Assembly (NCBI GenBank): GCA_937928685.1
Contig: CALGJU010000156.1
Coordinates: forward strand, 1-58,090
Direction of reading: 5' to 3'
Source of the DNA: an uncultured Granulosicoccaceae bacterium
GTDB taxonomy: Bacteria > Pseudomonadota > Gammaproteobacteria > Granulosicoccales > Granulosicoccaceae
DNA: 58,090 nt
Shown here: positions 1 through 58,090 of the stretch, piece by piece
How positions within the stretch are numbered: the stretch's first letter is position 1
Layout of the letters: each line of letters starts with the position of its first letter
Made by a program: the position numbers and the translations under genes
The notes under the pieces: model-generated
Databases searched by the model: none
Told to the model about the DNA's origin: nothing
What the model saw: only the letters and a program-made list of their open reading frames with translations

Positions 1-181
1 ACAGGGAGATTCGCCCATTTACTACTTCGCACATTTTTTGACAGGGTGGTTTATACTCTTCGGTTACTAACAGCACCACCGCCATTGCCTCGAGCTCGCC
101 CACCAAAGCGGCCTATTTGCGCTATCTTTACCACTACTTAATCCCCCCCGCCACAAGCGATTCAAACATAAGAGGGCTATC

Positions 182-2839
182 ATGCGAGAACTTCAAGACT
201 CCGATCCACAGGAGACACGTGAATGGCTCGACGCACTAGACGCGATCCTTGAGCACGAAGGCCCGGAGCGTGCGCACTATATTCTTGAAGCACTGATAGA
301 TCAGTCGCGCCGATCAGGCACGAATCTGCCCTACAGCGCATCGACTGCCTATATCAATACGATACCGCCACACCTTGAAGCAGTCAGCCCCGGTAATCAC
401 GAGTACGAACATCAGCTGCGGTCGATGATCCGCTGGAACGCTACTGCGATGGTGCTGCGCGCCAATCAGGATGGTTCGAATCTTGGCGGGCATATCTCAA
501 GCTTCGCATCAGCGGCAACCCTTTATGATGTCGGTTTTAATCATTTTTTCAGGGCACCCGGTCCAGACAGCGGCGGTGATCTGGTCTTTATTCAAGGACA
601 CTCGGCGCCAGGCATCTATGCGCGAGCCTTTCTGGAAGGAAGACTGACAGCACAGGACCTGGATGGGTTTAGACGCGAAGTTGATGGCAACGGTTTGTCG
701 TCTTACCCTCACCCTTATTTAATGCCTGACTTCTGGCAGTTTCCCACGGTGTCGATGGGCTTAACTTCAATCACTGCAATTTACCAGGCGCGGTTCATGA
801 AGTACCTGCATGATCGCAGCATCACAAAAACGGACAACCGACAGGTGTGGGCGTTTATGGGTGATGGTGAAATGGATGAGCCTGAATCACTCGGCGCGAT
901 CTCACTCGCCGGAAGAGAAAAACTCGATAACTTAACCTTCGTTATCAACTGCAACCTGCAACGACTCGACGGACCCGTACGCGGCAACGGCAAAATTATT
1001 CAGGAACTTGAAGGCGTATTCCGCGGTGCTGGCTGGAACGTGATTAAAGTGATCTGGGGTTCATACTGGGATCCGTTATTAGCCAAAGATCACGATGGCA
1101 AATTAAAGCAGCTGATGCTCGAAACGGTTGACGGTGAATATCAGAATTTCAAAGCCAAAGATGGCGCTTACACAAGAGAAAAGTTTTTCGGCAAGCATCC
1201 GGAAACCGCAAAAATGGTCGCGAAGTTATCAGACGAAGATATCTGGCGCTTGAACCGGGGCGGGCATGATCCGCATAAAATCTATGCAGCCTACCATGCA
1301 GCTACACATCACAAAGGCCAACCCACCGTCATATTAATGAAGACAGTTAAAGGCTATGGCATGGGTGAATCAGGTGAAGGCACCAACTCTACTCACCAGC
1401 AGAAAAAGATGGCACTGGAATCACTGCGCAATATGCGTGATCGATTCAATATCCCGCTGAGCGACGAGCAGGTCGAAAATTTAGAGTACTGCAAACCGGA
1501 AGAGAACAGTGAGCTTTCAAACTATCTGATTGAACGTCGTACCGAGCTCGGAGGCTTTCTACCGCAGCGACAAAAATTTGCAGCACCACTTGAAATACCA
1601 CCACTATCTGTATTCGAACCATTGTTAAAAGACTCCGGTGACAGAGAACTTTCTACCACCATGGCTTTTGTCAGAATGCTCACGATACTGACCAGAGATA
1701 AAAAGATAGGTGCCAACATCGTGCCTATCGTACCGGATGAAGCACGTACGTTCGGTATGGACGGCATGTTCAGACAGCTGGGCATCTACTCTTCGGTCGG
1801 CCAACTCTACACGCCCGAAGATCGCGATCAGGTGATGTTTTACAAAGAAGACAAGACCGGTCAAATTCTTGAAGAAGGCATCACTGAAGCCGGTGGTATG
1901 TCTTCATGGATTGCCGCCGCCACCGCATACAGTACGCATGGTGTGAACATGATTCCGTTCTTTGTCTACTACTCCATGTTCGGTTTCCAACGCATCGGTG
2001 ATCTCGCATGGGCGGCAGGTGATATGCGATCGCGTGGCTTTATGATTGGTGGCACCGCCGGTCGTACCACACTGAACGGCGAAGGCCTGCAACACGAAGA
2101 CGGCCACAGCCATGTGCTGGCAAGCACAATACCCAACTGCATTTGCTATGACCCCTGCTACGCCTACGAGATGGCGGTGATCATTCACGACGGCATGATA
2201 CGCATGATGCAAAATCAGGAAGATGTGTATTACTACATCACGGCGATGAATGAAAACTATCACCAACCGGCAATGCCCGAAGGCGTCGAAAAAGGCATCA
2301 CTCGCGGCATGTATCAACTTAGTAGTACAGCCGACAATGCCACTCATCGCGTCAACCTGCTCGGCTCAGGCGTTATCTTAAGAGAGGCTATCGCTGCGGC
2401 AGACATGTTAGCCAGCGACTGGAATATCGGTTCAGATATTTGGAGCGTCACAAGCTTCACAGAATTGCGTCGAGACGGCTTAGAAGCAGCCCGCTGGAAC
2501 AACCTTAACCCGCAAGCCACACAGAAAATTCCGTATGTCACGGAACTGTTGCAAAACCACCCGCATCCCGTGGTTGCCACCAGTGACTACATGAAAGCAC
2601 TGCCCGATGGCATAAGAGAATTCATCAAAGCCCCTTACAAAGTACTGGGTACTGATGGTTTCGGTCGATCCGATACACGAGAAAAGCTCAGAGATTTTTT
2701 TGAAGTTGATCGCCGCTACATTGTTATTACTGCACTCAACGCCTTACGTGAAGAGGGCAAGGTTGAAGCAAGTGTGGTGAATGAGGCAATTGCAAAGTAT
2801 GGCATTGACCAAAACAAATCTAATCCTGTCGCAAGCTAA
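182..2839 (+). CDS. aceE: Pyruvate dehydrogenase E1 component (homodimeric type)
   Basis: 885-aa ORF with a ThDP-binding region (GDGEMDEPES ... NCNLQRLDG). It is full length for AceE and is followed directly by E2 and E3 genes. Confidence 0.95.
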   Translation: MRELQDSDPQETREWLDALDAILEHEGPERAHYILEALIDQSRRSGTNLPYSASTAYINTIPPHLEAVSPGNHEYEHQLRSMIRWNATAMVLRANQDGSNLGGHISSFASAATLYDVGFNHFFRAPGPDSGGDLVFIQGHSAPGIYARAFLEGRLTAQDLDGFRREVDGNGLSSYPHPYLMPDFWQFPTVSMGLTSITAIYQARFMKYLHDRSITKTDNRQVWAFMGDGEMDEPESLGAISLAGREKLDNLTFVINCNLQRLDGPVRGNGKIIQELEGVFRGAGWNVIKVIWGSYWDPLLAKDHDGKLKQLMLETVDGEYQNFKAKDGAYTREKFFGKHPETAKMVAKLSDEDIWRLNRGGHDPHKIYAAYHAATHHKGQPTVILMKTVKGYGMGESGEGTNSTHQQKKMALESLRNMRDRFNIPLSDEQVENLEYCKPEENSELSNYLIERRTELGGFLPQRQKFAAPLEIPPLSVFEPLLKDSGDRELSTTMAFVRMLTILTRDKKIGANIVPIVPDEARTFGMDGMFRQLGIYSSVGQLYTPEDRDQVMFYKEDKTGQILEEGITEAGGMSSWIAAATAYSTHGVNMIPFFVYYSMFGFQRIGDLAWAAGDMRSRGFMIGGTAGRTTLNGEGLQHEDGHSHVLASTIPNCICYDPCYAYEMAVIIHDGMIRMMQNQEDVYYYITAMNENYHQPAMPEGVEKGITRGMYQLSSTADNATHRVNLLGSGVILREAIAAADMLASDWNIGSDIWSVTSFTELRRDGLEAARWNNLNPQATQKIPYVTELLQNHPHPVVATSDYMKALPDGIREFIKAPYKVLGTDGFGRSDTREKLRDFFEVDRRYIVITALNALREEGKVEASVVNEAIAKYGIDQNKSNPVAS

Positions 2840-2852
2840 CCCGGGGAAGAAC

Positions 2853-4469
2853 ATGGCAGCATCCATAGACATCCGCGTACCGGATATAGGCGAATACGAT
2901 AGCGTTGAAATTATCGAAGTATTGGTAGCGCAAGGCGAGAGCGTTGTGGCTGAGCAGTCTTTAATCACACTTGAAAGTGATAAAGCCAGCATGGAGATAC
3001 CCTCAACACACGCTGGCACCATCACAGAACTTGTAGTGAATGTTGGTGACAAGTTAAAAGAAGGTGATCTGATCGCACGTGTAACTTCAGAAGCACCAGC
3101 TGAAGCACAGGAAAAGCCAACGGCAACCGAATCGCAAACCACACAGGCAGCTTCCGCTGGTAGCGCCAACGTCGGTCGTGTGATTGTTCCGGAAATTGGT
3201 GATTTTGAAGAAATTGAAGTGATCGAAGTGCTGGTCAACGTCGGTGACGTCGTCGAACTTGATCAGTCTTTGATAACGCTCGAAAGCGACAAAGCGAGCA
3301 TGGAAATTCCCTCTAGCATCGCGGGAAAAATCACTTCCATGGCCGTGTCTGTAGGTGACAAGCTTTCCCAGGGCGCGTTGATTGCTGAGATTGAAGGCTC
3401 CGCCGCCACCGCGGAAACGCCAGCCAAAGCAGCACCTCAGCCAGCGGAGAGTGAAACAGCGACTGCTTCCAACCCTGTCACAACAGCTCCGGTGGCCAAT
3501 AAGCCACAATCGAAAACATCACCAACACAAAAGCTTGCTGATGAATCTTATCGCAAAGCACATGCAAGCCCCGCGGTGAGAAAATTCGCCAGACAACTGG
3601 GCGTCGATCTTAGTCTGATAACGGGCAGTGGCCGTAAGAACCGAATTCTAAAAGACGATGTGCAGGAGTTCGTTAAGTCTGCCATGTCATCGGCGGGCAG
3701 CAATTACGGTGGCGCAGGCCACGCAGGTGCCGGAATTCCCTCTATCCCTGAAGTTGATTTCAGCAAATTCGGCGAAGTCGAGCGGGTTGAGATGACACGT
3801 ATCAACGTGCTCACGTCAGAGAACCTGCATCGCGCCTGGCTTAACTTGCCCATGGTCACTCACCATGATGACGCAGATATCACTGAGACAGAAGCCTTTC
3901 GACAGTCCATTAAAAAGGAAGCTGCCGATCAAGGTGTACGGGTAACGGGATTGGTATTTCATATCAAAGCTCTGACAGCGGCACTCAAACAATTCCCGCG
4001 CTTTAACTCATCACTATCAGCCGACGGGCAGTCTTTATTCTATAAAAAATATTTCAATATAGGCATCGCCGTAGACACACCTAACGGATTAGTGGTGCCG
4101 GTACTTAAAGACACCGACAAGAAGAGCATCTATGAGCTCTCTGAAGAGATGACTGATCTCAGCACCCGTGCACGAGACAAAAAACTCAAACCTTCCGAGA
4201 TGCAGGGCGCGAGCATGACTATCTCAAGCCTTGGCGGTATTGGAGGCAATGGCTTCACACCGATAGTCAACCCGCCGGAGGTGGCCATATTGGGTATTAC
4301 CAGAGCCAAAATGCAACCCGTCTGGAACGGGGAGGACTTCACCCCACGCCTGATGTGCCCACTTGATCTTACTTATGATCATAGAGTCATTGATGGTGCA
4401 GATGGCGCACGCTTTATGGCGCACTATTGCAAGGTGATTGGCGATATACGCAAGATGCTGCTCTACTAA
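2853..4469 (+). CDS. aceF: Dihydrolipoamide acetyltransferase (PDH E2) with two lipoyl domains
   Basis: Two lipoyl-attachment motifs (LESDKASMEIPS twice), Ala/Pro linkers, a subunit-binding domain (ASPAVRKFARQLGVDL) and the catalytic DHRVIDGA motif. I chose the ATG at 2853, which is preceded by GGGGAAGA. The track start at 2781 overlaps the end of aceE. Confidence 0.93.
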   Translation: MAASIDIRVPDIGEYDSVEIIEVLVAQGESVVAEQSLITLESDKASMEIPSTHAGTITELVVNVGDKLKEGDLIARVTSEAPAEAQEKPTATESQTTQAASAGSANVGRVIVPEIGDFEEIEVIEVLVNVGDVVELDQSLITLESDKASMEIPSSIAGKITSMAVSVGDKLSQGALIAEIEGSAATAETPAKAAPQPAESETATASNPVTTAPVANKPQSKTSPTQKLADESYRKAHASPAVRKFARQLGVDLSLITGSGRKNRILKDDVQEFVKSAMSSAGSNYGGAGHAGAGIPSIPEVDFSKFGEVERVEMTRINVLTSENLHRAWLNLPMVTHHDDADITETEAFRQSIKKEAADQGVRVTGLVFHIKALTAALKQFPRFNSSLSADGQSLFYKKYFNIGIAVDTPNGLVVPVLKDTDKKSIYELSEEMTDLSTRARDKKLKPSEMQGASMTISSLGGIGGNGFTPIVNPPEVAILGITRAKMQPVWNGEDFTPRLMCPLDLTYDHRVIDGADGARFMAHYCKVIGDIRKMLLY

Positions 4470-4525
4470 CACATTCAGCAGCTACCAGTTTACAACTTCT
4501 GGCTTTGCTCCCTCATCACCATTTT

Positions 4526-4551
4526 AAAAGCGCTTACAAGCAAGCGCTTTT
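4526..4551 (+). terminator. Hairpin between aceF and lpd (possible partial terminator or attenuator)
   Basis: AAAAGCGCTT-ACAAGC-AAGCGCTTTT forms a 10-bp stem and is followed by AATTTG. Confidence 0.4.
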
Positions 4552-4591
4552 AATTTGATTAAGTACTACCAGTTAATCACGGAGACAACAC

Positions 4592-6298
4592 GTGGATAAT
4601 CTCGTAACGATTACAGTACCCGATATTGGCGACTTTGACGATGTCGAAATCATCGAGCTGCTGGTGCATGTTGGAGACAACATCAACGTGGACGATTCGC
4701 TGCTTACCGTCGAAAGCGACAAAGCCAGCATGGAAATCCCCTCACCTGCACGTGGCGAAGTCAGTGAAATACTGGTATCCATCGGGGATCGAATCGCCAA
4801 AGGCACACCGATAGCCATCATAGCCGCTGAAGAGACTGTAGAAAAAGCGGCCGAGCAAACCACAACCCCCATAGAAAGCACTCAAACATCGGGCAGTCAA
4901 TACGATGTTGCAGTGATTGGCGCCGGACCCGGTGGCTATACTGCAGCGTTTCGTGCCGCAGATCTCGGACTATCAGTACTACTGATCGAACGCTATCCTC
5001 AACTGGGTGGCGTTTGTCTTAACGTCGGTTGCATACCTTCGAAAGCGCTACTACACACCGCCCAGGTCATAAATGAAACCCGTGACATGAAAGATCACGG
5101 CATTAGCTTTGGCGAACCGGAAATTGATCTCGACAAACTACGAGGCTTTAAAGAAAAAGTCATCGGCCAACTCACTACCGGCTTAAAAGGCCTTGCCAAA
5201 CAACGAAGCGTAGAAGTCGCTCACGGCGCTGCAAAATTTTTGTCTTCAAACCAAATTGAAATTGACGATCAAGGCGCTACGCGCACTGTTGATTTTAAAC
5301 ACGCAATCATTGCCGCAGGCTCTTCCGTGGTGCGCATTCCAGGCTTTCCTTATGACGACGACCGGCTTATAGATTCAACCGGTGCGCTGGAACTCGCAGA
5401 CATTCCCGATCGAATGTTAGTGGTTGGGGGAGGCATTATCGGACTCGAGATGAGCTGTGTTTATCAGGCACTCGGCACCAAAATAACAGTTGTCGAATTA
5501 TCCGATGACCTGATACCAGGCTGCGATCGCGATTTAGTGCGACCGTTTCAAAAACGCGTCAGCAAGCTTTTTGAGAACATCTATGTCGGCACCCGAGTGA
5601 CCACTATGGAATCCGCCGCCAATGGCATCACCGTATCTTTTGAGGGCAGCAAGGCACCGGCCACAGACACCTTTGATAAAGTATTACTGGCAGTGGGCAG
5701 ATCACCCAATGGCAAACAGCTGGCTGCAGAAAACGCCGGTGTCACTGTCGATGAACGCGGCTTCATAAAAGTAGATAAACAACAACGCACCAACGTCAAC
5801 CACATTTTTGCGATCGGCGATATTGTCGGTCAACCGATGCTGGCCCACAAAGCCACCCACGAAGGCAAAGTGGCTGCTGAAGTGATCTCCGGTAAGAAGA
5901 CTTTCTTTGATGCCAAAACCATCCCGTCAGTAGCCTACACCGATCCGGAAATCGCATGGATGGGACTGACTGAAATAGAAGCCAAAGAAAAAGGCATCGA
6001 ATACGAAAAAGGCGCTTTCCCATGGGCTGCCAGTGGGCGTGCACTGAGCATTGCCAGAACCGAAGGCATGACCAAGGTATTGGTTGACCCTGCGACCAAA
6101 AGATTACTTGGTGCCGGCATGGTGGGCACCAATGCAGGTGAATTATTGGCGGAAGCGGTTCTGGCACTGGAAATGGGCGCTGACATAGAGGATATTGCAC
6201 TCACGGTACACCCGCACCCCACACTGTCGGAAACTTTGAATTTTGCTTGTGAGGTGGCGGAAGGCACATGTACCGATATATACGCACCCAAAAACTGA
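4592..6298 (+). CDS. lpdA: Dihydrolipoyl dehydrogenase (E3) carrying an N-terminal lipoyl domain
   Basis: GTG start 6 nt after GGAGA. The N-terminal approximately 80 aa form a lipoyl domain (VESDKASMEIPS). This is followed by the FAD motif GAGPGGY, the redox disulfide CLNVGCIPSK and a C-terminal HPHPTLSE. Confidence 0.93.
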   Translation: MDNLVTITVPDIGDFDDVEIIELLVHVGDNINVDDSLLTVESDKASMEIPSPARGEVSEILVSIGDRIAKGTPIAIIAAEETVEKAAEQTTTPIESTQTSGSQYDVAVIGAGPGGYTAAFRAADLGLSVLLIERYPQLGGVCLNVGCIPSKALLHTAQVINETRDMKDHGISFGEPEIDLDKLRGFKEKVIGQLTTGLKGLAKQRSVEVAHGAAKFLSSNQIEIDDQGATRTVDFKHAIIAAGSSVVRIPGFPYDDDRLIDSTGALELADIPDRMLVVGGGIIGLEMSCVYQALGTKITVVELSDDLIPGCDRDLVRPFQKRVSKLFENIYVGTRVTTMESAANGITVSFEGSKAPATDTFDKVLLAVGRSPNGKQLAAENAGVTVDERGFIKVDKQQRTNVNHIFAIGDIVGQPMLAHKATHEGKVAAEVISGKKTFFDAKTIPSVAYTDPEIAWMGLTEIEAKEKGIEYEKGAFPWAASGRALSIARTEGMTKVLVDPATKRLLGAGMVGTNAGELLAEAVLALEMGADIEDIALTVHPHPTLSETLNFACEVAEGTCTDIYAPKN

Positions 6299-6391
6299 CC
6301 TACCAGTAAGGCGCTATTCGAAAGCTCTTTGCAACACAGCTAAGTCAGTGCAGCAGGTGGACAAAACTGATAACAAGAGTATAAGCGCCAG

Positions 6392-8680
6392 ATGGCCGAC
6401 GAACTTCGAGAAGCAGCCCTTCACTACCACCGCTATCCGAAACCCGGCAAGCTGGAAATCAGTGCGACCAAAAATATGCTTAACCAGCGCGACCTGGCGC
6501 TGGCTTACTCACCTGGTGTGGCAGCGGCCTGCGAAGCTATCGTTGAAGATAGCGCCGAAGCCGCCAATCTGACCGCACGCGGAAACCTCGTCGGTGTGAT
6601 CACCAACGGCACCGCCGTACTCGGCCTTGGCGCAATCGGACCACTGGCATCAAAGCCAGTAATGGAAGGCAAGGCGGTACTGTTTAAAAAATTCGCAGAC
6701 ATTGATGTTTTCGATCTCGAGCTTGATACCACCGATGTCGATCGCTTTGTCGATGCAGTCTCTCTGATGGAACCGTGCTTCGGAGGAATTAACCTTGAAG
6801 ATATCAAAGCTCCCGAGTGCTTCGAGATAGAACGCAGGCTTCGTGAGAAGATGAACATTCCGGTGTTCCATGATGATCAACACGGTACGGCTATTTGTGT
6901 TGCCGCAGGTATCATCAATGGGCTGAAGATCGCAGAAAAAGACATCGCTTCAGTCAAGCTGGTGTGCTCAGGTGCTGGTGCTGCCGCCCTTGCCTGCCTT
7001 GATCTATTAGTCGCCCTGGGGGCCAGCAAAGACAACATTACTGTGATCGATATTGTCGGTGTGGTTTATGTCGGGCGCACTGAACAAATGGACGAATACA
7101 AAGGCCGCTATGCCATTGAGACCGATGCTCGCAGCCTCGATGATGTCATCGGCGATGCCGATATATTCTTAGGCTTATCGGCTCCCGGGGTGTTAAAGCC
7201 CGAGAGTGTTGCACGCATGGCACCCACTCCACTGATCTTTGCCCTCGCCAACCCGACTCCCGAGATCATGCCCGAGGAAATCAGAAGCGTACGCAATGAT
7301 GCGATTATCGCCACCGGTCGCTCTGATTACCCGAACCAGGTTAACAACGTATTGTGCTTTCCTTTCCTGTTTCGCGGTGCGCTCGATGTTGGAGCAACGC
7401 AAATAAACCAGGAGATGAAAATCGCCTGCGTTGAGGCACTGTCAGAAATTGCCAAACAGGAAGTCTCGGATGTGGTCGCCGCCGCCTATGGTGATACGTC
7501 TTTTGGCTTTGGACCTGAGTATTTAATACCAAAACCCTTCGACCCACGATTAATGACTACCATACCCATGCGGGTTGCCAAAGCCGCTATGGATAGCGGC
7601 GTGGCCACCAGACCGATTAAAGACTTTGAAGAATATCGCATCAAGCTAAGTGACTTTGTATTCAAGTCCGGGTTGGTGATGAAGCCAGTATTTTCAAAAG
7701 CAATGTCTGCTCCTCAGCGTGTGGTATTTGCCGAAGGTGAATCAAGGCGGGTGATCAATGCAGTACAAGTGATTGTCGATGATGGAATCTGCAAGCCGAT
7801 ACTCATTGGTCGCACTGAGGTCATTAAACAAAACATTGAAAAGTTCAGACTGCGATTAGAGCCCGGTGTCGACTTCACAGTAATTGATCCAAACAACAAT
7901 CCTGATGAAGCACAATACGCGGAAGCCTACCTTGAACTAATGGGCCGCAGCGGCGTCACACCCGCGTACGCAAAAGCCGTAGTCAGGACTCGCGCTACAG
8001 CGTTGGCTTCATTGATGGTTAAAATGGGCACAGCAGATGCCATGATCTGCGGAACCCAGGGCGCATTTATTCGCCACCTTCGATATGTAAAAGGCATTGT
8101 CGGGCTGGAGGAAGGTGTGATCGACTGCTCGGCGGTCATTTTACTGATCTTGCATAACGGCACGTTCTTTTTAACCGACACCCACGTCACTGTTGAACCG
8201 ACCGCGGAGCAATTGGCAGAGACTTCAATGCTAGCAGCCCGTGTCGTTAATCAATTCGGCATGAAGCCAAAGATTGCGCTTATTTCACATTCAAATTTCG
8301 GCAGCAGAAATAATCGCAGCAGCCGCAAAATGCGCCGCGCCCGGGAACTCATCATCAATCGCTATCCAGAGCTACCGGTCGAAGGTGAAATGCATGCAGA
8401 CGCAGCGGTGGTGGAATCCATTCGTGACCACATATTTCCAAACTCCGCCTACCGGGGCTCTGCCAACCTGATGGTATTACCAGATCTTGATGCCGCCAAC
8501 ATTGCCTACAACATGGTCAAAGTCTTTGGTGATGGTCTGCCGGTCGGCCCCATGCTTGTCGGCCTGAGTAAACCCGCCCACGTCCTGACGGAAGCAGTCA
8601 CCGTGCGCGGTATTGTTAATATGTGTGCAGTTGCCGCCGTTGAAGCTATCGATCAGCACAAATCAGCCGAAGCTCTCTAG
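6392..8680 (+). CDS. maeB: NADP-dependent malic enzyme with C-terminal phosphotransacetylase-like domain
   Basis: 762 aa. The N-terminal malic-enzyme fold ([21 protein letters not shown]) is followed by a PTA-like C-terminal half, the typical MaeB architecture. Confidence 0.93.
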
Positions 8681-8919
8681 AACCAGAATAGTCAGACCAA
8701 AAGGGGTCATATCGACTGAATCCAACCATAACTGCGAAATAGCAATCAAATCACAGTAGCATGAGTCGTAAATCAGAAATTCGGAGTCGCGCAAAAGGCA
8801 TGGGCTGCAGCACTTAGGCCCTACTCTTGCGAAGCTGGAAGAATTACAGTAGACAAGCCTTAGCGAGACTATACTCGCGCCATTACACCCCACAGATATC
8901 TTGTTCGGAGAGTTAACCG

Positions 8920-9630
8920 ATGTCAGAAGAAGAATACGACGACGAAGAAGAGATTATTCTCTCAGAACTTAGTGACGACGAACTGGTCGAGCAAATGCAC
9001 GACGATTTGTACAACGGTTTGCGCGACGAGATTGCCGAAGGCACCAACATACTGCTGGAGCGAAAATGGGGGCCTGACAAGGTACTTAACGATGCGCTGG
9101 TAGAGGGCATGCGAATTGTCGGTATCGACTTCCGTGACGGCATATTGTTTGTGCCGGAAGTGCTGATGGCCGCTAATGCCATGAAAGGCGGCATGGAAAT
9201 TTTACGCCCACTGCTTGCTGAGACCGGCGCTGAAACTATCGGCAAAATGGTTATAGGCACGGTGAAAGGCGACATCCACGATATCGGTAAAAATCTGGTG
9301 TCGATGATGATGGAAGGGGCAGGATTTGAAGTCATTGACCTTGGCATCAATAACCCGGTTGAAGACTACCTTGCAGCGCTTGAAGAGCATAAGCCGGAAA
9401 TCCTTGGTATGTCGGCGCTTCTCACCACTACCATGCCCTATATGAAAGTTGTCATTGATACGCTCAAAGAACAGGGTATCCGCGACGACTACATCGTACT
9501 GGTAGGTGGAGCCCCATTGAATGAAGAGTTCAGCGATGCAATCGGTGCAAATGCGTACTGTCGGGATGCAGCCGTAGCGGTTGAAACCGCCTCTAAGTTG
9601 ATCGCCGAACGCCGGGCAGCTGCGAGCTAA
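8920..9630 (+). CDS. Cobalamin-binding corrinoid protein (methyltransferase cognate corrinoid protein)
   Basis: Carries the B12-binding motifs DIHDIGKN (DxHxxG), SALLTTT (SxL) and LVGGAPL (GG). An N-terminal helical cap domain is preceded by a very acidic 33-aa tail (MSEEEYDDEEEIILSELSDDELVEQMHDD). The RBS is GGAGAG. Confidence 0.9.
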   Translation: MSEEEYDDEEEIILSELSDDELVEQMHDDLYNGLRDEIAEGTNILLERKWGPDKVLNDALVEGMRIVGIDFRDGILFVPEVLMAANAMKGGMEILRPLLAETGAETIGKMVIGTVKGDIHDIGKNLVSMMMEGAGFEVIDLGINNPVEDYLAALEEHKPEILGMSALLTTTMPYMKVVIDTLKEQGIRDDYIVLVGGAPLNEEFSDAIGANAYCRDAAVAVETASKLIAERRAAAS

Positions 9631-9632
9631 CC

Positions 9633-10247
9633 TTGCACGCACAGCCTGCTCTAGTAATCGCCTGCGGAGCATTGGCTCGAGAAATAACGACGTTAATTGA
9701 TATCAATCAATGGTCGCAACTGCGGGTACAGTGTGTACCCGCCAAAATCCACAACACTCCCGACAAAATTCCTGATGCCGTACGCAGCCTGATACATAAG
9801 GCGCGTGACAACTACTCGCAAATATTCATTGCCTTTGCGGACTGCGGCACAGGGGGTTTACTAGACACCGTCATTCAGGAAGAAAACGTCGAAAGATTAC
9901 CGGGCGCACACTGCTATGAGTTTCTAGCAGGTAGTGAGACATTTAAACAGATGTCGGAAGATGAGCTGGGTACTTTTTATTTAACCGACTTTCTGGCTCG
10001 CCACTTTGATCGAATCATTATCAAAGAGCTTGGTATAGCCAAACACCCCGAGTTACTTGACATGTATTTCGGCAACTACAAAAAACTTATTTATCTGGCG
10101 CAAACAGACAACCCTGAACTAATGCAAATGGCGCAGGATGCAGCATCAAGACTCAACCTAGAGTACGAGTATCGCCGCACCAATTACGGTGAGCTTGAAA
10201 GCGGACTCAAACAGTTCAACGAAAGTGTTATTCAATGGCAAAACTAA
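9633..10247 (+). CDS. DUF1638-family protein (function unknown, typically linked to corrinoid methyltransferase genes)
   Basis: 204 aa, starting 3 nt after the corrinoid gene stop with a TTG start in the track. The family assignment is from recall of DUF1638 sequence character and its usual neighbourhood. No catalytic motif was recognised. Confidence 0.65.
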   Translation: MHAQPALVIACGALAREITTLIDINQWSQLRVQCVPAKIHNTPDKIPDAVRSLIHKARDNYSQIFIAFADCGTGGLLDTVIQEENVERLPGAHCYEFLAGSETFKQMSEDELGTFYLTDFLARHFDRIIIKELGIAKHPELLDMYFGNYKKLIYLAQTDNPELMQMAQDAASRLNLEYEYRRTNYGELESGLKQFNESVIQWQN

Positions 10248-10576
10248 TCACGGTTTACTGGCGCGATATTCCGGCACAAGTCACTGCAAAGGCCGGTCGT
10301 AAAACTGCCAAAATTCAACTGACTGATCGCTTTCAGGAAGCGATAGATATGGCCGCTATGCGCGCCGGAAAAGGCGGTACAGAAGCCTACCTTGAAGACT
10401 GGCGTCGCGAGCAAAGAGAATGCTCCAACGACCTGGACATGGAGGTAGCCGCAGCCGCACAAGCCATTGAAGAACAGTTTGATCTGGCCGCACTGCAAGC
10501 AATAGTAAAGAACAAAGGCATCGCAGATAAAAGCATTGCAGATCCTGACAGTTCAACCACCAGTACTGACGAGTAA
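10235..10576 (+). CDS. Small conserved protein of unknown function (family often auto-annotated as virulence factor)
   Basis: 113 aa. Overlaps the upstream gene by 13 nt, which suggests coupled translation. The protein is hydrophilic with an acidic C-terminus. Confidence 0.55.
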   Translation: MAKLITVYWRDIPAQVTAKAGRKTAKIQLTDRFQEAIDMAAMRAGKGGTEAYLEDWRREQRECSNDLDMEVAAAAQAIEEQFDLAALQAIVKNKGIADKSIADPDSSTTSTDE

Positions 10577-10582
10577 AACCCT

Positions 10583-11041
10583 TTGTATAAGGTCAGACTA
10601 TGGTCGGTGCGCCGCGCCCGTGCGTTGGAAATTTTCTATAACGCATTCGAAAAAATCGTTGTTGCACTGCACCCTGTGTGGAAGTTCGTCGGCTACGAGC
10701 GAATAGAAAAACCGTTTGCCGTCACTGAAAAAGTGGTTAAAGGATTTCTTTTTGATTGCCAGATGTGTGGCCAGTGCGCATTGAGCTCTACCGGTATGTC
10801 GTGCCCGATGAACTGCCCCAAAAGTTTGCGCAACGGACCTTGTGGCGGTGTGAGAAGCAACGGCAACTGCGAAATCAAACCGGACATGGCATGCGTTTGG
10901 GTTAAAGCCTGGGAAGGCAATGCGCTAATGTCAGAGAACAAGGTACACGTAGTGCAGTTTCCAGTGAACCATCAGTGGCGTGGTCGCTCCTCATGGTTAG
11001 CCGTGGCGCGCGATAAAAATCAGCCAGCGGATAAAAGCTGA
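10583..11041 (+). CDS. Methylenetetrahydrofolate reductase C-terminal-domain protein (MetV-like Cys-rich subunit)
   Basis: Contains the cysteine cluster CQMCGQCALSSTGMSCPMNCPKSLRNGPCGG. Its stop overlaps the next start (TGATG). The start codon is uncertain: TTG at 10583 or GTG at 10607. Confidence 0.75.
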   Translation: MYKVRLWSVRRARALEIFYNAFEKIVVALHPVWKFVGYERIEKPFAVTEKVVKGFLFDCQMCGQCALSSTGMSCPMNCPKSLRNGPCGGVRSNGNCEIKPDMACVWVKAWEGNALMSENKVHVVQFPVNHQWRGRSSWLAVARDKNQPADKS

Positions 11042-12033
11042 TGGAAAAACGCAACGTTCATTTATCACCGGCAGAGCTATTACCCATTCTTCCAGGTCAC
11101 AGTTCGCCCGGAAGATTCGAACGTGTGCTGCGGGCAGGGAAATTTGCCGTCAGCACCGAACTTGCTCCCCCGGATTCCGCAGACCCGGCACAGGTGTATG
11201 AACGTGCCAGCGTGTTTGATGGCTACGTTGATGCAATAAACGCCACTGACGGCAGCGGCGCGCATTGTCATATGTCGAGTGTTGCCGTATGTGGCCTGCT
11301 AACCCGCGCCGGCTACTCACCCATCATGCAAATATCCTGTCGTGATAAAAACCGTATCGCAATACAAGGCGATATCCTTGGTGCATCGGCCATGGGGGTC
11401 GCCAATATACTCTGCTTAAGCGGAGATGGTGTTGAGTCCGGTGATCATCCTCAGGCCAAATCGGTATTCGATCTTGACTGCATGTCACTACTGCAAATCA
11501 GTAAAAACATGCGCGACAATTCAACGTTTGAAAGTGGCCGCAAGCTCGACAAGGCACCCGCCGTATTCTTAGGTGCTGCAGCCAATCCGTTTGCACCACC
11601 GTACGAATTCCGCGCTGATCGTCTGGCAAAAAAAGTCGCCGCCGGTGCACAGTTTGTTCAAACGCAGTACTGCTACGACATTGACATGTTAAAAAACTAT
11701 ATGCATCAGGTTCGTGAACTGGGCTTAGATAAAAAAATATATATCCTGGTGGGTGTCGGGCCGTTGGCTTCCGCTAAAACAGCTGAATGGATTCGCAAGA
11801 ATGTGCCTGGCGTGCATATTCCGGATGCCGTGGTAAAACGCCTTGCCGGGGCAGAAAATCAACGTGCAGAAGTCATCCAGCTGTGCATAGACATGATTCA
11901 ACAAGTCAGTGAAATAGAAGGCGTTCACGGCTGCCATATTATGGCTTACCGTCAGGAACATACTGTGCCCGAAATAGTTGAACGCTCCGGCATTCTGTCG
12001 CTACGCAATAGACGTCAGGCGCCCACACGCTGA
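11041..12033 (+). CDS. metF: Methylenetetrahydrofolate reductase (MetF-like)
   Basis: 330-aa TIM-barrel MTHFR-like sequence (TELAPP, INATDG, SCRDKNR, LCLSGD). Translationally coupled to the MetV-like gene. Confidence 0.85.
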   Translation: MEKRNVHLSPAELLPILPGHSSPGRFERVLRAGKFAVSTELAPPDSADPAQVYERASVFDGYVDAINATDGSGAHCHMSSVAVCGLLTRAGYSPIMQISCRDKNRIAIQGDILGASAMGVANILCLSGDGVESGDHPQAKSVFDLDCMSLLQISKNMRDNSTFESGRKLDKAPAVFLGAAANPFAPPYEFRADRLAKKVAAGAQFVQTQYCYDIDMLKNYMHQVRELGLDKKIYILVGVGPLASAKTAEWIRKNVPGVHIPDAVVKRLAGAENQRAEVIQLCIDMIQQVSEIEGVHGCHIMAYRQEHTVPEIVERSGILSLRNRRQAPTR

Positions 12034-12106
12034 CCCCGATCTCAACGGTCAGTTACATTCCATAGACTGACTTCCATAGTTTTCAGATAATTTCCGGGAC
12101 ACCCCT

Positions 12107-13009
12107 ATGACTGAAACCGTTATCGGTTCCGCCAAACGCGATCACATCATTGGTTTTAACAAACCATTCACTATGATCGGTGAAAGAATCAACCCGACCG
12201 GGCGAAAGCTACTCGCTGAAGAAATGAAGAACGGCGATTTCAGTCGAGTGGAAGCAGATGCTATCGCCCAGATTGAAGCGGGCGCGCATATGCTAGATAT
12301 CAATGCAGGCATCCCACTGGCAGATGAGCCTGCGTTACTGGCACAAGCTATCGAGTTGGTACAGTCGATCAGCGACATTCCTATCTGTATAGACTCGTCA
12401 ATTATCGAAGCGCTGGATCGCGGCCTGCAGGTCTACAACGGTCGCGCCTTAGTTAACTCCGTTACCGGCGAGATGGAACAGCTTGAACGTGTAATGCCTC
12501 TGGTCAAGAAATACGACGCCGCAGTGGTCGCAATATCAAACGATGAAACCGGTATTTCAGAAGATCCGGCAGTGCGCTTCGCTGTGGCCAAGAAAATCGT
12601 AGAGCATGCAGCAGACTATGGCATCAAAGCCTGTGACGTAGTCATAGACCCACTGGTGATGCCAATCGGTGCCATGGGGCAAGCTGGTCGCCAGGTGTTT
12701 GATATCGTCGGACGTATTCAACGCGAACTAAAGTGCAACACCACTTGTGGCGCTTCAAATGTCAGCTTTGGTCTGCCCAACCGTGATGGTATTAACGGTG
12801 CCTTTTTATCGATGGCTATCTCACACGGAATGACTTCTGCAATAACTAACCCCATACATAAAGAGGTCATGGAATCAGTCATGGCGGCGGACGTGCTTAT
12901 GGGACACGACCCGGATTGCCTGAATTGGATTGGAAAGTATCGAGAACCGCCCAAAGACGGCGACGGACGCGGCCGCCGGGTATCAAAAAGAAAACGACCA
13001 GCAAAATAG
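12107..13009 (+). CDS. Methyltetrahydrofolate:corrinoid methyltransferase (pterin-binding domain, AcsE/MtrH/MetH-module-like)
   Basis: Pterin-binding barrel motifs (IGERINPTGRK, LDINAG, NSVTGE, GASNVSFGLP). The C-terminus is arginine/lysine rich (GRGRRVSKRKRPAK). Confidence 0.85.
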   Translation: MTETVIGSAKRDHIIGFNKPFTMIGERINPTGRKLLAEEMKNGDFSRVEADAIAQIEAGAHMLDINAGIPLADEPALLAQAIELVQSISDIPICIDSSIIEALDRGLQVYNGRALVNSVTGEMEQLERVMPLVKKYDAAVVAISNDETGISEDPAVRFAVAKKIVEHAADYGIKACDVVIDPLVMPIGAMGQAGRQVFDIVGRIQRELKCNTTCGASNVSFGLPNRDGINGAFLSMAISHGMTSAITNPIHKEVMESVMAADVLMGHDPDCLNWIGKYREPPKDGDGRGRRVSKRKRPAK

Positions 13010-13087
13010 CCTCAAGTAGCAACGGCCGGTCATAGGTCGATTTAACACAAGGCGTGCACAAGTGGCACAGCCGCAGGAGTTTCGCCG

Positions 13088-15136
13088 ATGTCAGAATCTT
13101 CCACTCAAAGCCTGCCGGACCAGCCAAGTCAGGTTAAACAGGTAAAAGTAGTCTTTACCCCAAGCGGCAAACGCGGCCATTTTCCGGTGAATACACCGGT
13201 TCTGGAAGCCGCCCGTGCACTGGGGGTGGATATCGACTCGGTTTGTGGCGGCCGTGCCATCTGCGGGCGCTGCCAGGTGCTATGTGCCGAAGGCGAGTTT
13301 TCAAAACACGAGATCGTCTCTGACGCAAAAAATCTGTCGGCCTTTACCAAAACCGAAGAACGCTGGGAGAAGGTAAAAAAGCTATCACTTGATGGGCGTC
13401 GTCTCAGTTGTCAGGCACAGTTGCTGGGCGATGTGGTTATAGATGTGCCACCTGACAGCCAGGTGCACAAACAGGTCATTAGAAAAGGCGCTGATCTGCT
13501 CGATATAGAGCTCGATCCATTAGTGAGGCTGTACTTTGTTCAGGTGGAAGAACCTGACATGCATTCGCCGACCGGTGACCTGCAACGCCTTAAGCTGGCT
13601 CTCGAACAGGAATGGCAGCTAACAGACTTAAGGTTTGAATCTTCGTTGCTACCTACTCTGCAACCCGTTCTGCGTAAGGGAGATTGGCAGGTCACTGTGG
13701 CCGTCGCAGAAGATAACAACATTGTCGCGCTATGGCCGGGACTCAAAGAGCAAGTACTCGGCATAGCGATAGACGTCGGTTCAACCACAATCGCCGCACA
13801 CCTATGTGATTTATTAAGCGGCGATGTACTGGCCTCCTCCGGCATCATGAATCCACAGATTCGCTTTGGCGAAGATCTAATGAGCCGTGTCTCCTATGTG
13901 ATGATGAACCCGGGGGGCGAAGTTGAGATGACGAAAGTGGTTCGCGAAGCGATCAATACCTTAGTCACTGCCACCACAGAAGAAATAGAAGCCGATCTCG
14001 CAGACGTTATGGCTATGACCTTAGTTGCCAACCCGGTGATGCACCATCTGCTACTGGGTATCAACCCGGTTGAGCTGGGCGGAGCTCCATTCGCGCTTGC
14101 CACTGATGAAGCGTTCCGCTGTAATGCCAGTGAACTAAACTTTAACACTCACCCCAATGCACAAGTCTATGTACTGCCATGTATCGCAGGCCATGTAGGC
14201 GCCGATACTGCAGGGGTAATATTGGCAGAACGACCCGATACAATGAGTGACATCACTCTCCTGGTTGATGTTGGCACCAATGCAGAGATTGTCCTTGGTA
14301 ATAACGAAAGAATACTCGCCTGTTCGAGCCCGACAGGCCCGGCATTTGAAGGCGCTCAAATCAGTGGCGGTCAACGAGCAGCGCCGGGTGCCATTGAACG
14401 CGTAAGAATTGATCCTGAAACACTCGAACCTAAGTTCAGTATTATCGGCAGTGAATTATGGTCGGATGATCCAGGTTTTGACGCATCCATTGAATCACTC
14501 GGCGTCACCGGTATCTGTGGCAGTGGAATTATCGAAGTGGTGGCAGAAATGTTTCTGGCAGGCTTGATTGACACCAACGGCGTTATCAGCTCAGCGCATG
14601 CAGATAAGTCTGATCGTGTGATTGAAAACGACAGAACGTTTTCTTATCTGCTGCACGATGGCGACGTAAGAATAGTCATCACTCAAAATGATGTGAGACA
14701 AATACAACTGGCTAAGGCTGCGTTGTACGCCGGGGTCCGATTATTGATGGACAGACTGGAAGTTGAACAAGTTGATCGTATCCGCTTAGCGGGTGCATTC
14801 GGCAGCCACATTGATGTTAAGTATGCGATGATCCTCGGTTTGATACCGGACTGCATTCTTAGCAATGTATCTTCAGCGGGCAATGCAGCAGGATCCGGTG
14901 CACGTATGGCGCTGCTTAATCGACGTACCAGAGACGATATTGAACAGCTGGTGAATCAGGTCGAAAAAATTGAAACTGCTGTCGAGCAGAAGTTTCAGGA
15001 TCATTTCGTTGAAGCCATGGGAATTCCGCATAAAACTGCGAAATTCCCAATGCTTTCAGAGCAGGTTACGCTGCCCGAACCGACGCCTGCATCAAGCGGC
15101 GGGCGGAGCGCTCGCCGCAGACGGCGCAGAAGCTGA
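13088..15136 (+). CDS. Reductive activator of corrinoid enzymes (2Fe-2S ferredoxin domain + ASKHA ATPase domain)
   Basis: N-terminal plant-type ferredoxin motif (CGGRAICGRCQV) followed by a large ASKHA-type domain (DVGSTTIAAHL, DVGTNAEI, GICGSG). The C-terminus ends in GGRSARRRRRRS. Confidence 0.85.
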   Translation: MSESSTQSLPDQPSQVKQVKVVFTPSGKRGHFPVNTPVLEAARALGVDIDSVCGGRAICGRCQVLCAEGEFSKHEIVSDAKNLSAFTKTEERWEKVKKLSLDGRRLSCQAQLLGDVVIDVPPDSQVHKQVIRKGADLLDIELDPLVRLYFVQVEEPDMHSPTGDLQRLKLALEQEWQLTDLRFESSLLPTLQPVLRKGDWQVTVAVAEDNNIVALWPGLKEQVLGIAIDVGSTTIAAHLCDLLSGDVLASSGIMNPQIRFGEDLMSRVSYVMMNPGGEVEMTKVVREAINTLVTATTEEIEADLADVMAMTLVANPVMHHLLLGINPVELGGAPFALATDEAFRCNASELNFNTHPNAQVYVLPCIAGHVGADTAGVILAERPDTMSDITLLVDVGTNAEIVLGNNERILACSSPTGPAFEGAQISGGQRAAPGAIERVRIDPETLEPKFSIIGSELWSDDPGFDASIESLGVTGICGSGIIEVVAEMFLAGLIDTNGVISSAHADKSDRVIENDRTFSYLLHDGDVRIVITQNDVRQIQLAKAALYAGVRLLMDRLEVEQVDRIRLAGAFGSHIDVKYAMILGLIPDCILSNVSSAGNAAGSGARMALLNRRTRDDIEQLVNQVEKIETAVEQKFQDHFVEAMGIPHKTAKFPMLSEQVTLPEPTPASSGGRSARRRRRRS

Positions 15137-16168
15137 ACACACAGTGGTGCGACGAAGATTAGACGCTTTACTGTCTTTCTTCGCCTTACTGGCTTCAACT
15201 TGGCCCGCTGCTCTACGCCGCTCATCACGCGGTGGCAGACCAAAGGTATCGCGGTAGCATTTGCTGAAGTGTGGCGCTGATATAAAACCACACGCCAGTG
15301 CAATATCAACAATCGGCATACTAGTCTGCAGCAACAGCTGTCTTGCACGCTCCAATCTAAGCTCAAGATAATATCGGGTCGGTACGCACTGAAGATAGCG
15401 TTGATACAAACGCTCTAATTGTCTGCGTGACAATCCGACGTGAAAAGACAATTCATCAAGCGTCATAGGCTCTTCGATGTTTGCTTCCATCAACGATACC
15501 GCCTCTGCCAGCTTAGGCTGGTTTGTGCCTATACGCTGCGTTAACGGAACGCGTTGTCTGTCGTGTTTGTCTCTGATTCTATCGCACATGAACTGTTCGA
15601 TAATCGCAGAGGCGAGGTCAGCTCCATGTGAGTTCCTGATCTCGTGCAGAATCATATCCAACGGCGCAATTCCACCCGCGCTCGTATAGCGATTCTCATC
15701 GATTTCAAACAGCTCAGGGGAAATCACCAAATGAGGGAATTCCTCTCTGGCACTGGCCATGTTTTCCCAATGGATAGTGCAGCGGTGTCCATCAAGCGCA
15801 TCGGCTTTGGCCAGCACGTAGGTGCCAGTACATATTGCACCTAAGGTCATATCCCGCTTTGAAAGCGACCGCACCCACGCCGTTACATCGGCATCGCTAT
15901 GATGTTGAATTTGATTGCCGGAACATACAAATACTGCATCAAATTGGGGCGCATCATGGATTGAACAATCCGGAGTGATTGGTATGCCATTGCTGGCGTC
16001 GATAGCATCTCGCGATGCACCGATCGTTGTCCATTCGTAGAGGCTTTCGCCTGAAAGTTGATTCGCCATTCGAAGTGGCTCGAGAGCCGACGAAAATGCG
16101 AGCATTGAAAAATCGGATATTAAAAGAAAACCGATCTTAGTCGGCCCGGAGCTCTTGCTTTTTATCAT
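15092..16168 (-). CDS. GlxA-family (DJ-1/PfpI domain + AraC HTH) transcriptional regulator, GbdR/CdhR-like
   Basis: N-terminal class-I amidotransferase-like domain and C-terminal AraC HTH (LSRRQLERLYQ ... FISAPHFSKCYRDTFG). The 3' end overlaps the convergent activator gene by 45 nt. Confidence 0.85.
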   Translation of the reverse strand: MIKSKSSGPTKIGFLLISDFSMLAFSSALEPLRMANQLSGESLYEWTTIGASRDAIDASNGIPITPDCSIHDAPQFDAVFVCSGNQIQHHSDADVTAWVRSLSKRDMTLGAICTGTYVLAKADALDGHRCTIHWENMASAREEFPHLVISPELFEIDENRYTSAGGIAPLDMILHEIRNSHGADLASAIIEQFMCDRIRDKHDRQRVPLTQRIGTNQPKLAEAVSLMEANIEEPMTLDELSFHVGLSRRQLERLYQRYLQCVPTRYYLELRLERARQLLLQTSMPIVDIALACGFISAPHFSKCYRDTFGLPPRDERRRAAGQVEASKAKKDSKASNLRRTTVCSASAPSAASAPPAA

Positions 16169-16703
16169 GCAGTTTATTCCAACCAGTAGCGTGTCTAGTA
16201 GTGCTCAAGATGCTCACGCTTTTTTTTTACTGGTCCGCAATGGCTGCACTTCCTGTGCTTTTGACCGCGATTCTATGATTGATCGCTCTACGTCGCGTGG
16301 GCCTCACTCTGTTCTCGAAGCAGCACGATGATGTACTGTTTGCGACATTTTAGCTTAGGGCCAGATCATTTCACGATAAGGTGCCAAGACGGTATAAACC
16401 GCTATTTGTTATAGTGTTTTCTCATAAACCACTTTTTAGCCATTGATAACTAACCAGTAATTATATTACTGCCCGGTTCAAAAAAATCAGAATTTTATTC
16501 AGGAAATTAGTAATAACTGAACAAAAACAACCCAGTTGACGAGAAATATTTACATTTGCAGCATCAAAATGCTTCTTGATCGCGACTATTTCTGATTCGC
16601 CTGGACGAATAAACGCACCCGCATTAGCTATTTGCGCCGTCAGTAATTGAGCGGCAAAACTCGAAAGTGCTTCGTACTTTGCCGCTCCAGTCATCAGCCA
16701 GAC

Positions 16704-18251
16704 CTAATAATTCGCATCAGGAAATGATGATTTTCTCTGCTCAATGTAAGCCAACAAAGCCTCATCGACCGCTGGATCAATGGCAGGCGCTTCGTAGCTC
16801 TCGAGCATACTTTTCATTTTTACATTGGCTCTTTGTGAGGTGTCCAGTGACCCTTCAGATTCCCACTGTTCAAAGCTGTTGTTGTCTGCCAGGTCTGAAC
16901 GGTAAAACGCCGCTTCAAAGTTTCTTTGCGTGTGATCGCAGCCGAGGAAGTGCTGGCCTGGTCCCACTTCACGCAAGGCATCCAGGGCCTGGCCGTTCTC
17001 ACTGAAGTCCAAACCTTCACCAAACACTTGCAGCATGCCCGCCTGATCAGCGTCCATAACAAATTTTTCATAACTCATTACCAGCCCGCCTTCCAGCCAG
17101 CCAGCGGTGTGCAACATGAAATTAACACCTGCAAGCATGGCAGATTGCAATGTGTTGGCAGCTTCATAAGCCGCCTGGGCGTCAGGCAGTTTCGACGCAT
17201 TGAGTCCGCCACCGGATCTGAATGGAACACCCAGACGGCGCGCCAACTCCGCGGCGATGTATAACACTGAGGTGGGTTCCGGTGTACCAAACGTGGGCGC
17301 ACCCGACTGCATCGAAATACTGCTCGCAAAGGTGCCAAACACCACCGGGGCACCAGGGCGCACCAGCTGCACAAAAGCCATGCCCGCCAGTGCTTCAGCC
17401 AGAATCTGGGTCACGGTACCAACAACTGTGACCGGAGACATTGCACCGGCGAGAATAAATGGCGATATCACTGTCGCCTGATTGGCCAGCGCATAAGTCT
17501 CCGCTGCGCCGAGCATGGTGTCGTCGAAGGTCATCGGGGAATTGGCATTGATCAAGTTGATCACCACCGTTTTTTCATTGCCGGTATCAGGGTCTATATA
17601 GTCATCACCAAATAGTATTTTCGACATTTCAACGGTATCTTGCGCACGCTCCGCCGCTGTCACCGAACCCATATAGGGCTTGTCGCTATAGCGCATATGC
17701 GAATACACCATATCGAAGTGACGTTTGTTGACCGGTAGATCAACCGGCTCACAAACGGTGCCGCCAGAGTGGTGCAGCGATGGCGACATATACGCCAACT
17801 TCACAAAGTTCTGAAAGTCTTCGATATTGGCGTAGCGCCTGCCATTATCAAGATCACGCACAAAAGGCGAGCCATAAGCCGGCACCAATACAGTATTGTC
17901 GCCACCGACGACCACACTTCGGGCCGGGTTGCGGGCATGCTGAACAAATTCTCTCGGCGCACTGTCCTGGATTATCTTGCGACACATGCCACGCGGAAAA
18001 CGGACCCGCTCACCGTCAATATCGGCCCCTGCCTGTTTGAACAACTCCAGCGCACGGGGAAAGTCCCTGAACTCAATGCCGATCTCTTCGAGCACTGTGT
18101 CAGCGTTGTGCTCGATTAGCTCTAATTGCTCTTGTGTTGCATGACAATAAGACGGAATGCGCCGCTTAATATAGGGCGCAACAGGGGCCTGGTTCGCCGC
18201 ACGGGCTCGCTTGTCTTCGCGTCCGCCCCTTCTTCTTCTCTTTCCTGCCAT
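16704..18251 (-). CDS. MttB-superfamily methyltransferase, non-pyrrolysine class (quaternary amine:corrinoid methyltransferase candidate)
   Basis: 515 aa with typical MttB-family blocks (SPMTFDD, GAMSPVTVVG, AEALAG, GAPTFGTPEP, GWLEGGLVMSYEKF). There is no in-frame TAG. The N-terminus is MAGKRRRRGGREDKRARA. Confidence 0.92.
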   Translation of the reverse strand: MAGKRRRRGGREDKRARAANQAPVAPYIKRRIPSYCHATQEQLELIEHNADTVLEEIGIEFRDFPRALELFKQAGADIDGERVRFPRGMCRKIIQDSAPREFVQHARNPARSVVVGGDNTVLVPAYGSPFVRDLDNGRRYANIEDFQNFVKLAYMSPSLHHSGGTVCEPVDLPVNKRHFDMVYSHMRYSDKPYMGSVTAAERAQDTVEMSKILFGDDYIDPDTGNEKTVVINLINANSPMTFDDTMLGAAETYALANQATVISPFILAGAMSPVTVVGTVTQILAEALAGMAFVQLVRPGAPVVFGTFASSISMQSGAPTFGTPEPTSVLYIAAELARRLGVPFRSGGGLNASKLPDAQAAYEAANTLQSAMLAGVNFMLHTAGWLEGGLVMSYEKFVMDADQAGMLQVFGEGLDFSENGQALDALREVGPGQHFLGCDHTQRNFEAAFYRSDLADNNSFEQWESEGSLDTSQRANVKMKSMLESYEAPAIDPAVDEALLAYIEQRKSSFPDANY

Positions 18252-18473
18252 GGCATTAGGCTCTTAGTGTTAATTTAGGTAGAGTATGCCGCAAGCTGTT
18301 GAAACGACAGTGTGTCCAACGACCCGCAGGTGCACATAAACGCCAAACTGGCGCTGGGCCTCAATACATCCGGTTTTTGTGCACCAGGCAGTCTATAATT
18401 TGCACATTGTTACTGCCGGTTTCAATTGCAACTCGCTGAATTTGTTATTGTTGCAAGATCAGGATACAACGTA

Positions 18474-18660
18474 GGAGGCTGTCCGAGGACTAGGGTCTTG
18501 AGATCCGTTGTGAGATTTTAAGTCAGATATTTCGATCGTGAGAGGCGAATAGTCATTCTTCTTTAACGAAAAGGATCGTAATAGCTGGCCAAAATATCGC
18601 GACCGCAGTAGATCATAGTTCTCGGACAGGCTCCTAGGAGCTTATCCGAGAACTATGGTC
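18474..18660. mobile_element. MITE-like repeat, copy A, plus an adjacent solo terminal repeat that forms a roughly 50-nt palindrome
   Basis: The core 18474-18634 is bounded by imperfect terminal inverted repeats (GGAGGCTGTCCGAG ... CTCGGACAGGCTCC). It matches the reverse complement of 53461-53620 at about nine in ten positions by eye. The segment 18611-18660 is a near-perfect palindrome. Confidence 0.7.
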
Positions 18661-18899
18661 GACAAATGTAGCCGCGAAACGGCACACCGGAGCAAATCAA
18701 TTTTGGCGCGACAAACGCTGAGCCATCAAACTCTTCATGAACCATCATTATATGACCCATGCAAGGTGACAACAGGGATGTAGGTAAATAAAGTACACAT
18801 AGCTTTGCGTGGTCAAATCAGCGAAAATATCCTTAATTAATTATCCACTTTTCACTCTAAATACGTATTGCATCAGTCTTGAAATTCAGGCTGTCCACA

Positions 18900-21566
18900 A
18901 TGGGAAAAGCAATGGCAAATCCTCCAGATAAGAAAATTCCGGGCACGGACAAAATCAACCAGGCAACAAGCGATCTCACAAACCAGGCCGACGCATTAGC
19001 GAAAAAAGCCGCAGCAACTGCATCGGCGGCAAAAACATCTACCACAGACGCTGCGAAATCAGTCGTTACCGGCGGCACTGCAACGGGTGGAGCTGTGCCA
19101 CAGCCGGGCAACCGGGGTTCGGGGGGTAGACCTGCGATACCGGGTCAAAACGCTGCCCCGTCATCAGATACACCGCCGCCATTGCCAAAGACTGCAACTA
19201 CCACTAATACGTCAGCGCCTGCTACACCACCAGTGATTCCTGCTGATGCAGCGAAAAATACAACTAACACGGCTGCTGCAAACAGAGCTCAGCCGGCCCG
19301 ACCGCCGGTGGCCAGACCCGCCTCCGCCGCGCAGACTTCGAGCAGAACTGAAAGCCCCAGACCAAAACAATCAGCTTCCAGCGTGTCATCAAGTGAAACT
19401 GAAGTTCGTCGCAGCTCACTAGAGCGACCGGTCAGCGCTACAGACAACACCCACCGCTCGGCAGCGCAAAGAACTGCCCAAAGCATGGACGCAAACCGTC
19501 GTCCGATGCGCCGGGAGGGCTCAGGACGCCCTGCAGCAGACAGACCGCGATCGGCCCGACCGGGATCACGTCCACCTGCCCGGCCAGACACACGCCCCGT
19601 CTATCGTGATTCCCGCCCAAGACGTGCAATGGCTCCACCGCCAGGAGCACGGAAAGGCAGATACGTCGCTCCCGCCGCACGCGCTCGTCGCCCGGGCTAT
19701 GTTGTCCCACCGGCGGTAGCTGCTGATGGCGGCACTGCATGGGGCCCTTTGTTATTCGGGGTTTTGTTGCTGTTGGGGGTGCTGTGGTACGCGATCAAGC
19801 ACTACGCACCAATGATCAACGCCGATTTAACTACCCGCACTAACACCGCCTTGTCAGAAGCTGGCTACGATTCTGCTTCAGTCGAGATTGACGGAAGAAG
19901 TGCCATCCTCACTGGCAACGTTGACGCCCAACCTGATAGCGAGCGCGCCGAAGAGGTGGTTGCCAGCACTATTGGTGTACGTGATGTTGACAACCAACTG
20001 ACCGTCGGTACTACTGACACCGCACAAGTCGAACGCACAGAATCTAGCCTGACATTCTTTGCGACTGAGGCCGGAGTCAAGTTATCTGGCACAGTGTCCG
20101 ATCAGGAATACGCCACCAGAATAGAAACCACAGCCAAAGAGGCTTACGGAGAAGACCGTGTTAGCGGAAGTATCAAAGTTGATGCAAACACGACCAATCC
20201 GGGCTGGTGGCCAGCGGTTCAACAACTGACTCCAGACCTCAATGGTATTGAAGGTGGTTCTTTCTCCGTAATGAACGGCTCGCTGTTACTCACTGGATCT
20301 GCAAGCGACGAGCAAGCCAAAAGCGATATCGGAGCGAAAGCCGCGGAACTGCTAAACGGCCAACTCACTGTTGACAACAGAATTACCGTTCCAACAACCG
20401 CGGCCCCTGCACCGGCACCTCTGAAACCGGGCTTTGCAACAATCTACAACAGCCCTGATCGAATCGCACTCTATGGCAGCCTGCCTGCTGATAGTGCAGC
20501 GGCAATTGAAAGTGCTCTCGACAGCGCAGATAAACCGGTAGCGAGTTTTATAACTACAAGCGACGAGTTCGAAGCGCCTTCCTGGGCAGCCAGCCTCGGC
20601 GGATCATTGAACGCGATGCTGGACATCGAAAAAGCAAAAGTGAAAGTACAGCCTTCCGGAGACGTACTCATATCCGGCATCGCCACTTCTGATGACGCCA
20701 AGCAGACAGCCGGCGACAATGTATCTGCGTTGTTCCCCGATCAGTCCATTGACAACCGAATCGCGGTTCGAGTCCCGGCAGCGGCGCCAGCGCCACAACC
20801 AGCACCCGAGCCAGAGCCAGAACCAGAGGTTGCACCTGCGCCGTTTATGAAGCCTTTCGCAACAATAACGGACCTGGGCTCGAAGGTAACCATCATGGGT
20901 CTACTGCCAGCGGCCACCACCGAATCGATCACACGCGCCTTTGAGGGCGCTGGTCGGTCTGTTGTCACCAATGTCACCATCGATGAACGAGTTATGGCGC
21001 CTGTATGGGGCGATGCCATCACGCAATCGCTTGATACCCTGCGCGGCATTGAAAACGCTAAGATGGCTGTGTCATCAGCCGGCGATGTCACAATCAGCGG
21101 AATCTCTGCAAACGAAGGTGAACGCCAGCGCGCTGCGGACAATAGCCTGGCAGCGTTTGGCAACTCTGTGAGTTTGCGCAACGACATTACAGTCAAAGGC
21201 CCTGATATTAGCGAGCTGTTTGCACAGATCGATCTGGCAGCAATCCGGTTCCGTTCAAACAGTTCCGAATTGGATTCAGATAGCATCAGTATTCTGGATC
21301 AGGTTGCCGACGCGCTATTTCAAATACCAGATGCCACGGTGGCCATTTCAGGCCATACCGACGCAACCGGTAAAGATGAGCGCAATCGGGTACTGAGCGC
21401 TGAGCGGGCCGAACGGGTGAGAAGTTTCCTGATCGATCGCGGTATCAGCGGTGACAGAATGACATCACAGGGCTATGGTTCCAGCCAACCTATAGCTTCC
21501 AACAACACGGTTACCGGTCGGGCCCTAAATCGACGCATCGAATTTGGGTTCACCAACGGAGAATAG
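18900..21566 (+). CDS. Large inner-membrane-anchored BON-domain / OmpA-C-like peptidoglycan-binding protein
   Basis: The N-terminal approximately 290 aa are a Pro/Ala/Arg/Ser-rich low-complexity region. One TM helix follows (LLFGVLLLLGVLWYAI), then BON-like modules ending in the DNxLTV/DNRITV motif. The C-terminal OmpA domain reads RFRSNSSEL ... GHTDATG ... NRRIEF. The start could be ATG 18900, ATG 18912 or the track TTG at 18879. Confidence 0.85.
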   Translation: MGKAMANPPDKKIPGTDKINQATSDLTNQADALAKKAAATASAAKTSTTDAAKSVVTGGTATGGAVPQPGNRGSGGRPAIPGQNAAPSSDTPPPLPKTATTTNTSAPATPPVIPADAAKNTTNTAAANRAQPARPPVARPASAAQTSSRTESPRPKQSASSVSSSETEVRRSSLERPVSATDNTHRSAAQRTAQSMDANRRPMRREGSGRPAADRPRSARPGSRPPARPDTRPVYRDSRPRRAMAPPPGARKGRYVAPAARARRPGYVVPPAVAADGGTAWGPLLFGVLLLLGVLWYAIKHYAPMINADLTTRTNTALSEAGYDSASVEIDGRSAILTGNVDAQPDSERAEEVVASTIGVRDVDNQLTVGTTDTAQVERTESSLTFFATEAGVKLSGTVSDQEYATRIETTAKEAYGEDRVSGSIKVDANTTNPGWWPAVQQLTPDLNGIEGGSFSVMNGSLLLTGSASDEQAKSDIGAKAAELLNGQLTVDNRITVPTTAAPAPAPLKPGFATIYNSPDRIALYGSLPADSAAAIESALDSADKPVASFITTSDEFEAPSWAASLGGSLNAMLDIEKAKVKVQPSGDVLISGIATSDDAKQTAGDNVSALFPDQSIDNRIAVRVPAAAPAPQPAPEPEPEPEVAPAPFMKPFATITDLGSKVTIMGLLPAATTESITRAFEGAGRSVVTNVTIDERVMAPVWGDAITQSLDTLRGIENAKMAVSSAGDVTISGISANEGERQRAADNSLAAFGNSVSLRNDITVKGPDISELFAQIDLAAIRFRSNSSELDSDSISILDQVADALFQIPDATVAISGHTDATGKDERNRVLSAERAERVRSFLIDRGISGDRMTSQGYGSSQPIASNNTVTGRALNRRIEFGFTNGE

Positions 21567-21568
21567 AA

Positions 21569-24295
21569 ATGAATGTCATGGGCGAATTAGCTTTCATATT
21601 GGGTCTCACCGCTATCGCTGGAGCCATCATTGGTTGGTGTATCAGAAATTTCTTTTCTGGCGGTTCAGACAAAAGGGTCAGACAGAATTTCGCCCGTGAC
21701 ATTGATGATGCGATGAAAGATGCCGAGCATCTTCGGCACACACTCGACACAAAAAATCTGGAACTTCGCGATGCGAAGAACGAAGTGCAGCAGCTGCGCC
21801 GCAAGGATAGCTCGGTGGAGTCCGGTACTCGTGCGCAGGTAATCGAAATAAATGATCTGAAAAAAGAGCTTGCGACAACAAAAAAATCACTGCTTGAAAA
21901 CCAGTCTGAGTTCAATTCCTTCCGTACCGAAAAACAAAAGGAACAAAGTGAGCTTCGCAATGAGCTCTCTAAGTACACCGCTGGCGGGTCGGCCAGCAGT
22001 GAGCGATTAGCAGAAGCCACTGAAACTGTGGGTGCGCTGCGAAGTGCCGTTCGAGAGAACGATAAGGTCATTGAAAGCCTTAGAGCACGGGTAAAAGAAA
22101 CAGACTCTACCGTTGAGACCTTACGCAGCCAGTTGACGGCGGCAGAGTCAGGTCGCAGCAAAGTCGAAACAGTCACACTTGAATATGATTCCAAACTTGA
22201 AGAGCTAACAAAATCGCTAGAGACCGCCAGCGACACCGTTGAAAAACAAAAGCACGACTACGACCTGATGCTGGAAAACAAAAACGCAGACATCAAAACC
22301 CTGCATGCCAAACTTGAAACGCTTAGCGCCGAGAGCTCAACCATGAGAAGTCGCGAACATGACTTTAAAAAGAGCGAGAAGCAATTCAAGGAAACCGAGA
22401 GCAAAATTGCATCAGAAGTATCCGATCTAAAGCGTGTGATAGCTGACCGTGATGAAGCACTTACCAAGTCAAAGCAACAAGTCAGTGAACTCAACACACA
22501 AATCAAAGACATTAAGCTTCATGAGCAGAAGGAAGTTCAACGTCTGCAGTCAGAAATAAAAGACACGGCAACTACACGCTCAAAAATCAAGAGCAAAAGT
22601 GCAGAGGTCGCAGCACTCAATGACATGCTGAGAGACTCTGCCGGTAAGCGTGATGTGCTACAAAGGAGTGTTGACAAACTAAACACAACACTCACAGAGA
22701 AAGACAAGCGTATTCAATCGTTGCGCGAAGAGCTTGATGATGTGGCGGCAAGTCGCAACAAGACTTCTGCTCAACTTGGCGAACTGCAAGCACAAGGCAA
22801 TATTGCGCTTGAGAAACTGCAGCAAGACCTCAACCAACTTGCCGCTACTCGTGACGAATACAAAGCTCGTATCGATAGTCTTCAAAGTCAGGTTTCAGAA
22901 CTTCAGCAATCCAAAGAAAAGCAGCAACTCGAACTGACCAACAGCGCCAAGGCAGAACAAAGCAAACTCAAAGAAAACAGCGAGCAATTGTCAGCTAAAA
23001 ACCTGGCACTGCAAAACGAAATGAAGGCCCTGCAACACCAGCTTAAAACATTCCGTAGCGCCGGCGATGAATCGAAAACCCGCATTGAAAACATGCAGTC
23101 GCAGATATCAGAACTGACTCAATCAAAGGAGAACCAGCTACGTGAGCTGCGCACTCAGCTGACCACAAGTTCACAGGCAAATGAAACTAAGCTGAGAGAG
23201 TCGAATACGGAGATCGCCAAGCAAAATAACATGCTGCAAAATGATCTGAAAACGCTGCAGGCCAAACTTCACGATCAAACACGTACACTGGAAAGCCAGA
23301 AGCTGGAAGCCACCAAACAGCTGGAGATCAATCAAAGACTGACCAGCAAACTGCAAGATAAGGAAAGTCGGCTTGCTGACTTTCGCACCAGGCTGGTACG
23401 TGAAGAAAGTGAAAGCCAACGCCTCAATCGAGAGGTATCCGATACAGAGACACTGCGTTTAACTCTGACCGAGCGGGATGCAGAGCTTCGTAAAGCACAA
23501 ATTGCACTGCAAGATACTCAGCTATCCGGTGGACCAATGCAAAAAGTGCTGGAAGAACAAACCCGTAAAAATGATTCTTTGTTGGCCGCGATGCGCGAAC
23601 GTGATGAAGAGATATCACGACTCAACTCACAACTGACCAGCAACAGCCTTAAAAACAAACAGCAACAGTCCAGCATTACCCTTTTGACGCAAGAGAAAGA
23701 CTCTCAAAGCGAGCTGGTGCGGTCACTTGAAAAGCAGGCAGAAAACACCCTGCAGCTGCACACAAAAATTGCACAACAATCTACCGAACTGGAAGAGCTG
23801 AAAGCTCGACTGTATGAACGGGACAACCACCGCAGGACCGCGAGTGCTACTTCAAAATCGGCCACCGCTTCCACCAGCGCCAACAACCTGCAACCCAACA
23901 ACCTGCAGCAAGTTGAGACCCGATCTACTGGCGCCAAGCCACGCGTGTTTGTGCGAGCGGATACCGACACGGAAGCACTGACCGGTGCAACCGGTTATAC
24001 GTCAACACAAAGACCACAATTCACCAAAGACGGGCACCGGATACGCCGCGCGGATGGCACTGATGAGCTCACGTTGCTTCCAGGTGTCACGCAAACCATC
24101 GCGGGAGCGTTTGCCCGCAACGGAGTGACAGACTTTGAGCAAATATCACTATGGACCGATCGCGAAGTTGTCCACTATGCTGAGCGCGTAGGGGTTTCGG
24201 TGCAGCGAGCCGAACAGTACAACTGGCCGAGGGCAGCACGCAGCATACTAAAAGGCAGTTACAGCAAGAACGGTCAGGAGATCGGCAACTCGTGA
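21569..24295 (+). CDS. Membrane-anchored long coiled-coil protein with C-terminal helix-hairpin-helix-like domain
   Basis: Starts 3 nt after the upstream stop. An N-terminal TM helix (LAFILGLTAIAGAIIGW) is followed by approximately 750 aa of E/K/Q/L/S-rich heptad-like sequence. The C-terminal motif DELTLLPGVTQTIAGAFARNGVTDFEQISLW resembles the DDLxxIxGIGPxxExxLxxxGIxxFxQIAxW module. Confidence 0.8.
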   Translation: MNVMGELAFILGLTAIAGAIIGWCIRNFFSGGSDKRVRQNFARDIDDAMKDAEHLRHTLDTKNLELRDAKNEVQQLRRKDSSVESGTRAQVIEINDLKKELATTKKSLLENQSEFNSFRTEKQKEQSELRNELSKYTAGGSASSERLAEATETVGALRSAVRENDKVIESLRARVKETDSTVETLRSQLTAAESGRSKVETVTLEYDSKLEELTKSLETASDTVEKQKHDYDLMLENKNADIKTLHAKLETLSAESSTMRSREHDFKKSEKQFKETESKIASEVSDLKRVIADRDEALTKSKQQVSELNTQIKDIKLHEQKEVQRLQSEIKDTATTRSKIKSKSAEVAALNDMLRDSAGKRDVLQRSVDKLNTTLTEKDKRIQSLREELDDVAASRNKTSAQLGELQAQGNIALEKLQQDLNQLAATRDEYKARIDSLQSQVSELQQSKEKQQLELTNSAKAEQSKLKENSEQLSAKNLALQNEMKALQHQLKTFRSAGDESKTRIENMQSQISELTQSKENQLRELRTQLTTSSQANETKLRESNTEIAKQNNMLQNDLKTLQAKLHDQTRTLESQKLEATKQLEINQRLTSKLQDKESRLADFRTRLVREESESQRLNREVSDTETLRLTLTERDAELRKAQIALQDTQLSGGPMQKVLEEQTRKNDSLLAAMRERDEEISRLNSQLTSNSLKNKQQQSSITLLTQEKDSQSELVRSLEKQAENTLQLHTKIAQQSTELEELKARLYERDNHRRTASATSKSATASTSANNLQPNNLQQVETRSTGAKPRVFVRADTDTEALTGATGYTSTQRPQFTKDGHRIRRADGTDELTLLPGVTQTIAGAFARNGVTDFEQISLWTDREVVHYAERVGVSVQRAEQYNWPRAARSILKGSYSKNGQEIGNS

Positions 24296-24321
24296 CGAAA
24301 CACGCACTGACTTGAATACAT

Positions 24322-24350
24322 AAACCCGGCACCTGCCGGGTTTTTTGTTT
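24322..24350 (+). terminator. Rho-independent terminator
   Basis: AAACCCGGC-ACCT-GCCGGGTTT followed by TTTGTTT, located 27 nt after the coiled-coil gene stop. Confidence 0.85.
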
Positions 24351-24473
24351 CTGCAACACCACTACGCCATGCTGTCTGAGATCGGCAGTTTACAAGTCTA
24401 TGCTTGTCGCGCCACCTCATTCGCTCTTATAGTAGCGCCATCAGTAGCGCCATCACCGAACAGGAACCCCCGC

Positions 24474-25592
24474 ATGGTTAAAGTTAATTCGTGGAACGAA
24501 TTTGATCCACTGAAACACGTTATCGTCGGTCGTGCAGACCATACTTGCATTCCGCCCTCTGAACCGGCAACAGAAGCAAAGGTTCCGGAAGACAGCGATA
24601 TGCGTGGCATGTGGGGACCACGCCCACTGGAGACAGTCGAGAAGGCCAATGTTCAGCTCGATAACCTGGTAAAAGTCCTTGAGGGACGAGGCATTACTGT
24701 TGACCGCCCGACACCAATTCAGTGGAATCAGGCTGTGATCACCCCGGACTTCAGTACCGCATCAATGTTTGGCTGCATGCCACCTCGCGATGTACTGCTC
24801 ACCGTAGGCAATGAAATTTTAAGCGCGCCAATGTCATTTCGCTGCCGCTACTTTGAATACCTCGCCTATCACCCGTTGATGCAACGTTATTTTGACGAAG
24901 ATCCCAACTTCAAATGGGAGAGTGCCCCGCGACCCAGACTGTCTGACGATTCATACCAGGCCGGCTACTTTGACGAGATCACCATCGAAGAACGCTTAGA
25001 CCGAACAGCGGCATTGGATTTTGTAACCAAAGAGCACGAACCACTGTTTGATGCTGCAGATGTGATGCGGCTTGGCAAAGATCTCTTTTGCCAACATGGA
25101 CTCACAACCAACCGACGTGGCATGGAGTGGTTAAAGCGCCATTTTCCAGATCATCGAATACACTCGGTAAACTTTCCGGGTGACCCCTACCCTATTCATA
25201 TCGATGCGACGTTTGTGCCTTTAAGGCCCGGTCTAATTATCAATAACCCGAACCGCCCGTTACCGGATGCACAGCGTAAAATATTCAGCCAGAACGACTG
25301 GGAAATTATCGACGCGGCAACACCTGTACATAACTCACCGCCACCACTATGTTATTCAAGTGTGTGGCTCTCAATGAACTGTTTGGTGCTTGATCATAAG
25401 ACCGTCATCGTTGAGGCAAGCGAAACCAATCAGATGGATCAAATGGACAAACTCGGGATGGAAGTCATACCCATGCCATTTCGAGATGCTTATCCATTCG
25501 GTGGCGGCTTGCATTGTGCCACTGCCGATGTCCATCGTGAGGGAAGCTGTGAAGACTACTTTCCAAAATTAGCCAACGAAACGTTAGTGTAA
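24474..25592 (+). CDS. Amidinotransferase, glycine amidinotransferase (AGAT/GATM)-like
   Basis: From MVKVNSWNEFDPLKHVIVGR onwards it aligns by eye along its full length with vertebrate L-arginine:glycine amidinotransferase (NEWDPLEEVIVGR ... HIDATF ... GGGFHC). The catalytic Cys lies in GGGLHCAT. The track start at 24345 lies inside the upstream terminator. Confidence 0.88.
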   Translation: MVKVNSWNEFDPLKHVIVGRADHTCIPPSEPATEAKVPEDSDMRGMWGPRPLETVEKANVQLDNLVKVLEGRGITVDRPTPIQWNQAVITPDFSTASMFGCMPPRDVLLTVGNEILSAPMSFRCRYFEYLAYHPLMQRYFDEDPNFKWESAPRPRLSDDSYQAGYFDEITIEERLDRTAALDFVTKEHEPLFDAADVMRLGKDLFCQHGLTTNRRGMEWLKRHFPDHRIHSVNFPGDPYPIHIDATFVPLRPGLIINNPNRPLPDAQRKIFSQNDWEIIDAATPVHNSPPPLCYSSVWLSMNCLVLDHKTVIVEASETNQMDQMDKLGMEVIPMPFRDAYPFGGGLHCATADVHREGSCEDYFPKLANETLV

Positions 25593-25701
25593 ACACTCCT
25601 CGGGCAATCCAACTTAGCGGCGAGGCTTTTTACCTTCGCCGCTATTCTCCGCTGTCACGAGCGACAACCCCCACAGAGACAACAGACGTACACTGGTGTA
25701 G

Positions 25702-27765
25702 TTACGCAGATTCTATTTTGACAGCAGTGTCATGAAACACACCACCGCCATTGGGGAAACCAGGCTCAGCACTCACCAACGCATTCACCCCAACACCCTC
25801 CTCAAATGCAGAGTTAGGCCAGATACTTTCCATAATAACCACACCCGTCTGCACTCCTTCAAACGCTTTCACGTGAACACCTATATTCCCACAAGCACTG
25901 GTGACTCTGACCTTTTGTCCATCAGCAATAGATAACGACGTCAAGTCATCTTGATGGACCAATAATGTGGGCCGTTTTTCGCGCTTAACTGAAGTGGGCG
26001 TCTCTGTGAATGTAGTGTTTAGAAACTGCCTTGCGGGAGCTGCCACCAAACGGTATGGATAGCTATTAGATGACTCATCAGTGACATCCCAGTGATCTGG
26101 CATGGTCGGCATACGCTGGTAGTTCGGTCCGACCCGGCTCCAGTCCGGTGAAAAATGAAACTTCTTATCCGGAGTATCAAACCCGTTTAAAAAATTGCTG
26201 TCCTCAAAATCACGGGCAATATCCTGCCAGTGTTCTTTATACAAAGTCTCCGCATCATGTAAACCCGATGCCTTAAGTGCTTGATCACACAAGTCCCATT
26301 CGGTCATGGTAAAACCCGGGTGCTCAAGACCAAGCCTTGCAGCCAATTGACATAAGACTTGATGATTACTACGGCACTGCCCGGGAGGCTCTACAATTTT
26401 CCTGGTCATTTGCACATGCGTATGACCACCCGCGACATAAAGATCGTCATGCTCAAGGAACATAGTGGCGGGCAGTACAATATCTGCAAACTTAGCAGTG
26501 TCTGTCATAAACTGTTCGTGCACACAGACGAAAAGATCTTCCCTCAATAACCCTTTTATCACCTTATTCGATTCAGGTGCGACCACTGCGGGATTAGTAT
26601 TTTGAACAAACAATGCCTTGATAGGCGGACCATTCTGAAGATCTATCGGGTTACCGGTCAGTATGTCACCGATTCTGGACTGATCCAGCACTCTCACCTC
26701 TGTTGCCCGATCCAATCCTTCGATAAGCGTTTTATCAATATTGGAATACAACGCGCCGTTTGAATACAGGGCACCACCGCCACGCTGCTTCCACGCACCC
26801 GTGAGTGCTGGCAGGCAAGTGACTGCATGAACATTAACCGCTCCGTTGCGACTGCGGGAAAAGCCATAGCCAACGCGGATAAAACTCTTTCTATTCTCAC
26901 CATACAATCTGGCAAACGCGATGATTTCCTGCACGCTCAAGCCAGTAATATCCGCAGCCCATTGCGGCGTTTTTTCAGATAAATGCTTTTCAGTCACCAC
27001 TGAAAAGTCTGTGTACTTACTCAGATAGTCGCGATCTGCATAGCCCTCTTTGATCAATACATGCATTACCGCCGCGGCCAACGCCCCATCGGTGCCCGGG
27101 CGTAACATCAAATGCTGATCCGCCTGTTTTGCAGTACCTGTTTTATAAGGATCAACCACAACCAGTTTTGCACCGCGCTTTTTTGCAGTGGCAATATGGT
27201 GCATTAGATTCACTTGCGTGTTCACCGGGTTACCACCCCATACGACAATTAAATCGCTTTCGTCGACAAGCCTTGAATCAGCACCACGTTTTGCACCCAC
27301 CCCTACGTTCCAGCCTGCATCAGCCAGTGTGGTACAGAAGGTATTGTGCTGCTGCGACGTTGCAAGACAGTTTCGAAAACGATTTATACCATCACGTTGA
27401 ACTAATCCCATGGTGCCTGCATAGTGATACGGCCAAACCGCCTCAGCGCCATACTTCGCTATTATCGACCGCATCTTCTCTGCGACTATATCGAGCGCAT
27501 CGTCCCAGGCAATGGGTTCAAACTCACCATTGGCGGATTTTTTATTACTGCGGCGCAACGGTTGCGACAATCGATCAGGGTGATGAATGCGCTCGGCATA
27601 ACGAGCTACTTTTGCGCACACCACGCCCTGCGTGTATGAATTATCAGCGCCATACACACGGCCAATGGTATGACTGTCAATCTTCTCTACCTCAAGCGCA
27701 CAAGTGCTGGGGCAATCGTGCGGACAAGTAGAATGAAAGCGGGGTAGGCCTACCGGTGTATTCAT
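25702..27765 (-). CDS. Molybdopterin (bis-MGD) oxidoreductase family protein, cytoplasmic, with N-terminal 4Fe-4S domain
   Basis: 687 aa. An N-terminal CPHDCPSTC ... C motif is followed by molybdopterin oxidoreductase and C-terminal dinucleotide-binding beta-barrel regions. No Tat signal is present and the substrate is not deducible. Confidence 0.85.
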   Translation of the reverse strand: MNTPVGLPRFHSTCPHDCPSTCALEVEKIDSHTIGRVYGADNSYTQGVVCAKVARYAERIHHPDRLSQPLRRSNKKSANGEFEPIAWDDALDIVAEKMRSIIAKYGAEAVWPYHYAGTMGLVQRDGINRFRNCLATSQQHNTFCTTLADAGWNVGVGAKRGADSRLVDESDLIVVWGGNPVNTQVNLMHHIATAKKRGAKLVVVDPYKTGTAKQADQHLMLRPGTDGALAAAVMHVLIKEGYADRDYLSKYTDFSVVTEKHLSEKTPQWAADITGLSVQEIIAFARLYGENRKSFIRVGYGFSRSRNGAVNVHAVTCLPALTGAWKQRGGGALYSNGALYSNIDKTLIEGLDRATEVRVLDQSRIGDILTGNPIDLQNGPPIKALFVQNTNPAVVAPESNKVIKGLLREDLFVCVHEQFMTDTAKFADIVLPATMFLEHDDLYVAGGHTHVQMTRKIVEPPGQCRSNHQVLCQLAARLGLEHPGFTMTEWDLCDQALKASGLHDAETLYKEHWQDIARDFEDSNFLNGFDTPDKKFHFSPDWSRVGPNYQRMPTMPDHWDVTDESSNSYPYRLVAAPARQFLNTTFTETPTSVKREKRPTLLVHQDDLTSLSIADGQKVRVTSACGNIGVHVKAFEGVQTGVVIMESIWPNSAFEEGVGVNALVSAEPGFPNGGGVFHDTAVKIESA

Positions 27766-28111
27766 AGCCAGTTAAGTTCAAAGTAACCAAACAGGCCTGC
27801 CAGTATATGTCTGCACGGACGAACAAACCACTCGCCCACACCACACTGATCAATTTGGTTTCACTGAACCCATGCCAGTGCGATACTGTCAGCCCAACAC
27901 AATGGGTAACTATTCAGGCCACGCCTGTCGACTCCATGGACGCTGTCGTTCATGCTCAAATACACCTTTATAGTGCGCGCGAACTCCTACCCATGAATAT
28001 ACCCATGAATCAGACAACCCGACCCTGAAAAGCTACCCAAGACTGCAATAGCCTCAAAAATATGAATCACGTTTATTTCCTACTGAATAGTTATCACAAA
28101 AGCAGATTCAC

Positions 28112-29011
28112 TTGTCGATAACACCGCTCAGGGTGGCTCAGCCATCAATCATCAAAGCAATGATGTATATGGTCGCCGCCACTGCAGCGCTTGCGGCTAT
28201 GCACGGCGTGGTTCGGCATCTCAGCACAACCGTTGACGTCTACACCATCACTTTTTTTCGCAACCTGTTTGGCCTGCTTGTTGTTCTGCCATTGGTGTTA
28301 CGCAACGGTGTTCATTCACTCAAATCAAAAAGAATGCCGCTACACCTGCTTCGCGGCGCAAGCGGCATATTGGCTATGTTGTTGTGGTTTACAGCGCTTG
28401 CGAGAGTAGAAATTGCGACTGCCACAGCACTCAGCTTTAGTGCAGCCATTTTTGGAACCATAGCCGCCGTGTTAATACTGGGCGAGCGCGTCAGAGCACG
28501 AAGAATTGCCGCAATTATCGCTGGTTTTATTGGCGTATTGGTGGTGTTACGCCCTGCCAGTGATTCGTTTAACCCATCAGCACTGCTTGTGATCGGCTCC
28601 AGCCTCTTTTGGGGCATTAACCTTGTTATCGTCAAGTCGCTGTCCAGCACTGAGCACACCGCAAGCATCGTGGCCTGGAGCGGAATTACTTTAAGCGCAC
28701 TATCACTGCCGATATTTTTATATTTAGGTGAATTACCTAGCGGTCATTCGTTGTGGCTGCTGTTTCTGGTTGGGGCACTTGGAACGCTCGGTCATATGTG
28801 CATGACTACAGCACTTTCCATGGCTGACTCTACCGCCGTCATGTCATTAGATTTTTTACGATTAATTTGGACCGTAATAATTGGAGTAATGTTTTTTTCC
28901 GAACGTTTAGATTTTATGACACTACTTGGTGCCACACTCATTTTCGCCAGTGGTCTGTACATCATATTCCGTGAATCCAGATTGCCGGAACAGACGACTT
29001 CCACACCATAG
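28112..29011 (+). CDS. DMT-superfamily (EamA) transporter
   Basis: About 10 predicted TM helices in two EamA-like repeats. The start is uncertain: TTG at 28112 or ATG at 28160. Confidence 0.85.
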   Translation: MSITPLRVAQPSIIKAMMYMVAATAALAAMHGVVRHLSTTVDVYTITFFRNLFGLLVVLPLVLRNGVHSLKSKRMPLHLLRGASGILAMLLWFTALARVEIATATALSFSAAIFGTIAAVLILGERVRARRIAAIIAGFIGVLVVLRPASDSFNPSALLVIGSSLFWGINLVIVKSLSSTEHTASIVAWSGITLSALSLPIFLYLGELPSGHSLWLLFLVGALGTLGHMCMTTALSMADSTAVMSLDFLRLIWTVIIGVMFFSERLDFMTLLGATLIFASGLYIIFRESRLPEQTTSTP

Positions 29012-29328
29012 CGTTTATAACGTTGCGTCGATGTTTTACGCAGCGTTAGGCACCGTAATCATACGTACAAGCGTTTATTAAGTCTTCCCCCTCCAATGAG
29101 CGAGAGCGACTACTAGGTTTCCACCTCAAGCATTAGCGTTGAGCTTTTACAGAAACAGAAACCTAAGCAAGCACTTCCACTACGCATTGAATTTAGCATT
29201 GGCGAGACATGGATTGCAAGCGTATTCAAAACTAATATTTCCGACCATGTAGATTTGCAGGAAGCTCATTCGTCTGTACATTACAGAGACACTTGTCTCT
29301 GCAAGCCAGACAACTTAAGGAGAATACG

Positions 29329-29679
29329 ATGCAATATATTTGTTTGATCTACTCAGCAGCAGATACAGGCCCGGCACCGGGAACCCCGGAATTCGGACCC
29401 TATATGCAGGCTTATCAGGAATTCACCACCCTATTGAAGGAAAAAGGTGCGCTTGTGGCGGGCGACGCGTTACAACCGGCCACCACAGCCACCACAGTAA
29501 CGCGCGAAAACGGATCCATTGAAACGACCGATGGACCATTCGCCGAAACCAAAGAACAGCTGGGTGGTTATTACCTCATTGAGTGCGACTCACTTGACGA
29601 GGCGATTGAATATGCAGCAAAAATACCCACTGCAGCCCATGGCCGTATTGAAGTCAGACCAATAATGACTTTCGATTAG
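29329..29679 (+). CDS. YciI/DGPF-family protein
   Basis: 116 aa (MQYICLIY ... GGYYLIEC ... IEVRPI), typical of YCII-related proteins. The RBS AAGGAG lies 6 nt upstream of the ATG at 29329. Confidence 0.85.
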   Translation: MQYICLIYSAADTGPAPGTPEFGPYMQAYQEFTTLLKEKGALVAGDALQPATTATTVTRENGSIETTDGPFAETKEQLGGYYLIECDSLDEAIEYAAKIPTAAHGRIEVRPIMTFD

Positions 29680-29717
29680 TCAGCCAACCAGGCATTAACA
29701 GCTGAATTACTAAAATC

Positions 29718-30968
29718 ATGCTTCCCCCATTCAAAATCGAACAGGCAATCAATCAGATCGTTCGTGAAGAATGGGGGCGCATACTAGCCGCATTAGTGGC
29801 CGGTATCGGGGATCTTCAACTGGCCGAAGATGTACTTCAAGACGCTTTGGAACAGGCCCTGACTACTTGGCAGAAACAAGGACTACCAAAATCTCCGTCA
29901 GCCTGGCTTATCACCACCGCCAGGCGCCGCGCCATAGATAAGTTCCGTCGAGATTCCCGCTTCGCAAAGCTACAACCAGAACTCACCTATCTTGTGGAGC
30001 TTGAATCACAAGTCGACGACACAGATGAAGAGATGATCATTCCGGACAAACGACTTGAATTAATATTTACTTGTTGCCACCCGGCGCTTGAAGAAAAATC
30101 ACGCATTGCATTAACACTGCGCACTCTGGGAGGACTATCAACAGAAGAAATAGCCAGAGCATTTCTGGACAAACCCAAAACTATGGCGCAGCGATTGTCG
30201 CGTGCAAAAAATAAAATAGCTTTAGCGGGCATTCCGTTCAAGCTACCGGATGATGCACACTTGCAGCAGCGACTAAGCACTGTGCTGTCGGTAATTTATT
30301 TTATCTTCAACGAAGGATACACCGCCTCTTCAGGCAAGCAGATTGTTCGCGAAGACCTTGCTGAGGAAGCTATTCGCCTAGCGCGAATTGTCCACTCTTT
30401 AATGCCCATGCAAACAGAGGTCGCTGGCTTATTAGCACTCATGTTGCTGCATGACTCACGCCGACAGACTCGCATGGACCACCGTGGAAACATGATTCCA
30501 CTGGCAGAGCAAAATAGATCTAAGTGGAGCAAAGCCAAAATAGCAGAAGGCACCCATTTACTAAAAACAACATTAGTAAAACAGCAAGTCGGCTCATATC
30601 AAATTCAAGCGGCCATCAGTGCTATTCATGCCGAATCTTCAGACTGGGAAAGTACAGACTGGCGTCAAATCAGTGCATTCTACGAACTACTATATTCACT
30701 ACAACCTTCTGCCGTGGTTCGCGTCAACCAGTCCATTGCGGTTTCCTATGCGCACTCCATAGAAGAGGCATTGACTCTGCTGGCGATCGTTGAAAACGAA
30801 GATGCAATGCTCAACTATCAACCACTTTATGCAGCACGTGCAGATTTAAATCAAAGACTAGGCAGGCACGAGGAAGCTATCGCGGACTTACTGAGGGCGA
30901 TTGAGCTATCAGAAAATAGTGCGCAAGCGGAGTTTTTACAGAGAAAGCTTGAAGCGTTTCAAGCCTGA
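29718..30968 (+). CDS. ECF-type RNA polymerase sigma factor with long C-terminal TPR-like extension (ECF42-like)
   Basis: Sigma-2 region (DVLQDALEQAL ... PSAWLITTARRRAIDKFRR), sigma-4 region (LRTLGGLSTEEIARAFL) and an approximately 230-aa C-terminal extension. It lies immediately downstream of a YciI/DGPF gene. Confidence 0.88.
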   Translation: MLPPFKIEQAINQIVREEWGRILAALVAGIGDLQLAEDVLQDALEQALTTWQKQGLPKSPSAWLITTARRRAIDKFRRDSRFAKLQPELTYLVELESQVDDTDEEMIIPDKRLELIFTCCHPALEEKSRIALTLRTLGGLSTEEIARAFLDKPKTMAQRLSRAKNKIALAGIPFKLPDDAHLQQRLSTVLSVIYFIFNEGYTASSGKQIVREDLAEEAIRLARIVHSLMPMQTEVAGLLALMLLHDSRRQTRMDHRGNMIPLAEQNRSKWSKAKIAEGTHLLKTTLVKQQVGSYQIQAAISAIHAESSDWESTDWRQISAFYELLYSLQPSAVVRVNQSIAVSYAHSIEEALTLLAIVENEDAMLNYQPLYAARADLNQRLGRHEEAIADLLRAIELSENSAQAEFLQRKLEAFQA

Positions 30969-31015
30969 TTCCCTCAGGAGAACTTCCAGCAACCGTAATT
31001 GAAAAACAGGAATTT

Positions 31016-31597
31016 CTAAGCCACTAATGAAGGGTCATCAAAATCCACAATCAGTGGCTCACTATGAAAAGAGGTCATGTACTTCAGCAGACCATCCGCT
31101 GAAAGCGTGGTTGTCATACTATTATCACAAGGGTGAAAATGTAGTGGATCTTTATCAAGCAGTGCTTTGTCGAGTACTGCTGTCACCACTACGTCTTTGT
31201 CATTAACTACCGCGAGCGGGGTTACCGCTCCGGGTATAACACCAAGGTAGTGCATCAGTCGCTTCGGGCTCGCAAAGCTGAGCTTACCCATATTGAGCTG
31301 GGTGCCCAAGGCGGCAAGATTCACCTGACGATCTTCAAGCAAAGTCACCACTACCATGACACCCTTTTTATTTCTAAGAAATAAGTTCTTGGAGTAGCCA
31401 CCTGGTATACCGTCACGCAACGCGATGGAATCTTCGACCGTTTTCATCGGTGCGTGGCTGATCGTGCTGTTTTCAATCTCAAGCCTGTTGAGTATCGCAA
31501 TCACTTGTGCGGCCGTCGCTGGCGGGCTGCCGTCATGCAACTCCTTAGCAATTACTTCTGGCGCTTTGGTTTTTGTAGTACCGGTTTCATCTGACAT
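31016..31597 (-). CDS. YbaK/ProX-type aminoacyl-tRNA editing domain protein
   Basis: Approximately 190 aa with sequence character of the prolyl-tRNA-synthetase-associated editing domain. The ATG at 31597 lies just after the upstream gene stop. The alternative start is 31609. Confidence 0.75.
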   Translation of the reverse strand: MSDETGTTKTKAPEVIAKELHDGSPPATAAQVIAILNRLEIENSTISHAPMKTVEDSIALRDGIPGGYSKNLFLRNKKGVMVVVTLLEDRQVNLAALGTQLNMGKLSFASPKRLMHYLGVIPGAVTPLAVVNDKDVVVTAVLDKALLDKDPLHFHPCDNSMTTTLSADGLLKYMTSFHSEPLIVDFDDPSLVA

Positions 31598-31598
31598 T

Positions 31599-33005
31599 TC
31601 AATCACCACTATATAATCGCTCTAATACTTCAAGCATTGCACGTAGCCCCATCGCTTCACCACCTATCGGTCTTCCGCTTCGTGCACGACTGTTCCAGGC
31701 CATGATATCAAAGTGTAGCCAACGGGTATTTGGTTCAACAAAACTCTGCAGATAAAGCGCCGCAGTAATCGCTCCACCGAACGGGGTGCTGGCAGCGTTT
31801 TGCATATCTGCCACATGACTTTTCAGGAATGATTTATAGCCACTGTGAAGAGGCAGCTCCCAGGTGGGGTCAAATGTACTGACACCCGCTTCCCGCACGG
31901 TGTTGGCAATTTCTCTGTCATTGCAAAAGTAAGACGCTATTTCAGTTCCGACTGCCACCCTCGCAGCCCCTGTCAACGTCGCGAAGTCGACCAGCAAATC
32001 AGGCTCTTCGTCGCAGGCATCGCTCAACGCATCGCACAACACCAACCGCCCTTCGGCATCGGTGTTATCAATTTCTACCGTTATCCCGCTGCGGGTGCGA
32101 ATGACATCACCGGGTCTGAACGCATTCGATGAGATGGCGTTTTCCGCCGAAGGGACCAGTAAACGCAAGCGCACGGGTAACTCAAGTGCCATGATTAACT
32201 GCGCCAATCCGATGGCATGGGCAGCCCCACCCATATCCTTTTTCATACTTCGCATACCAGCGGCAGGCTTGATATCCAATCCGCCACTGTCAAATGTGAT
32301 GCCCTTGCCCACCAACGTCACCAATGGATGCTTTTTATTGCTACCCCACCTAAGCTCAATCAATCGCGGTGGGTGAACACTGGCACGACCGACGGTATGA
32401 ATACACGGATAATTTTCCGCCAGCAGATCATCACCGACAACTTCTGCAAACTCTGCCTCATGTGTTTGCGCAATTTCAGCAACCACTGCGGATAAATGCT
32501 GCGGCATCATATCTTCCGCAGGCGTGTTGATCAGATCGCGCACGCGGTAGGTTGCCGCCACCGTTTCCTGAATGCGTTGATGATCTGCTGAGTTCGGAAG
32601 TTTTAACCTCGGCACACTACACTCCGATGGCACTCTGTTACGGGCATTATTTTTGTAGCGATCAAATACATATGACCCTAAGCCCCAACCAACGGCTAAT
32701 GAATCAAGATTCGCTCTAACACCAGAGCCCTCTAAAGCGTAATCACCATCTGGCAGACGCTTGGGTAAATCGGCAATTGCAAAAGGATCTTCCAGTGTCT
32801 CAACACCGACAACATATTTTTCAATGTTGCCGTCTTTATCAGGCAATCCGCATAAAGCGCCAGGTCGACCACTAAAGGCATTCTGCTCAAGCCAGCGCAC
32901 CTGGGGGGGTGTGAATTTTTTTATCGCACGATTGTAGTTTGATGAGGTAACGAGAACTATCGGTACTGCCGTGTTTCGGCCACCGTAGAGAAAACAATCG
33001 GTCAT
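31599..33005 (-). CDS. M17-family leucyl aminopeptidase
   Basis: Carries the M17 signature NTDAEGRLVLCDAL and metal ligands (GKGITFDSGG, MKKDMGGAA). The start is either 33005 (MTDCF) or 33023. Confidence 0.9.
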   Translation of the reverse strand: MTDCFLYGGRNTAVPIVLVTSSNYNRAIKKFTPPQVRWLEQNAFSGRPGALCGLPDKDGNIEKYVVGVETLEDPFAIADLPKRLPDGDYALEGSGVRANLDSLAVGWGLGSYVFDRYKNNARNRVPSECSVPRLKLPNSADHQRIQETVAATYRVRDLINTPAEDMMPQHLSAVVAEIAQTHEAEFAEVVGDDLLAENYPCIHTVGRASVHPPRLIELRWGSNKKHPLVTLVGKGITFDSGGLDIKPAAGMRSMKKDMGGAAHAIGLAQLIMALELPVRLRLLVPSAENAISSNAFRPGDVIRTRSGITVEIDNTDAEGRLVLCDALSDACDEEPDLLVDFATLTGAARVAVGTEIASYFCNDREIANTVREAGVSTFDPTWELPLHSGYKSFLKSHVADMQNAASTPFGGAITAALYLQSFVEPNTRWLHFDIMAWNSRARSGRPIGGEAMGLRAMLEVLERLYSGD

Positions 33006-33166
33006 AAGGTTCTTTGCGTGCATTTTGTAATAGCTAGTATTGTAGACTGCCTGGCCGCAATTGCGGCCATTTTGGTTATCGACTTATCGTCGACGGCGAC
33101 TAATACTTATAACTCACAACAAAGCCGTTGCAGTGACGTGCCAGAACGCACCATTAAGCTTGTACC

Positions 33167-34480
33167 CTACCCGCCGGGGCCCTGCCTGATATTATTTGGC
33201 AGCCAGGTAGCGATCTCGGGCCACACCACTAATATAATCACCATCAGAATCATCAGACCTACCATAGGGATGGCTGTCTTTGCGATGTACGAAATTTCAT
33301 GGTTGGTCATGCCTTGTAAAACAAACAGGTTAAACCCGATCGGCGGCGTCACTTGCGCCATCTCCACCACCACGACGATAAAGATACCGAACCATATAAC
33401 ATCAATACCTGCCTGCCTGATCATTGGTTCAACGATGGCCATGGTCAGTACCACTGAAGAAATACCATCGAGGAACATACCAAGCACGATATAAAAAATA
33501 GTCAATGCCACTATTAATATCACGGGCGATAGTTCCATCGCATCAATCCACGCTGCCAATGCACTGGGCAATCCAGTGAAACCCATTGCCAATGACAGAA
33601 ATGCCGCCCCCATCAATATCAATGCAATCATAGCGGACGTTCGCGTAGCGCCCATCAAACTTGCCGAAAAGCTCGACCAGCTCAGCGAGCCCTGCATTGC
33701 AGCAAGCGCAAGTGCACCCACCACCCCGACAGCAGCCGCTTCAGTGGCAGTGGCCCAACCGAAATACATTGAACCGATAACAGTAAACACCAACATAAGC
33801 ACTGGTATCAGAAAACGGCTTTCCTTAAGCATTTCAGCAAAGCTCATCGCCGGCTCCGGTGGAGGACGCTGGTCCTTACGCAGGTAATGCCAGCCAATGA
33901 TGTAGGTCATAAAAAGCGAGGCCAACACAAGGCCCGGTATGATTCCAGCCATAAACAACTTAGTGATGCTTTCGTTAATGGTTACTCCGTAGACGATCAG
34001 CGTTAACGAAGGAGGGATCATTAGCCCGAGCGTCGCAGCACCCGCCAACGTACCAACAATCATGTACTCGGGATATCCCCGTGATCGCAACTCTGGAATA
34101 GACATCTTGCCAACCGTCGTTAAGGTAGCAGCGGATGAACCGGATACTGCGGCAAAAATGGTACAGCCGGCGATGTTGGTATGAAGCAGCCCTCCGGGTA
34201 ACTTTCGCATCCATGGCGCAAGCCCACGGAACATATCTTCAGACAAACGGGTTCTGTAGAGGATTTCCCCCATCCAGATAAACAACGGCAAGGCAGTTAA
34301 TGTCCAGCTACTCGAACTTGTCCAAATAGTGGTGATCATTGCGTCGCCTGCCGGTCGCGAGGTAAACAGCTCCATCCCCACCCACGCAACAGCCATCAAT
34401 GCCAGGCCTATCCAGACAGAGCTGCCGAGCAGCGTGAACAACACAACAAGAAATACAACAGTGGCTAGAATCTCACTCAT
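33167..34480 (-). CDS. TRAP transporter large permease subunit (DctM family)
   Basis: 437-aa polytopic membrane protein with DctM-like sequence. Overlaps the DctQ stop by 4 nt. Confidence 0.92.
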   Translation of the reverse strand: MSEILATVVFLVVLFTLLGSSVWIGLALMAVAWVGMELFTSRPAGDAMITTIWTSSSSWTLTALPLFIWMGEILYRTRLSEDMFRGLAPWMRKLPGGLLHTNIAGCTIFAAVSGSSAATLTTVGKMSIPELRSRGYPEYMIVGTLAGAATLGLMIPPSLTLIVYGVTINESITKLFMAGIIPGLVLASLFMTYIIGWHYLRKDQRPPPEPAMSFAEMLKESRFLIPVLMLVFTVIGSMYFGWATATEAAAVGVVGALALAAMQGSLSWSSFSASLMGATRTSAMIALILMGAAFLSLAMGFTGLPSALAAWIDAMELSPVILIVALTIFYIVLGMFLDGISSVVLTMAIVEPMIRQAGIDVIWFGIFIVVVVEMAQVTPPIGFNLFVLQGMTNHEISYIAKTAIPMVGLMILMVIILVVWPEIATWLPNNIRQGPGG

Positions 34481-35250
34481 GATGCCGACTCCGTCGCAAC
34501 CGTTCTGACATTCGTTTTTGCTTCATCACCGGACGTATCACCTTCAACTGTTTCCATGCTGATTGGATTTTCTCCTGTCACCAGCAAGCGATAAAGATTG
34601 TCCCACAGCGCTATTGCCAACAGTACGGTTCCAATTGACATAGGTATTTGCGGCAACCACATAGGGGTATACACCCATTCTGTTCCAGAGGCTTGCCACA
34701 TTGACTTCCACTGTGAAGGCGAGGCACCGAACATTTTTACAAAAGTAAGCAGACGCTCCGGCACTTGATCAATGCCCTGAGTTCGATCATTAATCATCTC
34801 GGACATAAAGTTGGTTTTGATAGCGAAGCGGGCAAAATAGGTGGCCGTGATTGCGGCTATAAACAAAGCAAATACATTGATCCACATACGCGTGAATGCA
34901 TTCAAATTCAACAGAATGGACACTCTGATGTGTGCACCACGATTGAGCGCATGCGCCAACGCAAAAAACGATGTGGCAGCCATTGCATAACCGGCAAAAT
35001 CTGTCGAGCCCGGAAACTGCCAGCCGACCCATCGAAAAACCATTTGCACAATGATAATCAGAAGAATTCCAATCATACAACAGGCTGCTAAAACTCCCGA
35101 TGCAGTGTATATGCCGTCCAGCACCTTCCATACCGGCTTCAACACACCAAGCAACTTACGGCGCCATACCAAACAGACAAGTGCAAACACACTGGGAAAT
35201 ACAAATAGCCATACCCACAACGGTAAACCTACAAACGGTTTCCAATCCAT
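34477..35250 (-). CDS. TRAP transporter small permease subunit (DctQ family, extended)
   Basis: Four or more TM helices, positioned between dctP and dctM. At 257 aa it is longer than typical DctQ and has a hydrophilic C-terminal tail. Confidence 0.8.
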   Translation of the reverse strand: MDWKPFVGLPLWVWLFVFPSVFALVCLVWRRKLLGVLKPVWKVLDGIYTASGVLAACCMIGILLIIIVQMVFRWVGWQFPGSTDFAGYAMAATSFFALAHALNRGAHIRVSILLNLNAFTRMWINVFALFIAAITATYFARFAIKTNFMSEMINDRTQGIDQVPERLLTFVKMFGASPSQWKSMWQASGTEWVYTPMWLPQIPMSIGTVLLAIALWDNLYRLLVTGENPISMETVEGDTSGDEAKTNVRTVATESAS

Positions 35251-35336
35251 AACTAAGCTCGATTATTCGCAGAAGGGAGGGCTAAAACAAACCGGGTTCC
35301 TTGCGGAACCCGGGCAATGCAATAAAAACGCTACCA

Positions 35337-36311
35337 CTACATACCTTTATAGGCATCCATGATTGCTTTTCCATCTTCACCGGTGGCCACCAACCAATCA
35401 GCCTGCATAGTGGCACCGATGGCTTGCAACTCACCCATAAACTCAGGACCGGCATCAACCACTGACATACCGTTTTCTTCTAGCTGTTCGTAGTACCACA
35501 ATGAAAGCTCTTCTGACTTGGCAGTACAAGATGCACCAATCTCATCAGCGGCTTTCTGCATTCCAGCCTGTGTATCAGCATCAAGCGAATCCCACATGCC
35601 TTTGTTTACCATGACGTAGTTTCTTGGCTGCCAGGCACTTACTTTGTAGTAGTGAGAAAGATGCTCCCACACTTTTCGGTCATAGCCTGTTGAACCGGAT
35701 GAGATAAAGCCATCCGCAACGCCAGTTGCCAGCGCCTGGGTTAATTCAGCCGCTTCGATTTGCACTGGTGTACCACCGAGGCTTTCAATAACGGTTGCAG
35801 TTGCAGCGTTGTATGAGCGCAACTTAACACCCTCAACGTCTTTCGCAGAATTGACTTCTTTCTTGAAATAGAAGCCCTGACCAGGCCATGGGCAGGTGTA
35901 GAGAGCAACTAGGTTGCTTTCAGCAAGGTGCTCATTTACCGGGCCTTTCGCCGCTTGCCAAAGCTTTTCGCCGTCAGCGTAAGTGGTAGCAAGAAATGGC
36001 AGGTTGTCCCAGTTATATATTGGATCTTCATTTGCGTGAGCCGACATAATACGCTCACCAATCGGTGCCTGACCTGTTTGAACCGCACGCTTGATGTCAC
36101 CACCACCGAATAGAGACCCACCAGGGTGGATCGTGATATCAATTTTGCCACTGGTGTATTCTCTGACTTTGTCAGCGAACATCACACCATGCTCTGAGTG
36201 GAAGTTAGTCGCAGAATATGCCATTGGCATATCCCATTTTTCAGCCAATGCAGCGGAGGCATTGAAGGTGAGTGCAGTGGCTGCTGCGATCAGTGCTGGT
36301 TTGAATTTCAT
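35337..36311 (-). CDS. TRAP transporter solute-binding protein (DctP family)
   Basis: 324 aa with a signal peptide (MKFKPALIAAATALTFNASAALA). The sequence is DctP-like. Confidence 0.9.
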   Translation of the reverse strand: MKFKPALIAAATALTFNASAALAEKWDMPMAYSATNFHSEHGVMFADKVREYTSGKIDITIHPGGSLFGGGDIKRAVQTGQAPIGERIMSAHANEDPIYNWDNLPFLATTYADGEKLWQAAKGPVNEHLAESNLVALYTCPWPGQGFYFKKEVNSAKDVEGVKLRSYNAATATVIESLGGTPVQIEAAELTQALATGVADGFISSGSTGYDRKVWEHLSHYYKVSAWQPRNYVMVNKGMWDSLDADTQAGMQKAADEIGASCTAKSEELSLWYYEQLEENGMSVVDAGPEFMGELQAIGATMQADWLVATGEDGKAIMDAYKGM

Positions 36312-36433
36312 TCGTCTCTCCTCGTTGAACCTTGATCATACCACTGGTTTTACGCCAGGCGCACCCGCTGATTGGCTGTCGTTGATCAAGCCGCGACACG
36401 CCCCGACATCCAACCCCAAAGGAACTATCAACC

Positions 36434-36904
36434 ATGAAACGGGCAAACATTGAAATTAAACGCGGCGGACTATCGCACCCAGGTGTCGTCGCTCTGCTCC
36501 GGGAACACCTCGAGGAGATGGCAAGCCACACGCCGGCCGAATCTGTCCATGCACTTGACCTGGTTTCGCTACAGCACTCGGATATCAGTTTCTGGACAGC
36601 ATGGAGCGGCGATGCGCTTGCAGGCTGTGCAGCAATTAAAAAGCTGGATACACACAGCGCTGAATTAAAATCTATGCGCACCTGCCGTAACCATCGACGC
36701 ACCGGTGTTGCATCACAGCTGCTGACCCATCTGATAAAGGAAACCAAAAAGAGGAACTTCAAAACCCTGTACCTTGAAACCGGATCGATACCCGCCTTCG
36801 CTGCCGCCGCTCAGCTGTATCAAAAATTCGGCTTCATTCACTGCAAGCCATTTGCTGATTATATTGAAGACCCGAATAGTGTTTTTATGGTGTTGCAGCT
36901 ATAG
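36434..36904 (+). CDS. GNAT-family N-acetyltransferase
   Basis: 156 aa with the acetyl-CoA-binding motif RNHRRTGVASQLL. Confidence 0.85.
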   Translation: MKRANIEIKRGGLSHPGVVALLREHLEEMASHTPAESVHALDLVSLQHSDISFWTAWSGDALAGCAAIKKLDTHSAELKSMRTCRNHRRTGVASQLLTHLIKETKKRNFKTLYLETGSIPAFAAAAQLYQKFGFIHCKPFADYIEDPNSVFMVLQL

Positions 36905-37013
36905 AGTTCAGCCGGGCGGTTGAAAGCAATCATTCACCCAACCATTCCGGCGCTTAAAGCTCTACCAGCAGCAATAGACAGGTCACGCAGGTACAGCGCA
37001 CAAAGCAATACAT

Positions 37014-38000
37014 TCAAACTTCAACTGCATCACCAGCGCTTGCATCTCTATTGCTATAGTGCGAGAACGCCCCTTGATTCCTCCCCAGAACATACTCAGC
37101 CGCTCCGACCGGAGAATACCTGGCCACCTCCCCGGGCAACAAATCCAAAGGGTCAACCACTGCACCGGGACTGGGATCATAAAACATAGCAATCGAGTAT
37201 CGTTCACAAGGATTTAAATTTCGCACCCGGTGTTTAGTGGAAGGCAAACGATGATTAGACCAGCGCTCAAGTAGATCCCCGATATTGACCACCAGTGTAT
37301 TCTCCAACGGCGGCGCCGCTACCCACTCATCATTTGGAAACAACACTTCAAGCCCCGCTGTTTCCTGCAGCAGCAAGGTCAAACAACCAAAGTCACTGTG
37401 TGGCGCTACACCAAATTGATCGGGATGATCACCGGTCGGTGGATAGCAAAGCAGCTGACCGCGCAGCATGCTGCGCTGATAGTAAGGTTCAAAAAAATTC
37501 TCGCTGGCGCCGAGTGCCACCGCCACTATCTGCAACAGCTTGTCGCCAATGAGCTTAACCATTTTTGAATAGTTGTTGACGGCATCCCGAAATCCATCAA
37601 GATCAGGCCATTGATTGGGTCCACATAGTGGCAGGCCTGCCAATACATCCGGATCGTTGGCGTCTGCATCTCTGCCCCAGAAAAAGACTTCCTTGCTGTC
37701 TTTGCGGGCCGCCCCGTGCATTTGTGCCATGCCGTGGGCAAGATAGCCACGGTTGTTATTGTCCACAGCAATCTGTTTTTTTTCGCTGATTTTAGATGTA
37801 AAAAATGAGCGCTGTGCAAGACGCATATCATCTATTGTGCTAGCGTAGGAGTCACCTATCCGAACATATAGGAACCCGCATTGTGCAGTAGCCTTGAGCA
37901 ACCCCGATGCGGCAACCTGCAATTCGACCTCGTCCGGACAAGACAAATCCAGATGAGCAATAGCAGAACCTGTTACCCCCGTAATAGTTCTATTTTTCAT
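37014..38000 (-). CDS. 2-oxoglutarate/Fe(II)-dependent oxygenase (isopenicillin N synthase family)
   Basis: HxD...H facial triad (PHSDFGCLTLL ... STKHRV). The ATG at 38000 is preceded by GGGAG. The track start at 38078 adds an implausible extension. Confidence 0.85.
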   Translation of the reverse strand: MKNRTITGVTGSAIAHLDLSCPDEVELQVAASGLLKATAQCGFLYVRIGDSYASTIDDMRLAQRSFFTSKISEKKQIAVDNNNRGYLAHGMAQMHGAARKDSKEVFFWGRDADANDPDVLAGLPLCGPNQWPDLDGFRDAVNNYSKMVKLIGDKLLQIVAVALGASENFFEPYYQRSMLRGQLLCYPPTGDHPDQFGVAPHSDFGCLTLLLQETAGLEVLFPNDEWVAAPPLENTLVVNIGDLLERWSNHRLPSTKHRVRNLNPCERYSIAMFYDPSPGAVVDPLDLLPGEVARYSPVGAAEYVLGRNQGAFSHYSNRDASAGDAVEV

Positions 38001-38100
38001 ACAAGCTCCCGTCGGTCGGCATGTAAATCGCAGACTAGCACGGAACATATGATCCGGCTTGTGGTTACCGCCGGACAAATTATCTTATAGAAAAGAAGCA

Positions 38101-39156
38101 ATGACTAACATCATCACCGAAATGCTGCAGGAAAAACCGTACCTGCTCGCCGATGGCGCCACAGGTACCAACCTATTCAGCATGGGCCTGCAAACAGGCG
38201 ACTCACCGGAGTTCTGGAACGCCGACCACCCTGACCGGGTGACTCGTCACTACGACAGCTTCATTGAAGCCGGGTCCGACCTGGTGCTGACGAATACGTT
38301 TGGTGGCAACAAGTACCGATTGCAGCTCCACAACGGTGAGAAGCGTGTCACAGAACTCAATGAGCGCTCTGCCGCATTGCTTCGCGACGCAGTAGATAAG
38401 AGCGGCCGCAAAGTCATCGTCGCCGGTGACATGGGACCGACGGGTGAAATTTTTGAACCGGCCGGCACACTCACCATCGATGCGGCGGCAGAAGCCTTTG
38501 CAGAGCAGGCACAAGCTCTAGCCAATGGCGGTGCTGACATCATTTGGGTTGAAACACTTTCATCGCTGGAGGAAGCACGTGCCGCCTTCATTGGCGCAAA
38601 AACCACGGGCTTACCGATAGTTTTCAGCATGAGCATTGATACCAACGGTCGAACCATGATGGGTGTCACTGCGAAAGACATTGTCGAGCTCGCCTCTGAG
38701 ATGTTGCCGGAACTCACTGGCTGCGGCACCAATTGCGGAGTCGGCGCAGCTGAAGTGGTGGCTGCAATGATGAATATGAAGAAAGCCTGCAGCGAGTTTC
38801 AGGAACCACCGGCATTCATCGCGAAGGCCAACTGCGGCATCCCTGAGTACGTTGACGGTAAAATCGTCTACAACGGCACACCGGAACTTATGGCTCGTTA
38901 CGCGCAGCTTGCATTCGATGCGGGTGCAAAAATAATTGGCGGCTGCTGCGGAACATCGCCAGAGCACATTCGTACCATGAAGGACGCATTAGACAACTAC
39001 GCAGGCGGCCCGGCTCCAAGCCTTGAAGAAGTTGTCGCAGTCCTGGGTGAAGTTTCAGTGGGTGCGACATCACAATTGCAGGGCGACATGACTGTTGCCG
39101 GGGGTTCCGTATCAGGTAACGCACAAAGACGCAGTCGCCGCAGACGTCCTGCGTAA
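38101..39156 (+). CDS. Homocysteine S-methyltransferase domain protein (BHMT/MetH-Hcy-module-like)
   Basis: Pfam-02574-like barrel (DGATGTNL, VLTNTFG) with zinc ligands at GTNCGVG and GGCCGTSPEHI. The C-terminal tail is QRRSRRRRPA. Confidence 0.88.
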   Translation: MTNIITEMLQEKPYLLADGATGTNLFSMGLQTGDSPEFWNADHPDRVTRHYDSFIEAGSDLVLTNTFGGNKYRLQLHNGEKRVTELNERSAALLRDAVDKSGRKVIVAGDMGPTGEIFEPAGTLTIDAAAEAFAEQAQALANGGADIIWVETLSSLEEARAAFIGAKTTGLPIVFSMSIDTNGRTMMGVTAKDIVELASEMLPELTGCGTNCGVGAAEVVAAMMNMKKACSEFQEPPAFIAKANCGIPEYVDGKIVYNGTPELMARYAQLAFDAGAKIIGGCCGTSPEHIRTMKDALDNYAGGPAPSLEEVVAVLGEVSVGATSQLQGDMTVAGGSVSGNAQRRSRRRRPA

Positions 39157-39188
39157 AGTTACTTATCTACACAGAGCTGACTAAACAG

Positions 39189-39968
39189 TCAGCTCGATTC
39201 AGCTGGCACAGCGCTGGTCACTTTTGCCTCAGCTGGCTGGCTTTCCTTTCGGCCCATATAAACGTGCCGGAAACTGACATACAGATAAATCGCAAACAAT
39301 GGCAAGGCAATCACCGCCACCACCAGTGCCAGCTCACTAAAATAGAACAACACAAAGAACACCATAAAAGGCAGGTAGCTCGCGGCGGCCACTACGGTAA
39401 AGTTCTTGCGCTCACCAAGTTTTGCGAGTTTTATCGAGTCTACGAACCCTAGTTTATGAAATATTGATAGCGGCAATAAAAACCACATCGTGGTTACCAT
39501 GACGCCGATATAAACAACAAACAATGAAATCGTACCGGGATACAGCCACTGCAGTACTGAAATTGCGGGAGGCACACTGGCCTCAGATACAACCTCATCT
39601 AACATCAGCATATCGGCGACTTTAGCTGCTACCACCCACAGCAGGACATAAAAGGCCGAAAACAACACCACGGTGATCACGCTATTAACGAAACTCTGAT
39701 ACCAAAGATTCAACGTCAATGTTCGAGACTCATCAGCAGCACGCGCAATTACTATACAAGCGACAACAGCAATCTGGCACATCATCAGCGCGATAAAAAA
39801 AGTGACAAACCCGGTAATCCGCAGCTTGTAACTGGCAAAGAAAAAAACCAGTGATACCAGCAGAAAAACGATTGGCCTGCGGCGAAACAACAGCATGGTC
39901 TCTCGCATCCAGCTAAGGATATCCTGAAATTCTACGCTCGTGGGTTCAATTGGATTGTTCACGGACAC
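39189..39968 (-). CDS. Polytopic membrane protein of unknown function
   Basis: 259 aa with about 6 hydrophobic helices. No family was recognised. Confidence 0.6.
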   Translation of the reverse strand: MSVNNPIEPTSVEFQDILSWMRETMLLFRRRPIVFLLVSLVFFFASYKLRITGFVTFFIALMMCQIAVVACIVIARAADESRTLTLNLWYQSFVNSVITVVLFSAFYVLLWVVAAKVADMLMLDEVVSEASVPPAISVLQWLYPGTISLFVVYIGVMVTTMWFLLPLSIFHKLGFVDSIKLAKLGERKNFTVVAAASYLPFMVFFVLFYFSELALVVAVIALPLFAIYLYVSFRHVYMGRKESQPAEAKVTSAVPAESS

Positions 39969-40050
39969 TCATCGCAATCATGGGTTCGCGGCCATTCGCC
40001 TGGCTTTGATTCGTACGGATTAAAAGGAACTCTAAAGCGATTGTAGTTCA

Positions 40051-40341
40051 TCAACTTGCTGTGCGTTGACGTGCGACCCATTCAACATGTTTTTTTACCT
40101 GCTGATCCTGCAACAATTTATCAAGCGTATTAAGCGTTTTGCCAAGTTGCATTTCATCATAAAGCCTGTGCAAGCCACGATGGCAATCGCGACAAATAGA
40201 AATGGTCTGTTGTAACACTATTTTGCTGTAATGCTTTTTAAAATGCTTTCGACGATGTAGCTTTCGCGGAATGAGATGATGAGCGGTTAACAGCAATTGA
40301 CGCCGGCAAAGCTCGCATTGTCCTGTATCCGTTCTGCCCAT
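40051..40341 (-). CDS. Small HNH-motif protein
   Basis: 96 aa containing CELC ... HHLIPR ... CRDCHRGLH, an HNH/zinc-finger arrangement. Confidence 0.65.
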   Translation of the reverse strand: MGRTDTGQCELCRRQLLLTAHHLIPRKLHRRKHFKKHYSKIVLQQTISICRDCHRGLHRLYDEMQLGKTLNTLDKLLQDQQVKKHVEWVARQRTAS

Positions 40342-40365
40342 TTTTCTACCGCCGGGGACGTAAAT

Positions 40366-41046
40366 TCATATCGCTTTCAAAGTGCTAATCGCGGTTGGTA
40401 GCTCGTTCATATTATTGATGCTAAGGACTCTTCTTGCGTCGTGTCCTGAAGGTAGGTCATGCTGCACACTCGGCTCTGGACAGTACCATACACACTTCAT
40501 TTCGGCTGCCATCGCAGCTTGCACGCCCACTACGCTATCTTCGATAACAATACACTGACCAGGTGCAAACCCCATCTGGTTTGCGGCGTGTAGAAATAAC
40601 CCAGGATCAGGTTTAAATTTATCGATGACATAGGCACTGAACAAACATTCAGAAAAAAAAGCCAGAAGGTCAGTTTTGGTCAACACCTGCATTAGCTTAT
40701 GCATCGGCGCATTGGACGCCACGCATTTAGCATCATCCAACTGCAGCAAGGCTGTATGAATATTTTCAACAGGCTGCAACTTTTTATCAAAGTACTTGCT
40801 GGCGCGAGCACGGAAGCTCTGCTCGAACTGCTGATCTGGCGCTAATCCGTGCCGCACACCCAGATCGCTCAGCAAGGCTTTAAACTGCCAGCCACGGTAA
40901 CGATCTAGCAGCACCAGAGGATCTTCTTTGATATTGTGCAAAGCAAGCTCATCTGCGAGCGCTTCAGTGTTTATGGCTTCACTATCAACGAGAGTGCCGT
41001 CACTATCAAATAGCAGGCAATGCTTTGTTCTGTCTGTTTGCATCAT
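40366..41046 (-). CDS. HAD-superfamily hydrolase (phosphatase-like)
   Basis: Motif I is LFDSDGTLVDS and motif IV region is IVIEDSVVG. Confidence 0.85.
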   Translation of the reverse strand: MMQTDRTKHCLLFDSDGTLVDSEAINTEALADELALHNIKEDPLVLLDRYRGWQFKALLSDLGVRHGLAPDQQFEQSFRARASKYFDKKLQPVENIHTALLQLDDAKCVASNAPMHKLMQVLTKTDLLAFFSECLFSAYVIDKFKPDPGLFLHAANQMGFAPGQCIVIEDSVVGVQAAMAAEMKCVWYCPEPSVQHDLPSGHDARRVLSINNMNELPTAISTLKAI

Positions 41047-41080
41047 TCACCGCATTGTATCAGCTGCCAGAGATCATGAA

Positions 41081-41866
41081 TCAGTAGAATTCTGAAGTCG
41101 CAATAAGCGGCAATCGCTGGCTAAATTCCGCACAGCTTAATTCGTGCTGATGCAACGATGCCCGCCATTTCTTTTGATACTGCCTGCAACCCTGCACCAT
41201 GCGTTGAACCAGCTGTGCAACCGAGTACTGTAGCTCACGCTCTGCTGGCAGTTGGTCTTTTTGTTGCTGCAGCGTATCCAGCAACTCCGCAATAGTGGCG
41301 ACGGTAAGATCTGTATTGCCGGTTCGCCTCAAGCTGCTCTCCGCAATGACGAGTTGTCGCTCCAAGCGCGCAATACGCCGGGCCACAACGTTATCGTCTT
41401 TCAATTTTTTTGTTTTTAACGCTGCCTGATTGTGCGCTGCGGAGAGACGGGGAATCCCCACCGCCTCCTCAGACTCCAGCGTGGTCGTATCACCGTGTGG
41501 TTCACCGAGACGTGTCGCTACCCATTGGAACGCATCTAACTCGGCATCGAGCAAACACGCCTGCAGTTTCTCGTCAACTTCGCGCCAGCACAACCTGGCG
41601 ATACCATTGCGCAATTCAGTCACCTGCACTCGATCCAATTTATTACCCGCTACCGCCCGCTCAACAGCGGCAGCCAATTCCTGATCGAGTGCGCGCAGTG
41701 CAGGCGCTCCACAAATGGAGCTTTCAATCCGGGTATGGGGAGTTTCCTCGCAATTCACGGCGGAAGCGCTAGCCGGGCCCGATAACCACATTTGCGAGAT
41801 CAGCAGCATGGCAATCGACCACAGCGAAGTACGCCATCCCGATAATTCACTTGAACCTTTTATCAC
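41081..41866 (-). CDS. Secreted hypothetical protein, possibly with an N-terminal DUF1311/LprI-like segment
   Basis: Has a signal peptide (LLISQMWLSGPASASA). The Cys-containing motif CEETPHTRIESSICGAPALRALDQEL resembles DUF1311. The remainder of the protein is helical. Confidence 0.5.
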   Translation of the reverse strand: MIKGSSELSGWRTSLWSIAMLLISQMWLSGPASASAVNCEETPHTRIESSICGAPALRALDQELAAAVERAVAGNKLDRVQVTELRNGIARLCWREVDEKLQACLLDAELDAFQWVATRLGEPHGDTTTLESEEAVGIPRLSAAHNQAALKTKKLKDDNVVARRIARLERQLVIAESSLRRTGNTDLTVATIAELLDTLQQQKDQLPAERELQYSVAQLVQRMVQGCRQYQKKWRASLHQHELSCAEFSQRLPLIATSEFY

Positions 41867-42060
41867 AGGTCGATCCTTTTGCCAGTTGCGTCGGTGAGTC
41901 AGGAATGTCGAATTCTGGCCGAATGCCGGAGACCCTGCTCCGACTCGAAGTCTGCTCGCCGTTATTGTTTTTTAGCTGCCAGCATTTCGGCCAAATTAAA
42001 GACAACTTGACAGTAAACATTGCAAAAGGTCCCTAAAACGAGCATAAAGTCTGTTTTACC

Positions 42061-42089
42061 TTGAAAAAAACCCACTGTTCGCCTATATT
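42061..42089 (+). promoter_or_regulatory. Near-consensus sigma-70 promoter
   Basis: TTGAAA (42061-42066), a 17-nt spacer, then TATATT (42084-42089). The nearest downstream start codon of a recognisable gene is 290 nt away. Confidence 0.55.
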
Positions 42090-42338
42090 CCGCAGCGCTA
42101 GCAAGCCGCCGCCTCACTGGGCAAGTTGATGAAGCAACCATTGATTTTGCTTCGGTAGAAGACACTTTTCCTCGTATTCCGTAAACTGCTACCCCTGCGA
42201 TTTTTTTCGCTGAGTAGCCTGTTTGTGCCGTACAAGCCGGCGCGGCGTGTATTTGTTTGAATAAGCAAACTAATGACCGCATAACCCTTGGCTTGGGCGA
42301 TGCCTTTCAACCTGAACCCCCGGCCTGCGCCGTACGTA

Positions 42339-42368
42339 CACTGGTGCTTCACCAGTGCTTTTTATTTT
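42339..42368 (+). terminator. Intrinsic-terminator-like hairpin 10 nt upstream of the EF-G2 start codon
   Basis: CACTGGTG-CTT-CACCAGTG followed by CTTTTTATTTT. Confidence 0.55.
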
Positions 42369-42378
42369 GAGAAATGAG

Positions 42379-44463
42379 ATGACTGACTTAACTCTTTACC
42401 GAAACATAGGGATATTCGCCCACGTCGACGCGGGAAAAACCACCACGACTGAGCGCATACTGAAACTGACCGGCAAGATTCACAAGATCGGTGAAGTACA
42501 CGACGGCGCGGCTACCACGGATTTCATGGACCAGGAACAGGAGCGTGGAATCACCATTCAGTCTGCTGCAACCACTTGTTTCTGGAAAGACCATCGACTC
42601 AACATCATCGATACACCGGGTCACGTCGATTTCACCATTGAGGTATATCGTTCACTCAAGGTACTGGACGGCGGCGTAGGGGTATTTTGTGGCTCCGGCG
42701 GCGTTGAGCCACAGTCAGAGACTAACTGGCGCTATGCGAATGAGGCGGGCGTCGCCCGTATCATCTACATCAACAAGCTTGACCGAATGGGCGCTGACTT
42801 CTATCGCGTTGCCAAACAGGTTAAAGATGTTCTCGGAGCTGTGCCATTGGTGATGACTCTGCCAATCGGGATCGAAGATGACTTCTCCGGCGTGGTTGAT
42901 CTACTGACTCGCAAAGCATGGATATGGGATGACTCCGGTGATCCGATGAAGTACGAGATCGTTGATCCACCTGCTGACATGGCAGACAAAATCGAAGAAT
43001 ATCGCGAGACACTCGTCGAAACCGCACTTGAGCACAATGACGAAGCGATGGAAAAATACCTGGAAGGCGAAGAGCCAGACATGGACACGCTGAAGCAGGC
43101 TATTCGACAGGGCACTATTGATCTGGCGTTCTTCCCGACATTCTGTGGCAGCTCGTTTAAAAACAAGGGCGTGCAGAACGTTCTGGACGGCGTGGTAGAT
43201 TTTCTACCTAACCCACTGGAAGTGAAGCCACAACCAGAAGTTGATATGGAAGGCAACGAGACCGGTGAATTTGCGATTGTAGATCCTGAAAAGCCATTGC
43301 GCGCACTGGCATTTAAAATCATGGATGACCGCTATGGCGCACTGACGTTTACTCGTATCTATACCGGTAAGCTTGAGAAAGGCACCAACGTACTGAACAC
43401 CTTTACCGGCAAAACCGAAAGAATCGGCCGTATTGTAGAGATGCACGCTGACACACGTGAAGAGCGTGACAGCGCGCAAGCGGGCGATATCGTCGCGATC
43501 GTTGGCATGAAGAACGTGCAGACCGGACACACACTGGCCGACCCTAAAAATCCTGCCACTCTTGAGCCAATGGTCTTCCCTGATCCGGTTATCTCTATCG
43601 CAGTTTCACCGAAAGACAAAGGCGGGTCTGAGAAGATGGGGCTGGCGCTGAGCAAGATGGTGCAGGAAGATCCTTCATTCCATGTTGAAACTGACCAGGA
43701 AAGTGGCGAGACCATTCTTAAAGGCATGGGCGAGCTACACCTTGACATTAAAGTCGATATCCTGCGTCGCACCCACTCAGTTGATGTTGAAGTCGGTAAG
43801 CCACAGGTGGCGTATCGTGAAACGATTACACAACGTGTTGAAGATTCGTACACTCACAAAAAGCAAACCGGTGGTTCAGGTCAGTTTGCGAAAATCGATT
43901 TCATCATCGAACCCGGTGAAGTCGGTGAAGGCTTTGTCTTTGACTCAAAAGTTACTGGTGGTAACGTGCCACGCGAGTACTGGCCAGCGGTTGAAAAGGG
44001 CTTTAAGCAAAGCATCGACACCGGTGTGCTTGCAGGTTATCCGTGCCTGGACTTTCGCGTCACCCTGACTGACGGCGCGTTTCACGCAGTCGATTCATCC
44101 GCAGTGGCATTTGAAATTGCATCGCGTGCCGCTTATCGCGCCACAATGCCTAAAGCAGGACCACAGCTGCTTGAGCCGATCATGAAAATCGACGTCTTCA
44201 CGCCGGAAGATCATGTCGGTGATGTGATCGGTGATCTGAATCGCCGCCGCGGTATGATTCAAGGCCAGGAAGCAGGTGTTACCGGCGTTCGAGTTAAAGC
44301 TGACGCACCACTAAGCGAGATGTTTGGCTACATTGGTGATCTGCGAACCATGACATCTGGCCGTGGTCAATTCTCCATGGAATTTTCTCACTATGCTCCG
44401 TGTCCTTCTAACGTCGCAGACGTTGTGATTGCACAGGCAGCAGAAGCAAAGAAAGCTTCCTAA
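42379..44463 (+). CDS. fusA: Elongation factor G paralog (EF-G 2 type)
   Basis: [43 protein letters not shown] ... closely resembles the Vibrio/Pseudomonas second EF-G. All GTPase motifs are present ([17 protein letters not shown]). The gene is not within an str operon. Confidence 0.93.
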
Positions 44464-44485
44464 CGCGGTTGACTTAGCAAAAGAT

Positions 44486-44516
44486 CCGACCCTTGACTAA
44501 GCAAGGGGTCGGGTTT
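44486..44516 (+). terminator. Rho-independent terminator after fusA paralog
   Basis: CCGACCCTTG-ACTAAG-CAAGGGGTCGG followed by GTTTG. Confidence 0.7.
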
Positions 44517-44579
44517 GCTGTTAAGGCTGCGTTTGCTCTGTCGCTATACACTGATCTCAACTACAACAGGATTTGCTCA

Positions 44580-44897
44580 ATGAAATATTTTCTAGCCACA
44601 GCGTTGCTCATCTGCAGCACAACCGGTGTTTATGCAGCAGGGGATGCAGCAGCAGGAAAAGGCAAAGCCGCCGCTTGTATCGCGTGCCACGGCGCTAACG
44701 GTGTTGCAATAGCACCCACCTACCCAAATTTGGCAGGACAAAAGGCAGCCTACATTGTTGCCCAGATCCAGGCTTTCAAATCAGGTGAGCGCAAAGGCGC
44801 AGCATCGGCCATTATGGCCCCTATGGCAGTAGGCCTGAGTGACCAGGATATGATGGATATAGCAGAATATTTCAGCGCAATGGACGCTGCAAAATAG
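44580..44897 (+). CDS. Class I c-type cytochrome (monoheme, periplasmic)
   Basis: Signal peptide MKYFLATALLICSTTGVYA, heme motif CIACHG and a distal Met region (IMAPMA). Confidence 0.85.
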   Translation: MKYFLATALLICSTTGVYAAGDAAAGKGKAAACIACHGANGVAIAPTYPNLAGQKAAYIVAQIQAFKSGERKGAASAIMAPMAVGLSDQDMMDIAEYFSAMDAAK

Positions 44898-44911
44898 CCA
44901 GCTGTTTCTGA

Positions 44912-44939
44912 ATAGTGTGCTGCCGTTGCAGCGCACTAT
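44912..44939 (+). terminator. Hairpin downstream of the cytochrome c gene
   Basis: ATAGTGTGCTGC-CGTT-GCAGCGCACTAT forms a 12-bp stem including one G-U pair. The following T-tract is weak. Confidence 0.45.
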
Positions 44940-45051
44940 CATTGTATTTCCCAGCTGCGCTCCCCATGCAGTTTATGCTCAATAACCCGCCAGCCTATTT
45001 AAAGCTCAGATTAAAGCTCAGACCCTTCTAAAATCAAACGGCGGAAGAAAA

Positions 45052-45756
45052 TCAGGAGACAGGCAAGGCCTGCTCATCGCGATACAGCTTCGCTGCGGCG
45101 TACACCGCCTCGGTACGGTTGCGAACACCGAGCAACTTAAACGAGGCTGATATATGCGCCTTAACCGTGTGCTCAGAAATATCAAGCGTTCTCGCGATCA
45201 CCTTATTTGGTTTGCCCTGTACCACCTGCATTATCACTTCACGCTGTCTCACCGACAGACAATCCAGCCCTGTTCTACCGGTTTCACTATGCAAATCAGC
45301 ATGGTGTAAATCCAGGTGATGATCCTCAACATTGTTGCGTGGCTTTTCTTCAATCGCTTGCGGCGGCAAATAGGTGCCACCCGCCAATACAAGATGCAGA
45401 GCTGCTGACATTACAGCGAATGTCGATGTCTTAGGAATAAAACCTGCTGCGCCAGCGTCAATGATGCGGCGAATATGCTTGGGATCATCCAGCGCTGACA
45501 CCACAGTGATACGTGAATTAGGGCAGTAGTCCCGAAGGGCAGATAATGCCTCTACACCACTTACTCCTGGCAGATAATAGTCCAAAAGAATTAGTTCAAC
45601 CGTTTCCGGTTCCGGCTGCTCCAGCGCTGCTTCACAACTGTTACAACAAACCAGTTGAACCTGTTGGTCGAAGTCTTTTAACAGTATGCGCAACCCTTCA
45701 GCAAAAAGGCTGTGATCATCAATCAGAAGTATCTTCACCAGACATGTTCCCTCCAT
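45052..45756 (-). CDS. NarL/FixJ (LuxR-type HTH) response regulator
   Basis: Receiver domain (ILLIDDH, LLDYYLPG) plus LuxR HTH (LSVRQREVIMQVVQGKPNKVIARTLDISEHTVKAHI). No cognate kinase is adjacent. The start may instead be the GTG at 45738. Confidence 0.88.
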   Translation of the reverse strand: MEGTCLVKILLIDDHSLFAEGLRILLKDFDQQVQLVCCNSCEAALEQPEPETVELILLDYYLPGVSGVEALSALRDYCPNSRITVVSALDDPKHIRRIIDAGAAGFIPKTSTFAVMSAALHLVLAGGTYLPPQAIEEKPRNNVEDHHLDLHHADLHSETGRTGLDCLSVRQREVIMQVVQGKPNKVIARTLDISEHTVKAHISASFKLLGVRNRTEAVYAAAKLYRDEQALPVS

Positions 45757-45836
45757 GTAACTCTTGCGTTAGTCTGGCGCAAGAAACACATATTGACAAC
45801 ACAATTTTTGACTAAACAGATAAAACCGTGCTACCG

Positions 45837-46778
45837 CTAAGCCACAAAGGCTGTAAGTTCCTTTTTGTTAAAGTGGTTGGCTAAATTTTCTAACATTAAC
45901 TTACCCATCGCTGTACGTGTTTGTACGGTACCGCTTGCCACATGAGGCTGCAGAACCACATTTGGCAGGTCAACTAAACCGGCTGTTATTGCAGGCTCAC
46001 CGACAAAAACATCAAGACCGGCCCCGGCAATTTGACCAGAGATTAACGACTTCACCAGAGCAGATTCGTCAACAATAAGACCGCGCGACACATTAATGAC
46101 TCGACCGTTGGGCCCAAGTGCTGCAAATATTTCCTCACCAACACACGCCGCCATATCCGGGGTGGGAGCCACTGCAAGTATTAAACAGTCCACTGCTTCA
46201 GCCATCGCTTTCAGGTCTGAATAATAAGTGTATTCCACATCGTTACGCTCGCTCCTGTTGCAATAACTTATCTGACATTGAAACCCTTCCAAGCGCTTTG
46301 CTATTGCCAGCCCGATGCGACCCAGACCGAATATTCCGACACTTGCTCCTGTGAATTTAGTTGTCAGCGGTGCCGGCCCCTGTGTTTCCCACTGCCCACT
46401 GCACGCATACTGATGTGCAAACGGAATCTGCCTGTACGCGGCAAGACACAAACCCAGCGCTAAATCCGCCACATCATCGGTTAGCACATCCGGTGTATTA
46501 CCCACGCGAATACCATTGGCCTTACAGTAGTCTAGATCCACCGCATCTACACCCACACCGAATACACTAATGACTTCAACTTTGGGTAGCTGGCGTATCA
46601 ATTCCGCACTGGCGCCTGACCCACCATCGGTCACTATGCCACGCACATCAGAAGCCACTTCTTTTAGTAAGGCCGATTGATCTTCTGCTTCCCACAGTTT
46701 GTGAACCTGATAGTTTGCTTCAAGCTCTGCTTGAGTTGGCCCGTAAAGGGGGTTCACCAGCACGACGGATTGACTCAT
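45837..46778 (-). CDS. D-isomer-specific 2-hydroxyacid dehydrogenase (glyoxylate/hydroxypyruvate reductase-like)
   Basis: NAD-binding motif GIFGLGRIGLAIAKR. Catalytic Arg/Glu/His region is SRGLIVDE ... QPHVASGT. Confidence 0.9.
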   Translation of the reverse strand: MSQSVVLVNPLYGPTQAELEANYQVHKLWEAEDQSALLKEVASDVRGIVTDGGSGASAELIRQLPKVEVISVFGVGVDAVDLDYCKANGIRVGNTPDVLTDDVADLALGLCLAAYRQIPFAHQYACSGQWETQGPAPLTTKFTGASVGIFGLGRIGLAIAKRLEGFQCQISYCNRSERNDVEYTYYSDLKAMAEAVDCLILAVAPTPDMAACVGEEIFAALGPNGRVINVSRGLIVDESALVKSLISGQIAGAGLDVFVGEPAITAGLVDLPNVVLQPHVASGTVQTRTAMGKLMLENLANHFNKKELTAFVA

Positions 46779-46809
46779 AACACTCTCTTTTTTTGAATTA
46801 TTTTGACCA

Positions 46810-46835
46810 CCGCCCGGCTTGAAGCTTCCGGGCGG
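46810..46835 (-). other. Intercistronic GC-rich hairpin between larB and the dehydrogenase gene
   Basis: CCGCCCGG ... CCGGGCGG forms an 8-bp stem around a palindromic AAGCTT-containing loop. No U-tract follows on the transcribed strand. Confidence 0.35.
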
Positions 46836-46890
46836 ACAACGAAACTAACACTGGTTTCTTTTTTGAGTTGCTTTTTTGGGTTGATTATTT

Positions 46891-47547
46891 TTACTTGCCA
46901 ACAGAAAGAATTTTTAACAACGCACAGGCAGCACCAAATCCGTTATCGATATTCACGACCACCACCCCTGGCGCGCAACTGGACAACGCACTACTCAATG
47001 CCGCCTTGCCATGCTCTGCAACACCGTAGCCTGTTGAACCTGGTACCGCAATGACCAGCCCCGGCACCAAACCTGCCAGCACAGAAAACAGAGCGCCCTC
47101 CATACCAGCCACTGCAATGATAACAGGCGCCTGCCGCAGTATTGGCAGATGATCGGTTAACCGCCACAAACCTGCAACACCACAATCATTGATCACACGA
47201 ACCTCAATGCCGTTAAACAACAACGTGCGCCGCGCCTCTTCAGCAACAGAAATGTCCGACGTACCAGCAGTGACTATAAGACAATCAGACGCTTGTGGTA
47301 CCGCGATACCATTATCGACAAAGGCTGTAGCTGAAGACTTATGCCAATCAATGTTTTTGTATTGCCGCTGCAGTATATCGGCATCACCTTGTGCCACACG
47401 GGTCAACAATAACGAACTCTTTTTTTGTTGCGCATCTGCGACAATACTCAAGACTTGCTCTTGCGACTTATTAGCACAAAGCACCGCTTCCGCTATCCCG
47501 GTCCGCGATTCTCTTTGCCAATCAAAATTGAACTCTTTATCTGCCAT
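46891..47547 (-). CDS. larB: LarB, nickel-pincer cofactor biosynthesis carboxylase/hydrolase (PurE-like)
   Basis: PurE-like fold with AGTSD and VAGMEGALFSVLAGL motifs. Positioned within the lar cluster. Confidence 0.9.
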   Translation of the reverse strand: MADKEFNFDWQRESRTGIAEAVLCANKSQEQVLSIVADAQQKKSSLLLTRVAQGDADILQRQYKNIDWHKSSATAFVDNGIAVPQASDCLIVTAGTSDISVAEEARRTLLFNGIEVRVINDCGVAGLWRLTDHLPILRQAPVIIAVAGMEGALFSVLAGLVPGLVIAVPGSTGYGVAEHGKAALSSALSSCAPGVVVVNIDNGFGAACALLKILSVGK

Positions 47548-47550
47548 GAA

Positions 47551-48405
47551 TTATTGACTGATTTCAGTGGTACGAAGAAATGCACTGCCCATACGATACG
47601 GCTCAATACGCAAAAACTCCCTGTTACTGTCTGCGCATAACTTACCAACCAACTCGCCAACAACATCATAGACCGCACTATCACTAAACGCCTGACTTTC
47701 AGCCGGCAGCTGCACTACCACCCCCTCATTCACAATACGACAACGAATATCACTGGCGCCAAGATAACCCGAAAGCCCGGTCTCTACTCGATGAATAAAA
47801 CGCAGATCAATCACATTAATACTGATACCCGTTTCAATTCGACTTGAAAGGCATGGCTGCGCCGGCAGCTGTGCAAGCCCCCCTAAGCCTGACGCCGACG
47901 CGAGTTGTCTTATCATATTTTTACTAATGCCGGCTTCTACATAAGGTTGCCATACATTCTTTTCTCTGGCGGCTTTAAGGCCGGGACGGTAGTCTCCCAG
48001 ATCATCAGTATTAGTGCCTGTGGCAATAAGACAATCTGCTCCTGCTTTTGCTAATATGCTCTCAAACAAACTACTTTTACAGTAGTAGCATCGATTCACC
48101 GGGTTTTGAATATACTGTTTGTTATTAAACTCCCCGGCATCAATCTCTTCAAGCGTCCAGTCATGCCTTTTCGACAATTCCCGACACCGCTCCGTGGCTT
48201 CGATCGGAACCGCCGCTGATATAGCGTGCATCGCAATCGTGGGCGCAGTTCGTACCCGTGATGCGATGGTCATTAGCGTGAGACTGTCGATACCACCGCT
48301 AAGCGCAATATAAACCGGTTGTGGCTGTGCTTTCAAAACGCCTTGAAGCTCAGTTAACTTTGCACTTATCACTGTAGCGATCACCTTTTTAGGCCTCACT
48401 TCCAT
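47551..48405 (-). CDS. larE: LarE, PP-loop ATP-dependent sulfur transferase of nickel-pincer cofactor synthesis
   Basis: PP-loop ALSGGIDS. Cysteines occur in NRCYYCKS and PAQPCLSSR. Overlaps larC by 17 nt. Confidence 0.88.
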   Translation of the reverse strand: MEVRPKKVIATVISAKLTELQGVLKAQPQPVYIALSGGIDSLTLMTIASRVRTAPTIAMHAISAAVPIEATERCRELSKRHDWTLEEIDAGEFNNKQYIQNPVNRCYYCKSSLFESILAKAGADCLIATGTNTDDLGDYRPGLKAAREKNVWQPYVEAGISKNMIRQLASASGLGGLAQLPAQPCLSSRIETGISINVIDLRFIHRVETGLSGYLGASDIRCRIVNEGVVVQLPAESQAFSDSAVYDVVGELVGKLCADSNREFLRIEPYRMGSAFLRTTEISQ

Positions 48406-49618
48406 CAGTCAACGCTTCGTTAACCGCCAGACTCTGTAGTGTTATTGCAGTGTGTCTGCGCAACTCAAGCGTGTCGGACTCAGAAAGGTCATCGCTGCCT
48501 ATTTTCGCCGAGCGGATGTTACCAGGGCGTTCCACCATTTTTAGTTCGTGACCTTGGGTTTCTGTTTTCCTTCTCGGCAGCACTTTGCGAGTCACACTTC
48601 CATATCGCACACCCAGAGTGGAAGTGAGTTTAAAACACTGTTGAATTATCGGCTCAACAGTCTCTGGCTGCACGAGAATGCGAATGCCTGTGGCTACCCT
48701 GCCTTTTTTTCCCTGCATCATCACACAACTCACATCAAGTACCCCCTCACACGCACGTAGTCTATCAGTCGACCAGGCTACTTCTTCTGCCGTCATGTCA
48801 TCAACTTCAAAACCAATTCGTACCACTTCATCGGTGAGCAGTACATCACCGGATTCATCTATCTGGCATGCTCGGGTAAAGGCCATCACACGCAGAAGAT
48901 TGGCACGGCCTTCCAGCACCCGGGTACCGCAGCCACTACCAACAGCACACAGTTTCAGCTGCGCTGAAGCCATACCTGCCGGTGTCGCTTCGAGATACGC
49001 AACAATTGCGGCCCCCGTAGGGGTAACTCGCTCGCCAGCGACACCATCGTCATGCCACTGAAAGCCTGTCAGTAAAGCCAGTGTGGCTGGCGCCGGCACC
49101 GGTATGTCCCCATGTGCCGTGTTTACACTACCAGCGCCAAGTGGCAGGTGGCCAATCCGCCAGTGAGCACACTTTACCCGCGCGATGATTCCCGCCGCTG
49201 CAACTATATCTACCATGGAGTCCCAGTCGGACACTTCGTGAAAGTGAATTGTGTCCATCGTTTTTCCGTGCACTTGAGCTTCAGCGTGCGCCAATAGTCT
49301 GAAAATTCCAGTGGCGTGATTGCAAACAGAAGGTTCCAATGATTTTGATTCAAGAAACGCTTTGACAGTGGCTAGTGTGCGCGGCGGTTTGGCCGTTGTC
49401 TTTTGCGTAACGCTGAAGTATTTCGCCTGCAACCCATTCGACAATCGATCTTCCAGTGACGCCGACAATCCCGCAACATTAAGCTGCGCAATATCATTCT
49501 CAAAGTCTTCAAACAGGTCCGGGAATGCACCGAACATTGCTGCGGCAAACATATCACCGGCAATACCACCGAGTGGCTCAAGGTCGATTCGAACTATAGG
49601 CTCGTCAATAGTATTCAC
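48389..49618 (-). CDS. larC: LarC, nickel-inserting cyclometallase (single uninterrupted ORF)
   Basis: The N-terminal LEPLGGIAGDMFAAA resembles the LarC SGISGDM motif. The 409-aa ORF is full length without a frameshift. Confidence 0.88.
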   Translation of the reverse strand: MNTIDEPIVRIDLEPLGGIAGDMFAAAMFGAFPDLFEDFENDIAQLNVAGLSASLEDRLSNGLQAKYFSVTQKTTAKPPRTLATVKAFLESKSLEPSVCNHATGIFRLLAHAEAQVHGKTMDTIHFHEVSDWDSMVDIVAAAGIIARVKCAHWRIGHLPLGAGSVNTAHGDIPVPAPATLALLTGFQWHDDGVAGERVTPTGAAIVAYLEATPAGMASAQLKLCAVGSGCGTRVLEGRANLLRVMAFTRACQIDESGDVLLTDEVVRIGFEVDDMTAEEVAWSTDRLRACEGVLDVSCVMMQGKKGRVATGIRILVQPETVEPIIQQCFKLTSTLGVRYGSVTRKVLPRRKTETQGHELKMVERPGNIRSAKIGSDDLSESDTLELRRHTAITLQSLAVNEALTDGSEA

Positions 49619-49625
49619 ACGCGGC

Positions 49626-50951
49626 TCAAGTTAAGGGGGCAAAGGAAAATGGCACCACATACGGGCCCTCGGGGATTACCGCGATCTCATTATCTGCATG
49701 GCGCTTCAGGCTTTCTTCAATCGATGCTGTCAGATCATCAACCACTTCAACCCCCGTGATCCCCGATGGATCACTACCGAGCCTGGGTGCATACAGTTTT
49801 ATTCTGCCGACACGCATTGGCTTTAGCTGCATTTCGGTTTGCCACTCATCCACATCAGCCAACGTCTTTTTTGCAATCGACTTTAAAAAACCTTCAGTGC
49901 CGAGTGCCACCAATTGCTTTTGTGCCGCACAAAACTCTTCAGACCCGAATCCCTCTGAGCATTCTGAAACAATAATCAAGTCACCGCCTTCTTCAAGAAT
50001 GCTCAGTGGCGTGACCATGCCTTTCACTGTTTGATAATACGTTTTATCCAACGGATAACCCGCCGAGGATGTCAGAATAGTTTTGAATTTCCGCCCGACA
50101 TTTAATTCACAACTTGCCCGTGCAAATTCTACTGCGCTGAGATGACTTTCAAGCACATCTCCAAAGGTGGCATGGACCAAATTGCGATTTTCATCAAGCA
50201 CGGTGTTAAGGCCCAGCACTGGCCCTGTTAACATCTGCAAGATTTCGAGCTGCGTTTCGTGTAGCGGATTTCCCTCAAGAATGCAGGAGGTGGCCAGTGG
50301 GTGCTCCATGAACCTTGCACTATGAAATGTGCGGATCGTTTCATGATGGGCCACCCCGGGTGCAATCACTTTGCGTCCACCGGAATACCCTGCCATAAAA
50401 TGCGGCTCCACCAAACCCGTAGCGATTTTTATATCTGCCTCTACAAACAAACGGTTCAACCCAACCGGTACCGAGTGTGTTTCAGTAACCCCCAAATGAA
50501 TACAGCTGTCTTCATCTCGGGCATAGTGGTTTACCACTTTGACATTTCTTTGTACCCAGGGATCTCCAAGTAATTCTTCAAGTTCCTGATCAAGGTTGGG
50601 TCTGTGCAACCCGGTCGCAACCAGTACGGTAACACCAGAGGCTGGTAACCCTGCATCTGCCAATCGACGAATTAAAGGCCGTAAAAACTCACCGTTTGGC
50701 ACAGGTCGAGTGATATCGCAAATCAGAATGCATGCTGTTTTAGCACCCTTGGCGAGTTCAGTCAGGTAATCCCCTGAGCCTGGCAGCGACGGATGTTGAT
50801 CAGAAGTTATCGGGTGCGCTAGAGCGTGCTGGATAATTTCTTCAGCGGTTTTGTCGATCTTCATCGCAGGTTTACGTAACACAGTAGGTTGGGCCTGCGA
50901 AGGCAGATCAACCTGCAAACCAGACTGTCCGAACGCCAGTTCAACTTTCAT
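49626..50951 (-). CDS. larA: LarA-family nickel-pincer-dependent 2-hydroxyacid racemase/epimerase
   Basis: DUF2088-type sequence. Residues matching L. plantarum LarA are the catalytic His (ATGLHRPN and EPHFMAG), the cofactor-tethering Lys (YSGGRKVIAPGV) and the Ni-ligand His (IRTFHS). Confidence 0.9.
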   Translation of the reverse strand: MKVELAFGQSGLQVDLPSQAQPTVLRKPAMKIDKTAEEIIQHALAHPITSDQHPSLPGSGDYLTELAKGAKTACILICDITRPVPNGEFLRPLIRRLADAGLPASGVTVLVATGLHRPNLDQELEELLGDPWVQRNVKVVNHYARDEDSCIHLGVTETHSVPVGLNRLFVEADIKIATGLVEPHFMAGYSGGRKVIAPGVAHHETIRTFHSARFMEHPLATSCILEGNPLHETQLEILQMLTGPVLGLNTVLDENRNLVHATFGDVLESHLSAVEFARASCELNVGRKFKTILTSSAGYPLDKTYYQTVKGMVTPLSILEEGGDLIIVSECSEGFGSEEFCAAQKQLVALGTEGFLKSIAKKTLADVDEWQTEMQLKPMRVGRIKLYAPRLGSDPSGITGVEVVDDLTASIEESLKRHADNEIAVIPEGPYVVPFSFAPLT

Positions 50952-51105
50952 GAATTCGGCCCTAGATTAGAACAATATGACAAGTTTCTATCCCTTATGT
51001 TGAACAGTTGACAAATACGTCGATTGCAACCGCATTAGCGCTGTAAATTACAAGCCATGGCCCATAAGATAGGAACACCTGCGAATTAAAATACAAGTCG
51101 ACACT

Positions 51106-51894
51106 ATGAATCAGCAAGCCGTTTTATCATCTGACGCTCAAAAGGTCACTCAGGTTAAACACTGGAACGATCGTCTGTTTTCATTCAGAGTGACGCGACC
51201 TGCGAGTCTTCGCTTTCGATCTGGCGAGTTTACAATGATCGGCTTGCCTGATGACACCACAAAACCACTCAAGCGCGCCTACTCTATAGCCAGCCCTTCC
51301 TGGGATGACGAGCTGGAGTTTTATTCGATCAAGGTCAGCGATGGCCCGCTCACCTCACGATTGCAAAAAATCAAAGTCGGTGACGACATCATTGTGCAGC
51401 CCAAGCCAGTAGGCACGTTGGTGCTTGATGCCTTACTGCCAGGCAAACGGCTGTATATGTTCGCCACCGGTACGGGTGTCGCTCCGTTTGCATCATTGAT
51501 TCGTGATCCCGACCTGTATGAACGATTCGACCAGATCATCCTGACACACACCTGTCGCCAGGTTGAAGAGCTCGGTTATAGCCAGGCACTGATCAACGCT
51601 TTACCAGATGATCCGTTGATCGGCGAACTATCACAGAAAAAAATTCGCTATTACCCAACCATAACGCAGGAAGAATTTACCCCCCAGGGGCGCATTACCC
51701 AACTGATCGAATCCGGTCAGCTTTTTCGTGATCTCGACGTATCGTCCATCAACCCGGACACTGATCGAGTGATGATTTGTGGCTCGATGGGACTGAACAA
51801 AGATATGAAGGCGATCTGCGAAGGCTTCGGTTTAGTTGAAGGGTCAAACAGTCGTCCCGGCACTTTTGTCATGGAAAAAGCATTCGTCGACTAA
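51106..51894 (+). CDS. fpr: Ferredoxin/flavodoxin-NADP+ reductase
   Basis: FAD motif RAYSIAS and NADP motif MFATGTGVAPF. The C-terminus MEKAFVD is typical of bacterial Fpr. Confidence 0.9.
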   Translation: MNQQAVLSSDAQKVTQVKHWNDRLFSFRVTRPASLRFRSGEFTMIGLPDDTTKPLKRAYSIASPSWDDELEFYSIKVSDGPLTSRLQKIKVGDDIIVQPKPVGTLVLDALLPGKRLYMFATGTGVAPFASLIRDPDLYERFDQIILTHTCRQVEELGYSQALINALPDDPLIGELSQKKIRYYPTITQEEFTPQGRITQLIESGQLFRDLDVSSINPDTDRVMICGSMGLNKDMKAICEGFGLVEGSNSRPGTFVMEKAFVD

Positions 51895-52002
51895 CGCTTC
51901 AGCGTTGCTTACAATCGTGGCTGCCGTGGAACTAATAGGCAGCCTGAGAATCAGATCTGTTGTTGACGATCTCAGATCAACGAATGTAAACGAGGACGAA
52001 AT

Positions 52003-52422
52003 ATGAAAAGACGCCAATTTCTGGCACTTTCTACATTGGCACTCTCTGCATCTACACTGGCCGCACGTGTCAGTTGGGCAGAAGCCGGCCACCATGTGGA
52101 TTTCACTCAAGAGGCTTACGCAAAAGCACTCGAGAGTGGTGAGCCCTTCATGCTTGACTTCTCAGCTTCCTGGTGACCAACCTGCCGATCTCAAGAGCGC
52201 ACCGTGAGTGCACTAATCGACGGTAACGACGCCTACAAAGCGGTCACAATTATGCGAGTTGACTGGGACACCTTCAAAGGTGATGAATGGGTCAAAGAGC
52301 TTAAAGTGAGAAGACAATCAACATTAGTAATGTTCAAAGACGGCGAAGAGATCGATCGTTTAATCGCCCAGACCTCTTCCGCCGTGATCGAAGAAATGTT
52401 TGCAAAAGCCATTGCGAGCTAG
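52003..52422 (+). CDS. Tat-signal thioredoxin-family protein with in-frame TGA at the first position of the WCxxC motif (candidate selenoprotein; alternatively a pseudogene)
   Basis: The ATG at 52003 lies 6 nt after GAGGA. The N-terminus MKRRQFLALSTLALSASTLAARVSWA is followed by ... PFMLDFSASW-[TGA 52174-52176]-PTCRSQ ... QSTLVMFKDGEEIDR. The frame is continuous with the track ORF 52204..52422. The layout matches the periplasmic thioredoxin family that carries ASWCPTC ... QSTLIVF. Confidence 0.6.
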
Positions 52423-52440
52423 CGGCAACATCTACTAAAC

Positions 52441-52467
52441 AAAACGGGACCATTCGGTCCCGTTTTT
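52441..52467. terminator. Bidirectional rho-independent terminator
   Basis: AAAACGGGACC-ATTC-GGTCCCGTTTTT lies between convergent genes. A-tracts and T-tracts flank it on both sides. Confidence 0.85.
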
Positions 52468-52503
52468 ATTTAAGTTAAGCACCCTTCACACCAGCTACCT
52501 TAC

Positions 52504-53361
52504 CTATGCTGGTGGCATCTCGGCATGCTGCGGTGTCTCATCAGTAATTTCAAACCAATCCGCTTTAGACTCAATGTAAATATGCGCTTTAGGTTCGATC
52601 CCGGGGTGATCATCCAGCGATCCAGCCGGGACATTAAGCATGGGAGAGTTTTCTGACTGCCTTGGTACAGACGAGCCGCACTGTTTGCAAAAGCTGTTAC
52701 CAAAGCGCTCTGCATCCGGCAAATCATACACAGTAACGTTTGCTTCACCCTGCAACCATTCAAAATCTTCCGGTGCTACAAATACATTGGCAGCATGTGC
52801 GGCACCTTTTACTTTGCGGCATCGGCTGCAATGACAAAGCATCATTAGCTTGGCACTGCCTGACTTGTATCGAAACGTCACGTCTCCACACAAACAACTG
52901 CCACCAACATGACCTTCATGAGCACTTCCTCTTTCTGATTGCTCAATGGAGGTAAGCCCCTGTTCCGTCGCTATCTCATCGTATTCGGCCATCTGCGGTA
53001 GATGATCAGTGATTTGATACCAATCTGCTTTTGATTCAGCAAAGATATGCTTGATTGGACTTATACCGATAGCACTGTCAAGCCCGCCAGCCGGAACAAA
53101 ATAAAATTCCGCCCCGTCTACATCTTCCGGCAAAACTGAACCGCATTCCTTGCAGAAGCATCGATAAAATCCGGGTGATGATTCAAACCGGGTGATCTTA
53201 TCTTCACCATGCTTAATGGTGACTCCAGGGCTTCTGACATAACTTCCAAACGGTGTGCCGTGTGCCTTTTGACACATCGAGCAGTGACAGTGAATAAAAT
53301 TTTCCAGCGGCTCTTCGACTTCGTAGGCCACAGCACCACACAAACATGATCCGGTTAGCAT
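52504..53361 (-). CDS. Tandem GFA (glutathione-dependent formaldehyde-activating / CENP-V) domain protein
   Basis: Two copies of the GFA Cys pattern are present. The first is GSCLCGAV ... CHCSMCQKAHG ... CKECGS and the second is GSCLCGDV ... CHCSRCRKVKG ... CKQCGS. Confidence 0.85.
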   Translation of the reverse strand: MLTGSCLCGAVAYEVEEPLENFIHCHCSMCQKAHGTPFGSYVRSPGVTIKHGEDKITRFESSPGFYRCFCKECGSVLPEDVDGAEFYFVPAGGLDSAIGISPIKHIFAESKADWYQITDHLPQMAEYDEIATEQGLTSIEQSERGSAHEGHVGGSCLCGDVTFRYKSGSAKLMMLCHCSRCRKVKGAAHAANVFVAPEDFEWLQGEANVTVYDLPDAERFGNSFCKQCGSSVPRQSENSPMLNVPAGSLDDHPGIEPKAHIYIESKADWFEITDETPQHAEMPPA

Positions 53362-53460
53362 TGTTTAAGACCTCCTGTTTAAGAGCACATATTACTCGTA
53401 GGGACAGGTTATATCATCTCTATTTCGAGCCCTTCGTGTAGACTGACAGCCTATTAGATG

Positions 53461-53620
53461 AAAGCTTGCCCGAGAACCATGATCTACTGCGGTCGCGATA
53501 TTTTGGCCAGCTATTTCGATCCATATCGTTAAAGAAGAATGACTATTCGCCTCTAAAGATCGAAATATCTGACCTAAAACCTCACAACGGAGCTCAAGAC
53601 CCTAGTCTCGGACAAACTCC
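53461..53620. mobile_element. MITE-like repeat, copy B (inverted relative to copy A)
   Basis: The reverse complement aligns with 18474-18634 over about 155 nt, with roughly 14 differences by eye. Imperfect terminal inverted repeats are retained (CTTGCCCGAGAAC ... GTCTCGGACAAAC). Confidence 0.7.
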
Positions 53621-53685
53621 TAACTGTGGTGCAAGCAGCCTTTTCAAAACCCAACTCAAAACCCAACGAGCTAAAATCAAACAGA

Positions 53686-53901
53686 ATGCGTGAAGTAAAG
53701 CTAAACAAAGAACCCGTTGAGCTATTCAAATTGATCAAGTTTGAAGGTTTAGCCAGCAGTGGTGGCGAAGCCAAGCAGATGATTGACAGTCAACAGGTAC
53801 GGGTCAATGGAGAAATCGAAACCCGAAAACGCAAGAAGATAATGGCAGGGGATGTTATCACTGTCGGTGATGAAGAATTCATCACCGCACTGGAAAGCTA
53901 G
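53686..53901 (+). CDS. S4-like RNA-binding protein (YbcJ family)
   Basis: The 71-aa sequence MREVKLNKEPVELFKLIKFEGLASSGGEAKQMI ... VRVNGEIETRKRKKI is typical of YbcJ. The track start at 53626 lies inside the repeat element. Confidence 0.8.
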   Translation: MREVKLNKEPVELFKLIKFEGLASSGGEAKQMIDSQQVRVNGEIETRKRKKIMAGDVITVGDEEFITALES

Positions 53902-54166
53902 TGTACTGGAACAAATAGAATGTGCATTTGAGAGTTCGTCATTTGGTTTGCAACAAGGCGAAGCTCGCAGGCAATAGTTATTCTCTTTTCAAGAGCTTCA
54001 ACGCTGTGGCAAGCCTAATGCCGAGCTCCCGCAGGGGCGATTAATCAAAGTGCACACCACATTTGTTGCAGGCTCTATGACTTACTGTTGTCCCGATTTA
54101 TCTATTAAAATTAGACACTTTGATTGATTGACTCATATGTGCAATCTATTTGTTCCAGTGCACTAG
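53898..54166. repeat. 269-nt segment bounded by 21-nt inverted repeats (20/21 match)
   Basis: CTAGTGTACTGGAACAAATAG (53898-53918) pairs with CTATTTGTTCCAGTGCACTAG (54146-54166). Weaker complementarity extends about 6 nt further inward. The left arm overlaps the ybcJ-like stop codon. Confidence 0.5.
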
Positions 54167-54282
54167 CAGCGTAACGCCGGCCACATCATCTCAAAACTCA
54201 TCAATCGGTGATTTCAGAACATCGGGAGAATTCCAATTTGTAGTACCCTGAAGTCTGGTAGGAACAGATTAAGAGGACTGCA

Positions 54283-55836
54283 ATGAATTCGGGCCACGAG
54301 AACACGCGAAACGGCAATGCCGCCTGCTACTTCGTTGATCGCCACACGCAAGAATCGCACGCGGACAAAGCAGCCTTTATTGAGGCGGACGGTCAGAAAC
54401 GCAGCATCAGCTACCGCGAGGTGGCTACCGGGTCTGCAAAGATGGCAGAGCTGCTGGAACGTCATGATATACGCCGCGAAGATCGTGTCGGATTATTGCT
54501 GCTTGATCAAATAGAATTCCCGCTGATCTTCTGGGGCTGCCTGAAAGCTGGGGTGGTGCCGGTGGCGATAAACACACTACTTGCCACCAGCGTTTATGAA
54601 GCGATTCTGGCAGATAGCCGGGTGCGGGCGCTGTTTGTTTCTGTCCAGCTTTTGCCGGTGGTTGAATCGTTACTCGATAATCATCCCACTATCACTGCAG
54701 TATTCGTCACCGGAGAGCATTCATCAGAACACCAGTCGTTCGATACCGCGCTAGATACTTGCAGCCCGCGCGAAACAGTACATGCCTCACCTGACGAGTG
54801 TGCATTCTGGTTATATTCATCCGGCTCTACCGGTCAGCCCAAAGGGGTTCGCCATGTGCACAGCAGCTTACAGTTCACTGCGGATACATATGGCCGTCAG
54901 GTGTTGCAGATAGAGCATGACGATACCGTCTATTCCGCCGCCAAGTTCTTCTTTGCCTACGGCCTTGGCAATGCACTCACATTTCCTATGTCGGTCGGAG
55001 CCACCACGGTATTGTTATCCGGCAGGCCCACACCGGAATCAGTGCTCGATGTTATCAATACTTATAAGCCGACTATATTTTGTGGTGTGCCAACGCTTTA
55101 CGCTGCAACCACGGCATACATTGAGTCTGGCCACGGCTCTTGTGATGCAACACTTCGCCGGTGTATTTCAGCGGGTGAAGCAATGCCTGAGGATATCGGC
55201 AACGGCTGGCAAAAGCTCACCAATTGTGAAATTCTTGATGGCGTTGGCTCTACAGAAATGCTCCACATCTTTCTTTCAAACAGAGTCGGGGATGCGGTGT
55301 ATGGCACCTCCGGAATCGCTGTACCCGGCTATGAAGTGCGGTTGGTCGATGAGGCAGGCAATGAAACGGAAGTAGGTGAGGTCGGTGAACTTCTGGTTAA
55401 CGGTGCCTCTGCTGCAAGTGACTACTGGAACCAACGCGAAAAGACCCGCACCACATTTGAAGGTGAATGGACACGCACTGGTGATAAATATGAAAAACGC
55501 GCCGACGGGCGTTTAATCTATTGCGGTCGTACTGATGATATGTTTAAAGTCAGCGGTATCTGGGTATCACCGTTTGAAGTAGAGCAGTCGATCATATCCC
55601 ACCCGGATGTGCTGGAGGCAGCGGTCGTGGCGGCACGAGACGATCAGGATCTGGAAAAACCAAAAGCCTTCGTGGTGTTAAAGAATCAGGAGGCTGGTGA
55701 CAATATCGCCGGCGTATTAAAAGACCACGTTCAACAGCAAATAGGTAAGTGGAAGTACCCGCGCTGGGTAGAGATTGTGCCCGAGCTACCCAAAACTGCG
55801 ACCGGTAAAATCCAACGCTTTAAGCTAAGAAGCTAA
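54283..55836 (+). CDS. Aryl/acyl-CoA ligase (benzoate-CoA ligase family, AMP-forming)
   Basis: AMP-binding motif YSSGSTGQPKGV. Further blocks are TGD..E, GRTDDMFKVSGIWVSP and a C-terminal PKTATGKIQRF. Confidence 0.88.
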   Translation: MNSGHENTRNGNAACYFVDRHTQESHADKAAFIEADGQKRSISYREVATGSAKMAELLERHDIRREDRVGLLLLDQIEFPLIFWGCLKAGVVPVAINTLLATSVYEAILADSRVRALFVSVQLLPVVESLLDNHPTITAVFVTGEHSSEHQSFDTALDTCSPRETVHASPDECAFWLYSSGSTGQPKGVRHVHSSLQFTADTYGRQVLQIEHDDTVYSAAKFFFAYGLGNALTFPMSVGATTVLLSGRPTPESVLDVINTYKPTIFCGVPTLYAATTAYIESGHGSCDATLRRCISAGEAMPEDIGNGWQKLTNCEILDGVGSTEMLHIFLSNRVGDAVYGTSGIAVPGYEVRLVDEAGNETEVGEVGELLVNGASAASDYWNQREKTRTTFEGEWTRTGDKYEKRADGRLIYCGRTDDMFKVSGIWVSPFEVEQSIISHPDVLEAAVVAARDDQDLEKPKAFVVLKNQEAGDNIAGVLKDHVQQQIGKWKYPRWVEIVPELPKTATGKIQRFKLRS

Positions 55837-55837
55837 C

Positions 55838-56662
55838 GTGTCGGTATTTACGTGGAATTCAAAAACCACCATTGAAGTATCTGCGCATACGCTTGAGGCG
55901 ATCAGCTATGGGCCTGAACCCAAAGATGCGCTAACCATTGTATTACTGCACGAAGGTCTTGGCTGTATAGAACTGTGGCAAGACTTCCCCCGGCAGCTTG
56001 CAGAGCGTACGGGGTGTGGTGTGTTTGCTTACTCGCGCGCAGGTTACGGCGCCTCTTCCAGTGTGACTTTACCCAGGCCCCTTGACTACATGTCACAAGA
56101 GGCCACCGAGGTGCTTCCTGTCATACTCAATACAATTGGTGCTCAACGGTTGGCGTTAGTCGGTCATAGTGACGGTGCTTCGATTGCGGCAATCTATGCG
56201 GGGTCTGTTGCAGACTATCGCGTTCGAGCATTGGGACTTATAGCACCGCATTTCTTCACCGAGCAGATAGCGCTTACCGCGATAGCTGAGGCTAAAGACA
56301 GCTACATCAACGGCGACCTTAAACAAAAACTAGACAAATATCACCACAATACAGATAACGCATTTTATGGCTGGAATGACGCGTGGCTCGACCCAGACTT
56401 TGCGGACTGGAACATCGCAGAGTGCATTGATTATTTGCGTGTGCCGGTACTGGCGATTCAAGGAGCTGATGATCAATACGGCACACTGTCGCAAATTGAT
56501 GAAATTCAACAGCGCTGTTATTCGCCAGTGGAAAAGCACATTATTTCCGACTGCCGTCATGCGCCCCACTTAGAAAAGCCAGGCGAGACACTAAGTGCAA
56601 TAGTGGAGTTTATAGATCGGTTGGAGCGGATCGACGCTGCCAGTATGATTCCGCCTATATAG
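55838..56662 (+). CDS. Alpha/beta-fold hydrolase
   Basis: GTG start 2 nt after the ligase stop. The nucleophile elbow is LVGHSDGAS and the C-terminal His lies in DCRHAPH. Confidence 0.85.
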   Translation: MSVFTWNSKTTIEVSAHTLEAISYGPEPKDALTIVLLHEGLGCIELWQDFPRQLAERTGCGVFAYSRAGYGASSSVTLPRPLDYMSQEATEVLPVILNTIGAQRLALVGHSDGASIAAIYAGSVADYRVRALGLIAPHFFTEQIALTAIAEAKDSYINGDLKQKLDKYHHNTDNAFYGWNDAWLDPDFADWNIAECIDYLRVPVLAIQGADDQYGTLSQIDEIQQRCYSPVEKHIISDCRHAPHLEKPGETLSAIVEFIDRLERIDAASMIPPI

Positions 56663-56782
56663 CGGTTGACATCAAACAAACCCTCAACCAATATATAGTC
56701 ATGAATCTAAACGTGGCACTAATAACACAAATTATTATCGTTCCTTAGGAATGGTGGGAATTTGATGCGTAACTAATTTATC

Positions 56783-56805
56783 AAACCCGCCCAAGAGGCG
56801 GGTTT
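56783..56805 (+). terminator. Terminator-like hairpin after the hydrolase gene
   Basis: AAACCCGCC-CAAGA-GGCGGGTTT followed by CCTACTT, which is a weak T-tract. Confidence 0.5.
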
Positions 56806-56859
56806 CCTACTTCTGCCTCTCGGTAAATGTCGATTCCGGGTTAACCTGATGGTGGCAGA

Positions 56860-57378
56860 ATGAAAAAAATAGCAGTGTTCGGTAAGCCAGGTAGCGGTAA
56901 GTCTACTTTGAGTAAAAGCCTTGCAGCGGCAACCGGCATAAGGCTGCATGCATTAGATTCTATTGTCTACAAAAAGAACGGTGACCGCGTAGATCGACAT
57001 ATCTATGATACGGCACACGAAAACATACTCTCGTCCGACAATTGGATCATTGATGGCTTCGGTCCGATAGAATCTTTTTATAAGCGACTGGAGGCAGCCG
57101 ACACACTAATTTATATCGACCTGCCGTATCCGGTGTCGTATTGGTTAGTGACAAAACGATTTTTAAAAGGAGCGCTTGTTAAGCCCGAAGGCTGGCCGGA
57201 GGGGAGTTCTGTTGTAAAGGGAAGTTTGGAAAGCTATAGAGTGCTTAGGCTTTGCCCGATGTTCTGGAATGATGAATTTACGCAGAAACTGGATAAACTG
57301 TCTGCCGATGCATCGCTATATGTTATTCGATCAATTGACGAGCTAAATTGTTTTGTAGGCGATAATGTGAAAGCGTAG
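56860..57378 (+). CDS. P-loop NTPase / adenylate-kinase-like protein (topology-modulation FlaR-like)
   Basis: Walker A motif FGKPGSGKST. The 172-aa protein has kinase-like size. Its GC content looks lower than neighbouring genes by eye. Confidence 0.7.
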   Translation: MKKIAVFGKPGSGKSTLSKSLAAATGIRLHALDSIVYKKNGDRVDRHIYDTAHENILSSDNWIIDGFGPIESFYKRLEAADTLIYIDLPYPVSYWLVTKRFLKGALVKPEGWPEGSSVVKGSLESYRVLRLCPMFWNDEFTQKLDKLSADASLYVIRSIDELNCFVGDNVKA

Positions 57379-57404
57379 GATATTTGCGATCAGAGCAGGA
57401 ATTC

Positions 57405-57430
57405 CTGCCAACTCAAATTGAGTCGGCAGG
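57405..57430. terminator. Hairpin between convergent genes
   Basis: CTGCCAACTCAA-AT-TTGAGTCGGCAG is an imperfect 12-bp stem. Confidence 0.45.
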
Positions 57431-57441
57431 CATCGCGACAG

Positions 57442-57978
57442 TTAGAATTGCCCTGCAGACTCTGTTGCTGTTGGCTCGTCACCAAAAGTTGTGCAGCCAA
57501 TTGCGGTAGCGCATGTTTTGAGATCTACCGGATCAAACCCCGTTTCGGGAGCTGGAAAAAAGACTAGGCAGAATTGAGTTTGCGTTGCGCCAGGGTTCCC
57601 CTGAAGGTACCGAATGTTTGGAGTGATACTCCCTGCCGTATCCAATGAAAAGCTTGGTGCGATTCGGCAATTGCTATTAGCTATATGCTCTTCTGTAAAT
57701 GGAAGAGAAACTGTGCAGAAGCCGGGTCGATCAGTGGTGACCTCTGGTGTATCTGAAATAATACCCATGTCGAGGCCCTCTTGTACTGCCTGCGGTGCAT
57801 CAGATAGCCACTGGGTGTATTCAGGCAATGCACACACCGAATTCAATCCCGGAACTGCCTCACCGGTACGGCTTTCGTATCGGCCTACGAATCGCTCTAA
57901 GGTTCTTTCGGCATTACGCAGTCGACGCAGTAATTGCCGCGAAGGCAGCTGTTGTACCCTACAATAAATGGCGCCCAC
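57442..57978 (-). CDS. Hypothetical protein
   Basis: 178-aa ORF with no recognisable family. The start is uncertain, and an overlapping plus-strand ORF of similar size makes the coding call tentative. Confidence 0.35.
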   Translation of the reverse strand: MGAIYCRVQQLPSRQLLRRLRNAERTLERFVGRYESRTGEAVPGLNSVCALPEYTQWLSDAPQAVQEGLDMGIISDTPEVTTDRPGFCTVSLPFTEEHIANSNCRIAPSFSLDTAGSITPNIRYLQGNPGATQTQFCLVFFPAPETGFDPVDLKTCATAIGCTTFGDEPTATESAGQF

Positions 57979-58090
57979 ATGCCCACGTAAAACTGTGCTG
58001 AGGTATCAAAGATTTCCCACATTAGAACTGTTGTTCAAAAGGAGTTAGAAAACAAAATAAACCGGGACGCAGAAAGTAGAAAACCGCGAC

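Follow-up and report, generated by a model that had tools for sequence, protein, structure and literature searches.

A predicted complete gene set for corrinoid-dependent osmolyte demethylation, most likely of glycine betaine, in a Granulosicoccaceae gammaproteobacterium

Results

The window, by which we mean the whole 58,090-nucleotide stretch of DNA analysed here, comes from a Granulosicoccaceae gammaproteobacterium. A near-identical contig record (L081) is syntenic with it and leaves the MetV-like gene uncalled. Using Pfam and NCBIfam profiles, we found strong family matches for all nine ORFs of the module (Table 1), bearing out the parts list of an initial annotation made from the sequence alone, except that the 113-aa protein it had left without a family matches PF13769. 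Seven of these genes form a plus-strand operon, running from a corrinoid protein through DUF1638, PF13769 and MetV-like proteins to a methylenetetrahydrofolate reductase (MTHFR), a methyl-THF:corrinoid methyltransferase and a RACo-type activase, with intergenic spacings of 2, -13, 6, -1, 73 and 78 bp in 5'-to-3' order. The remaining two, mttB and gbdR, lie 535 bp apart on the minus strand; they had been described as facing the operon, and the arrangement is indeed convergent, with the 3' ends of the activase gene and gbdR overlapping by 45 bp. All module ORFs are intact, and their GC content is uniform with that of the flanking DNA.

The surroundings are of the aerobic type that had been proposed: a pyruvate dehydrogenase (PDH) operon, a c-type cytochrome, an Fpr-like reductase and one 2OG-Fe(II) oxygenase are all present. 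From the 58-kb window and the taxonomy, we infer that the host is an oxygen-using marine gammaproteobacterium. The window also encodes a molybdopterin oxidoreductase of uncertain type. We found no dimethylglycine or sarcosine catabolic genes in the 58 kb and no betaine transporter adjoining the module within the window.

Table 1. Features of the window, with positions counted from its first nucleotide
Feature	Coordinates	Strand	Length and start	Family match
PDH E1/E2/E3	182-6298
Intergenic region upstream of mtgC, presumed operon promoter	8681-8919	+
mtgC-like stand-alone corrinoid (cobalamin-binding) protein	8920-9630	+	236 aa	PF02607 B12-binding_2 (5e-17), PF02310 B12-binding (2e-26)
DUF1638 protein	9633-10247	+	204 aa, TTG start	PF07796 (5e-31)
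PF13769 "Virulence_fact" small protein	10235-10576	+	113 aa	PF13769 (2e-19)
MetV-like Cys-rich MTHFR partner	10583-11041	+	152 aa, TTG start	PF12225, MTHFR C-terminal family (8e-26)
MetF2-like methylenetetrahydrofolate reductase	11041-12033	+	330 aa	PF02219 (2e-37)
mtgD-like methyl-THF:corrinoid methyltransferase, pterin-binding	12107-13009	+	300 aa	PF00809 Pterin_bind
RACo/RamA-like ATP-dependent reductive activase	13088-15136	+	682 aa	Fer2 + RACo_linker + Raco_middle + RACo_C_ter (ASKHA) (2e-93)
GbdR-like GATase1(DJ-1/PfpI)-AraC regulator	15092-16168	-	358 aa	DJ-1/PfpI + AraC HTH
Non-pyrrolysine MttB-superfamily substrate:corrinoid methyltransferase (MtgB-like)	16704-18251	-	515 aa	PF06253 MTTB
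2OG-Fe(II) oxygenase	37014-38078
Homocysteine S-methyltransferase, Bmt/MtgE type	38059-39156	+	likely start near 38101	PF02574 (9e-63)
c-type cytochrome	44478-44894
Fpr-like reductase	51106-51894

The corrinoid protein carries the DxHxxG motif as GDIHDIG, is 78% identical to the Sinorhizobium meliloti cobalamin-binding protein encoded next to the gene for PDB 4YYC, and falls under the cutoff of the NCBIfam models for anaerobe MtgC (205 versus 370); by these features we class it as a predicted MtgC of the aerobic type, distinct from both anaerobe MtgC and MetH. The DUF1638 protein, presumed to be a corrinoid reactivation or handling factor, has invariant residues C11, C34, C71 and C94 together with H40 and H93 across 32 homologs, and its AF2 model (pLDDT 85.9) gave no significant match to PDB folds. 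The PF13769 protein is strongly conserved over its first 60 residues and was found in 31 of the 35 related loci that have both MtgD and RACo, as well as in S. meliloti, a distribution that marks it as a predicted conserved component of the module; neither its fold (AF2 pLDDT 82.9) nor its sequence matched an entry in the PDB.

For the downstream genes, we found further agreement with S. meliloti. The MetV-like protein contains a Cys-rich stretch (CQMCGQC...C..NC...C) and is 63% identical to an S. meliloti "MTHFR C-terminal domain-containing protein", while the MetF2-like protein is 68% identical to the S. meliloti copy and has the MTHFR half of PRK08645 as its top NCBIfam match. A PF02219 MetF thus adjoins a Cys-rich PF12225 MetV, with a 1-bp overlap of the genes, which is the make-up of a MetVF-type MTHFR. 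The mtgD-like protein, encoded immediately downstream, passes NCBIfam PRK07535 (358.6 bits; cutoff 259) and is 62% identical to its S. meliloti counterpart. The activase has an N-terminal CX4CX2C motif and the same domain architecture as Phaeobacter inhibens PGA1_c15200 (PMC5764234).

The MttB homolog matches PF06253 over model positions 1-500 of 500 with 754 bits; because this match is uninterrupted over its full length, the gene contains no in-frame UAG, and the earlier assignment to the non-pyrrolysine (non-Pyl) class stands. A Pyl-type trimethylamine methyltransferase was considered and rejected on the lack of an internal stop and a TIGR02369 score of 252.1 bits, well short of the cutoff of 525; the homolog aligns to PDB 7XCL over no more than its C-terminal half (122 bits). 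The protein is 67% identical to S. meliloti PDB 4YYC, whose ligand is recorded as unknown, and 46% identical to Desulfitobacterium hafniense MtgB. Three of the four betaine-binding residues of MtgB are kept, Y126, R345 and H381 corresponding to Y97, R312 and H348, and R345 and H381, the counterparts of the carboxylate-binding pair, are invariant in 124 of 124 aligned sequences. The MtgB aromatic pair, which serves cation-pi binding, is retained in part: Y126 is present, whereas F356 aligns with G389, in a loop that reads HTAGWLEGG rather than HTAGILQYF in all 123 proteobacterial homologs examined. Four residues upstream of G389 lies W385, which is invariant in the MttB clade and which, we would guess, might replace F356 in the aromatic cage.

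Orthologs of mttB have informative neighbours. An Azoarcus ortholog (72% identical) adjoins folD, ETF-QO, a choline ABC substrate-binding protein and betA/betB, and a Granulosicoccus ortholog (78% identical) adjoins a DAO-FAO_M-GCV_T enzyme of the dimethylglycine/sarcosine dehydrogenase type as well as an S-methyl_trans gene.

The regulator, previously annotated as GbdR-like, keeps that designation: it scores 470.7 bits against the NCBIfam GbdR equivalog NF052371 (just under the cutoff of 480; residues 7-342 aligned), and models for CdhR or SouR were absent among the best 25 of its 33 NCBIfam matches. A regulator 58-74% identical to it adjoins mttB in 13 related loci. The presumed ligand of the window's regulator is glycine betaine or dimethylglycine. 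The region upstream of mtgC contains GAGTCGCG at 8784-8791; GGTCGC is a half-site of GbdR/CdhR-family regulators (PMC5806209), and the resemblance offers a weak, post hoc lead. A motif comparison of the two promoter regions demonstrated no common operator.

The window also contains, 20 kb from the module, a homocysteine methyltransferase gene of the Bmt/MtgE type that the initial annotation overlooked. It passes NCBIfam PRK07534 (453.8 bits; cutoff 338), and its product is 47% identical to S. meliloti bmt. Orthologs adjoin mttB in eight related loci (L002-L006, L008, L009 and L074) and lie about 8-9 kb from it in L031 and L034. The protein probably works with the module's corrinoid protein as its homocysteine-binding partner, and at the level of gene content it ties the module to methionine synthesis.

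To judge from its genes, the module is widespread, being conserved at 50-99% amino acid identity in many Gamma-, Beta- and Alphaproteobacteria of aerobic or facultative lifestyle. Of the 80 closest species-level loci, 47 have module genes no more than 10 kb from the MttB ortholog and 35 have both MtgD and RACo; in 18 related loci, mtgC directly follows mttB on the same strand. In S. meliloti (L082), all module parts occur together with bmt and with an ABC transporter for glycine betaine/proline. Each module protein has an ortholog there at 50-78% identity, the range being 47-78% with the Bmt/MtgE-type protein included, and the MttB of that locus is PDB 4YYC. The gene arrangement is not a matter of chance, since dozens of species have these genes around their MttB orthologs, and we regard the cluster, by its predicted functions, as a real and complete set for B12-dependent osmolyte demethylation.

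Discussion

We propose, with a probability of roughly 0.7, that the locus is the Granulosicoccaceae copy of the aerobic MtgBCD system, in which a quaternary amine, most likely glycine betaine, would be demethylated and its methyl group passed to the THF one-carbon (C1) pool. MttB would bind the betaine with its carboxylate on R345 and H381 and its trimethylammonium group against Y126 and probably W385, and would pass one of the betaine's methyl groups on to Co(I) in the stand-alone corrinoid protein. The pterin-binding methyltransferase would move the methyl from CH3-Co(III) to THF, and the MetV/MetF pair (10583-12033) would convert CH3-THF to CH2-THF for C1 oxidation or assimilation. The parts thus uphold the route drawn in the initial annotation, the direction of the MetF2-like step being presumed. 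Co(II) formed by oxidation, expected often in air, would be re-reduced by the activase at the expense of ATP, with help from DUF1638 and possibly from the PF13769 protein. The GbdR-like regulator would turn the genes on with glycine betaine or dimethylglycine, while the corrinoid protein and MtgD, working in reverse, would probably serve Bmt/MtgE as a split methionine synthase.

Two points held earlier to be unreadable from sequence can now be read in part. The predicted substrate class, quaternary amines, agrees with the ortholog neighbourhoods and the GbdR-like regulator; because these and the three retained MtgB residues all point to glycine betaine, that compound is the most likely substrate, although its identity is deduced from context. 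Upkeep of Co(I) was likewise thought opaque, yet P. inhibens grown aerobically has a genetic requirement for the RACo/RamA-like activase and for DUF1638, the latter for the split MetH (Price et al. 2018, PMC5764234).

The module may work on another methylated compound, such as proline betaine, carnitine, gamma-butyrobetaine, choline/phosphocholine or another betaine. We consider this unlikely, even though the glycine at the F356 position and the altered loop throughout the 123 homologs, together with the modest identity to D. hafniense MtgB, lean that way. Among MttB-family enzymes of different specificity, the aromatic pair varies and R312 is common (PMC13080624), and as many as seven MttB paralogs, thought to take different substrates, occur in aerobic bacteria (PMC12478193). 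Against this stand the conservation of all three residues matching Y97, R312 and H348, the place of this MttB copy within the core cluster of S. meliloti, and clade orthologs that adjoin betAB and a choline transporter, a dimethylglycine-dehydrogenase-type gene and GbdR-like regulators.

It is quite improbable, in our view, that the chief role of the operon is that of a split cobalamin-dependent methionine synthase together with the system for its reactivation, a MetH replacement in which MetF works reductively and MttB and GbdR are accessory or independent. The Bmt/MtgE-type gene, adjacent to mttB in relatives, and the placement of mttB on the strand opposite to the operon would suit such a role, but in the 18 related loci noted above mttB itself heads the operon, and in the window it is mttB and the betaine-type regulator that adjoin the operon, the homocysteine methyltransferase being 20 kb off. 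In Ruegeria pomeroyi grown on N-osmolytes, moreover, MtgBCD and MetF2 go up and MtgE goes down (PMC12478193). The difference is mostly one of emphasis, since both roles are compatible in the published model. Finally, the oxygen sensitivity of Fe-S and Co(I) chemistry and the molybdopterin oxidoreductase of uncertain type could suggest a recently acquired anaerobe-type relic that is non-functional under oxic conditions. This we hold to be highly improbable given the uniform GC content, the intact ORFs, the identity kept across so many aerobic or facultative Proteobacteria, and orthologs that are expressed and required in aerobic cultures (PMC12478193, PMC5764234).

An extension of the MtgBCD interpretation is possible, if doubtful: PF13769 and the four-Cys DUF1638 may be two unrecognised dedicated parts that let the Co(I)/Co(III) cycle run in oxygen, for example by electron delivery, cofactor loading or shielding with RACo, alongside a W385-type MttB clade whose aromatic cage differs from that of anaerobe MtgB and whose specificity may be different or broader.

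Among known systems, the pyrrolysine MttB/MttC/RamA system of Methanosarcina shares the superfamily and the corrinoid/activase logic, but the window protein lacks UAG/Pyl and the methyl acceptor would be THF, not coenzyme M. The MtgB/MtgC/MtgA system of D. hafniense (PDB 2QNE/9YCE; PMC13080624) has the same order of MttB-family enzyme, corrinoid protein and THF methyltransferase. Its host is a strict anaerobe, whereas the window has a glycine for F356 with a clade-specific tryptophan nearby, a corrinoid protein under the MtgC cutoffs, a 2Fe-2S RACo-type activase, and MetVF, DUF1638 and PF13769 encoded alongside. The GbdR regulon of Pseudomonas aeruginosa (GbcAB, DgcAB, SoxBDAG) has the same regulator architecture and presumed inducers; its GbcAB Rieske monooxygenase is O2-dependent, while the predicted demethylase of the window is B12-dependent and would need no O2.

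The closest parallel is the aerobic MtgBCD(E) system, and with it the initial view that non-Pyl MttB systems belong to strict anaerobes is outdated: aerobic R. pomeroyi demethylates glycine betaine via MtgB (MttB-family), MtgC and MtgD, as Mausz et al. 2025 (PMC12478193) showed with proteomics and with knockouts of mtgC and of mtgD. That study included neither a knockout of an MttB paralog nor an in vitro assay. MetF2, the most induced protein on N-osmolytes, is co-induced there with a RamA-like activase and a DUF1638 protein; the system is characterised there as needed for, and induced by, growth on glycine betaine, with mutants that are methionine auxotrophs, and methionine did not restore growth of the R. 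pomeroyi mtgC mutant on glycine betaine (PMC12478193). In the published system, demethylation of glycine betaine goes together with a split methionine synthase, MetF2, a RamA-like activase and DUF1638 (PMC12478193, PMC5764234), and S. meliloti as well as marine Alpha-, Gamma- and Deltaproteobacteria are reported to have co-located operons (PMC12478193).

The window has its counterparts to the systems of R. pomeroyi, P. inhibens and S. meliloti, all in aerobic Proteobacteria: a PF06253 enzyme, a stand-alone corrinoid protein (MtgC), MtgD with MetF2, a Fer2+DUF4445/RACo activase with DUF1638, a Bmt-type MtgE, and synteny with S. meliloti. R. pomeroyi and P. inhibens have the genes at scattered sites, whereas the window has them in a single compact operon, with a GbdR-like regulator attached; regulators are undiscussed in PMC12478193, as the PF13769 and MetV-like genes are unmentioned. 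Granulosicoccaceae lie outside the hosts studied. Its novelty is limited, because the same system was shown experimentally in aerobic marine bacteria in 2025 (PMC12478193). By gene content and synteny, the locus is a new example of this published aerobic system, made up of predicted orthologs of the S. meliloti locus.

Anatomy of the MttB-centred module

The initial annotation had read nine open reading frames as a corrinoid-dependent methyl-transfer and C1-oxidation module. All nine were recovered at matching coordinates with strong family statistics for each; the observation is genuine, and the layout of the locus had been correctly read. The described surroundings (PDH genes, a cytochrome c, an Fpr-like reductase and one 2OG-Fe(II) oxygenase) are likewise present in the window. 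The 113-aa protein listed as being of unknown function is encoded as described, although it is not family-less and belongs to PF13769. The seven plus-strand genes are separated by 2, -13, 6, -1, 73 and 78 bp, and this operon converges on the minus-strand pair, with the activase and regulator genes overlapping by 45 bp at their 3' ends. We rejected a pyrrolysine-type trimethylamine methyltransferase as the identity of the MttB protein, given its uninterrupted open reading frame and family-model scores. An Rfam scan of the whole 58-kb window found no cobalamin or SAM riboswitch. Scans for sigma-70 promoters (5 sites vs a mean of 11.4 in shuffles) and terminators (16 vs 10.2) were uninformative for operon boundaries.

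Genes of the module and related features in the window
Feature	Position	Strand	Evidence or remark
PDH E1/E2/E3 and malic enzyme	upstream of module		
Stand-alone corrinoid protein (MtgC)	8920-9630	+	B12-binding_2 + B12-binding; DxHxxG motif is GDIHDIG
DUF1638 protein	9633-10247	+	
PF13769 "Virulence_fact" protein, 113 aa	10235-10576	+	E 2e-19
MetV-like Cys-rich protein	10583-11041	+	PF12225; TTG start
MTHFR (MetF)	11041-12033	+	
Pterin-binding methyl-THF:corrinoid methyltransferase (MtgD)	12107-13009	+	NCBIfam PRK07535, 358.6 bits vs cutoff 259
2Fe-2S/ASKHA RACo-type reductive activase	13088-15136	+	
DJ-1/PfpI-AraC regulator	15092-16168	-	NCBIfam GbdR equivalog, 470.7 bits vs cutoff 480
MttB-superfamily protein, 515 aa	16704-18251	-	ORF uninterrupted; PF06253 model positions 1-500/500, 754 bits
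2OG-Fe(II) oxygenase, one copy	37014-38078	-	
Bmt/MtgE-type homocysteine S-methyltransferase	38059-39156	+	NCBIfam PRK07534 "betaine--homocysteine S-methyltransferase", 453.8 bits vs cutoff 338
c-type cytochrome	44478-44894		
Fpr-like reductase	in window		

The module belongs to a characterised aerobic system

The locus is not the first aerobic counterpart of an anaerobic system: the same system has already been reported in the aerobe Ruegeria pomeroyi (Mausz et al., PNAS 2025, PMC12478193), and the module belongs to this recently characterised aerobic system rather than to a new kind of system. R. pomeroyi grows on glycine betaine via the MttB-family MtgB, the cobalamin-binding MtgC and the pterin-binding MtgD; the MetF paralog MetF2 is the most strongly induced protein, and a RamA-like activase and a DUF1638 protein are co-induced. 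The knockouts made, of mtgC and mtgD, abolish growth on glycine betaine and cause methionine auxotrophy, and the same core together with homocysteine-binding MtgE constitutes a split methionine synthase. In marine Alpha-, Gamma- and Deltaproteobacteria these genes frequently lie close together or share an operon, and S. meliloti has them as a cluster (PMC12478193). In aerobically grown Phaeobacter inhibens, the split synthase requires Fer2+DUF4445 (RamA-like) and DUF1638 proteins (Price et al., PMC5764234).

We compared the MttB protein with MtgB of D. hafniense, MttB of Methanosarcina and the S. meliloti PDB entry 4YYC, to which it is 67% identical. The N-terminal sequence of 4YYC agrees with that encoded by the S. 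meliloti gene at locus L082. This locus encodes a cobalamin-binding protein, DUF1638, a "virulence factor" (PF13769), an MTHFR C-terminal-domain protein, MTHFR, a methyl-THF cobalamin methyltransferase, an ASKHA protein, bmt and a glycine betaine/proline ABC transporter. Identity to the window proteins is 78% for MtgC, 50% for DUF1638, 52% for PF13769, 63% for MetV, 68% for MetF, 62% for MtgD, 60% for the activase and 68% for MttB.

The window also encodes a Bmt/MtgE-type homocysteine methyltransferase, whose link to the module the initial annotation had missed. In other Granulosicoccaceae, its orthologs are found no more than about 2-4 kb upstream of mttB, so this block seems to have been rearranged in the window. 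The module core probably also serves methionine synthesis via this protein. The gene is head-to-head with the 2OG-Fe(II) oxygenase gene, and a TRAP transporter adjoins (33167-36311, minus strand).

Conservation of the module across species

The MttB protein has its nearest relatives in Granulosicoccaceae and further marine Gammaproteobacteria. Taking one genome per species, at least 592 stretches encode close MttB relatives, and we counted module genes in the 80 closest loci (MttB identity 68-90%). At least one module gene lies within 10 kb in 47 of these 80; the pterin methyltransferase and activase are both present in 35, MetF in 27 and MetV in 26. The corrinoid gene directly follows mttB on the same strand in 18, indicating that the entire set forms a single operon there. 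The taxa include Halioglobus, Woeseia, Steroidobacteraceae, Motiliproteus, Porticoccaceae and sponge symbionts, and this recurrence marks the module as a conserved functional unit rather than a chance neighbourhood. Gene identities, conserved synteny and orthology are established by these comparisons.

The same module occurs on a 149-kb metagenomic contig (L081), with proteins 92-99% identical and neighbours identical in kind. The MetV-like gene at 17218-17682 of that contig is uncalled in the public record despite a tblastn match of 94% identity, a sign that annotation probably misses this small Cys-rich subunit systematically. Also kept in L081 is a trio of large genes, sparsely annotated or not at all, that share one orientation (18879-25592 of the window, plus strand), encoding an 895-aa BON+OmpA protein, a 908-aa coiled-coil protein with a weak crescentin-rod-like match and a 415-aa protein without a Pfam match; in the stretch 22001-24000 of the window the AT skew reaches a striking 0.37.

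Granulosicoccus species in culture live aerobically as marine chemoheterotrophs, and the aerobic-type genes in the window suggest, without proving, aerobic life. We rejected the alternative that the module is an anaerobe relic gained by horizontal transfer, as GC is uniform and the module is widely conserved in aerobes.

Glycine betaine as the probable substrate

The substrate had been deemed unreadable from the sequence; it is partly, though not fully, readable through genomic context and three conserved MtgB site residues. An Azoarcus plasmid ortholog (72% identical) sits amid folD, ETF-QO, a choline ABC binding protein, betA and betB; a Granulosicoccus ortholog from a complete genome (78% identical) adjoins a DAO-FAO_M-GCV_T enzyme of the dimethylglycine/sarcosine dehydrogenase type; and a GbdR-like regulator (58-74% identical) lies beside mttB in 13 loci. 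Together, these neighbours support glycine betaine, which we consider the likely substrate of the window MttB protein, with a probability of roughly 0.7.

In D. hafniense MtgB, the glycine betaine site consists of Y97 and F356 (cation-pi) and R312 and H348 (carboxylate) (Picking et al., PMC13080624). Mapping through the PDB alignment showed that Y126, R345 and H381 of the window protein are conserved site residues, whereas G389 stands in place of F356. This pattern is common to all 123 proteobacterial homologs examined, which also have an invariant Trp four residues before the G389 position, the loop reading HTAGWLEGG as opposed to HTAGILQYF in D. hafniense MtgB. In the proteobacterial clade, the second aromatic face may come from this Trp.

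Candidate regulatory sites

Searching the mtgC, mttB and gbdR upstream regions for a shared operator gave weak matches only, none of them demonstrated. The best match, TTACTGCCNGGTTCAA (16466, 18410), was not above shuffles, with two or more matches in 37 of 100. Across 14 related loci, the k-mers best conserved ahead of mttB were dismissed as operators because they sit within a conserved upstream phosphatase-like gene. Motifs of the form GAGTCGCG/GGTCGCG, chosen post hoc and statistically unestablished, occur at 8784-8791 of the window and upstream of mttB in five related loci (L004, L008, L009, L074 and L079), at distances of 55-134 nt before the start codon of mtgC or mttB. In sequence they are similar to GGTCGC, the half-site of CdhR/GbdR-family regulators in Pseudomonas, and are, as a post hoc choice, candidate sites.

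Two conserved proteins of the module

The PF13769 protein stands alone at roughly 100 aa, has over 2,600 homologs and is nearly invariant in its N-terminal half. It is tied to the module as faithfully as the activase, being near-obligate across dozens of species and S. meliloti: its gene is found in 31 of the 35 loci having both pterin methyltransferase and activase (three of the other four end at the edge of the fetched flank), and it keeps company with the corrinoid, MtgD and activase genes even where metVF is missing. The papers defining the aerobic system do not mention it. The DUF1638 protein has invariant C11, C34, C71 and C94 together with H40 and H93 across 32 homologs (61-97% identity), which suggests a metal or Fe-S cluster site. 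PDB sequence searches gave no real match for either protein. With Foldseek against the PDB, the confident AlphaFold model of the PF13769 protein (pLDDT 82.9) yielded nothing better than E 0.4 and that of DUF1638 only generic alpha/beta matches (E >=4e-3, TM <0.4), so that no function could be assigned to either by this approach.

Other genes in the window

At 45837-50951 (minus strand), LarA-like (Lar_N/LarA_C), LarC-like nickel-insertion and LarB-like AIR-carboxylase-domain genes and a 284-aa open reading frame, adjoined by a D-2-hydroxyacid dehydrogenase gene, form what looks like a nickel-pincer cofactor racemase/epimerase cluster. A 285-aa protein (52504-53361, minus strand) with two tandem GFA (glutathione-dependent formaldehyde-activating enzyme) domains, far under Gfa equivalog cutoffs, may be relevant to C1/formaldehyde handling. 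A 687-aa molybdopterin oxidoreductase (25702-27765, minus strand) is far under every NCBIfam equivalog cutoff, its best match being formate dehydrogenase alpha (284 bits vs 666).

Proposed mechanism and comparison with known systems

MtgC, MtgD, the RamA-like protein and DUF1638 are essential in orthologous systems, and we infer the rest of the mechanism. The MttB homolog would methylate Co(I) on the corrinoid protein, MtgD would hand the methyl group on to THF, and MetVF would oxidise CH3-THF to CH2-THF. Adventitious Co(II) would be re-reduced by the RACo-type activase using ATP and its own 2Fe-2S cluster, with DUF1638 as its putative, genetically implicated helper, and the GbdR-like regulator would provide induction by substrate.

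Glycine betaine is among the sea's most abundant osmolytes and nitrogen-rich substrates, and the B12-dependent MtgBCD route, proposed recently, is reportedly a major, highly expressed oceanic demethylation pathway. Granulosicoccaceae, common on kelp, sponges and bryozoans, join the taxa carrying it, here as one compact, regulator-linked operon, a layout that lends itself to heterologous reconstitution. Some modest scope for further discovery remains in the altered aromatic cage, the GbdR link and the PF13769 and DUF1638 proteins, two conserved proteins brought to notice here as candidates for roles in keeping the corrinoid active in air. The locus points to a GbdR-type regulator over a B12-dependent demethylase rather than a Rieske-type one, and, in contrast to published models of the aerobic system, the module includes a PF13769 protein.

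Follow-up and report, generated by a model that had tools for sequence, protein, structure and literature searches.

Conserved charged termini in an MtgBCDE-type split cobalamin methyltransferase system point to a putative electrostatic docking code

In the DNA of an uncultured Granulosicoccaceae bacterium (contig CALGJU010000156.1, positions 1 to 58,090, the whole stretch analysed and referred to here as the window) the corrinoid carrier of a cobalamin methyltransferase system begins with an acidic extension, and each of its four partner enzymes carries an Arg-rich peptide at a free terminus. The Arg-rich tails are conserved in orthologous loci, are specific to the partners and co-vary with the acidic extension. 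From this comparative evidence we infer, with a probability of roughly 55%, that the Arg peptides act as a tether, binding in trans to the carrier's acidic cap extension or surface. The enzyme system is already known, and what the sequences point to is an undescribed electrostatic docking code. The sequence-only reading of the window had not been aware of such a mechanism having been described, and charged termini of MtgBCDE are indeed not mentioned in PMC12478193, PMC5764234 or the other literature searched.

This gene cluster represents the MtgBCDE/RamA split cobalamin methyltransferase system, already known from prior accounts (Price 2018; Mausz 2025), and the Pfam assignments across it agree with the system of PMC12478193 and PMC5764234. 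The features are as follows.

8920..9630, forward strand: MtgC, cap plus B12-binding corrinoid carrier, the hub (Pfam PF02607 and PF02310)
8920..9012, forward strand: acidic N-terminal extension of MtgC, residues 1-31 (orthologue profile and AF2)
9633..10247, forward strand: DUF1638 protein, B12 reactivation accessory, without a charged tail (PF07796)
10235..10576, forward strand: PF13769 small protein, tail-free (Pfam)
10583-11041, forward strand: MetF C-terminal-domain protein, without a conserved tail (PF12225)
11041-12033, forward strand: MetF2, without a conserved tail (PF02219)
12107..13009, forward strand: MtgD, methyl-THF:corrinoid methyltransferase, pterin-binding TIM barrel (PF00809)
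12947..13006, forward strand: C-terminal linker and Arg/Lys tail of MtgD, residues 281-300, PPKDGDGRGRRVSKRKRPAK, beyond the MeTr fold
13088..15136, forward strand: RamA/RACo-type reductive activator, 2Fe-2S and ASKHA (PF00111, PF17650, PF17651, PF14574)
15038..15133, forward strand: C-terminal linker and poly-Arg tail of RamA, residues 651-682, beyond RACo 3ZYY
15092..16168, reverse strand: GlxA/AraC-type regulator, non-partner (PF01965 and PF12833)
16704..18251, reverse strand: MttB-superfamily non-pyrrolysine methyltransferase, MtgB-type methyl donor enzyme (PF06253, 754 bits)
18177..18251, reverse strand: N-terminal Arg-rich segment of MttB, residues 1-25 (alignment against 4YYC and 2QNE/9YCE)
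38059..39156, forward strand: MtgE, homocysteine S-methyltransferase (PF02574), with its tail at 39118-39153

The gene set, consisting of an MttB-family protein, a cap plus B12 corrinoid protein, a pterin-binding methyltransferase, MetF2, a RamA-like activator, a DUF1638 protein and a separate homocysteine methyltransferase, is identical to that of Ruegeria pomeroyi, Phaeobacter inhibens and Sinorhizobium meliloti (PMC12478193; PMC5764234), although here it occurs in a Gammaproteobacterium with all genes save mtgE clustered. MtgC is a stand-alone cap plus B12-binding corrinoid protein of the proteobacterial MtgC clade. Its identity is 76-89% to the MtgC proteins of 80 genomes, including Rhodobacteraceae and Rhizobiaceae, and 78% to the cobalamin-binding protein of S. 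meliloti, its nearest relative being the MtgC of a Granulosicoccaceae MAG. Its start is credible, with GGAGAG 7 nt upstream of the ATG. MtgD is a separate pterin-binding methyltransferase with MetF2 adjacent, MtgE is a separate homocysteine-binding methyltransferase, and the RamA-like ASKHA/2Fe-2S activator is accompanied by the DUF1638 protein. The MttB homologue is an uninterrupted 515-aa ORF, matches S. meliloti 4YYC at E=6e-228 and D. hafniense MtgB at E=1e-133, and is, by homology, of the MtgB type; its start is also credible as there is no alternative in-frame ATG, GTG or TTG ahead of the conserved core. The function appears to be that of the MtgBCDE split methionine synthase/glycine betaine methyltransferase, for which PMC12478193 gives experimental evidence in R. 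pomeroyi. The 3' end of the regulator gene overlaps the codons of the RamA tail. The mtgE gene lies 20 kb from the cluster and has nonetheless kept its tail; mtgE is usually not near mtgBCD (PMC12478193).

All the charged tails located by the sequence-only reading were recovered at their positions in the window. MtgC begins with MSEEEYDDEEEIILSELSDDELVEQMHDDLYNG and MttB with MAGKRRRRGGREDKRARA, while MtgD ends in GRGRRVSKRKRPAK, RamA in GGRSARRRRRRS and the distal MtgE in NAQRRSRRRRPA. The first 33 residues of MtgC contain 15 Asp/Glu and 0 Lys/Arg, with a net charge of -15 across the first 30; this start had been called mostly Asp/Glu, and acidic it is, although "mostly" slightly overstates a proportion of 45%. 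When some 50 crudely called genes of the window were ranked by the net charge of their 20-residue termini, the four most basic termini (+7, +7, +6 and +6, the next being +5) were exactly those of MttB, MtgD, RamA and MtgE, and the lowest (-11, the next being -6) was that of MtgC. The chance of four pre-named proteins holding the top four termini is about 4e-6 if ranks are random (8/100 x 6/99 x 4/98 x 2/97). The observation of charged termini on MtgC and its partners, the distal MtgE included, is confirmed.

The tails are made up of Arg, Gly, Ala and Pro (Arg 26-29%, Gly 12-20%), GR or GGR being common in them, and each partner carries about 7 Arg in its last 25 residues. Arg is strongly favoured over Lys, at 471:22 in MtgD tails and at 101:19 in tails even where GC is below 50%, and the terminal Arg stands 1-2 residues short of the C-terminus. 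These are short charged peptides at a free terminus, placed beyond a variable extension, with linkers that measure 22-45 residues in MtgD and no fewer than 29 in RamA. By comparison with MeTr 2YCI, the fold of MtgD finishes near residue 280, and the tail lies past the solved fold; in RamA the alignment to RACo 3ZYY (E=1.5e-95) reaches residue 650. The Arg-rich segment of MttB is present in 4YYC and absent from D. hafniense MtgB (2QNE/9YCE). The proteins of S. meliloti, a cultured and independently annotated organism, bear the same tails, with bmt, the counterpart of MtgE, ending in ...ARERRRRA.

The comparison of orthologous clusters that the sequence-only reading had proposed covered 169 loci, with co-variation assessed over about 160 clusters: 95 with an acidic MtgC (class A, from Alpha-, Beta- and Gammaproteobacteria and Actinomycetota) and 69 with a corrinoid protein minus the acidic extension (class B, including complete MttB, corrinoid, pterin and RamA clusters). 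A tail was counted as Arg-rich with at least 4 Arg in the terminal segment (the last 20 residues for MtgD). The acidic start motif of MtgC, M-(D/E)n-Φ-x-L-x-x-L-x-D-E-E-L-x-x-Q-x-H-D-D-L-Y, was found in 95/95 class-A loci. Arg-rich C-termini occurred in 67/68 class-A against 4/25 class-B MtgD proteins, in 62/63 against 2/20 RamA proteins and in 12/12 against 0/8 MtgE proteins. Arg-rich N-termini of MttB-family proteins were present in 39/40 against 3/22, the class-A proteins including paralogues at 25-38% identity. Moreover, the complete MtgD, RamA and MtgE orthologues in 80 genomes are all Arg-rich at the end. Across four classes or phyla the tails are thus near-universal in orthologues and co-vary with the acidic MtgC N-terminus, whereas class-B loci with an equal enzyme set (L086, L088 and L091-L109) are tail-free. 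In L082 a divergent acidic MtgC (62% identity) still has partners with Arg tails, and in L149, of class B, the partners have short Lys/Arg tips and the MtgC N-terminus is not acidic. The number of acidic residues in MtgC also correlates with the mean Arg count of the tails (rho 0.36, p 0.002, uncorrected for phylogeny). At the sequence level the hub therefore has a conserved site that co-varies with the partner peptides, the events being phylogenetically non-independent. The acidic clade is monophyletic, its cluster probably moves horizontally as a unit, and the charged-termini trait probably arose once; the co-variation may consequently represent one evolutionary event, and Fisher p-values overstate its independence.

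The sequence-only reading had seen no comparable tail on unrelated proteins of the window, and in the wider count tails are not equally common on such proteins: 28/28 partners were Arg-rich against a background of 10/172 other ORFs. The co-operonic non-partners, namely the DUF1638, PF13769 and MetF proteins, have no conserved tails. None of 34 DUF1638 orthologues (0/34) has a C-terminal run rich in Arg, taken as 4 or more Arg within 8 residues; the last 20 residues of this protein have a median of 2 Arg (n=64), and the 7 with as many as 4 Arg do not form a conserved tail. The orthologue C-termini of MetF and of the MetF C-terminal-domain protein are likewise not Arg-rich. Lack of conservation in orthologues and equal frequency on unrelated proteins were the outcomes that the sequence-only reading had named as refuting its idea, and neither was observed. 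The DUF1638 protein is genetically needed for the pathway yet lacks a tail, an observation that counts against the tether reading.

The acidic "tail" of MtgC is acidic and conserved, although it is not the floppy element that the word suggests, since the AF2 model, which has an overall pLDDT of 90 and resembles MttC and the MetH Cob domain, predicts disorder for residues 1-8 and no others. The pLDDT is below 50 at residues 1-8, 88 at 11-20 and 96 at 21-30, and residues 9-31 are predicted to form an ordered, amphipathic, acidic extension of the cap domain (pLDDT about 88-96). The region can be divided into a poly-acidic tip (1-8, predicted disordered), which is short in most orthologues, a clade-specific part (9-22) and the beginning of cap helix 1 (23-31, QMHDDLY). 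Among 87 unique orthologues the L/Φ positions are invariant, Asp/Glu occupies 10/21 positions and Lys/Arg accounts for only 19/2384 residues. The extension is absent from 1Y80, MttC and MetH, whose alignments begin at query residues 22-32.

In the known system MtgC is methylated by the MttB-type enzyme or MtgD, demethylated by MtgD or MtgE and re-reduced by RamA. The MtgC of this clade has gained an acidic amphipathic cap extension with a variable poly-acidic tip, and in each of four partner classes a short Arg-rich peptide has been added to a free terminus, carried in MtgD and RamA on a 20-45-residue extension past the fold. The proposed tether would be salt-sensitive and fast-exchanging, would raise the local concentration of MtgC partners, overcome the repulsion among net-acidic proteins and let mutually exclusive partners alternate on MtgC; it may also keep the cap off cobalamin while a partner docks. 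The comparison with MetH is consistent with this, as its Fol, Cap-Cob and Hcy modules are homologous to the split proteins (in human MetH, Fol 365-653 aligns to MtgD 15-282 and Cap-Cob 671-870 to MtgC 22-207) and in both cases the B12 domain visits several modules in turn. The MetH modules are covalently tethered, whereas here separate polypeptides have complementary charged ends. Since the MtgD C-terminus and the MtgC N-terminus sit at the covalent Fol-Cap linker of MetH, the charged pair would stand in for it non-covalently. Reactivation also differs, with RamA here in place of the AdoMet domain, and an additional MttB-type donor is served. In methanogens partner docking takes place via the MtaC N-terminal domain in MtaBC (2I2X) and via the MttC cap with the MttB dimerisation loop (7XCN; PMC9842639). 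The likeness is that an N-terminal or cap element of the corrinoid protein recognises the partner, and MttC in 7XCN is the structure nearest to the MtgC AF2 model; nevertheless the methanogen systems rely on shape-complementary contacts with a single cognate partner and have neither poly-Arg tails nor an acidic extension. Because sister four-component systems work tail-free, tethering is not required for function, and the tails are a clade-specific refinement and not a necessity of shuttling.

The tails may instead be functional with their receptor elsewhere, on another MtgC surface, on the PF13769 or DUF1638 proteins or in cis by fold-back (autoinhibition or solubility), which we consider unlikely. 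As most of the MtgC "tail" is predicted to be ordered, the receptor could be a surface patch and not the N-terminus itself, and class-A MtgC does carry further acidic residues particular to the clade, as well as charge reversals, in both its cap and its Rossmann domain; nevertheless the most conspicuous class-A-specific acidic feature is the N-extension, present in all 95 loci. The PF13769 protein occurs only alongside the acidic-type MtgC (61/76 class-A and 0/35 class-B loci), but it and DUF1638 are only mildly acidic and about 20% of class-A loci have tails without it. Fold-back could be accommodated by the partner domains, all strongly net acidic (MtgD -15, RamA -36, MttB -22, MtgE -18), and every component is net acidic when its tail is left out; however, binding in cis leaves the restriction of tails to MtgC-docking proteins unexplained.

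It is improbable that the tails serve co-localisation, by binding RNA, DNA, polyphosphate or an anionic membrane or by forming a coacervate-like compartment with the acidic MtgC. Their composition does resemble RGG or Arg-rich nucleic-acid-binding motifs and relatives of the partners are oligomeric, MttB forming hexamers and MeTr and RACo being dimers in their PDB entries. However, we expect MtgC to be monomeric and monovalent, the loci contain no scaffold or shell gene, and the strict limitation to MtgC partners together with the acidic co-variation is more simply explained by direct pairing. We also see little probability in the extension being purely intramolecular, for cap-on stability or cob(I)alamin protection in aerobes, with the Arg tails as an unrelated co-inherited trait. 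The predicted order and invariant hydrophobic positions of the extension would suit this explanation, and in a monophyletic clade joint presence could be hitch-hiking; yet four non-homologous families would need to gain and retain like tails which same-operon non-partners did not gain, MtgE has retained its tail at 20 kb, and the quantitative correlation of charge counts speaks against hitch-hiking. Artefacts are effectively refuted, be they GC-driven Arg codons, over-extended ORFs or a Tat-type export signal suggested by the consecutive Arg close to the MttB N-terminus: many related genomes are GC-rich, with Arg-rich spurious ORFs, but the window has a GC content of 50%, tails persist below that value, stop codons fix the C-terminal ones, they are conserved as protein across phyla despite different codons, and the MttB segment is included in the NCBI annotation and in the crystallised 4YYC construct. 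The candidate Tat signal of MttB, MAGKRRRRGGREDKRARAANQAPVAPYIKRR, was rejected: in such a signal an S/T-R-R-x-F-L-K motif is followed by a hydrophobic h-region and an AxA cleavage site, both of which are absent here, and the like tails on the other partners are C-terminal.

Bacterial SSB is a hub whose short acidic C-terminal tip recruits many partners, and histone H1 with prothymosin-alpha forms a highly charged disordered pair. By analogy, the arrangement proposed here may share with such hubs a conserved acidic terminal element, competing non-homologous partners, flexible linkers and charge-driven fast exchange. The polarity is reversed, the partners bearing short peptides and the hub a largely ordered patch; binding is inferred here, and the setting is a metabolic methyl-transfer relay. 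A bolder and more tentative proposal than the tether is that a portable "docking code", made up of the Arg peptide and the acidic cap extension, marks MtgC clients, replaces the MetH linkers and couples capture to cap displacement. If so, new clients could be predicted from sequence, such as MttB paralogues with an Arg-rich N-terminus, the paralogue L002_16 with an Arg-rich C-terminus would be a further candidate, and synthetic B12 methyl-transfer relays could be wired through an added tail.

According to PMC12478193, MtgBCDE is a major route by which glycine betaine is demethylated, and many abundant marine bacteria have no other methionine synthase. The literature searched gives no account of how four or more different enzymes share a single small B12 carrier. 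If the tails prove dispensable the finding shrinks to a curious clade marker. A conserved charge code, if true, would offer a concrete and easily testable mechanism and a sequence signature for MttB paralogues and other methyltransferases that feed the MtgC hub. It would also be a natural case of electrostatic linkers replacing covalent domain linkers after the splitting of a multidomain enzyme, and may provide an engineering handle for methyl-transfer pathways.

The window genes were identified by ORF listing and Pfam scans. Those of the corrinoid carrier MtgC, of the partners that dock on it and of their neighbours are the following:

8920-9630, + strand: MtgC, cap and B12-binding corrinoid protein (PF02607 and PF02310)
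9633-10247, + strand: DUF1638 protein (PF07796)
10235-10576, + strand: small protein (PF13769)
10583-11041, + strand: MetF C-terminal-domain protein (PF12225)
11041-12033, + strand: MetF (MetF2; PF02219)
12107-13009, + strand: MtgD, pterin-binding methyltransferase (PF00809)
13088-15136, + strand: RamA, RACo/RamA-type activator (2Fe-2S and ASKHA domains)
15092-16168, - strand: GlxA/AraC regulator
16704-18251, - strand: MttB-family methyltransferase
38059-39156, + strand: MtgE, homocysteine S-methyltransferase, 20 kb from the cluster (PF02574)

Fitness genetics in Phaeobacter inhibens had brought out the same genes as a 'split methionine synthase' (PMC5764234), and in Ruegeria pomeroyi they were shown to act as both glycine betaine methyltransferase and methionine synthase and were called MtgB/C/D/E (PMC12478193), so that the enzyme system itself is not new. 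The MtgE ORF as listed starts with TTG and its Pfam domain begins at residue 29; an ATG at codon 15 (MTNIITEML...) is the likelier start, and the C-terminal tail is not affected. ramA and the GlxA/AraC-type regulator gene are convergent, and their 3' ends overlap by 45 nt (15092-15136), a stretch that takes in the codons of the poly-Arg tail. The ORF at 18879-21566 (+) encodes a BON and OmpA-domain protein with a long Arg/Pro/Ala-rich low-complexity stretch at about residues 150-270, so that an unrelated protein also has an Arg-rich region, though an internal and not a terminal one. The 908-aa protein encoded at 21569-24295 (+) has weak coiled-coil matches alone (crescentin rod, CCDC113), all under the Pfam thresholds.

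The sequence-only reading had placed an acidic N-terminus on MtgC and poly-Arg ends on its partners, and the ORF listing bears out each of these peptides and its position. Among about 50 crude genes of the window, the most basic 20-residue termini are the N-terminus of the MttB homologue (+7) and the C-termini of MtgD (+7), RamA (+6) and MtgE (+6), and the most acidic is the N-terminus of MtgC (-11 over 20 residues, -15 over 30); the next-ranked termini stand at +5 and -6. Since the GC content of the window is 50%, the charge of these termini is not a GC effect. A composition artefact was rejected on this ground and because the preference for Arg is kept in related loci below 50% GC (Arg:Lys 101:19). 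A start-codon artefact was also rejected, the start codons of the charged-terminus genes being sound, as was a Tat signal, considered for the N-terminus of MttB.

RACo (3ZYY) stops at the equivalent of RamA residue ~650 of 682 and MeTr (2YCI) at that of MtgD residue 280 of 300, the MtgB of D. hafniense begins at the equivalent of MttB residue 27-32, and the alignments of corrinoid proteins and MetH to MtgC start only at MtgC residue 22-32. As the solved homologues from anaerobes begin or end with their folds, the charged segments are add-ons to otherwise ordinary folds. An Arg-rich N-terminus is present in S. meliloti 4YYC, the one solved close relative. Without the terminal 30 residues the Mtg components of the window are strongly net acidic (MtgC -15, MtgD -15, RamA -36, MttB -22, MtgE -18), and thus the basic tails are islands on acidic proteins.

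One genome per species was scanned with an MtgC alignment, giving 80 loci from Gamma-, Beta- and Alphaproteobacteria and Actinomycetota (the last in Acidimicrobiales, Planktophila and Thermoleophilia). Their MtgC is 76-89% identical to that of the window, the closest relative being from a Granulosicoccaceae MAG. Because this identity across phyla far exceeds the expectation from vertical descent, the mtg cluster probably moves horizontally as a unit. The tails are conserved, and every complete MtgD, RamA and MtgE of the 80 loci has an Arg-rich end, for example ...GRREGGHRRRPA, ...GRRRGGRRRSR or ...RERRGRRRA. A median of 7 Arg is found in the last 25 residues, with the final Arg 1-2 residues from the end, and the Arg:Lys counts are 471:22 in MtgD, 402:48 in RamA and 73:8 in MtgE. 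The Arg run of MtgD sits on an extension of 22-45 residues past the fold, and Arg, Gly, Ala, Glu and Pro are the commonest of its last 25 residues. MttB orthologues (57-74% identity) begin with Arg-rich segments such as GRRSGGRAARRA, as do more distant MttB paralogues of 25-38% identity. The distant MttB-family paralogue L002_16 (508 aa, 24% identity) has no N-terminal Arg segment and ends in ...ASRRRRTARSVAL / ...RTRQHASRRRRTARSVAL, the tail thus appearing to be placed at the opposite terminus. In the cultured and independently annotated S. meliloti, the annotated MtgC, MttB (the 4YYC protein), MtgD, RamA and 'bmt' (MtgE) share these features.

The start of MtgC is always M followed by 0-12 acidic residues and [DE][DE][DE]-[ILF]-[DI]-L-x-x-L-x-D-[ED]-E-L-[VT]-[EQ]-Q-[MV]-H-D-D-L-Y, and Lys and Arg make up only 19 of the 2384 residues of 87 unique N-termini. 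AlphaFold2 gave a pLDDT of 62 with a shallow alignment (88-100% identity) and a mean of 90 with a more diverse one. The model is most like MttC in the MttB-MttC complex and the Cob domains of MetH. In it the pLDDT is below 50 for residues 1-8, 88 on average for 11-20 and 96 for 21-30, with a helical turn at 14-16 and a helix at 19-31 that continues into the cap bundle. This model and the invariant hydrophobic positions indicate that most of the acidic element is a predicted ordered, amphipathic extension of the cap. Floppiness is confined to the poly-acidic tip, which is unusually long in the window. The whole protein has a net charge of -29. Clade-specific acidic residues or charge reversals are also found elsewhere in acidic-type MtgC: Asp70 is invariant where 74% of other corrinoid proteins are basic, Glu155 and Glu184 occupy positions that are ~50% basic in the others, Asn86 one that is 96% basic, and residue 192 is likewise among the positions with a clade-specific charge change.

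A second set of 80 metagenomic loci, centred on more distantly related corrinoid proteins, and single look-ups were added, and the 169 pooled sources gave 95 loci with acidic MtgC (class A) and 69 whose corrinoid protein has no acidic extension (class B). The representative-library search, rich in fragments and over-extended calls, served only to choose diverse sequences. The charge of the MtgC N-segment is -6 to -15 in class A (median -10) and has a median of 0 in class B. The basic tails go with acidic MtgC, as at least 4 Arg in the terminal segment were counted in 67/68 MtgD, 62/63 RamA, 12/12 MtgE and 39/40 MttB of class A, whereas the class-B counts are 4/25, 2/20, 0/8 and 3/22, two of the three MttB positives being over-extended GC-rich ORFs. 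Clusters of identical architecture (MttB, corrinoid protein, pterin methyltransferase and RamA, for example L086 and L091-L109) occur in class B too, and their proteins reach no further than the fold. In locus L082, with a divergent acidic MtgC (62% identity), RamA and MtgE are still Arg-tailed, and in the outgroup L085, with a weakly acidic MtgC (44% identity), the end of RamA is weakly basic. Within class A, MtgC proteins with more acidic residues at the N-terminus tend to go with tails of higher mean Arg count (Spearman 0.36, p 0.002). Fisher tests on the classes (p ~1e-5 to 1e-16) carry no phylogenetic correction and are descriptive only; the class-A loci form one clade whose cluster probably spreads horizontally as a unit, and a single origin may underlie the association. 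Locus L149 (metagenome contig Ga0209121_10007203) has a non-acidic corrinoid N-terminus, yet its partners bear short Lys/Arg tips (MtgD homologue ...YRKRRKGM; one MttB homologue MTLSSKRRKRSG...), and departs from the co-variation, or is possibly an independent, weaker version. No methyltransferases were found on the contig of P0240, a non-acidic corrinoid protein. A search of 150 representatives for methyltransferases fused to acidic-type MtgC gave none that was informative, the long matches being class-B fusions or over-called ORFs.

The tails are also specific to the partners. At least 4 Arg among the last 20 residues were counted in 28/28 MtgD, RamA and MtgE from class-A loci of less than 56% GC, compared with 10/172 of the remaining ORFs (200 aa or longer), in which they are mostly scattered. 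The claim that unrelated proteins have no such tail stands for the neighbours, since DUF1638, the PF13769 protein, MetF2, the MetF C-terminal-domain protein and the regulator have no conserved Arg-rich end; these tail-free co-operonic proteins are those that do not need to reach the cobalamin. When additional tailed clients were sought among neighbouring ORFs, the matches were AspRS, CcmC, a GntR regulator and spurious GC-rich ORFs. The PF13769 ('Virulence_fact') protein, for which there is no relative of solved structure, is a candidate for a clade-specific accessory in the Mtg system.

Electrostatic tethering had been proposed between these termini. The comparisons show that the tails are conserved, specific and co-varying and how they are placed topologically; binding of the tails to MtgC, with its kinetic consequences, is what we infer. 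Unaided encounters would be electrostatically unfavourable because the partner domains and MtgC are all strongly acidic. The proposal is that flexible extensions, of sufficient length to pass round a TIM barrel, present the Arg peptides in trans to the acidic cap extension or surface of MtgC; binding there would give a salt-sensitive, fast-exchanging tether common to mutually exclusive partners. As the receptor would sit on the cap, it is conceivable, if speculative, that tail binding helps to keep the cap off the corrin ring during docking of the Rossmann domain. The pairing of MtgD with MtgC makes clear topological sense by comparison with human MetH: MtgD 15-282 aligns with its Fol domain (365-653) and MtgC 22-207 with its Cap-Cob region (671-870), and by these boundaries the MtgD tail and the MtgC extension stand where MetH has the Fol-Cap linker. 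A precedent is given by MtaC and MttC, in which N-terminal or cap elements of the corrinoid proteins mediate docking (PMC9842639).

Direct tethering of tail to cap is given a probability of 0.55. Against it, sister systems function without tails, DUF1638 has none, and L149 has basic tips without an acidic corrinoid N-terminus. The receptor may instead be another acidic surface, the partner's own domain or a class-specific accessory, the last favoured by the occurrence of the PF13769 protein in 61/76 class-A and 0/35 class-B loci. Alternatively, the ligand of the Arg/Gly-rich tails may be nucleic acid, polyphosphate or membrane, or the tails may promote a condensate. A further reading has the MtgC extension wholly intramolecular and the tails merely co-inherited. 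That the tails are artefacts is essentially excluded by the GC content of the window, the conservation in orthologues, the use of Arg over Lys, the tails at low GC and the S. meliloti annotation.

Neither of the two studies that defined the gene set (PMC12478193, PMC5764234) mentions the charged termini, nor does a 2025 MtgBCD preprint, a 2026 MtgB structure paper or the MttB-MttC structure paper (PMC9842639). A full-text literature search on related terms, in which not all journals are covered and an earlier mention is possible, returned no description of the tails. The tails are very probably functional parts of the Mtg system, and what is new in this known pathway is a conserved feature, not described before and presumed to serve docking, whose physical type is familiar in general.

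Follow-up and report, generated by a model that had tools for sequence, protein, structure and literature searches.

The gene at positions 52003 to 52422 of the window, by which we mean the whole 58,090-nucleotide stretch of DNA from an uncultured Granulosicoccaceae bacterium that was analyzed, very probably contains a true selenocysteine (Sec) codon served by a functional SECIS element. The codon is a TGA at the position of the nucleophilic Cys of a thioredoxin WCxxC motif. The finding is a UxxC thioredoxin selenoprotein of a familiar type, and it involves no new mechanism. The evidence is comparative, and from it we infer that Sec is actually inserted at the UGA. The features of the locus are as follows.

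51106 to 51894, + strand: ferredoxin-NADP reductase-like gene, the conserved upstream neighbor in 14 Sec-form loci.
51887 to 51915, + strand: promoter-like site TCGACT-17-TACAAT upstream of the gene, a weak consensus match only.
51992 to 51996, + strand: Shine-Dalgarno sequence GAGGA, seen in the sequence 6 nt 5′ of the ATG at 52003-52005.
52003 to 52422, + strand: predicted selenoprotein coding sequence of the thioredoxin family, 139 codons including the Sec codon, with a TAG stop at 52420-52422.
52003 to 52080, + strand: predicted export signal MKRRQFLALSTLALSASTLAARVSWA, in which an RRxFL motif of the twin-arginine type is followed by a hydrophobic core, a c-region with a basic residue, and S-W-A.
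52174 to 52176, + strand: UGA, predicted Sec codon, at the nucleophilic Cys position of WCxxC.
52183 to 52185, + strand: TGC, resolving Cys of UxxC; orthologs differ synonymously here (TGC or TGT), and all of them encode Cys.
52196 to 52214, + strand: candidate SECIS hairpin, with 5′ arm 52196-52202 (AGCGCAC), loop 52203-52207 (CGUGA), and 3′ arm 52208-52214 (GUGCACU).
52318 to 52320, + strand: Ser codon at the thioredoxin cis-proline position (RRQ-S-TLVMF), placed by the family alignment.
52441 to 52476, + strand: intrinsic terminator with an 11-bp stem, a 4-nt loop, and a T-run, 19 nt past the full-length stop.

The original prediction had described an ATG at 52003 with a good GAGGA ribosome-binding site, a TGG-TGA-CCA-ACC-TGC run, an unshifted continuation into the open reading frame at 52204-52422, and an intact QSTLVMFKDG block. 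All four were found as described: GAGGA occupies 51992-51996, the TGA-containing run lies at 52171-52185, the frame stays open to the TAG at 52420-52422, and the QSTLVMFKDG block is intact downstream of the TGA. The frame starts with MKRRQFLALSTLALSASTLAARVSWA, and its active-site stretch reads ...DFSASW-TGA-PTC.... No stop or frameshift other than the TGA interrupts 52003-52422. Mechanical open reading frame calling at the locus returned two ORFs split at the TGA, one of 57 residues and one of 72 residues starting at GTG 52204.

The same codon is TGA in 48 distinct orthologs with protein identities of 45 to 77%, collected by scanning metagenome contigs and a single genome of each species. They belong to uncultured Granulosicoccaceae (the closest, at 77% identity), Chromatiales, Ectothiorhodospiraceae, other Gammaproteobacteria, and several Betaproteobacteria, or come from metagenomes. 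TGC or TGT stands at this position in all alphaproteobacterial homologs and in four nested gammaproteobacterial ones. In the alignment of 88 family members, for which Sec was written as C, the column contains Sec or Cys only and never Trp. The assignment of the TGA to the nucleophilic Cys of WCxxC was thus upheld, as Cys aligns there in homologs, and other Sec-containing orthologs, which the prediction had envisaged, were found in 48 distinct TGA forms.

In a neighbor-joining tree, the gamma/beta clade is filled by Sec forms. Four Cys forms (L031:7170, L036:8214, L040:10160, and L038:10088) are nested in this otherwise Sec-only clade and have lost the hairpin; these four gammaproteobacterial genes are likely Sec-to-Cys conversions. 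Several genomes harbor two or three Sec paralogs, each with its TGA and hairpin. Two Sec copies per contig, in tandem or a few kilobases apart, were seen at L023 (10154, 10764), L025 (6276, 6847), and L034 (367, 7317), and multiple Sec-thioredoxin paralogs occur in the single Granulosicoccaceae MAGs CALLLW01, CAYMFQ01, CAZYRP01, and CAYPDN01, some of them on separate contigs.

Viewed in the window alone, a stop inside a conserved motif might be a nonsense change in a decaying thioredoxin gene or a sequencing or assembly error, and the fold of the hairpin is not significant against shuffled sequences. The identical TGA is nevertheless present in 48 independent assemblies with divergent sequences, the frame carries no further stops or frameshifts, and the hairpin is conserved in the TGA forms only. 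The region downstream is also under purifying selection. The median dN/dS beyond the hairpin was 0.19 (218 pairs, dS of approximately 1.9) and that upstream of the TGA was 0.23, with a value of 0.097 between the window gene and the ortholog at L010. These comparative data refute decay or error, to which we assign a negligible probability. They also agree with the earlier contention that the TGA is not a random nonsense mutation, as the codon is conserved in 48 orthologs and followed by a frame under purifying selection.

The codons that follow the TGA behave as coding sequence. The Cys codon three codons 3′ of it is TGC in 24 sequences and TGT in 9, with the amino acid invariant, and the nine codons between the TGA and GTG 52204 are conserved as protein and synonymously variable. 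Judging from these substitution patterns, the frame is translated past the TGA. A different reading is that the locus makes two products: a fragment of 57 residues that comprises the signal peptide and stops at the TGA, and a protein of 72 residues initiated at GTG 52204; mechanical ORF calling yields exactly these two, and public annotations call them. Against this, the nine intervening codons are maintained as protein with synonymous variation, GTG 52204 lies within the hairpin loop and has no ribosome-binding site, neither fragment could adopt a thioredoxin fold, and the Cys homologs are single polypeptides. Two separate products are in our estimate as improbable as decay or error. Taken together, purifying selection, the variation of the Cys codon, and the strong terminator placed after the full-length stop rule out that the locus is a pseudogene, that the TGA is a sequencing error, and that two ORFs are expressed.

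A stem-loop downstream of the TGA had been proposed from the window sequence. It was recovered at 52196-52214 as AGCGCAC-CGUGA-GUGCACU, with one C.A mismatch in the window, and its loop begins 26 nt after the UGA, in the distance range of a SECIS as had been stated. The additional CGAU/AUCG pairing proposed to flank it did not hold up, as only 55.6% of its cells are paired across orthologs. The conservation of the stem-loop itself, on which the prediction was to stand or fall, is complete: the 7-bp hairpin was found in all TGA forms (36/36 and 12/12, i.e., 48/48) and in no Cys form (0/13 and 0/68, i.e., 0/81). Every Sec form has the 7-bp stem and a CGUG(A/C) loop in the same register.

The stem shows the covariation expected of a conserved RNA structure. 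Over the 48 distinct sequences, 92.9% of the stem cells are paired, and three of the seven stem pairs are changed on both sides in a compensatory manner, a number reached by 0 of 500 shuffles. Stem pair 2 is G-C in 38 sequences, A-U in 9, and G-U in 1, and it is never broken. A metagenome ortholog (L103:10157-10236) carries two adjacent double compensatory changes, C-G to U-A and A-U to G-C (AGCGUGC...GCACGCU), by which its protein goes from R-T-V-R-A-L to R-A-V-R-T-L; since the double changes alter the protein, RNA structure dictates protein sequence there. The hairpin codons are synonymously frozen (CGC in 32/33, ACC in 33/33, GTG in 33/33, and AGT in 25/25 sequences), whereas codons for Thr, Val, Cys, and Tyr vary freely in the rest of the gene. 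On this covariation and the restriction to UGA forms, the hairpin is SECIS-like.

Its geometry was compared with the bacterial SECIS model, which specifies an apical loop of 3 to 9 nt, an upper stem of 4 to 16 bp, a distance of 16 to 37 nt between the UGA and the loop, and a G in the first two loop positions followed by G or U (PMC13188914); qualitative criteria are also given in PMC1088965. With a 5-nt loop, a 7-bp stem, G-U at loop positions 2 and 3, and a spacing of 26 nt, the window hairpin fits. The energy criterion of the model is a minimum free energy of -7.5 kcal/mol or lower. By this measure the window is a borderline case: its hairpin alone has -5.0 to -6.1 kcal/mol and reaches -13.1 kcal/mol with a nonconserved lower stem that includes CGAU/AUCG. 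Orthologs with perfect stems have -9.3 to -11.9 kcal/mol, and the mean of the Sec forms is -8.05 kcal/mol. The weak energy in the window is due to the C.A mismatch, which is common to about half of the family. When the 67 nt from 52174 to 52240 were folded as a single sequence, the result was no better than for shuffles (z = -0.70).

Rfam gave no relevant match, either for the whole window at the gathering threshold or for 52100-52300 at E ≤ 10. This null carries little weight, because, to our knowledge, Rfam includes no family for bacterial SECIS elements in general. The element resembles the SECIS of Escherichia coli fdhF in being a coding-region stem-loop 3′ of the UGA with a G-U in a small apical loop and in fitting the consensus bSECIS. 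It differs in the position of the loop, 26 nt from the UGA, in a stem of only 7 bp with a frequent C.A mismatch, and in lacking a conserved lower helix; it is a candidate SelB site.

Translation through the TGA might proceed without Sec, with Trp or Cys inserted by a near-cognate or suppressor tRNA and the hairpin acting as a generic stimulator, or with a genetic code in which TGA means Trp. The appearance of Trp at this codon in public annotations could be taken to favor this. In a first protein search, the nearest database proteins had a W-W-x-x-C motif (P0001, P0002, P0003, P0005, and P0006, from loci L001 and L004 to L007), and two others ended at ...SW and ...TW; at the DNA level, all of them have TGA at the Sec codon. 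The 90% cluster of P0001 brings together a 134-residue "WW" product and fragments of 52 and 72 residues from the same gene. The W-W-x-x-C products arose because short contigs were called with code 4 (TGA as Trp), and the truncated proteins are table-11 calls on longer contigs; the Trp calls are thus artifacts of gene calling, which could be mined for other missed selenoproteins. In the window, TGA is the stop codon of 15 of the 42 genes and Trp is encoded by TGG 178 times; the use of TGA as a stop in these 15 genes excludes a code in which it means Trp.

The homologs, moreover, have Cys and never Trp at the TGA site. A single base change would convert the codon to Cys, yet TGA is kept in 48 lineages, and both the loop sequence of the hairpin and its spacing agree with the SelB-type SECIS model. 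Weighing these points, we regard read-through without Sec as improbable, though less so than decay or two products. A second point in its favor is the lack of Sec machinery in the window and in the related loci.

The 58-kb window and 2.2 Mb of related loci contained no selA, selB, selD, or tRNA-Sec gene. ARAGORN detected no tRNA-Sec in the window and all 169 loci, and tblastn with E. coli SelA, SelB, and SelD against the window and the related loci gave only weak GTPase-domain matches to EF-G. Annotation of the larger ORFs of the window likewise revealed no sel genes, and its 702-residue GTPase is EF-G. Missing the sel genes in the window plus 2.2 Mb is expected by chance and is not evidence against Sec decoding. 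Genomes with two or three TGA- and hairpin-containing paralogs under purifying selection would be hard to explain without a working Sec system.

Further selenoprotein genes were sought as well. A scan of the locus flanks for other redox genes with an in-frame TGA gave 597 candidates, mostly off-frame ORFs and too noisy to be of use; a stricter in-frame-TGA scan of the window gave no other credible candidate. The window contains a 687-residue molybdopterin oxidoreductase (25702-27765, - strand) with subthreshold similarity to the formate dehydrogenase alpha subunit; its gene has no in-frame TGA, and it is thus not a second selenoprotein.

With Cys put in for the TGA, the protein matched the Pfam Thioredoxin family PF00085 at 42.2 bits against a cutoff of 23.5, so that the proposed thioredoxin fold is supported by a match above threshold. 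The NCBIfam thioredoxin equivalog TIGR01068 was not reached (39.3 versus 96.8), indicating that the protein is not canonical TrxA. No NCBIfam model reaches its threshold and no source names the family; weak subthreshold NCBIfam matches were to the C-terminal thioredoxin domains of DsbD and of the DsbD-fusion selenoprotein TsoB. By sequence, the closest solved structure is 5zf2/5zpv (E = 6e-16), with WCPTC aligned to WCPVC.

The Cys homolog P0004, which shares 50% identity with the window protein, was modeled with AlphaFold; the model has a domain pLDDT of 94 to 98 and shows a classical thioredoxin fold, with WCxxC at residues 78 to 82, N-terminal to a helix spanning residues 80 to 95. It superimposes on PDB thioredoxins with TM scores of 0.8 to 0.87, the nearest being Edwardsiella Trxlp (5zf2; TM 0.87, rmsd 1.7 Å, 33% identity). 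In a PDB profile search, the best 60 matches were classical thioredoxins and PDI a-domains; membership in the DsbD-gamma, CcmG, or TlpA groups is not supported, as these best 60 matches lie elsewhere.

A twin-arginine signal peptide had also been predicted. The RRxFL motif is indeed there, as the window protein has K-R-R-Q-F-L-A, a hydrophobic core, and S-W-A, but the curated Tat-signal model TIGR01409 was not reached: it had no match for the window protein and gave an ortholog 10.3 bits against a threshold of 16.7. An RR motif lies within the first 14 residues in 82 of the 88 family members. Going by its RRxFL motif, the window protein would be exported by the Tat pathway, with a putative signal cleavage site at S-W-A. 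Tat-type signals are typical of proteins that are exported already folded, often carrying a cofactor.

In RRQ-S-TLVMF, the Ser occupies the alignment position of cis-Pro76 of E. coli TrxA; in thioredoxins, this conserved proline stands before strand beta-4. Among the 88 members, this column is Ser in 85, Ala in 2, and Tyr in 1, and never Pro, in Sec and Cys forms alike. For human TRX1, replacement of the cis-Pro by Ser, Thr, or Ala was reported to be enough for an active-site [2Fe-2S] cluster (Su et al. 2007, as cited in PMC6210436). Together with the Tat-type signal, the lack of the cis-proline raises metal or cluster binding as a possibility. It is conceivable, but in our view unlikely, that the family consists of cofactor- or metal-binding periplasmic selenoproteins and not of plain disulfide reductases. 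If this were true, a Tat-exported protein of thioredoxin fold with a selenolate as ligand or nucleophile, expanded in Granulosicoccaceae to two or three paralogs per genome, would represent a functional class new to bacterial selenoproteins.

The most widely conserved neighbor of the family is a gene for a 237-residue CcdA/DsbD_TM protein, present in approximately 60 loci. ccdA immediately follows the gene in 11 gamma/beta Sec loci and four gamma Cys loci; in almost all alphaproteobacterial loci, it immediately precedes the gene. This linkage suggests that the family receives reducing equivalents from CcdA in the periplasm. The 58-kb window itself contains no ccdA. The window copy belongs to a Granulosicoccaceae subclade of 14 loci. 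In these loci, the gene is preceded by a ferredoxin-NADP reductase-like gene and followed by a convergent GFA gene with two domains, and ccdA is absent from the vicinity.

We propose the following mechanism. The hairpin at 52196-52214, acting as a bacterial SECIS, would recruit SelB-GTP-Sec-tRNA(Sec), so that UGA 52174 would be read as Sec by the established bacterial mechanism. Gene 52003-52422 would thereby yield a mature thioredoxin-fold thiol/selenol oxidoreductase of approximately 113 residues with a U-P-T-C active site, which the RRxFL signal would direct to the periplasm, probably via the Tat pathway. There the selenolate may attack substrate disulfides or other oxidized sulfur species, and the resulting selenenylsulfide with Cys61 would then be re-reduced. 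Family-wide gene linkage suggests a CcdA-type membrane electron conduit as the reductant, also for the window copy, which would be a paralog no longer encoded beside ccdA.

Other genes of the window were annotated in passing. The convergent neighbor at 52504-53361 (- strand) encodes two GFA (glutathione-dependent formaldehyde-activating/CENP-V-like) domains, is kept beside the Sec-thioredoxin gene in 14 loci, and shares with it the bidirectional terminator at 52441-52466. A Lar cluster occupies 45837-50951 (- strand), with LarA at 49626-50951, LarC at 48389-49618, LarB at 46891-47547, a 2-hydroxyacid dehydrogenase, and a probable LarE at 47551-48405 (- strand) that has no Pfam match; the cluster is syntenic with the Sec-thioredoxin gene in approximately 12 Granulosicoccaceae loci (12 to 14 for the Lar genes and 9 for the dehydrogenase).

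A corrinoid methyltransferase system lies at 8920-18251. It comprises an MtgC-like corrinoid protein (8920-9630), an MTHFR-like gene (11041-12033), a methyl-H4folate:corrinoid methyltransferase (12107-13009), an AcsV-like reductive activase (13088-15136), and a full-length MttB-family methyltransferase (16704-18251, - strand), and it is probably a quaternary-amine (glycine betaine-type) demethylation pathway. Two large ORFs of 908 and 415 residues (21569-24295 and 24345-25592, + strand) have no Pfam match, and an 895-residue BON/OmpA-domain protein (18879-21566) is encoded directly before the former.

Trx UxxC is an experimentally verified prokaryotic selenoprotein family (PMC13188914). Among the selenoproteins of marine bacteria, thioredoxin-like UxxC proteins belong to the most abundant ones and to those known for the longest time (PMC2398784, PMC13188914), and "Trx-like 1 (COG0526), UxxC" was the third most abundant selenoprotein family in the Global Ocean Sampling (GOS) data, with 321 Sec sequences and 7,880 Cys homologs (PMC2398784). 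The subfamily described here shares with Trx-like 1 (PF00085/COG0526) the thioredoxin fold, Sec in place of the N-terminal nucleophilic Cys, many Cys homologs, a marine setting, and a SECIS hairpin inside the coding region just after the UGA. It differs in having an RRxFL signal and a ccdA pairing, in lacking the cis-proline, and in being covered by no NCBIfam model or name. It may be a new, or at least unannotated, UxxC member; it is set apart from published Sec-thioredoxins by these traits rather than by direct alignment and may equal a subfamily already listed.

Edwardsiella Trxlp/TRX3 (5zf2, 5zpv) has the same fold, a WCPVC motif, and the same Q-S-T-L replacing the cis-Pro loop; it is, however, a Cys and not a Sec protein, is enterobacterial, and is titled a thioredoxin-like effector protein in the PDB. 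With the CcdA/DsbD pathways (partners of the ResA/CcmG/TlpA type and DsbD gamma), the family shares a periplasmic CxxC/UxxC protein of thioredoxin fold encoded beside DsbD_TM/CcdA, whereas the profile search places it with classical thioredoxins and the window copy has no adjacent ccdA. Our literature searches turned up neither a paper that connects Granulosicoccus to selenocysteine or selenoproteins nor one on a Sec-thioredoxin linked to CcdA.

In current annotation pipelines, these genes are either broken into two or mistranslated with Trp, and they are not covered by any NCBIfam model. The SECIS, CGCACCGUG[A/C]GUGC, is very short and constrained in sequence. It fixes the protein sequence R-T-V-[S/R]-A-L and thus provides a clean signature for reannotation, and it is a compact element for studies of SelB binding. 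The finding adds an unnamed, SECIS-bearing thioredoxin-like subfamily with approximately 50 Sec members in Granulosicoccaceae, other Gammaproteobacteria, and Betaproteobacteria. With its missing cis-proline and its Tat-type signal, the subfamily gives a testable lead toward an unusual function, and it points to an investment of selenium in the redox chemistry of the periplasm by these marine bacteria.
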